A DNA stretch of 64,000 bases from NCBI GenBank assembly GCA_051362555.1, contig CM120640.1:38356788-38420787 (forward strand), written 5' to 3'. Source of the DNA: Lingula anatina (taxonomy: Eukaryota > Animalia > Brachiopoda). The translations under genes were made by a program, and so were the position numbers. Shown piece after piece: positions 1 to 64,000 of this stretch (position 1 is the first letter of the stretch; every line of letters starts with the position of its first letter). The notes beneath the pieces were generated by a model. That model had not been told where the DNA came from, made no database searches, and saw only the letters and a program-made list of their open reading frames with translations.

Positions 1-1624
1 TAAACTATTCACCAAAGTTTCAACTTCCTACCTGCAATGGTCTAGGAGAAAATAGCAGAAACTACAATGTGAAAAGAATTCAGAATCAACCTACCCCTGG
101 GGACAGCCCAACCCCCGGTTGCAATAAAATTCCAAAGTGTATATGTACATCCCTGATGATGGATCTTCCAATTCCCATAGTTTCAATTTCCTATCTCTAA
201 CGGTCTAGGAGGAGATAGCAGAAATTACAATGTCATAAGAATTTAGAATCACCCCCCCCCCTCCCCCCCGGACAGCCCAATACCCTGTGGCACTAAAATT
301 CCAAAGTGCCCCTTCACATCACTGATGATGGGTAAACTATTCACCAAAGTTTCAACTTCCTACCTGCAATGGTCTAGGAGAAAATAGCAGAAACTACAAT
401 GTGAAAAGAATTCAGAATCAACCTACCCCTGGGGACAGCCCAACCCCTGGTTACACTAAAATTCCAAAGTGTCCATGCACATCCCTGAAGATGTGTCTAC
501 CAATTCCTAAAGTTTCAACTTCCCACCTGCAATGGTCTAGGAGCAGATAGCAGAAATTACAATGCCATAAGAATTTAGAATCAACCACCTCCCAGGGTAC
601 AGCCCAACCCTCTGTTGCACTAAAATTCTTAAGTGCCCATACACCTCCCTGATGATAGGTATACAAATCACTAAAGTTTCAACTTCCTAACTCTAATGAT
701 CTAGGGCAGATAGCAGAAATTACAATGTCTTAAGAATTTAGAATCAACCACCCCCCGGGGAAAGCCCAAACCCCTGTGGCACTAAAATTCCAAAGTGCCC
801 ATGCACATCCCTGATGACGGGTATACTAATAACCAAAGTTTCAACTTCCTAACTCTAATGGTCCAGGAGGAGATAGCAGAAATTACAATGTGAAAGGAAT
901 TTAGAATCAACCACCCCCTGGGGACAGCCCAACCCCCTGTGGCACTAAAATTCAAAAGTGCCCATGCAGATCCCTGATTATGGGTCTATCAATTCCCAAA
1001 GTTTCAACTTCCTATATGCAATGGTCTAGGAGGAGATAGCAGAAATTACATTGTGAAAAGAATTAAGAATCAACCCCCACCCCCCTGGGGACAGCCCAAT
1101 CCCATGTGGCACTAAAATTCCAAAATGCCCATGCACATCCCTGATGATGGGTGTACCAATTCCCAAAGTTTCAGTTTCCTATCTGTAATGGTCTAAGAGA
1201 AGATAGTGGAAATTACAATGTTATAAGAATTTAGAATTAACCACCCCCCGGGGACAACCCAACCCCCTGTGGCACTAAAATTCCAAAATGCCCATGCACA
1301 TCCCTGATGATGTATCTTCCAATTCCCATAGTTACAATTTCCTATCTCTAACGGTCTAGGAGGAGATAGCAGAAATTACAATGTCATAAGAATTTTGAAT
1401 CACATACCCCCCCCCCTCCCCCCCCCCAGGCACAGCCCAACCCCCAGTTGCACTAAAATTCCAATGTGCCCATGCACATCCCTGAAGATGGGTCTACTGA
1501 TTCCCAAAGTTTCAACTTCCTACCTGCAATAGTCCAGGAGGAGATAGCGGAAATTACTAACACACAGACGCGTGGACAGGCGGGATAACATGATCCCAGA
1601 CTTTTGTCCCAAAAGTGCGTGGAT
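1..1624 (+). mobile_element. Non-autonomous Helentron-like (HINE/pearl-type) element with an internal ~163-bp tandem array (~9.5 copies); left end lies outside the window
   Basis: The motif AAAGTTTCAACTTCCTA recurs at ~14, 177, 346, 508, 673, 835, 998, 1164, 1328 and 1505. The array ends in ACAGACG/GGACAG-type sequence, a terminal hairpin (ACTTTTG-TCC-CAAAAGT, flanked by ATCC...GGAT, ~1593-1624) and an A-run. It lies in a SUPV3L1 intron. The family assignment is inferred from architecture. Confidence 0.7.
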
Positions 1625-1709
1625 AAAAAAAAAAAAAAAAAAACACACACACACATTTGTAATTCTTTATTGACATCTGATGAATTTACAACTGAACACA
1701 TTTGCTGAC

Positions 1710-4700
1710 CTGGTGGAAGGTTCCCATAAATAACAGCTACTTCATGGCCAAGCTTTTCCAAGTGTTGAGTAGTGGCATATATTGCCTTTTTACTGAAGCA
1801 AACAATGCAATCACCAGGTTGTACATTTTCTAGTGAGCCTGGAATGAAAATAATACAGAAATGGATTTATTATCTAGAACAAGACAGCAAAGCTGTCAGA
1901 TGTACAAAGAAAAAGCAGAAAATAACTAGAGGATCAGAGAGGCGATACCGCCTCTGGGTATTCAGACTTGGAGAAACTGTCGGACCGACCGGTCTTGACT
2001 GCCAGAAAAGCCTGAGGTCCGGCAACATCTTTGGAGTAACACATCTGTGTCTGTACATAAAAATGTGACTAGGAAAGGAAAGGCCCATGAAATTTCTAAG
2101 TTACATCTTGAAAATGCCAATATATACACAGGAGATAACTGTACTGAAATAAGTTTCTTTCCATTTTCAGCACTTTTTTATATAAAACAAAATAATCAAT
2201 TGAGATGGGAAAGATATAAATAAAGCAATTTTAAATGTCCATTTTGATCCATTCTGAGATTCTGAACATAGTGAATGATTGAATCTGACAAACTGCAATG
2301 GAGTTTGTTTCCATTTTTGACACTTAATTACACAATACACAATAACAGGTTTACCATCATTTTTATATAATCAACTAACAATATTGTTAAGATGCAGAAA
2401 GAACACTTTTACCTATCTAATTAGTTCAATAATTAGACTGTTCACATGTATAAGAATCAATCCATTCTGAGATTCTGAACATAGTGAATGATTGAATCTG
2501 ACAAACTCCATTTTTGAAACTTTATTACACAATACACGATAACAAGTTTACCATCATTTTTATATAATCAACTGACAATGTTGTAAAGATGCTGGAAATG
2601 TCAACCAAACACTTTTACATGTCTTATTAGATAAATAATGAGAATGTTAACATGCCTAAGAATTGAATCTGAGGAAGTGTGAAACAAGACAGCACTGTTC
2701 TGACATGGGTTTACTTCCATTTTTAACACTTTTTTTAACATAAAACAAAATAAACAGTTTACTGCCGTTTTTATATGATCAACTAAGGAAATTGATGAGA
2801 TGGGTAAAATATCAATAGAGCAGTGTTAAATGTCCAATTTCTTCCATTCTGAGATTCTGAACATAGTGAATGATTGAATCGGAAAAACTGCAATGATATG
2901 AGTTTATTTCCATTTTTGAAAATTAATTACACAATACACGATAACAAGTTTACCATCATTTTTACATAATCAACTAATAATGTTGTAAAGATGCAGGAAA
3001 TGCCAAACAAAGACTTTTACATATCTTATTAATTAAATAATGAAACTGTTAACATGCCTAAGAATTGAATCTGAGGAAATGTGAAAAAACGGCATTTCTT
3101 TAAAATAATGGCCCGATTATGCTGATTTTTTAACTCAACCTGCGTTTTAGCAGGAATGACCACTCCTGTGAGTTTAATTACAATTGGCCTATCTGTTTTT
3201 CTTATATTGTGTTTACAGTGTTGCATATTTGCTGAAAAGTGAAAAAAAGCATAACTACTAAAATAGTGGCCCGATCATGCCGATTTTCGAACTTGACCTG
3301 CATTTTAGTAATATCAATTACTCCTGTGAGTTTTATGACAACAGGCCTATCGGTTTTCTTTGAAATGTGTTTACAGTGTTGCATATATTCTGAAAAGTGA
3401 AAAAACAGCATAACTTCTACAATAATGGCCCGATCATGCTGATTTTCGAACTTGACCTGCATTTTATGAATATTCATCAGGTCTGTAAATATACAGCCAA
3501 AAAGTAAAACTGCCTTCCACTTATCGTGTTTACAATGAAAGTGCACGGCAACAGCGACAGTGACGGCGACGACAGACGCAGGTGATGGCAATATGTACAG
3601 ACAAATCTGTACATATTTACTGTACTGTTTGAGAACAGTAAGTGACATGGTTTTTCTTAACTGGTCATCATGGGAGCAGTGCCCAAAATAGATTTTTTCA
3701 AAATTTAATGCAATATTACATAATGTTTAACAGCATAATGACCATCAATTTTTAATAATAAAATATTAGTATCATGGATATTCAGAAAATGTGACTAGCA
3801 AAGGCCAAGGAACTTCAAAGTCACAACTTGAAAATGCCAAAATGTAAACAAGACAGCACTGTTCTGAAATGGTTTTTTTTTTCATTTTTAACAATTTTTT
3901 TAACATATAACAAAATTAACAGGTTACTGCCATTTTTATACGATCAACTAAGAAAATTGATGAGATGGGAAAAATATCAATACAACAGTGTTAAATGTCC
4001 ATTATGAGATTCTGAACATAGTGAATAATTGAATCTGACAAACTGCAATGATATGAGTTTATTTCCATTTTTGAAACTTTATTACACAATACACGATAAC
4101 AAGTTTACCATCATTTTTATATAATCAACTGACAATGTTGTAAAGATGCTGGAAATGTCAACCAAACACTTTTACATGTCTTATTAGATAAATAATGAGA
4201 CTGTTAACATGGCTAAGAATTGAATCTGAGGAAGTGTGAAACAAGACAGCACTGTTCTGACATGGGTTTATTTCCATTTTTAACACTTTTTTTAACATAA
4301 AATAAACAGTTTACTGCAATTTTTATATGATCAACTAAGAAAATTGATGAGATGGGAAAAATATCAATACAACAGTGTTAAATGTCCAATTTCTTCCATT
4401 CTGAGATTCTGAACATAGTGAATGATTGAATCTGACAAACTGCAATGATATGAGTTTATTTCCTTTTTTCACACTTTATTACACAATACATGATAACAAG
4501 TTTACCATCATTTTTACATAATCAACTAACAATGTTGTAAAGATGCAGGAAATGTCAAACAAACACTTTTACGTATCTTATTAGTTCAAAAATGAGACTG
4601 TTAACATGCCTAAGAGTTGAATCTGAGGAAATGTGAAAAAACAGCATAACTTCTAAAATAATGGCCTGATTATGCTGATTTTTGAACTCAACCTGCGTTT

Positions 4701-7700
4701 TAGTAAGATTGACCACTCCTGTGAGTTTAATGACAATTGGCCTATCTGTTTTTCTTATATTGTGTTTACAGTGTTGCATATATGCTGAAAAATGAAAAAA
4801 CAGCATAACTACTAAAATAGTGGCCCGATCATGCCGATTTTCGAACTTGACCTGCGTTTTAGTAAGATTGATTACTCCTATGAGTTTCATGACAACAGGC
4901 CTAACGGTTTTCCTTAAAATGTGTTTACAGTGTTGCATATATGCTGAAAAGTGAAAAAACAACATAACTTCTACAATAATGGCCCGATCATGCTGATTTT
5001 CGAACTTGACCTGCGTTTTATGAATATTCATCAGCTCTGTAAATATAAAGCCAAAAAGTAAAACTGCCCTCCACTTATCGTGTTTACAAGGAAAGTGCAC
5101 GGCGCCGGCGACGGCATCGGCGACAACAGACGCAGGTGATGGCAATATGTACAGACACATCTGTGTCTGTACATAAAAAGGACATACATACTATATGGTG
5201 TGTGCAGAAATAATTTTTTTTTTTTGTGATGGTAGACAAACTTATTAGGCTCAAGTAAAAATATATGTAAAAATAATGACATATATGTCAAAGGCATAAA
5301 GCATGTATATTACCATTTATTAAAAAAAATTTATTCAAAACACAGACCTACCCATTGCTGAATTCTCAATTGTAAGATCTGTTAGTCTCTCATATTCATT
5401 CACCTTTAATAAAAAGCAAATTAAAGTGGTAAAATTCATTTGTTGATTGTGTTTACTACCTTGCACTTGCTGGAAACTGTAGAGATTATCTCAAAAACTG
5501 TAAGACATAACCAGACAAATTTTCATCCAAACCAAAGTGGCAGCTCCATAAAAGGATCTGAGAGAGAGAGAATTCCTAAGTAATTGCTTCTACTGTCACG
5601 TGTGAAATCTGTTTAAAATAGTTACCCCCACCAAGGTGGTAATGTTTTCACCCCTGTTTGTCTGTTTGTTTTTTGTCATCAACATAACTCAAAAAGTTAT
5701 GGACCGATTTTGATGAAATTTTCAGGAACTGTCAGAAGTGGGCCAAGGAAGAGATGATTAGTTTTTGGTGGTGATCCGGATCAATAATCAATCAATAATC
5801 AATAATAATCAAAAATTGCTGCCTTGGCGGAGGTCTGTGCTTTTCTAGTTAAAAATGAAGTGACTAAACTTGCCTCCACTTCTTCATCTAATTCTGCCAG
5901 TAGGTCTTTGATTAAAGGTATTGCTGATTTTTCTCCACATAAATGTATCTCATCTGCATTGACTCCTGCAAATAAAGGATAAAGGGATAATGAAAGTAAT
6001 CTAAGCCACATGACAATTTCTGTACATTTGACTGAGTGTGTGACTTGTGCTTTAGGTTTTCTTACGGAACTTTTGACTTAAGGCCTTAATATCAGTTGAC
6101 TTATTATCCTTCTGGCATTGAGAAGAATAAAGAAAATCTGGTGATTATAGGAGTACATTGGAAATAAGAGGATATGTTTTAATCTGATCGCATCAGCATG
6201 AGGTCCAGCAAAGCTGGATCAACCTATGTAGAATGGGAATGAGCCCATAGATTCTGATATTAATTGTTCACCATGCAGATATACTTTAAGTACTTGAAAA
6301 TTGCCTTCACTCTGTATCAGTTTACATTTTAATTTTTAGATCAAATGAGTCATGTATATACTTAATACCAAACTTTGGGACAATTTCTCCATTATTCCAT
6401 CAAGTTATTGGCTCAGTACAGTAAGAAATAGGCTGAATAATTTAGGGCTTTTGCAATGAGGTATGTGCTCCTGTAAATTAGAACTAGCAGTATTTGTTAA
6501 ACTCAATCTGAACCAGGGAACAGAAAAACGTTGTTTGTAGAAAGAGTATAGGGAGTTCGTTAAGGAGGATCTGCGAAATTACCATGATCACAAAAACAGA
6601 CACATATGCACTCATATTGGAATTAATTTCACTTTTTTAGTAAAAAAGCCAACAATCTTCAGAAAACAGACACTAGTACTATGGTAACCACTATGGTAAC
6701 CACTAAAACAACTACCACTACAACTGTAATGGGAAATAGGACTGTTACTACTATTTCTACTAATATGCTTACCCAACAATGCTCTTGTCCAAGCCCAGCC
6801 TCTGTTGTAATCTCTGATCATCTGGATCTCATCTATTACAGCAATTTCATCTGTGGCATTAAACAAAATGCATTACAATTTATACACCATAATCAAACAC
6901 CTATTACTTTATAACCTCGGTTAAACAATATAAATGCAATTGTGTGCAAAGAGTTTGTAGGCATCTGTAGTCAATTTTATATGTGCATACAGAATCACAG
7001 ATACTCTCACATGAAACTGCAATATATCTACCCTCTGATATCAGGGCCACACTTAAATACTGTACAAAATATCACTGAAGGTTAGACAATATGGCATGAT
7101 GAGACTACCCCACCTCTATCTGCCTCTTAAATGGTGGCTTACGTAACACAGACGTGGATGTGTGCTACTCAGCAATTAAGCGTGAGATCGTCCTCAATTT
7201 CAAATATAAAGGGTGTGTCTGGCAAGGAAATTATTCCTCCATATAACACATGGTTGCTTTCAACATTTTTGTAACAGACTACTAGTGCCCCCTGTGGTCA
7301 GAGAGTACAATATGTCCATGTCTGCATATAGTCACATAGGGCAATTTTGCTTATTCATATATTGGCTCTTGTTTGCAGCACTAACTACAAAATTGTTTCT
7401 AGAGAAAAAGAACGAAAGCTTTAGCATACTATCTTCCAGAGAACTCCCTATCACTAAGTCTGCTGAGCAGTGCAGGCACAATCTAACATGTATTACTTAC
7501 AGTCAACTGTTGTATTGACCATTTCAACAGTGCAAGCCACGTGATCTGAAATAATCCCATCTTCCTGAGCATACTTCCTCTCTTCTCCAGTCACTAAGTC
7601 ACAATAAGTACCCTAAAAATAAATCAATATTCATATTTAATGATGAAATTGTGATCTATTTTGAATATCTTTTAAAATTTTTTGCCAACAATTTCAAACT

Positions 7701-10700
7701 TAACCAAAGATTTAAAAATTCTGTATCATCATAGTTTTTGAACCTACATGTCATTATCTACTAAAGTCACAAATTTATTAATGAAAGGTAAAAATCAAAC
7801 TATGGCTACCAAACTGTTGGTTTTATTAAAGACTTCATTGGCAAGCAATTTGAGAGGCCCACAGTAAACTCCAGATTGAGATGTTGTGAAGCGTGTCAAG
7901 GCCTGATATGTCTTTCCACTATTTGTAGGTCCTGCGTGAAATATGATTTTCCTTTTCTTTTGTCTGGCTTCAGGATACCTAAAGATAAAGGGTTTTCTTA
8001 AAAATCAAGATACAAAAAATGTGGAATTTACAAGTTAGTGTGTTAAAAAAATTAAAAGAAAAACAGTAATAGAGTCTCCAGGATGTTTTGATGCATTATA
8101 AAAAATGAATCTTCCTGATATCTTCAATCTTGTTATAACTCAAAGCAGGGGTAGCGCTAGCAATTTTTTTGGCTTAGCCAAATCACCACTTTTTTATCAA
8201 TTTGTTATCCAAATGGTTATAATTTGACTAAAACAAGCCAAACCAAGCCCTTTTTGTTTAGCCAATTAAAGTCAGTTTTAGCATTTGGCTGAATTGGCAA
8301 GTGTTACGCTACCCCAGCAAAGTTGACCACTTTCCCATCTTCTGAAATGAACATCCTTACAAATATCTTTTTAGGATAACCTTTTCTTCAACTGGCTTGA
8401 ACAAATTAATCTATTTTTTGTGTTACTGCCCCTTAATTTTCAGTAAAATGTAAATTTCAAGCAATTGGGGGTATTTATTTCTCAAAAACTTAAAGCAATA
8501 ATAACTCTTCCTTTGAGGTTCAAAAATCCGCAAGAAATACATTGTAAACAACCCATGGAAATATATTCTATTGCAATTTACCACTAAAACGGCCGTTATT
8601 GTAGTAAAACTAAAATCTGTGCTTGTCAGTAGGGCTTTCGATGCCTTTCTTCCCGGTCGTCAAGGCATTTGTTGCCAATGACGTTTGGGTGTCACGCGGA
8701 TTCTTGCGTTCATTCGAGACCAAAATAACATATGGCGCCAAACGCTAGTGCAGTCCGCAGACGTAAGTTGCGAGTTTTTGTACAGCGCGTCGGATAACGA
8801 ACAGCCCAGAATGGCACACATTGTCAGGGTTCTCCCTAGGCCTTTATAGTGTATTGGCCCCGATACGCATCTTTTTTTGCTGATACGCATCTCTTTTTGC
8901 CGATACGCTTCTTTTTTTGCCGACACGATTCTTTGAACTCCGATACCCTTTAAGAGTGTGTGTGTGACCAATGCCTTTAATCCTGACAGTCGCGACGTAA
9001 ACGATTTGTGTGCGTACTTGGATCTCTTGTGTGCACGTTAAGTTGTTTATTTTTATTCTGCCTGGGTCAGTAATACAAGTATAACATCTTAATTTATGTT
9101 GAGGGCGCGGGACCTGCGTACTGACAAGTTTCGAATATCAACATCCGCTTATTAGTTTCGTCATCAATGTAATTCTGTGAGATTTGTTTGCTTTATCTAT
9201 ATTTTTGGAGAAATATAATAAATAGTCTATCCTTCATGTTATTTTGACTGAAGAATAGTAGCAGTCGTGATCATTTATAAATAAATGTATCCATGCGGCA
9301 AGAGAAAATATCAGAAAAGATGCAACGCTATTTAATACATTAGCGCTTGTCCGGGTCAGGTAAAAATTCAGCTCGGACAGGTGAAGTTGCAGGGTTGGCT
9401 GTCCGACAGACAGGTCATGATTTATGAGAAATTTGGAGCAAAAATCTTTTAAAAATCATTTTTGATGCATACTAACGTCTTTTTGTCTCCTCCTAGACGG
9501 TACTGAAAAGAGTGACCTACTTTTGGCACAAAACACGTGCAGTCGCAAAACGAAGTCTGAGCAAACTTACCGTCAAGTTATGAAAGTGAACACCCTCCAG
9601 AACTTCATCAGACAGACTTTATTCACATAACAGGCTCACTACTGAATATTTATTTGGTGCTCTAGAGAGAAAGACCGTTACAGAAACAACACAAGTACTG
9701 TGCTTGTTACAAAGCCAGATTGGACTAGATGAACTGGCTGTATCTAGTTCGTTGTCCAGGCAACATACTGCCTGTCAATCAAATACGTTGTATGCTATCT
9801 ACTCACTATAGAACGTGAAATCTTTGGGACTGAAGATCTTGTTGAAATATTGTTTATTTGCCAAAATATAACCTGAAATTTTGTATGATGTTTTCTTTAA
9901 TGACTTTATCATCACCTATATTATTTACAGTTAAAAATTAAGTGCTGGAATATTATAAATTAACATTGCTGTCATATACCAATGTGATATTGATGTAAGG
10001 AAGAAATTAGTAATAACAAATATTAGAATTTAAATAAAAAGGGGAACTTTTTTATACTGATTTTATTTAACTCATATCTTTAAGAAAATCAAACACATGA
10101 TATTCCCTAAAAAGTTGAATTGTTAACATAAATATAAGTAAAGTATTATAAGATGAATATTCTTTAATTTTTCATTGAACTTTATTCAAATATTATAAAA
10201 TTTGAATATTTTAATAAAATTAATCTAACAGTACCCCCTCCCCATCTGCCACTCAGGGTATTTATATTTTGCTTTGGTTAAACTTCATGTGAATTTGTTA
10301 TCAAATTGCAGATTTACAATAAGCAGACCCTGTACCCAAAATCCTAGGAGAAGCCCTGATTGAAACTTTATAATGTTAAATCAGACTTATATGCAAGATT
10401 AAATCTTCAGGAGTTCACAAGTATGAAAAAATAACTTTTTATCTGAAAATAAATCCACTTTCAGGTACATTTTCCGGCTCATTTAATTTAATGTCTTGGC
10501 AATAAATGCATTAAATGTATGACTACACATATTTATTTACACATTATCTACACATCCCTGGACCCCCCCCCCCCCCCCCCCCCCAACACTTTGTGCCTCG
10601 CTTCGCGAGCTTCGGTACTCTCGCGTAAAAAAAAAAAATAAGGGCTATTTTCAAATCCTGGGGAGAACCCTGCATTGTGGATATAAATGCATTTTTAACA

Positions 10701-13700
10701 AAAAGACGAATATATATCATGAATCTTATATTATTGTTATATAGTGTTGTTGTTGTCTGCTTTTCCCGCGGTTTTCAGTAGGTCACCAGTGACTATGCAA
10801 TGCCAGAGAGAGCTCCGTCAGTTAAAATCTCTTAAGAGATTTTAACAAAAAAATGTACGTTTAGGAAAAAAACCCTGGACTAACTTTGAATGCAGGAATG
10901 GGGTCGTTGACCATTGGTAAGTAAGGGAAAATTGCCGTTTTTTTCCAGGAAAATCCATTTTTTGGCCAAAACAAAGAGTTATTATGACTTTGAGCTTCTT
11001 TTTGATCAATAAAGTACAGACCATTTCAAAATATATGTACATACCAGTTTGTTGGTTTCCTAAGGTCACTGATGTGCATCAACTCATGAAGACACTCTAA
11101 ATGAGGAAATATATCTTTTGCATGATCTAGGAAGTATGGGAATAAGTCTGCAACATGACCTGACAAAATGAGAATAAAACAAAATTATCCATTCAACAAG
11201 ACAAATTCAGAAAGAACAGAGTAATCTTTATTTCATATGATTTTGGGAGGCCATCAGGAAATTAAGTGACTTGCTTTTAAGTGGGTTGGCCATATTTGAT
11301 CTGCAGATCTGTTAGCCTACAGATCAACTAGTTCTGAATACGGTCTAAAGGTGTGTACTTAAATCAAACAACTTTGAAACAAAACATTTTTTAAAAATAA
11401 ATTAAGATATCCCAGTAATGACAAAAAACATATTGTTTGACAAATAAGATCAGGCCCAATTTATAAAACATGACCTGTTTTTTAGCCTTACAGATAATTT
11501 TGCTGATCTAAAACAAAATGCTTTCAGGAAGCTGCAATAACTTGAAACAAGCATGTCTTCCACACCCACAGCGATAGGTGATGGATATATGTACAGTGAC
11601 AACAGTGACTTGCATACAAATATGAAGACAAAACTTAAAACATTCCAAATGACTTTTTACCATTTTTCTGAGACAGGTCATGAAGCAATACATGAAGACT
11701 TGTAGGTAGTTCCTCAGCCTCCAATAAAGAACTTTTGAAACTCTTAAATGATTGCATATAAAGTGCCCCTGAAAATAAAAAGGAGGGCTATGTGCAGAAC
11801 AGAAGTTATCTCTAGCAGAAATGTTCTATTTCAGTGGGGATTCTTGCTATTAGAAGGCAAAGCCAGCATAATCAGCTTAATTGTCTGGCATACCCCCTCA
11901 CAATTTAAAGTTCTTGGGTAAAGTCAGGGAAACTGATGTTGTTCATGTTGATATGCAAGGGGGCGTGCCAGATAATTATTAGTAAGGTGATTACAGTGAC
12001 TGCGCCTTAGCGAGATTCCCCACTGAGATAGATTGATCAGGACTGCTAGTATGATCACTTTTATTCTGAACACAGCCAATAACTAAGTAACTGCTCTAAA
12101 TTCAGATGTGATAAGATACACAACCTACAGATTGAATGCTAGATCTAGCCTCTTTGAATCATCTGAGTATCTCTTGCAACTACAAAATATACTTTATTTT
12201 TACAGCAACTGTTAGCATATCTGCATGAATAAGGTTGAAGTAACATTATCTCGAATTGATACAGCAATGTTTTTTGTTCACAATGATTATTGTTTAACGA
12301 CTTTCATTTCCACTTTCCTTTCAAGAGGAACTTACTATCCAAGCCTTGTTCTTCTCCCAGTTTATACAAACTTTCATCTTTGGCAAAAGCAGAGAGCACC
12401 CTCACAATATCAACTGTAAAACACCATGTTTGCATTAATTCATTACTTTTTCAACAATAGTGCATTACATAATTAACTTAATAAACATTTTCAAATGAAT
12501 GTATCTAAGATGAAGGATCAGATGACAATTTCATAAATTTTGAAGGAAAAAAATATTATTTTGGGACATTTTCAAATGCACGAAAGATACCCTCAAAGGT
12601 ATCTTATTAGTTTAAAATCAAGAATCACCGAGTATGAAGTATTAAAAAGTCACATTTTGGTGTTAACAATACAAATGACAGTTATATGTACAAACAACAG
12701 TATCCGACATACAATTTAAATGCACATCTTATAGTTTCTAAGGTTAAGAAAGGAATGACAACATCAGATAAGCCTTTTTTAGAAGTTTTACCATATTTAA
12801 TATTGGAGTTGGGAAAGATATATGACGCTTTGCAGGATAAAATATGATTTTGGGACACTTTCATTTGAACCAAAGATGCCTTTAAAGAATGTGGGTTATC
12901 CCTAAATTGTGCAACAATACGGCACAATACAGTACTACACAGCGCAATACACTTGAAAAAAAAAAAAGAGTCCAGTCACAAGCAAACACTGGAAATGGTC
13001 ATTCCAAACAAAATAGGGTGATATAGGAGCCAAATATACTACTAAATGATTAATAGCGTTGATAAAACTTGACAAATCGTCACCATTTGTTTATCATCAG
13101 GTCAGTCGCAATGTTGGTTAGTGGCTCTTCTTGGCTGGTAATACTGTCAAGAGGAGCCACAAGCCAACATGACTGCGGACCCGAAGATATAGAAGTCTAC
13201 CCATGTGTTAAGTTATATCAATGATATTAATAATCTCAGGGAGGGAAATGGGAATTTTTCAGCACTGGTCCACTTGGACCAGTTGACTCTGGAGGTAGTG
13301 GTCCTAGGCCTTGGGGCACTGGTCCAATTATGAAAGAATGGAAAAGGGGTGGATGGTTTAAACATACTGAGCAACTTCATTTTTTTAAAATTATTATTAA
13401 AATGCGCCAATAAAATAAAGCAAATGAAGTTTAATTTTCATGTTTTTATTTTGAACATATTTAAAAAAATTGAAATCAACCATATAACTCCCAAAAATTC
13501 ATCAACATTTATTCACATTTTAAAAACTAAACAGCTTTTTCTCCCCACCTTTTATGGTTAAATGAAATGACGCCACATTACATTATAGGAATCGAGTATT
13601 TTAACTATTAGTTAAAAAATATAAAGGAGTTATTAATTTCTGGTAAACTGTGTTTACCCAAACAAGGTTTGGAATTAGAACAATGGGTTAACACCCATTG

Positions 13701-15057
13701 TATTAACACAAAATAGGAAGTCCCAAAAGTTGAAATATAACCATAAAATGGAGCAAAAAATCCTCGCCTTTTTATTTTCCTCAAAAATCCATAGCTGTTA
13801 TAAAGGAAGGTACCCGCGCTCTCTTTTTTTTACATTTAGTGCTAGGTTGTTCACTTTCGTCATTTGTCGGTGTTTTTCGTTTAAGAGGCTCTGGCGGCTT
13901 TGCCACACCAGGCAAAAACCTCCACATCGCTATAAAATTGTAAGATAAGTTGAACTAATTCAATTCACACACTAAATGTAGTTTTGATTTAATTTCCAAT
14001 AAGATAATATTTCGGCAGCATGCAAACGGTCCCAACGGGAAAAGTAACGTTTCTTGTAAAATCTTAAATGTACTTATAAGCTATTGACATCAAAAAAGAC
14101 CAGAAATCATTTAAAGAATAATATTTACCCTTCAAAACTACAAAACAGCACTCATGTAAATTAGTATTTTTACAGAAAAGGTTTGTTGCGTATGTAGCTT
14201 TTCAATCCTCGAGGCTCTGCTACTTCATACGGCGCGAATGCTGTGGTAAAATCTGATTGGTCAAAATTGACAGTCTGATGCAAGAGGTCAGGTCGCATGC
14301 AAATAACGTCTGACGTGTTCGGAAGCGTCATTAAAATAGGTCAACACATCTGAAACTCGCGTAGTCTTCTATGCAGACAAAATTGGGAGCGGATTTTATT
14401 TAAAAAAGGAAAAATATCTAAGGACAAGTAAAAACCCCGTATATTTCTCATGTTGCCGCTGCTTATAGAGCAGTAGCCCGTTTGGACCAGTCACTGAGAT
14501 TGGCACTCGCCAATTCGTTTTAGCGGTCGCATTTGGCGACTGGCGACCGCCCATTTCCCTCCCTGTAATCTAGTCAAATATTTTGCTTTTATATCACCTT
14601 ATTTGTTAAATTGCAACTGCATTTGTGTTTTCAAGTGTATTGCGCTGTGTTACGCTAATACTGAGCACTATTGGGCAATTAAGGTCCACCAAAGAATGTG
14701 TTCTTGGCAAAGTAATATTTTGATATTTTCATTAAAATTTACCAATGTACCTTTTTTTAATTCCCCAACCAGCTCTTTGCCGAGTACATCATCCTCCTGA
14801 AGGTCTGCTGTAAAATCCACTTTTATTGGCTTAACTAAATCACTTAGTTTTTTCTGTTTAATTCTTGTTATATTCACATTTCCACGTTGTTTCTGTTTCT
14901 GTTCCGGACGTGCAGTATTCTTTTTCTGCGCCATCTTCGAAGATTTTTTAGAAGAGGCATGTCGCAGCACACGTAATGTCAGATCTAAAGGAGGCTGTGT
15001 GCGCAGTTTTAAGTAAGTGTTTATATGTACAAGTCCTCGTCGCCACACGAACAGCAT
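1710..15057 (-). CDS. SUPV3L1: ATP-dependent RNA helicase SUPV3L1/SUV3, mitochondrial (5' part; 3' exons lie left of the window)
   Basis: Exons in transcript order: 15057-14751, 12413-12336, 11768-11661, 11159-11045, 7978-7810, 7612-7501, 6850-6773, 5965-5874, 5403-5352, 1838-1710; all phases are consistent. The translation gives [21 protein letters not shown] (Walker A), [65 protein letters not shown] and AVIYGNLPP, all SUV3 hallmarks. The basic N-terminus resembles a mitochondrial presequence. Confidence 0.96.
2039..5180 (-). mobile_element. Head-to-tail array of a composite Helentron-like element (~1.55-kb units containing ~160-bp and ~390-bp subrepeats)
   Basis: The terminal palindrome TGTACAGACACATCTGTGTCTGTACA occurs at ~5148-5173, degenerate at ~3594-3614 and partial at ~2039-2058. 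(GACGGC)-like microsatellite sits next to the palindrome. Subrepeats are shared, inverted, with 18362-21900. Confidence 0.65.
5622..5850 (+). mobile_element. Short non-autonomous Helentron-type element (~230 bp)
   Basis: It starts TTACCCCCACCAAGGTGGTAATGTTTTC, followed by a (TGTT/TGTC) microsatellite and a core containing GATTTTGATGAAATTT. The subterminal inverted repeat is CCAAGG/CCTTGG, and it ends in CTAGTT. This layout is typical of the class. Confidence 0.6.
8146..8317. mobile_element. 172-bp MITE with CAGGGGTAGCG-type TIRs and a 5-bp TSD
   Basis: Left end CAGGGGTAGCG; right end CGCTACCCCAG (1 mismatch). CAAAG directly flanks both sides (8141-8145, 8318-8322). Internal TTAGCCA/TGGCT repeats are present. 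Confidence 0.75.
8494..10989. mobile_element. Kolobok-like non-autonomous DNA transposon that hosts the nested 8825-10672 element
   Basis: The left end is TTAA|AGCAATAATAACTCTT and the right end is AAGAGTTATTATGACT|TTGA (14/16 inverted match, AG...CT termini, TTAA/TTGA flanks). The interior is CpG-rich, unlike the surrounding intron. Confidence 0.55.
8825..10672. mobile_element. hAT-like non-autonomous TIR element (1,848 bp) with a 6-bp TSD
   Basis: TIRs are CAGGGTTCTCCCTAGG and CCTGGGGAGAACCCTG (15/16 match). CATTGT flanks both ends (8819-8824, 10673-10678). Subterminal CCGATACGC repeats lie at ~8860-8945. There is no transposase ORF. Confidence 0.8.
11785..12078. mobile_element. Fold-back (palindromic) MITE
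   Basis: The arms are imperfect inverted repeats: GGCTATGTGCAGAA/TTCTGAACACAGCC, CAGTGGGGATTCTTGCTA/TAGCGAGATTCCCCACTG and TGTCTGGCATACCCCCT/AGGGGGCGTGCCAGATA. Confidence 0.7.
13237..14565. mobile_element. hAT-like non-autonomous TIR element (1,329 bp) with a 6-bp TSD, in SUPV3L1 intron 1
   Basis: Perfect 16-bp TIRs CAGGGAGGGAAATGGG / CCCATTTCCCTCCCTG. TAATCT flanks both ends (13231-13236, 14566-14571). Subterminal repeats are CTGGTCCA on the left and TGGCGAC on the right. Confidence 0.85.
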
Positions 15058-15395
15058 TTTTTATATTACAATCTCCGTCATTCACTTCACAGACTCGAAT
15101 ATCTAATAAAAGTAATATCCAAAACTCTTATAAAAACTGGCTTACATGCTAGAATGCACGGAGAAATTTTAAAATGCCAATTTAGCCTACGTGCAAAATT
15201 CGTGGTAACTAGTAATGCCGTGGTCAGGGGTAATCCTAGAGAGGGGTGAGAAACGTCCATTGTTCTCGTCAGTGAGGCTAACCATTTTCAGGGTATGTAC
15301 GCACAGACAGAAAACTAAGTATTGTGGGAACGTTACTAATGAAGCCACTGGTAGTACTAGTAGATATCAGCCTGTAGTCGTGAACAAGCACCTCG
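15058..15395. promoter_or_regulatory. Putative bidirectional promoter between SUPV3L1 (-) and ALMS1 (+)
   Basis: Only ~340 bp separate the divergent start codons (15057 and tentative 15396), and the region is locally CpG-enriched. Transcription starts cannot be determined from sequence. Confidence 0.55.
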
Positions 15396-37398
<22,003 letters not shown>

Positions 37399-38878
37399 GG
37401 GCTTATTTTGTCATCATAAGGCTCACACAGACAAGGGGACAAACAATAGGAACAGCCACAAGAGTCATGTAGTTGAGAGCCATAAATTTTCACGTCTTGG
37501 CACATAAAGAAAATAAGACAATCATATTGCTTTCCTTAAGCATATGTAAGTGTGCTGGCATTTAAATAAGACATTGCCAGTGCAGGAAAGTTTATTAAAA
37601 CAGAAATATAGTCGAGGTTTTGTCCGTCATTGTATGTTGGCTTTTCTAGCTGAATGAGAAAAAAAACTAGAAGTCTTATTTTTGGATAAGTTTCAGATCA
37701 TTTTATAGCGTTGCTATAAGTAATGAAGCATTTAATGAACCATTTTGTAAATAATATTCACTTCAGATTTAATATATTTATATTGTAAAACTGCATACCA
37801 TTTTGATATAAAATGCTTTTTTACTGTTAACTTTTTTTTCCTCTTATGACACAGTGCTGGATGGATCAGTTTTTCTTTAATTCAAACGGACTAAATAGAT
37901 TGATTATCCATTAATTACATTTCTATTCAGACTCCCATTTTCAATTCATGAAGAGAGATGATTTGGGGGTTTTAAGAAAAAAGTAGAAAGAAATAACTTA
38001 GTGGCCTTACAACTCGGGGGGGGGGGGGTATGTTTAAGGTCTAAAAAACTGCCAAAAAGAAATTGGATTTCCAATTTAAATCCAATATGAAAATCATGTC
38101 TACATTAGGAACACACAATTAAGGAAAAAAAATATACTTAGTGTGGCATTTATTCAGTTTGAATTTTATAATTAAAAAGAAAATGCATTTAGTCCTTATA
38201 CCCAACAAAAAGTGTGCAGTGTCACATCATCCCAAATATATAACAAGGTAAACATTTTTTGTTCTTGGGCAGTAATATGATAACCACACCCACTGATTGC
38301 ATACAATACTTGGCACACATGATCACATTGTAAAACTTAAGTGCTATATAATTCTACCAACAACTGTCTTTGACCGATTGCTTTAAGATACATCATGACA
38401 TTTGCTTTTAAACCATGTAATACTATACAAACTGATATAACAACAGATGTATACTTCTACAGAAGTTTCATTGTTATCAATGAAATAATTTTAAAAATTC
38501 ATATTTCATAATATTTCCATTGAAATATAAAGTTCATATTATTACTAATTCATGATTTTCCATATCAGGAAATGATGTTTTTATGCTAAAGCACAATCAT
38601 AATATGTTTGAGATTAGGAGGCTTACAATATTTGCACACAAGACAGTCTTAAATCTTCCAATTTTATAATGTGGCTGTTTTTGAGAGAAGTCTTCGAAAT
38701 CAATTTGCCTTCAAAACAATCATCTCATGGTAAATTTTAAATTGAAGATATACTGGATACAAGGGGACAACCCCATTTAAGACACTCTATTAAAATGCAA
38801 TATTAGCGCCATGTTATTAAGAGACTGGAAGATCCATTATCCTCTGTAGCTGCTTTATGGCAAAAATGTATAATAACA

Positions 38879-41800
38879 TCAGAGACCTTTATTGAAATAC
38901 ACAGTGCTAGGTGGATTGGGTAGGGCAGCTAGTTTCTCCTGTAGTTCTGGTTCAAGGTGAGACGTTGCCATGGAACTGAAAGTGGTCAGAAAAAAATTCA
39001 AATTAATGCTATGTAGGATATTACGCTTGTCAAGTGTGTTGTGGCACAACTATAGACAAAAGTATACATAGTCATCCGTATGAGGTTACAAAGGCCAAGC
39101 TGAATTTTACTCAGTGAGACTATTCCCGTTATAGACAAACTACAACATACTTATGTCAGAGCTATATTACTAGATGTGGCTCTTTATATTGGTCCTGGTT
39201 TCTAAAATTTAAATCCGTGTAGTGACCATTCCATGCAGACACATCTATGTAATACATGCTACTTAAAAGAAATTTTACATATTGAATCAAATACTAGACT
39301 ATCTAATATACCCTAAGCATATTAATCTACTTAAAAAAATTGTGGAAAATGTAACCGACTTTGCTGAAAAATAAAAAGATTACCTCTTTTGTGGAAACAG
39401 TGCACAGCATAAAGGAGTAGCAAAAACCAGACTGAAAGAAAATAACCAAAATTATTCATTTGGTTTTCAAATTATCAAGTTATAAAATGTTGTTCAAAAA
39501 TTACAATTTCTCTTCTTTATCTCTTATTCATGCAATTTAATTATTCCCTTGAAAATAGTGTAGTAGATTGTTTACTTACAACGCCCCTACCAATCCAACC
39601 TGAATTGGAGCATTCAACCATGGATACTTCTGGAAAATATGACATGGCAAGATGAATAATAGAACTGACGACGCCAAAAGATTCATATCTGACTAAAAGG
39701 ATGTTTATGTAAATTAATCCTAAAAACGAATTCTAAAAAATTTGGATCATGCATAATGATCATGCATAATGATGTCTATGGCACAGATTCTGATGTATCA
39801 CTTTCTTACTTACCATTAAAAGGCTACCTTTCTCTAATCTCTGCATTATAATTGGTGGAGTCACTGTAATAAAAAGAAAAACATTAAATACAATATCAAA
39901 AGCTCAATCATGTACACTCTTTAATCCAAAATGCACCAACACGTCAAACTACACAATACATAACAATACTACTAAATTTACTAAAATGATTAAATTACTT
40001 TTGGCAACTTTGTCACAACTTAATATCAGGAGTAACTGAGTTGGTTTAACTTACACATGCCAGGCATGGCCATACAAACTCTAGAGAAGACAACTTGAAA
40101 AATTGCTTTCTTTGCAGCTTTTTGTGAAGTGCCCAGTCTATTTCCATTTTCATCAAACACTGGAATCCCTGAGATCATTTCTCTATGAAAAAAACATTAA
40201 TTAAAATTTCCATCAAATCTAAACAAAAAGAAGTTACATAGTTGATTAGGTGTATGCACATATTTCATGTTTGCAACCTGTGGTAAAGAGGATAAAAGTG
40301 AATTTTTTTCTTTACTTTTAACAATATAATTTAAAGGTGACCCTGAGAATGACTTAATAGATAGTCACAGCAATGTAGTAAATATAAAAAAGTCTTCAAA
40401 GACATGTTTGTTGTGTAATCCTAATCAACAGGTATTTTCTTACTGGCTTCTCATGCAGGGTATATTGATACAGTTAGCAGCAGCCACTGCAGAGAATGGG
40501 ACATAGCGTGCTATCAGGGGAGGGAATCTCTGGAATTAAGAAAGGAAGCATACCTCAGAAGTAAATAAATTAATTAATTCATTTATCAATATTTATAAAC
40601 TTTTATTTCATTTTTCAAATAGTGGGCACATGAGTACAATAAGAAAGGAAGATCCAGTGGTCAAGGGAGTGCATGCCAACCCTTTTTATTAGTTTCTGCA
40701 TGGAAAAAGTCAAGCAAAGAGGAAAAAAAAAACTTTTTTCTACCCCTATCCCTCCTCCCAAAAGCCCTCCCTGTGCCCCTCTCCCAACTCCTAACCTCCC
40801 CTGTATCCAAACCTTGGAGCCACCAGTGGATCATAAAGAAGGAAAGATTCAGATGACATAATCAAATAGTTGCTGGACAAAAACAAGGAAAACAATGGTA
40901 TCCACATTTCAACAAGGAGGGATGTGATTGTCCAAACATTACTATTAGTTGAAGGATAATATACCGTGGTAAATCAGTTCAGTTAAGTGTTGCATAGATG
41001 GGTCTCCTTTTAGACTTGCTATGCAAAGGAAATGTGATAAAGAGATTATGTCATTCCCAGTATAAGTAATTTCTAAAGATGGGTGTATCAATGCACTGAT
41101 CTATCAAACCACAAAATTATGGCTTTTCTAAAGGAAAAATTGGTCAGACGATAAGGCTATTTACAATGGTTGTCCCTAGTCAAGTGAAAAATTTAATATT
41201 ATAAGGAAAATACCACAACTAATTTGCAGTGGAAAATTAATATTTTTTCTTTTCAACAAATATATCAATAAAAGATAATAAAAGAAGAGCAACTGAGAAA
41301 GAGTACATAAATATCATAGAAATAAGGGAGGAAATTACATTAAACAAAAATAACACAATTTTTATTGAAATACTTTTTAAATAAAACATTAAATAAAATT
41401 TTGACAAATTTTGAAAAATAGCCAACTTACATGTACTTGACTATTTAGTCCTAAGGCCGTGACCAAAGCACCTCCTGTTGCCAGTACATATGACAAACCT
41501 AAATGTCTGCAAATTAAAAAGAAATAAAACAAGGAAAGCAATAGCCAAGCTGTATTGAAAACAAACTATAATGAGTTTTAACTGTACTATGTAATATACT
41601 CAATCTTTATAAAGTCTCAATCTTACTTCTGGAAAAATAAACCATTGAAGCATTCCAGAAATCATAATGATAAAGAAATTAAAAAATTTTGAAAAATATC
41701 TTAATTAAGAAACTATATATTCAAAACAAATATAAACTTAAAGACTTCTGATGTTTTATCCACCAAAGCTCATATATGCTTGTCAATCAATAATTTCAAA

Positions 41801-43265
41801 CACACAATGCAAATTAAAACACTGATTAAACCTCCCTAACTAAAAATGTCCTTGGTTAGTGCTTACTTTACTGGTATAGGATGATCTCCACTCCTGTTGG
41901 TATAGTTGACGACTGCATTAAAAGACTGGTTAATCCACTGCCAGAATATAACAGCTGGTGTTGACCTGATACAAGAAAAAAAAATTAACATTTAACTAGT
42001 CCTTGATTTTAATACCAAAGCATTTTATCTGAATGTCAATTTTGGTCCAGGAATATACCAGTATCTATAACTGTAACATTAAACATTGACAAAAAAAAAA
42101 TAGAATTTGTGTAGACTTCAAGCCTATAGCTAAAAATACCAGGGGGAGGAGGGGGGTTAACATTTAAATATTTTTCCTTACTTGTAGAAGGTCATCATAC
42201 ATCCTGTGATGCTCATGTTCATGGGCACCTGTGCTGACATGCGGCCAATGATGAACATCTTTTCCTTCGTATCTGGGTGGTAGGCAGAGTCATAGATGTG
42301 CTTGGCTCTCCAGATCTGATCCTCTGTAAGCCCTGCAGGCTCCTGGCCATTCCTGTTAAAATTGAGATCAATAAATCTTCTTCCTTGTACATATATGTTT
42401 CTCATTATATTCCAATAAGTTAGTTCCAAGAGATTTTCCGCATTCAATTTCCTTAAAAAATAACAATTTTCTCTTATTGAGAAATTTAATGCTTGGCCCA
42501 TCCTTGCACATGGATTAAATGATATATACCAATTCTAATTGTGGCCAGTCACTTAGACTGCAATGTTTTCCTGTACATTTCAGAAGCAAATATCGACATC
42601 AGGTACTTTTACTTGAGGGGTTTAATTGATTTTAAGAAAATAAACTGGGAAATATGATAAGTAGCTTTGCAGAATATGTAGCTATAGATAATAACACTAT
42701 GACTTTTTCAAATGCAAATATTATACCTCATATAAATACTTTTATGAATTTGTTAGATTTATCTAACATTTAAAAATATAATAATTGAAGTATATAATCT
42801 CGTTCCTAATTGTTCCCATGCAACATTTTGAGTAACATATTATTAGTCTTGATAAATAATTTGATAAAATATATTGTTTGCTTCTTTATAAGAGACAGTA
42901 TGCATAACATCATAAAATGTTTGGTTTGAAAATTAGATATAACTGAAAATGCAATTACTTAAAAGTACACAATTAAAATGGAAATAACTATTACAGAAGA
43001 GATAAACATATCAAAAATTATCCAAATAGCACTTATTAATGATGAATATTTGAATATGAATGTTGAAATTGAATATTTCTTACCTGTATTTCTCTACCAA
43101 GATCTTTGCTTCTTCCAAAGTTTTATTGGAACAAAATAAATTCAGTGGATTTGTTGTGATGAAGAAGTGCTTGGCTCGCCCACTAAAAGTATTCTGATCA
43201 TATCGTGGTTCATCCAAGTTAATGCGTGGTCCACCACTGACCTGAGAAACTGTTGCAGCCTCCAT
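38879..43265 (-). CDS. SFXN1: Sideroflexin (SFXN1/SFXN3 type), mitochondrial inner-membrane transporter, 328 aa
   Basis: Exons: 43265-43084, 42352-42182, 41965-41867, 41506-41431, 40529-40444, 40182-40055, 39863-39814, 39629-39580, 39431-39384, 38975-38879 (987 nt). Motifs include [63 protein letters not shown] and C-terminal VYFNKGL. It is probably co-orthologous to SFXN1 and SFXN3. Confidence 0.96.
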
Positions 43266-43878
43266 TTTGACTTTTTCTAATATTTGATAATTCCCTTACT
43301 TCATTTCAATCAAACAATTTCAAATGTCACAGCTGAAAACAATACATGGTTTAATTAACATGTTTTTATTAAATTCCAGTTATAGTTATCATAATTATAT
43401 TGAATATCAGTTAATGCAATAAAATGTGCAAATAAAATACATATTTTATCCAGCACTTTAAGTTTTAAAACTGAATCAAAATCATTCGCCCGTGATAGTG
43501 CTGTTGCACATAAAATATCAAAATGCAATGAACTTTCTTTTTCTGTTGCACGAGTCGTCAGAAAATCGTCATTCGTTTCTGATATATCCTTGCACGACCT
43601 ATACAAAATCTGCAAACAAGTGTTCACCATATGTTAAACTAACAGAAACAGAAGGTCATAAGACAGTCTGTATGGCAAGAATCTTGCATCAGTCACTGAG
43701 ACAACACACATCCTCTGTGTATTGTTTATGTTATTAATTCATCGACGATTAAAAAAAATTGCAAATCGATGCAAGCAAGATGATGCATAATGGAATTAAT
43801 TACAATACATCTTACCGCAAAATATTGCTTTGCTCGTAAAGTGCTTTGCTGTAGTAAATGCTGCACGCATTCACTTAC

Positions 43879-44030
43879 CTTGGTCTTAATATGTGGCTAA
43901 TAGCGATGATGCAAACACCCACCACATGCCAGCCAGTCTCAACCGGAAACACAACATCAGCAATTCTCCGCACTTTCTTTTTGTCATCATATTATTGGCC
44001 CCTGTGTTTTCCTCTAAGATTTGCGTCAAA
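43879..44030. promoter_or_regulatory. Putative bidirectional promoter and non-coding first exon of the sideroflexin, adjacent to the TMEM128 start
   Basis: The sideroflexin ATG exon has a splice acceptor at 43333-43334, and a strong minus-strand donor (AAG|GTAAGT) lies at 43878. The TMEM128 ATG at 44031 sits in a YY1-like CAAAATGGCGG. An ETS-like ACCGGAAA lies at ~43942. Confidence 0.55.
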
Positions 44031-46689
44031 ATGGCGGACCGTGGAGACGAGATTCGGCAGCGGGTTAGACATAAAATGCAAGAAAATATGTACAGATCTA
44101 TATTTCCAGGTACTCCTTACGTAAACTGAAACAAATTAATGTGATTGCGTCTGGTTGAGAGAGTATGGTGAGGTGATGGGGTTCTTTTTAGATTCCCCTC
44201 ACTCAGTCTTTTGTAAAAAACCTGTACATACTGTTACTGAGTGTGAGATTGGAGTACATGTACCAGAACTGAAGCTGCAAAATGTGTGCACCATGATAAT
44301 GCAACATAGATAAAGATAACTGGCGTGGGGCGTGGTGTCGTCAAGCGTCATTATTACGTAACACAAATAGGTCATACATTTAACGACATTATGATACACT
44401 GACAAACTAAGATTGTGTCAAGTACTCTATGTAACTTGAGACTTTGATTATCTGTGGACCATTGATTCAGATAAGTCTGAACAAATGATATTTCCTTGTT
44501 TCTACTAGTTCTGTCCTGGGAATGTATTTTAGAAATACAATAATACAGTTAGCATTATCATGAAAATATCATTTCAACAGTTGTCACACTGCTTTGAAGA
44601 ATATTACATTATGTCTTGATACTTAAATTTTCTGTGCAAATCTCACCTGATCCCTCGATCCTCCCCTCCTTAACTTGCCAAAGTCTCAAGCCATGCAGTG
44701 GCAAGGTTAACTGTCCAAACCCCTTTGTTATAGATCCTACAAAATAGTAATGATTATTTTAAAAATAATATATATTAATGGAGTCTGGAAGGTCCAGTTA
44801 TTGTCTTAATTATGATCTAATCATGGTTAAGTCATTGTTGGTGTGTTTAGTTGGATATGGATGCTTGTGACTGTGCCATTTTATTTGTTAGCCTCCAAAC
44901 TTACCTTGGGATCAAAAGTAAATGAATTGCCAAACTAATTTATTTGACTAGCCGAGACATTACTCAGAGTCACCACACAAATTGATTTAGAAAAGATATT
45001 GAATATCACAGAGTTATATGGTGGGGGAGAATGCTGCAAGAGTGTCTAATTCTTACCTCATTCTTGAACCTGCCCCAAATCCTGTTCTGTAAATTAATCT
45101 AAACCTGCCAGTGAAAATGCTCTGGTTACTGGCCAACAGTCGGTATGTTAAACATTTTTGCCCACCTATACATTTGTATATCATTCATAATGATTAAAAT
45201 TATTTATACAGTTGTATATGTCTATTCTTTTAATATATTTAGATCCAAAGGTTGCTGAAGAAACTGAAAAGAAATTGGAGAAACTGAAGAAAAAGTCATC
45301 ACCTTATAGCATCCAGAATGTTTGTTGGCTTATTGCCTCTATGGCTGTATTTTACTACACAGACTTATATCTGGCAATATTATATGACAACAGGATCAAC
45401 AGGTAACAAAAAATGTCATCTTGATACATGTAGTACATGTGTCTGAGTTTATTTTCTGTGCAGTAATGGTAACTGAATTTTTTGAGGTGTAACTCTGTTA
45501 AAATAGTAATGTTATTATTTTGCCATAGCACACCTCATAAAAGTAAAGACAGTTTTTGTTTAGTACTTTGTTTAGACTTTTTGCATGGAGTATTGTTTTA
45601 ACATTTATCACTTTAAAGTTAGGCAAAAAATGTTGTCTGGGTGCCACTCCCATCCATTAACAAAATAATGGATATGCCAGTTTAAAAACATTTTTTAGAT
45701 TTAATGTAAAACTTGTACTAGTAATTGACTTGGGATGTCCAGGTGCTCCTTGTTTTTTCATAATCATAAGTTATAATCCAGTTTTTGAGAAAAATCTAAG
45801 CCTAAATTAGTTTGTCATTCTCCATCATTTCAGACTTTGGCTGTACCCTGGGTTAATATCAATATCCATAACGGTCATGATTGCTTGTTTCCTAATAGTC
45901 TGGTTGTCATATATCAAGAAAGTCCCAAGTGATGAGTGGGAGACCAGATACCCTGCAGCTATTCCAGTGTCCACATTCTGTTTCATTCTAGGCAGTGTAC
46001 TGTAAGTTAAAATACTATGAGAAAGGTTGCATAACACTGTTATGAAATAATGGCACTTTTTTAAAAGCCTGTATATAACATTCTCTCTGGACCCCCAGTG
46101 TCTAGGTGGATGATTTTTCATCCTCATGACCAACACTGGCCACTGGTCAGTGTCCTGGTCATTTTATTCATCAGTGACCACTGTCCATAGTTTTTGGGCT
46201 GAGGGTGCAACAGCATCTTTATAAGCATTATCTGTCTGATGATAGATCATGGGTGATGACTGGTTATGTTGAAAAATCTGTTGATTTTGTTTTCGCTCTA
46301 TCAAAATTCAAAAATTGATGTAGAAGATAATTAGATATAGAACATTTTATATAATCATATGGAAGATGAAGGGTTGACATTGGGCTTGAAGGGAAAAGTA
46401 TTGAAAATGCAAAACAGTTGTGTAACATTTTTCTCTAAAATGCCACCTCCTCCATCTCTAGCACCAAATATAACATGTTTTGAAAGAGTCTCATGCTGCT
46501 TGGGATTCAATTTGTCATAAATAACTCCTAAGTTTTCTGTCAAATTAAATGACAAATTGAATTCTTATTATTTTCAGGGTCATGATAGGACTGTGGCCTG
46601 TTTATGCCTTCCTTACTCCATTTATCCTGTTCACAATTTTCATGGGAGTTATTGTGGTGGCAGCAGCTCTTCCAGGAAGTATATTTTGA
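44031..46689 (+). CDS. TMEM128: Transmembrane protein 128, 172 aa
   Basis: Exons: 44031-44109, 45243-45402, 45834-46001, 46578-46689 (519 nt). There are four hydrophobic segments and the family motifs WLIASMAVFYYTD, WETRYPAAIPVST and LWPVYAFLTPFILFTIFMG. Confidence 0.88.
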
Positions 46690-48734
46690 AAAATAAATTA
46701 TGTCATTCACATTGGACTATTCAACATGAGAAATATAACTCTATTACATGTGATATCTTACTCAAAACATGAACCTATGTTTATGTCTTGAGTAACAAAA
46801 CAAAAGAAAGTTCACATTTGCTCTGGAATATTTTCTTAGTATTATCTATAAGCTATTGACCTTGCCTATCAGATTTTATGGCAGCTTTGCAAAGATATTG
46901 ATTGAATAAATATGTGATTTGTAGGTTGTAAATATATTGTATATATGCCAGCATACACTTGAAATTGTTTTCATAAAATACATATTTTTGTTGTTCACTG
47001 TATTCTTTGTATGTTTTACCCTGATGTTTGAGAGTGTTTGGTGAATTTAATTTTAAAATGTTTATTCACGGGTAAATGGCTTTTCTGTTTCTGATTCTTT
47101 TAACAAGACATAAGAAATAGGCATATATAAGCTGTCTCAGAAGTAAATCATAATTTATGCTAAGAAGGCAATATTTTGATACCAGATAATGATATTTTAA
47201 AATATTCATTGAATTTTTATTTTTATTTTAATTAAATTCCTTGGTTAATCTCTATGGATGTCATTCTTATTTTTCAGACAAAATATCTTTATGTCAAACT
47301 AGTACTGAGGGTTGTGTACTTATTTCCCCCAAAAAAAACATATATTAATTCAACTTTGGTTTGTGATTATCTTTACCACATTGGATATGAATTTCTAATC
47401 AGCATAGTGCATTGGTCAATTCTTAGAAGCCAAGCCTATTTATTTTTTACTCTGTCTTAATGATATGCAATGCATGTTATATTTTTATGGTACAAAAACA
47501 ATTATAAATGATAACTGAAAATATCAATATTCTTTTCACCATCTGAAAGTATGTTCTATCAAAAACTGCTGAAAAAATATTTTGAAAAATCTATAAACTT
47601 GTTCTTGAGATAAAAATTTTGCAAGTAAGATCCACCAATCTCCATTCACATTATAAGTTAGAGTGACTCATGAATTCAAAACATTATTCTCAAAAACAGG
47701 TTTGAAGACCATACTTTGTCTCCAGATGAGGATATTGTGTACCTTAGTGATTAAGGGAAAAATTTCAAGTTTTTTTTATGTGTATTTAGGTGTTATTGCT
47801 TTAAGGATCTTTTTTTATTTATTCAGGAAGGTAAGAATGACAAGCAATATTAACTCTGTAATATAGCATATTGACTAATAGTATGTGTTTTTATACCAAC
47901 ATGTTTATACTGGAAAGAGAGATATATGTAAACAACTCTCAGCAGTGTATGATAACATTAGTGACCTTTTTACATTTCCTTAAAGGAAAACAATTGTCAC
48001 TTCCAGAATGACAGAAATCCAATTACAGAGGTGACTTTTTTTATTTTTGATATAAGGAATAATGCAATTAATCAAGACAACATGGTTCCTATAATATGGG
48101 ACTTGGGGATAAGTGTACATAAATAATAGGATGTTGTGAGGATTCACTGCTCTGAATTAAAAATATTTCATTTGAAGATTTTATAGTAAGGTTTATTTGT
48201 TTGAAAGTTAATTTTAACAAACATTCATTTGAACATTATTATAAGCTGCAAGAAAAATTTTTTCAACACCACTCTAAAACATCTTTTTTTCTTTTTCATT
48301 AGGGATGGAAATATGGTTCTGAATGAAAAAAATGCTCAAGTGGTTTAAGTCATAATATTTCTGCATGGTATTTTGAAATAAAATGATATAATTGTATTAA
48401 AAAAGGTATTTCTTTCCATTTTTAATCCCTTGATTGTCCATCTAGCATTTCAATGAAGTAAAACTTTAATCAGGAATGTGTGTATAGATAGATAGATATA
48501 AGATATTATTAGTTTTATACTAGGTTGGAAGGAAGTCTTGTATGCATAGTCAAGCCCTTTCTGCAGATTATCTCAACTTTAGTTTTGGGGAAAACATCCA
48601 AATTCATGCCAACTAGGCTCAAAATCTTTCATAAAGATATAGTCACCCTATTTATTTTGATAAAATGCTGCACTTCACTTGTTTCATTTGTTTGGAAATG
48701 ATTATAGGGAGTGTAATGAACATCATTACACTCC

Positions 48735-48737
<3 letters not shown>

Positions 48738-48795
<58 letters not shown>
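48738..48795. repeat. (TA)n microsatellite
   Basis: Read directly from the sequence. Confidence 0.95.
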
Positions 48796-48799
<4 letters not shown>

Positions 48800-49164
48800 T
48801 CACTGTTGGTTTAATTTGTATTGCTCCAATGCAGAGGAAAATGAATGCCTAGAAAGGGAGGAATCCTTACTTGGGTAGATCAATAAAGTGAGGCTTCTTT
48901 AATATGTTTTGACATTCTATCAACCAATTCCTCAGTCAGTGAATTCTATTTTTCCTCATTTCCTGTCAGCCTTAATTAGTTCCTTTATATTTTATTTACT
49001 TTGTTGCTTACTGACAACTATTTGCACTTAAATATGTGGGTTCAGGTTTGACACCATACCTCCTGCTTCCCTTTGCCATTACATAATGATTATAATTATT
49101 TTTAAAAAAATATTCATACAAACATGCACATAAACCAGTGTGTTATTGAGAGAAACTGCAAAAA

Positions 49165-52100
49165 AAAGACAAACTGATTTTCTTGCATTTATTGTTAAAA
49201 GAAATTCTGTTGCACAAATTTCCAAAGGTCATAAAAATGAAGTGGAAAGTATAAATAGTTATTAAAGTGGCCAAGAGAACTTGGTATTTCTGAATACTAT
49301 GTGAGATGGATCTTGTTAAAGAGTCCATTCACTGCTTTAAAAACCAATCTACTTATAAAACAAAAGCCTGCAAACAGCAGCTGCTCATTATAATGTATGG
49401 CTTGAAATAGTTTTTAAAAAAACATACAAATACCCAATCATTCCAAATCCAACAAAAGTCTAACAAAAAAACTCCCCAAATACAAAAAAAGTGTATGAAA
49501 ACTGGTTTCCAATTGTACACTCGTTTCCATGCATCTAACTAAGTGGAAAATATACTAGGATTATTCTCATATTAACAGAGAATAAATGTTCAACTGCCAT
49601 AAACATTACTAATCTACCACTAGGTTTAAAAAAGTTCACAATTCCAAAAATAATCAGAACAGAAAAATAACTCAGCCATTTACTTTTTTTAAAGATAACT
49701 TAAATCTTTTTTTAGTATTCCTGCAAAATATGTGATAATACTGTAATAAGTGTTGAATGTATCTGATGATTTTATCACCTGTTGACCCACTTGATTGTAG
49801 ATCTCCACTACACAAACATCACTATGAAACATGAAGGTGCTATCAAATCGACCTGAATATTAATGCAAAATCTATAACCAAACATTCAAGTGTCAAACTT
49901 GCAAATTCTATATATTAAAAAACTATAACTGTCACAAATTATGAAAGTGATGTTGGAATAATATTTTACTTATGCTACAGCTACTTGTTATTTGGGCACA
50001 TACCTATCTGGCCTAAAGGTAAAATACCTGTCTTGTGCTACAGACATTGGAATATTTTGGGATATCCATAGTTCTAGTGTATTCTAATAAATGTATTAAA
50101 ATTTCATATTGCACACAATTGGCTTGCATGCTATAAGCATTTATCAGCCTGCAAAGCATTTTTCTCATAGAATACAGCCATACCAATTCCCAGAATGGCA
50201 TGGCTTCCAGTAATACTTCCAAAAGACCACAATATGACAGCATGTATAGCTCTAATACGTCTATATTGTCTGTCACTGCGAAAATTGCCTGCCTTACATT
50301 CAGCAGCAAAGGCAAGTCATGTAAGTACCTGATAGAGATTGTGTAGCACCAGTTGGTACACAGCAGCTCAGCCACTCCTACGTGACTCGTGCCCAAATAG
50401 CCAGGAAACCTGCAAATCACCACAATTCTAAATGCTCAGAAAAATACAAAATGTGGAATATTGTAAATCCTGGTAATGTAACATTCGGTACAAACCACAA
50501 GATATATGAAACATTGTTTTTAAGCTCCTTTTCTCTCTCATTCTCTCTTCATAAAAAAACTGTCAGCTCAAAAGTAGATAATGTACATGTATGCAAAAAG
50601 CTTACTAATATCCCAGAAAAAATAAAATTACCCATTTTCCTACCATAAATTATCTTGTGTGCTGAATTAAATTAACATACATCTTATATAATATCATTTA
50701 CTTCTGGGGAATAAGTTAATTCAAAAATAGGACAATCATCTCTGATTTCACATATATTCATGTAAAATGTGGTATTAAAAGCTTCTGCTACAAATAACCT
50801 CAAAATCCAATAACACTTTAACAGCTACAACCTGCGGACAACCCAGAAACCACACACAAAACTTACATTGTTAAGGAAAACAACACAGAACAATTGCAAA
50901 GTGCATAAGCATTAATAGAAAAAACAGCACATGAATTTAAATATTTTGATATGTCAAAACCCCTAGTATTTTTTTATATATTTTTTTAAAAATAATTTTC
51001 TAACTCAAAATTAAAAATTGCATGTACACACTAACATGCTCTCTTTCATGTATGTTTAACATATAAATAACCAGGTAAAAGTCTTCCATCATGAGGTACT
51101 AGAGACATAGTGCACCTATCTGATACAAATTGTACATTTTAACAAAAGATACACAAATCACTCTAGTACCAAATCAGTTCCATCATATATATACATATAT
51201 CTGGTGACATTTTCCCTAAAGTGACTGCCCTCCATGCAATGGGTTAGTGTTAACTGATAACATATTGAGCAAATAAGAGGGTTCACAAACAAACTGATAC
51301 TCTAATATTGAGTACAAATATTAAAATTGCACGGTGGACCCACACAGGTCAGCACTAGCAAAAACAAATGAGACATGGCCCTAAAAGGCAACCAACAGAT
51401 GCCTATAATATGTAATCATAACACTGCACCAGAAAATAAATTAAAAGGCTTAGCCTTCCCAGGAATGGAAGGTTCTGTCACATGTTAAAACAAAAATCAC
51501 ACTAACCAGCAAATTGCAATGACTTAAATGGGTTAAGGGGGAGTAGAGTTCAACTACATTGGTCACAGTTAATCACAAAATGGCACAGGGGTCATGGCAC
51601 TAAACACCAGCTATTGGGATGGGAGGGGGGCTTGCAAACTATCTACCAAAATTATTTGCACAGTAATTATCCATTATTATGCATTAAGACATCAAGATGG
51701 GTTTATATATTGTTTGACAACCGTGGGATTACATCAGTATTCATGCAAAGTTAAGTACCAGGACATCAATCAGTTGACTACACATTACAAAAACTATATC
51801 AATCATCTCTGAACCTGAATATAGAAATATTACCACAGCAGTGCAAAGGAGTTTACCATAACTCTGTGACTAGACAGAACTCATCAAGACTTGTTATCAA
51901 GTATAAAAAAATCTTTTAGACAGTTCCTAGAAAATGATTGTCCACTGGTTACTTTTATGGTCAGTGCTACCATGTTTTATATGAATGATAGAGTTCTTTT
52001 TTTTTTACAATGGAAGGCTACTACTTTTTTTACAAAGTACAAATTTTTGTTAGGATACAAAAAGCTGAATCTCATTGCTTAGTAATATAAATAATAGTTA

Positions 52101-52520
52101 TGTGCATCTGGATGAGATACTGTTGAGGAAGGTTCATTTAAAATTACCATTAATTCTTTGGTATCTGAGATCAAGCCTGATCAATGAATCTGAGATTACA
52201 TCTGTCAATCACAATTATATTCATTCCAGTTGAGGAACTACTCATCCTGTATTATATGTCGGTGTAGTACTATGCACTACTGAAACAGGCACCTGACCCA
52301 TGAGGTTAATAATAAATTAGTGATAGGACATTAAAAATTTAAGCCAAATATTAACTAAATGCATGCTGACTGGTTGTGTGTGCTTAACATCTATTATGTC
52401 ATCTGTAGCACAGGACTTCCCTCCACCCAGCTGAACACTGCATGTCACATCACACTTTTTTGGTCTGGATAATATGAGGTAAAGCAAGAACAGGAATGCA
52501 TGCCTCTCTAGATATTTAAT
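49165..52520 (-). promoter_or_regulatory. Putative ~3.3-kb U-rich 3' UTR of the CPEB gene
   Basis: The stretch after the stop codon is repeat-free and U-rich on the minus strand. A candidate AATAAA lies at 49193-49188. The 3' end is a guess. Confidence 0.5.
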
Positions 52521-55500
52521 CTAGCACCATCGAAATGGTACTGCCCTGGGACGATCGGCCCCTTCCTTGACTAGTGGCTTGTGGAATTCCCGTCCTGGGC
52601 GCGAGTGGATCTGGGCCCAGCAGTGTTCACAGTAATACTGCAGGCAAGTGACATTGGCGCAGAAGAAAGGAGCAAACTTGCCTCCACATCGGGCTCCCTG
52701 GCATTCATCACAAAGCTGGTCATCTAACACATAGGGCTTCACTTCAACCTGGATGATAAATAAGGGGGATATTAAAAATTGCTGTAAATTAATTAAATTA
52801 CCAAATAAGAACTTTGCAGAGCAACACTATGCTGAACACAAAATCTGTGCATCTATAATGGTTATCAAGCCCAGGTCAAGAATTTTTCATCTTTTCCTCT
52901 TTTTTCATATGATCTCTACGACCTTATTAAAGAAGGTCAAGGTGAATCATCCACAAAGTCATCCAAAAGTCTCATGAGAGGTTTGTGTTCCAAATTATGT
53001 TCTTTTCTTTTTTTTTAATCTCCCCATTCACAAGTATGAGACGTGGATTGAAAGAGATAGATGGGTAGACCAAGGGACCATTCACAGACCCTATTGTACT
53101 GTGGATTGATCTATCTCCGAAGGGATTCTCGCTAAATTGCGATCAACTTAGGCGGCTTAGATGACTGTCACTCCTACTGAAACTGCTAGGAGGTAATTAA
53201 TTATCATTTAGTAGTTTCAGTAGGAGTGCCAGACATCTAAGCTGCTTAAGCTGAAAGCAATTAAGCAAGAAACCCCTCAGATATGGATCAATCCTGTTAG
53301 AACGATCTAGGTATGGGAACCCAGCCCAATAGATTTTTTTTGCATCCTGCCATACCAGAAAAATGCCATGGTGCATAACTATTTTTTTAGGCCATAATGT
53401 AAGGTTTCACTGAAATTGATTGAAAACTGCAGTAGATGATATGCAGTTACAATTGCACACTGCAAAAGAAAGCACCCTTATTGTATATCATTGTGCAATT
53501 ACATAAAAATCGTATTTAACTGCCATTTATTTCTGATTCAGTGCTTATCTGTAACTCACAAGCACTAATATTATATTGTTATGTAACACAAAGCAACAAA
53601 AAAAGGGGTAAAAAAGTTATCAGTGCACTGCTGCATATTGATTGGTACAATCCCTTCAGAGAATTTACCTACATAATTCAGACACGATGTTCAATAATGT
53701 GTTCAGCACAAGAGCAATCCCCAAAAGATTACTTAACATTTCCTGTAATTTAGCCACTACTTCAGGTTCTAAGCTTCTAAAATCACTTTGATTGGGGGGG
53801 GGGGGGAGGGGGGGGGGGAAGGAGTTCTCATGCACTTCAATACACAAGCTCTCCACAAATACTTTACGTGACAATTAACCTATGCCTTACCCTTTTATCT
53901 ATGTCTCCATGCTGAAGTTGTACAAAGCGAGCACTGATAGCTGCTATGTAGCTCTGCTGGTTGGAAAAAGCAACTCGTCCTGCTCCTTTTGGATATTTCA
54001 ACTCGGGGTCAGTGTCAATTCCAGCATAGCACACACCTCCATACAGACGGTCCATGATCATGGCCAGCTCAACTGGAAAAAAAAACACAAAAGCTATCTC
54101 TTAAACCAAGCCGTTTTCACAGTCAGTATGACCAAAATATTTTCAAAAGCTCTATTAAATATAGCTTTGCATGAAACCAGAAAGAAAACAAAATATTGTT
54201 TGTTTACATTTTCACCTCTCAATGTAAATTCACCAAGTCTACAAGCCCACTTGCAAAGGTTATAAAAACAACAGGGTATCATTGCAGGTGCCCTTCAGTG
54301 CACAACCAACCCTATCCCTATCTGCCTTTTCTCATGTGGTCTATTTGGCTAACAGTCAAACACACAGAACAGATAGCACTATATAAATTGCTGAATGTAA
54401 TATAATCATGTGTAAGCCAATAATCTCCCAAGATTAGATTTTTTCATAATTTCAGTAAATGTGAACCTTCATACAATATACATGAAATCTGCTTTGAAAT
54501 AACCAAAAACACATTATCAGAAGAAATAAATTATATCAAGAAATATGACATGTTTTGTGATTTAAACAGACTTGCAAATGAGGTACAAACTTTGATATCA
54601 TAGCTATAAATATAATTAAAAAAAAAAACAAATATGTAAGAACTTAAGGAGTAATAAACCACCAATGAGCTAAAAATGATATTTTCCCATACCTGCTCTC
54701 AAAGGTCTAGGTACTCCCCCTACAAAAATGGTCTTCCTAGGATCAAGTGGTTGAGAGCCATCCATCACAAAGTCTGAGTCACTCAAGTTCCACGGACGAA
54801 TCTGCACCTGATAACATGGGCAAATTTAAGTGTAGTTTATTTCAAAAATAATAATATCACTTTAACATGAGCATATGATATTGTATAATTATTTCAGTAA
54901 ACTCTGAAAACAGTCAACAAAATTTACAAACATCTATGCTACAAATTAAAACAGCAAAATCAACACATGGAGAATGTTAGCTTTAAATTCAGCAATTAGC
55001 AGATTCCAAAAACCAGTATATCGGCACATGTTTAAATACCACTTACAATAATAACTGATCAACTGACTATAGCACATTTTAAATATCTGTGGGGAAAAAA
55101 GCAACTTACTGGTTTATCTTTCATGGTCGGGCTTGATACACACCAATATAACTTGCCATCATCAACAATACATGCATCGATTAATGCCTGAACAGACAAC
55201 TCATCTTGGAACAGTAAGAAGCAATATCCTATTAAAAGAAAAATGTTTTTTTCAAAAAAGGAGTAATGAGAGGTCAAATGATTCAAACATCCATCTTTCA
55301 ATAATTAAACCAGTATTTTCTTTCTCACATTTCAAACATTTTTACAAAAAGCTATAACATAGTTGGAAACCACAGTAGTAAAGTAAGCAAACCAAATGAT
55401 CATTTACAAAATGAAAAATACAAAATGTACCTTTTGGAGGAAAGTAAGATTTGCTCTCTGCTTTGTGGGGCCAATCTACAACCAGAGGTCCAAATCGCCT

Positions 55501-58500
55501 AAATGCAGCAGTTATCTCTTCTGTGAAGCAAAAACAAGATTGGTTAAAATAAAGACCTGGTATGTTTTGGTTTAAAATAAATATGTGAATGATTTCAATA
55601 CCCATTCAGTTACAGAAATCTCACCCTTAAGAAAATACATACATATCCTTTATTCCTTACCTTCATCAATGTCAGGTGGCAAGCCTCCAACGAAAACCTT
55701 TCTGGAAAATCTTTCTACCCTCTCCATGCCGGCTTCAGTTCGAGGAGACCCACTTGAAGGGGTTCCCAGGCTTCCAGGAACAGTCTGGTCCAGAGAACCA
55801 TCCTCAAGGAGGTGATGATCTTCCACAAAACCAAAAGGAGATTTCCCTTCAGGTAAAAATAAAATTACATTCGTTTTGACAAAAAGTACATAAAAACTGC
55901 TCGAAACATTCAATATACTACATTAATTTTGTGATAGCTGAAATAATTCTTTAAATGAATAATTTAATCATTTTAATCACTTTTATCATCTCTTCGATAA
56001 ATGAAAAGAAAAATCAAATGAAATGGGCACCAAAATGAGTTGACAATAAAATTTAAACAAAATGGATAACAAATATACTTTGTTTATCAGTGCTACAAAT
56101 AATAATCATCTGTTTCTAGATAATAAATATATGTTTTAAGCTGAATTATATTAGATTAATATAACCAGTAAATATTTTTTGTAGAACTGAATAATGTATA
56201 AACTCCTTGAAAAAGTCCAAAATATTGCAAAAATACCTAAATTGTACGAGAAAATATAAAAATTTTATCTGTTACAAAAAAGGGCCAATGATAAGAATAA
56301 CAATAAACAGATACATTAAAAACTGTTTGAAAATGTTTCAAACCAAGAAAGGTACAACCATATGACTTCAGTAACAACATAGATATGGATAAAACATCAA
56401 AGTTTCCACAAGGTTATTAACGTTTTAAACAATGGCCTCTATTCAGAAATCATGATATCATCTTAGGCAAATAAAAAATATGTGTAGCAAATATAAGTTC
56501 TATCTGATTTTGTCCCCTCAAATGCACCCCTAACATCATGACATTAACCCCCAAAAAAACATCGATATAATAACTCTTAATTCCTTTCAATCCTCTGTGT
56601 GATATCATGCACCAAAAGCCTATGATTTGTACTACTTCAAATGGGTAATGTGGTGCACAGAATATCCAAATGATGAAATTAAAAGATTTGTGCAGTTATT
56701 GGCAAAGCTATACAACATAATACAACTGACATTCTGAATAGTTCTAAGTCAAACACAATGATGCTAACATATTATAAAACACTAGAAATCTAAATATATG
56801 AAATAACTGAGGTACATTCAAAATAATAAGTCATTTCTTTTTATTTCAGCAATTATTGTACTGTATTTTTCTTAAAATAACTTTGTACCATTTTCTAACC
56901 TTCACAAGTCAAAAGATTCCATATATTTGCAAAGTAAGAATGCATGAACAGAATAAATTGAAGGAAAAACAACAGTATATTATATTTAATAAAAAATTGT
57001 CAAAATAAGAACAGGATTAAACAACATTAATATAAACATCCAATGTAGAATTACAAACAACCCAGCCTCATTGATATAAAACACATAACTGAAGCAGTTC
57101 TGAGCAAAACAACACCTATTGTGTACCTCTGCGTCTTCCATAAGGACGAGCTGCTCATGTAATTGAAGAAAAGAAGTTATGTACCTCATAAATGTGTAAT
57201 ATCCAATAGATGACATAAAAGACTAAGAACACTGCTGTGCACATGCTACCACAGGCCAAAGCAAACAATCTTATTTCTAGCAAGGACTGGAGGATGGGAT
57301 TGAACTAAATCTTCCTGTGCTAAATTGGATTTACTGTGAAAATAGTAATTCTTTCAACATAGCTTGAAATGACGCAAGTTGGAAGGCAGGAGCTAGTGCT
57401 GCTGAACCACATACAGGTCACTCTACCCAAAATGCAACCTTTCAGTTCCCAACTAGCCCAAGGCTGTCACATCTTCAGTGCGCATTATGGGTTAAAACAG
57501 AAGCATGAAGACTGCTCAGCTTGATAAAAACCGTGTGACATAAACCTTTCAGTTATTAGAAATGCTTTTTGCTTTCTAGTGAGTGAAACTTTTCTGAATG
57601 CCAAATTACTGAATGCTTTACCAAAGTGGTAAGATAACATCTTAAATGTTTAGACTACCAATAATAAAACATACATGACCAAAGCATAGTCCAATTACAT
57701 CTTTAAAGAATTATTTGACATATGAAATGGTAACAAGGACATTTAGGACAGATACATATATCTACTACTGGTATAAGTACATGGCAATTTCATTGAACTG
57801 CAGTTGTACACATTTCTGTTATACACAGAGTGCCATTACATTTCCTTACGTCTGATCACAATGGGTTGATATTACTTCATTTATCAATATGTCTTGAAGC
57901 ATTGTCTCAACTATCAAGCATATAATGAAATGACGAAGAAGTCTTAAGAATTATGCTATTTCTACCAATATATTGATCGGCATGGTCCATAATTACTTTC
58001 TACTGACTGTGAAATCAACCCTTCCACAAGGGTAGCAACTGTGATCACATGCCTTACAAAAGTTATTGATCTCCTGAGAAGAAAGAGTTAAGAATATGAA
58101 TACTGAGTGTAGATTGTGACAGAAAATGTTCAATAGTCTTTAACATCAGTCTTTGTCATGACCATTCTCATCTCTAGCAGAATTTGGTCATTAGACAGAT
58201 AGGCATAATAAATTGCTTCTGAACATGCAAAACTCAGGTGAGTACAGTATGTTACCATATGGCAAATAATAATCCCCTGAAATAAAATATTGAATACCTG
58301 CACATTTGTGGTTACTTTGCAACTTTTCACCTGTATTTTGCATACTGATGATGAATAGCTTATTACTCTGCAGATCCTTACACTACCGGGGGGAGAACAG
58401 GAAAATCCCTGTCAGTATACTGGTTCACCTCCAAGGACTGTCTTATGCCTCAGACGATGTACCAAGCAGCCAATATAACACTCAGTTTCAAACATTAACA

Positions 58501-61500
58501 GCGTGCAGACTTCACATTTAAAACACAAGTTGAAGTGGTATATTTCTAACAACTAAATGACTTACATAAAAAAGACTTATTGAAGAAATATAGCCCAGTT
58601 TTTAGACATTGTTGGTCTGCTGGTGTTTAAGGCAAAGGGGGCAAAAAGCTGGCCTGAAATATTTCACAAATGGCTTTTGATCTTGCCTTCAACACTATTC
58701 TCTTAATGCCTTATCTGAATTGATTCATTCAAAACACTGAATCAAAACATGTTTTTCAGTTCTTTTTCTGAATATGTATCACCTTAACTGAAATCCTAAA
58801 GTCGTGCCTCATAGCCTCTCTGTATGACCATGCACTTCAAGGTTTAAATGAAGTTCAAATGTTTTAACTTTATATACTAGTACTAAAACTGACCACATGA
58901 AACTAATAACTAGGATTTATATCTTTATCTAGATATCCTGTTTACAAGACAGACTTGACCACATGAAAAACGGTGTGCTACTAACAGCTGGCACACCTAT
59001 GATTGGTATTTCAGTGAACACTCAACCATCATGTAGTATATAATATACAAGAAATAAACACATATTCAACACTTTATGGGATGCTTGTTAGTTAAAAACT
59101 GTTTGAGGGATTGTTTAAAATTGTTTCCATGGTTTTATTTCAGCTGACAGTCCAAAATCCATAACAGAAACAACACTGGGTGAACTTGAAATGTTCTACC
59201 TGAAATAATCAATGGGGTTTTCATGCATAAGAGGAGGTGTTTATGCTAGCTCTGAATAAAATAACCAATACAACAGGCTATTTATATTCAGAAAAGCCTT
59301 GACAAATATATGGAGAAACAACTTTTGTAAGAACTTAGCTGAAATCCATCTGCTAATTTTAGACCTACAAGTAAGACACAACAAGAAAAAAAAAACAAAC
59401 CCTCACATTTAGATTGCTTTTTTATAAAGTAGGGTCAGACAAGATTTATCTAAATTTAAATCATAACAGTGGTGTGGAATAAACTGCCTCGGCTATGATA
59501 TATTTCCACTTGTTCTCAATAGAAATTCTTCCATGTTCAAAGATGGAAATACGTGTATTGATTTTTTAATACATTCTCAGGCCTACACATATCTATACAA
59601 AGCAGCCTGCAAATGGCAAACACCCACACTCAATGTGAATAGAACCTAGTTTCGAGATTAGCTCTGACGTAAATGCCTGCATCACACTTCACAGTTAAGA
59701 ATATAAATTTGATTATAGACTACAAGCTTCACAGAGCTTGCCAGTAAATTTAATCTTAGTGTATAACATATACATATATCCAGTGAACCTATATGAAATC
59801 CATGACTTTGGTTGAACTACATTGTGGCCTAAAGCAAACCCAGGTGACTGGGTTTCAGAGCTGACTAATGATATTCGAGATATGAAATTGGGGACATATC
59901 ACTATACAGTGGATGAAAGATTATGAATGCAAAACTAAATGCCCCAAGTATATGTATGTACAGAATAATTTTCATTAACATTCTACTTCTCCAGCCAGCA
60001 TATTTTGGTCCCACTGATGAAAGTTATTATGAATGCCAAAAGTATTAATAGGCAAAATTTGTGAAACTCTTCCTAATATGAAAATAGGAGCACATTATCA
60101 TTTCAAAGTTTATACATACAGTACTTGACTAATGCCAGAACAAGAAATGAAAGCATTAATTTTAATCAGAGATTATATCCAGATTTAAACTAAATCCAGT
60201 TTACCATACTTAGATAAGTAATATATGCCTTCTTAAAGAGTATGCTTGAACATTTTGGGATATCAGTTAGCTTGTTTTATTGACTTGATATACATATAGT
60301 ATTCTACCTTTGAAATTTGCTTGTTGCTGATGCTGTGGCTGCTGCTGTTCCACTGCAGTTTGTCGCATTATATCAAGCAGCTGGCTCTCTAGGGTTGGGA
60401 ATCGCATGCTGTCATAATTATTTTGATCCTGAAAGAAATTGGCAGATGTGGTTTTATTGTAGAAAAGAGGGAATGACCAATTAACCAAAATTTCATATCT
60501 GTATTTCATGAAGTCATACAACTTACCAAAAGACCCATATTATACTTCTAGCGGTAAAAATGCCCGTAAGTTTCATTATATCTTTGGGTGGATCCTCAAA
60601 ATACTAATTAGGATTTACTTATAGAAATGCTGTGGCATCAAGACATCTGTCACAAACACAAGCTCTGCATAAGCTATTTATTTGTGTCTGAAATCAATCC
60701 ACAGCTGCTCAGAGCTCCAAAAATCTGTTGGTCAATATTAGGAGAATAAAGGTTGGGTTACTGAAATGACCTTTCAAATCTCATATATTTAAGTGCTAAA
60801 TGAAAATTTAGTAAATATGTAATCTTAAATTCTATGTTTTTGCTTAAGTGATCAGAGACCTTGATCATCATAATAAATACATTATTCCTTAAAAGAATTT
60901 CAAGAGTAATGTTATGATAAAATGTTATATACCTGCATTCCACTCATCTGATTCATTGAATTTGCTTCATCTACACTGCTGAAAGTCTCAAAGCCAGGTT
61001 TAGTTGCCATCTGTGGAGGTTGTTGCATGTGCCCTGGATATGAGGTACTTCGTCTAAATTTGGACGGGGTGAGGAACATGTTTTGTTTTCTCATAGAACC
61101 TCCCATTTGGGCAGGGTTAAAGGTTGGCATGTTTGGCACAGATCGCCGATTTGGCTGAATATTACCCCACATATTAGCCTGCTGCTGTTGTTGTTGATGC
61201 CCAGGCCAGGACTGGTGTGGGGGGTTACTCCAAGAGGGATAGCCTTTGGAGTTATTCACATAAACATGGTTCCCCATATTTCCAGGCTGATTTCTCTGCT
61301 GTCCAAACTGATTGTGTGTCCCTCCAGTTATGGCCCTTCTTGGTGGCTGGGCTTGCTGAGGCATTCCCATACTCATCTGAGGGGGAGCAACATTAGTGTT
61401 AAACATTGCTGGGTTAGTTGGGGGAGGAAAATTTTGAAATGTTACGGTTCCATTGAGAGCCTGAAACCCCTGAAGAAAAGTATCATCAATGGTTGCTGCT

Positions 61501-61910
61501 GAAGACCATGGAGCTTGGCTAGGCAACGAGTTTACCATAGCACTATTCACAGAAGCCGGGTCGACAAGACCAACAAATTCTGTAGTGGTCACTACTGTTT
61601 GGGCAGGTGCTGCAGACTCAATATTTTTTTCATCTTGTTGCTGGGGGGATTCGATCTGCGTTACGTTAACCGTATTGCAGGGCGAGTTCTGCTCTGGACT
61701 CTGGCTATCTGGAGTTGGTGAGCTCTGCTCTGTACTTACTACTGTTTTCTCAACCTGCGTTTCATGACGATTTTCATGATCTTGCATTGTGCTGGTCGAA
61801 GATGAGACAATGTCTGCTGAAAACAAAGACTGGTTGTTCGATAAATTGTTCAATCCGACTGGTGATAATACTCTTATATTGGAAGCCAAACTCACTCCGT
61901 AATCCCCCAT
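52521..61910 (-). CDS. CPEB4: Cytoplasmic polyadenylation element-binding protein of the CPEB2/3/4 (Orb2) subfamily; 672 aa, or 680 aa with the microexon
   Basis: Exons: 61910-60933, 60428-60308, [57150-57127 microexon], 55846-55661, 55520-55431, 55228-55110, 54807-54693, 54072-53891, 52748-52521. The protein starts MGDYG and has a Q/P/N-rich N-terminal domain and an LESQLLDIMR NES-like motif. It also has RRM1 (RFSRKVFVGGLPPDID..DWPHKAESKSYFPPKGY), RRM2 (KTIFVGGVPRPLRA..YPKGAGRVAF), a ZZ finger (CDECQGARC..CANVTCLQYYCEHCW..H) and ends in PFRWC. It is co-orthologous to CPEB2/3/4. Confidence 0.97.
53073..53327. mobile_element. Palindromic MITE (most complete copy) in the last CPEB intron
   Basis: The central inverted repeat is CACTCCTACTGAAACTGCTA / TAGTAGTTTCAGTAGGAGTG, with imperfect outer arms. 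It is homologous to 22165-22384. Confidence 0.8.
57127..57150 (-). CDS. 24-nt frame-preserving CPEB microexon encoding (A)RPYGRRR(G)
   Basis: The minus strand reads ...acttcttttcttcaattacatgagcag|CTCGTCCTTATGGAAGACGCAGAG|gtacac. It is phase 1-1, matching the flanking exons, and the peptide matches the vertebrate CPEB2-4 8-aa microexon. Confidence 0.88.
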
Positions 61911-62926
61911 CAAGTTTTTGGCAATAGATCTCTTTTTAAGTTAGTCAGATCAGTCTTCAGGGGAATTTTTTTTGCTCCAGATCGCCACGTCTGCTGGTGT
62001 CCTTTTGCAACGCACGATACTGTGGCCTCGGTATCGAATATTTCTTTTCGCCGGAGGTTTCTGAATCACCAATATGTGAATAAAATATTTCAAACAATAT
62101 ACTTCCCCCTACTCTACGTTATATAGTAATTGTATTAGATTCAGTTCGATATCATCTATAGTGTGGAAGATAATCATAAGTATATTTACGTTGTGATACG
62201 AGTATTAAGAAAATTCATCGCATAGGGTGCCTTGAAACTGACGACGTAAGGTCGCTTTAGGTCGAAGGGAAACAGGATAATGACCTTAGGCTAATATTAC
62301 CGATTGTACAATTTAACATTCGCCAAAAATCAGATAATATACGTGAAAATGTTTGAAAAAAACATATAATTGTGTTGTTATTTGTTGCTTCGTTTTTTTT
62401 TTAACAGTATGTGCACCTACAGTGGTTTATGATAAAAATATTCCAGTGGGAAGATAATGTAATAATTCACCTTTGACCTACTGGTATAGTGCCCAGGGAT
62501 GGAGGATCATATGGATGTAAAACTAAAAGCATTTCCTGCTTTATAATTATATTAATGATAAGAATGTTAGAAAGTGATATATATTTTTTGACTCAGCCAT
62601 TATAGATTCATTTTTTCTTTTCACTATAAACTTATTTTTGTGTGGCCGTTGTCACAATTATTGGAGGGAAGAAACACGTACTGCACGTACTCGATCCTTT
62701 GCACTATTCATCACATGTCCCTGTAACAAAGGGCAACAAAGTAAAATCCTAGGTATCAGTATCCCCCCCCCCCCCCCCCTTGAATTCACAACTTACAAGT
62801 CTTTGATTATTTCTACATTTCATGTGAGATATTTTATACCTTTATTAAAATATTTCATTTCATTTATCAGAAGTCCATTCTTATTCAAGTACTTACTTTT
62901 TCATTATTCATACAACTTTTTTGATG

Positions 62927-62928
<2 letters not shown>

Positions 62929-62985
<57 letters not shown>

Positions 62986-63180
62986 CTTGTCTTTTTATAA
63001 GTCTCTGAAAATTTAGATAAAAGAATACAAAAAATGAATATTCTTTATAAAGAAAAAGAAATTCTTTAGTGCATCTTTGGCCATTTTAAGTGATGCGTCA
63101 TGCACATTCAGTTTTTGTCTAGGCTACTTCAGTATTTTATTGAAAAGATGCATATATAATATATGTACAGGTAGGTGTGC

Positions 63181-63211
<31 letters not shown>

Positions 63212-63232
63212 TGATGATGATGATGATGATGA
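62929..63232. repeat. (TTA)n and (ATA)n(ATG)n microsatellites
   Basis: Read directly: (TTA)n at ~62929-62982 and (ATA)n(ATG)n at ~63181-63232. Confidence 0.9.
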
Positions 63233-63384
63233 TTGTGGTGATGATAAAAAACTAAAACATCAAATGCCAAGTTATAAAGAAAATAATAATATGATGATGA
63301 GGATAATTTTTGTAATAATACAAAAAAACTAAAATTTCAAGTGACAAGTTATAAAGATAATGATATAAAGTTATGACATAGATC

Positions 63385-63418
<34 letters not shown>

Positions 63419-64000
63419 GCTTATTTTTCTGGGTAATCAAAAAGAAAAGAAAAATCGGAAACACGTGGATTGACTTTCAACTTACAAGTACCCCTGTAGA
63501 CTTACTGGTACTTACACTTCACCAAATAAAAAATATTGATGCCCTAGGCCTATTTTCGAGAAAAAAAACTGAAAATTGTTTTGGTTTCTCCATGAGGAAC
63601 GACCACGTACCGGTACGTTCTCTAAAAATTCATAGAGATATCGGATATCAAATTATTTATATCTTGCAAAAAATTTGGAAAGCCTCATTTCTTTCTTGCG
63701 TTGTCTGGATGATTTATAAATATAAACAAAAAAGAAAAGAAAGAAATAGAAAAGAAAAAATGCCGATTCAGTGGACGGTAAACTTTTAAATCTGTGACCC
63801 CCCCCCCCCCCCTCAATCCTTGTTTCCGCTTTTGGTTACTCGGTACACTAAGGGATTATGGGAGTGGGGAGAGTTAGTTCCGGTTTGATAATGGTAACAT
63901 GGACTGACCTTATTACGAGTTATCGAGAGACCTAGCTCTTAGTAAACATTTTACGCGTTCTATATGGCTGACTTTTTATAGGGTCAAAATGGGTGTTTAA

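Follow-up and report, generated by a model that had tools for sequence, protein, structure and literature searches.

A cassette exon of 24 nt in the CPEB2-4-type gene of the brachiopod Lingula anatina: a likely orthologue of the vertebrate CPEB2/3/4 microexon and a predicted splice switch

The question raised by this locus was whether a 24-nt exon lying in a long intron of a Lingula anatina gene is the counterpart of the microexon that is reported for all three vertebrate paralogues CPEB2, CPEB3 and CPEB4, how old such an exon is, and what its inclusion would do to the protein. The window analysed was the whole stretch of 64,000 nucleotides on contig CM120640.1 (positions 38,356,788 to 38,420,787, assembly GCA_051362555.1). 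The reading preferred here, with a probability of about 0.6, is that of an ancestral optional exon of 24 nt, orthologous to the CPEB2/3/4 microexon and predicted to act as a splice switch that adds an arginine patch before a serine. The exon, its phase and position, a skipping junction in RNA, and gene models with and without 8 residues across phyla form the observed basis.

The host gene was located by tblastn of protein P0001 on the window and by Pfam (RRM_7, RRM_1 and CEBP_ZZ); its whole coding span covers 52524..61910 on the minus strand. Coding exon 1 (60933..61910, minus), which encodes a disordered N-terminal region rich in Q and N and lacking a histidine cluster, matched Lingula anatina CPEB2 isoform X1 at 99%. 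Coding exon 2 (60308..60428, minus), both junctions of which were supported by reads, carries the motif LESQLLDIM, presumably an NES as labelled in the preliminary description, and ends in phase 1. The downstream exon (55661..55846, minus) comprises the GKSPF target motif, a linker and the start of RRM1. In the skipping isoform both exons are joined across an intron of 4461 nt (55847..60307, minus; 3157 nt + microexon + 1280 nt), for which 31 junction reads were obtained from 4 runs.

The Lingula protein was aligned to vertebrate CPEB2 with 210 invariant columns. In a midpoint-rooted tree of 26 RNA-binding regions, which held no CPEB4 or CPEB1 row, vertebrate CPEB2 and CPEB3 formed one clade (99/95) apart from all invertebrates, so that the Lingula gene is best called a putative pro-orthologue of CPEB2-4, written here as CPEB2/3(/4). 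The earlier designation of the exon as a CPEB4 counterpart was thus sound as to homology with the vertebrate CPEB2-4 microexon and too narrow as to the paralogue, since the exon occurs in all three.

The microexon is a cassette of 24 nt in phase 1/1 at 57127..57150 (minus), defined by sequence and by the difference between the RefSeq isoforms X1 and X2. It is preceded by GAGCAG and followed by the donor GTACAC (57121..57126, minus), which is probably weak against the donor consensus. The acceptor region (57151..57175, minus) contains a short pyrimidine tract about 25-15 nt upstream of the acceptor. The acceptor itself is a tandem GAG/CAG (57151-57156, minus), and splicing to the upstream AG would lengthen the exon to 27 nt (AARPYGRRR), with no sign that this form is used. 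Read with the G of the upstream exon end, the microexon encodes ARPYGRRR and yields the joint FK-ARPYGRRR-GKSPF upon inclusion versus FK-GKSPF upon skipping. The AG/GT flanks, the length, the phase and the pyrimidine tract were confirmed from the sequence. An AG/GT-flanked 24-mer was rejected as significant by itself, since 16 were present in this intron and 17.0 were expected from simulated introns. The 7/8 identity to the human CPEB4 peptide, likewise confirmed, was a different matter: identities of at least 5/8 were reached in 0/2000 simulated introns. A search of the intron for a second cassette exon, of the kinds present in vertebrates, nemerteans and arthropods, left 221 open candidates when ranked by a crude splice score; none was recognisable, and the microexon itself came 17th.

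The exon had been described as hidden and easily missed by annotation. Contrary to that guess, RefSeq already carries both isoforms: X1 (XP_013420563.1, 680 aa) corresponds to the inclusion model and X2 (XP_013420564.1, 672 aa) to the skipping model, the latter being the former minus exactly the 8 microexon residues. Two of the three members of this cluster were compared.

Among 303 proteins compared, isoform pairs differing by exactly 8 residues at a site 52-56 residues before RRM1 were found in 16 invertebrate species, most of the pairs being predicted gene models. They belong to Lingula, Lineus, Liolophura, two Octopus species, Mercenaria, Ruditapes and Dreissena among the non-arthropod protostomes, to the chelicerates Tachypleus, Nephila, Parasteatoda, Larinioides, Argiope and Centruroides, and to the hemichordates Ptychodera and Glandiceps, and thus cover a brachiopod, a nemertean, a chiton, octopus, clams, spiders, a scorpion, a horseshoe crab and hemichordates. 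An ARxYGRRR-like basic peptide was retained in 13 of the 16, with the variants ARAYGRRR, ARTYGRRQ, xRGYGKRQ, ARSYGRRR, ARNYGRRR, ARGFGRRR, ARSCGRRR and TRTYGRRR. In the remaining three, all clams, the length was retained and the peptide had diverged (ALNFKQKL, ARNFRQLL); in the clam isoforms P0067, P0068 and P0070 the cassette at this site still has 8 residues and is less basic, and the next serine is lost. The corresponding vertebrate joints are ARSYGRRR/TRSYGRRR-GRSS in CPEB2/3 and ARTYGRRR-GQSS in human CPEB4 (bioRxiv 10.1101/2023.03.19.532587). The Lingula exon shares with them a CPEB2-4 host, a frame-preserving length of 24 nt in phase 1/1 between AG and GT, the pattern [AT]R-x-YGRRR and a position directly before the G-x-S exon leading into RRM1; the vertebrate length was taken from the available text of papers and the vertebrate phase from protein junctions rather than DNA.

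The motif was then counted in proteins spanning the site, after fragments that fell short of it had been dropped and nameless records grouped by cluster or likeness; the rows are not independent and were drawn partly from a search that favoured included forms. It was present in 87/102 vertebrate, 2/4 hemichordate, 16/34 chelicerate, 3/5 myriapod, 5/7 nemertean, 4/11 cephalopod and 1/2 chiton proteins. It was found in 0/35 insect, 0/25 gastropod, 0/17 pteriomorph and 0/17 other bivalve proteins and in the one annelid protein (0/1). Such absence from protein sets is weak evidence for a putative loss in insects and gastropods. The preliminary description had named Aplysia as a place to look for the peptide; the single Aplysia model is without it. 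Short insect isoforms (P0251, P0268, L007, L014) begin with or contain MFRAYG, like the start of the octopus peptide, ARAYG, which may be chance. An N-terminal profile search for further phyla gave 29 matches and no new named invertebrate group.

In metagenome assemblies the peptide was in place in 3 of 80 loci. One of them, L001, is an intron-free contig from another animal that grouped with spiralians (81/97); its peptide is identical to the Lingula ARPYGRRR, and 6 of the 24 nt are changed, all synonymously. In the second, L056 (genomic, arthropod-like, outside the tree), ARKFGRRR is followed by the same phase-1 donor, and an intron of 181 nt separates it from GKSP. No acceptor was found upstream of the peptide, which is fused to the previous exon; the microexon appears to have been fused here by intron loss. 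L015, from the arthropod clade, is built alike with a 55-nt intron. In both contigs (L056:141-346, L015:22-101) ARKFGRRR continues upstream coding sequence that includes SLNFHA, and only the downstream intron is kept. Of the 97 representatives that reached the site, 9 fitted a looser pattern; they include an exact match of vertebrate type and, before GKSPFF or GKW, a few remnants that are basic but diverged. Basic sequence that has diverged was also noted at this position in P0315 and L011 and in P0307, P0370, P0317 and P0321 (AGLFRRRR before GKW; ARGFSRRK; ANLPRRR; GRFNRKR). When 13 genomic metagenome loci were scanned upstream for the exon, no convincing candidate emerged.

A separate clade of loci (L005, L008, L010, L022; 99/98) is without the peptide, and the similar genomic locus L057 has no intron from the LLDI motif to RRM1. 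These loci are taken as putative cnidarians by inference only; as the tree backbone was also poorly supported, a bilaterian rather than older origin of the exon is only suggested. Descent from the protostome-deuterostome ancestor is, on the sequences compared, very probable, and orthology of the Lingula exon with the vertebrate CPEB2/3/4 microexon is likely. The idea that the exon predates the split is supported by the models with and without the 8 residues across phyla.

RNA reads were taken from 4 of 9 runs of the same species for the region 55715-61100, with about 6 to 30% of each run read. The skipping junction 60308->55846 was supported by 17, 9, 4 and 1 reads, 31 in total. The inclusion junctions that had been proposed alongside it were not listed in these runs, which came from coded tissues and for which a junction was listed from 3 reads per run upward; no inserted letters were listed at the skipping joint, and read depth in the bin holding the microexon was zero. 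A count of 0/31 corresponds to an inclusion below about 9% if detection is complete, and a 24-nt block may anchor badly in mapping. Skipping dominates in the four samples, and inclusion in neurons is compatible with these reads. Inclusion in Lingula is given by the predicted RefSeq model and is probably confined to a minority of the cells, with neurons as the likeliest. Runs X7 and X9 differed from the window by near-fixed changes at 60337, 55773 and 61005, with a 3-base insertion in a glutamine run, and would represent another population or a cryptic species; X1 and X4 were without these changes.

A UGC motif near the 3' splice site characterises the microexons that depend on eMIC/SRRM4 (PMC8797185). 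The Lingula exon was not placed in this class, as no UGC was present within 90 nt of the acceptor and the nearest TGC lay at -91; a GCATG was located at -96. The human exon me4 of CPEB4 is itself only partly SRRM4-dependent (PMC12628316). A search of 47000-64000 against Rfam returned 3 matches, all far under the gathering score, and no CPEB3-type ribozyme.

Inclusion would add an arginine patch ahead of a serine near the RNA-binding domains and turn G-K-S-P into R-R-R-G-K-S-P, a predicted basophilic or R-x-x-S-P kinase site. The kinase patterns R-x-R-x-x-S and R-x-x-S-P both fit this string. The corresponding mouse CPEB3 exon is mainly neuronal and required for phosphorylation of S419/S420 by PKA and CaMKII, with S420 preferred (PMC4767366). 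Upon inclusion in Lingula, the first of these serines and arginine at -3, -4 and -5 are retained, and the second serine is a proline. Of 16 invertebrate genera with the basic peptide, 15 retained the S419-equivalent serine, which is the third residue of the next exon, and in all of these it is followed by proline; of 22 bivalve and gastropod genera lacking the peptide, only 2 retained it. This contrast in molluscs reflects two or three evolutionary events rather than 22, and few events overall are independent. Insects had Ser or Thr at the site in 11/11 genera, all without the exon, and the chiton has the peptide without the serine. Because invertebrates have Ser-Pro in place of Ser-Ser and PKA prefers the second serine, the PKA site would not be conserved as such; the proline speaks for proline-directed kinases more strongly than for PKA. 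Phosphorylation of the predicted site would tune translational repression. CPEB4 in N2a cells was little phosphorylated, depolarisation made no difference to this, and the phosphorylation was dispensable for condensate dissolution (PMC11711090).

The serine and histidine distributions across exon-bearing animals favour a predicted splice-gated phosphorylation site tuning translational repression, a function to which slightly less than an even chance is given. An alternative with the same ancestral exon holds that its arginines keep CPEB condensates liquid, aromatic or acidic residues taking the place of the histidine cluster. It is modelled on human me4, the arginines of which contact the cluster and prevent aggregation (PMC11711090), and it would account for the arginines and the aromatic residue being the conserved positions of the peptide and for the chiton, in which the serine is missing. 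The histidines nevertheless make it unlikely: the Lingula N-terminal region has at most 3 per 24 residues, against 9 for the human cluster as read by eye off the sequences in bioRxiv 10.1101/2023.03.19.532587; the range is 3-5 in ten further invertebrate proteins that bear the exon, and 17 were counted in a damselfly protein that lacks it. On these counts, the mechanism in its CPEB4 form cannot be the ancestral one. It does not simply carry over to Lingula, as judged from the protein sequences, and the Lingula exon was not filed under it. Arginine contacts within condensates may operate in parallel with the kinase site.

That the exon is minor or non-neural outside vertebrates, linked to a stage or to the germline, with neural regulation arising in vertebrates, is a possibility of somewhat greater weight, though a doubtful one. 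The missing inclusion junctions and the missing UGC motif are in line with it, as are the fusion of the peptide to the upstream exon in at least one arthropod contig (L056) and the absence of CPEB from the main text, as available, of a 2026 survey that sampled octopus and centipede (bioRxiv 10.64898/2026.09.05.749416). Yet a neuron-limited exon would likewise give skipping in bulk samples, and the survey demanded an insect member. Far less credit is due to convergent exons at a splicing hotspot, or to gene-model artefacts copied from vertebrate proteins, a very improbable account that is already largely refuted. Independent recurrent exons at equal positions are reported as common, and further unrelated cassettes of 7-37 residues were observed in the same intron (equivalents of 55847-60307) in vertebrates, chelicerates, insects and nemerteans; the predominance of predicted models would also suit this account. 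Against it stand the agreement in length and phase and the near-identity of the peptide across five invertebrate phyla and chordates, the simulated introns, the included form in the intron-free contigs L001, P0080 and P0083 and the purely synonymous divergence of L001 from Lingula.

Other genes of the window were noted as follows. A single-ORF DXD glycosyltransferase (PF04488; 30249-31391, minus) lies between exon-like ORFs of a plus-strand ALMS-motif gene (~23244-36288) and is apparently nested in an intron of that gene. Exons of sideroflexin (minus) and TMEM128 (plus) are arranged head to head at 42181-45403, adjoining the CPEB gene, and SUV3 helicase exons occur near 1456-6872. Human CPEB and SFXN paralogues are located on common chromosomes.

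No account of the microexon in invertebrates was found in a full-text literature search, within the text available; supplementary exon tables may list it. The peptide string was found only in papers on human CPEB4. The word invertebrate was not found in the available text of PMC11711090, nor CPEB in that of PMC8797185 and PMC12992808, and no account of the invertebrate exon was present in the available parts of PMC10284499, PMC8011179, PMC12626424, PMC5544531 and PMC13487878. The survey mentioned above names only APBB1/2/3 and MADD as carrying bilaterian-ancestral neural exons; its supplements may list the CPEB exon. The deep age of the CPEB2-4 microexon thus seems unreported in the literature searched.

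A wider reading, put forward tentatively, would rank the CPEB exon third among bilaterian-ancestral neural microexons and make it the only one of them with a disease link, its loss from insects explaining why it had escaped notice. As the exon would be older than the CPEB4 histidine cluster, its first job would have been the R-R-R-G-K-S-P phosphorylation site in neurons, and the anti-aggregation role that is lost in autism would have come later. In octopus, spiders and acorn worms this reading would be testable; flies and sea hares, two classic memory models, belong to lineages apparently without the exon. Between phyla, the rewiring of neural microexon programmes is reported to be almost complete, and an autism- and schizophrenia-linked exon that stays near-identical from brachiopods to mammals would stand out as a rare exception. 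The natural variants (no histidine cluster, Ser-Pro, divergence in clams, fusion in an arthropod, apparent loss in insects and snails) separate the kinase-site from the condensate-stabiliser mechanism and indicate invertebrate models in which both can be tested.

Among known systems, the RefSeq models of Lingula CPEB2 X1/X2 contain the same exon by automatic annotation, the records, seen by name only, being silent on homology, age and regulation. The exons of APBB1/2/3 (6 nt) and MADD (9 nt) are likewise in-frame microexons common to protostomes and deuterostomes (bioRxiv 10.64898/2026.09.05.749416); they are neural by RNA-seq and kept in insects, whereas the CPEB exon is longer and was not found in 35 insect proteins. 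Mouse CPEB3 exon 7 or B-region and its CPEB2 equivalent have, like Lingula, R-R-R-G-[KR] before the S419-type serine, and the S420 preferred by PKA and CaMKII is a proline in Lingula and in 15/16 exon-bearing invertebrate genera (PMC4767366). From human CPEB4 me4 (PMC11711090; bioRxiv 10.1101/2023.03.19.532587) the Lingula exon differs in its host, a single gene of pre-duplication type without a histidine cluster, and in Ser-Pro instead of Ser-Ser, but both are 24 nt long, follow the LES-L-DIM motif, agree in 7/8 residues and are succeeded by an exon beginning with G-x-S.
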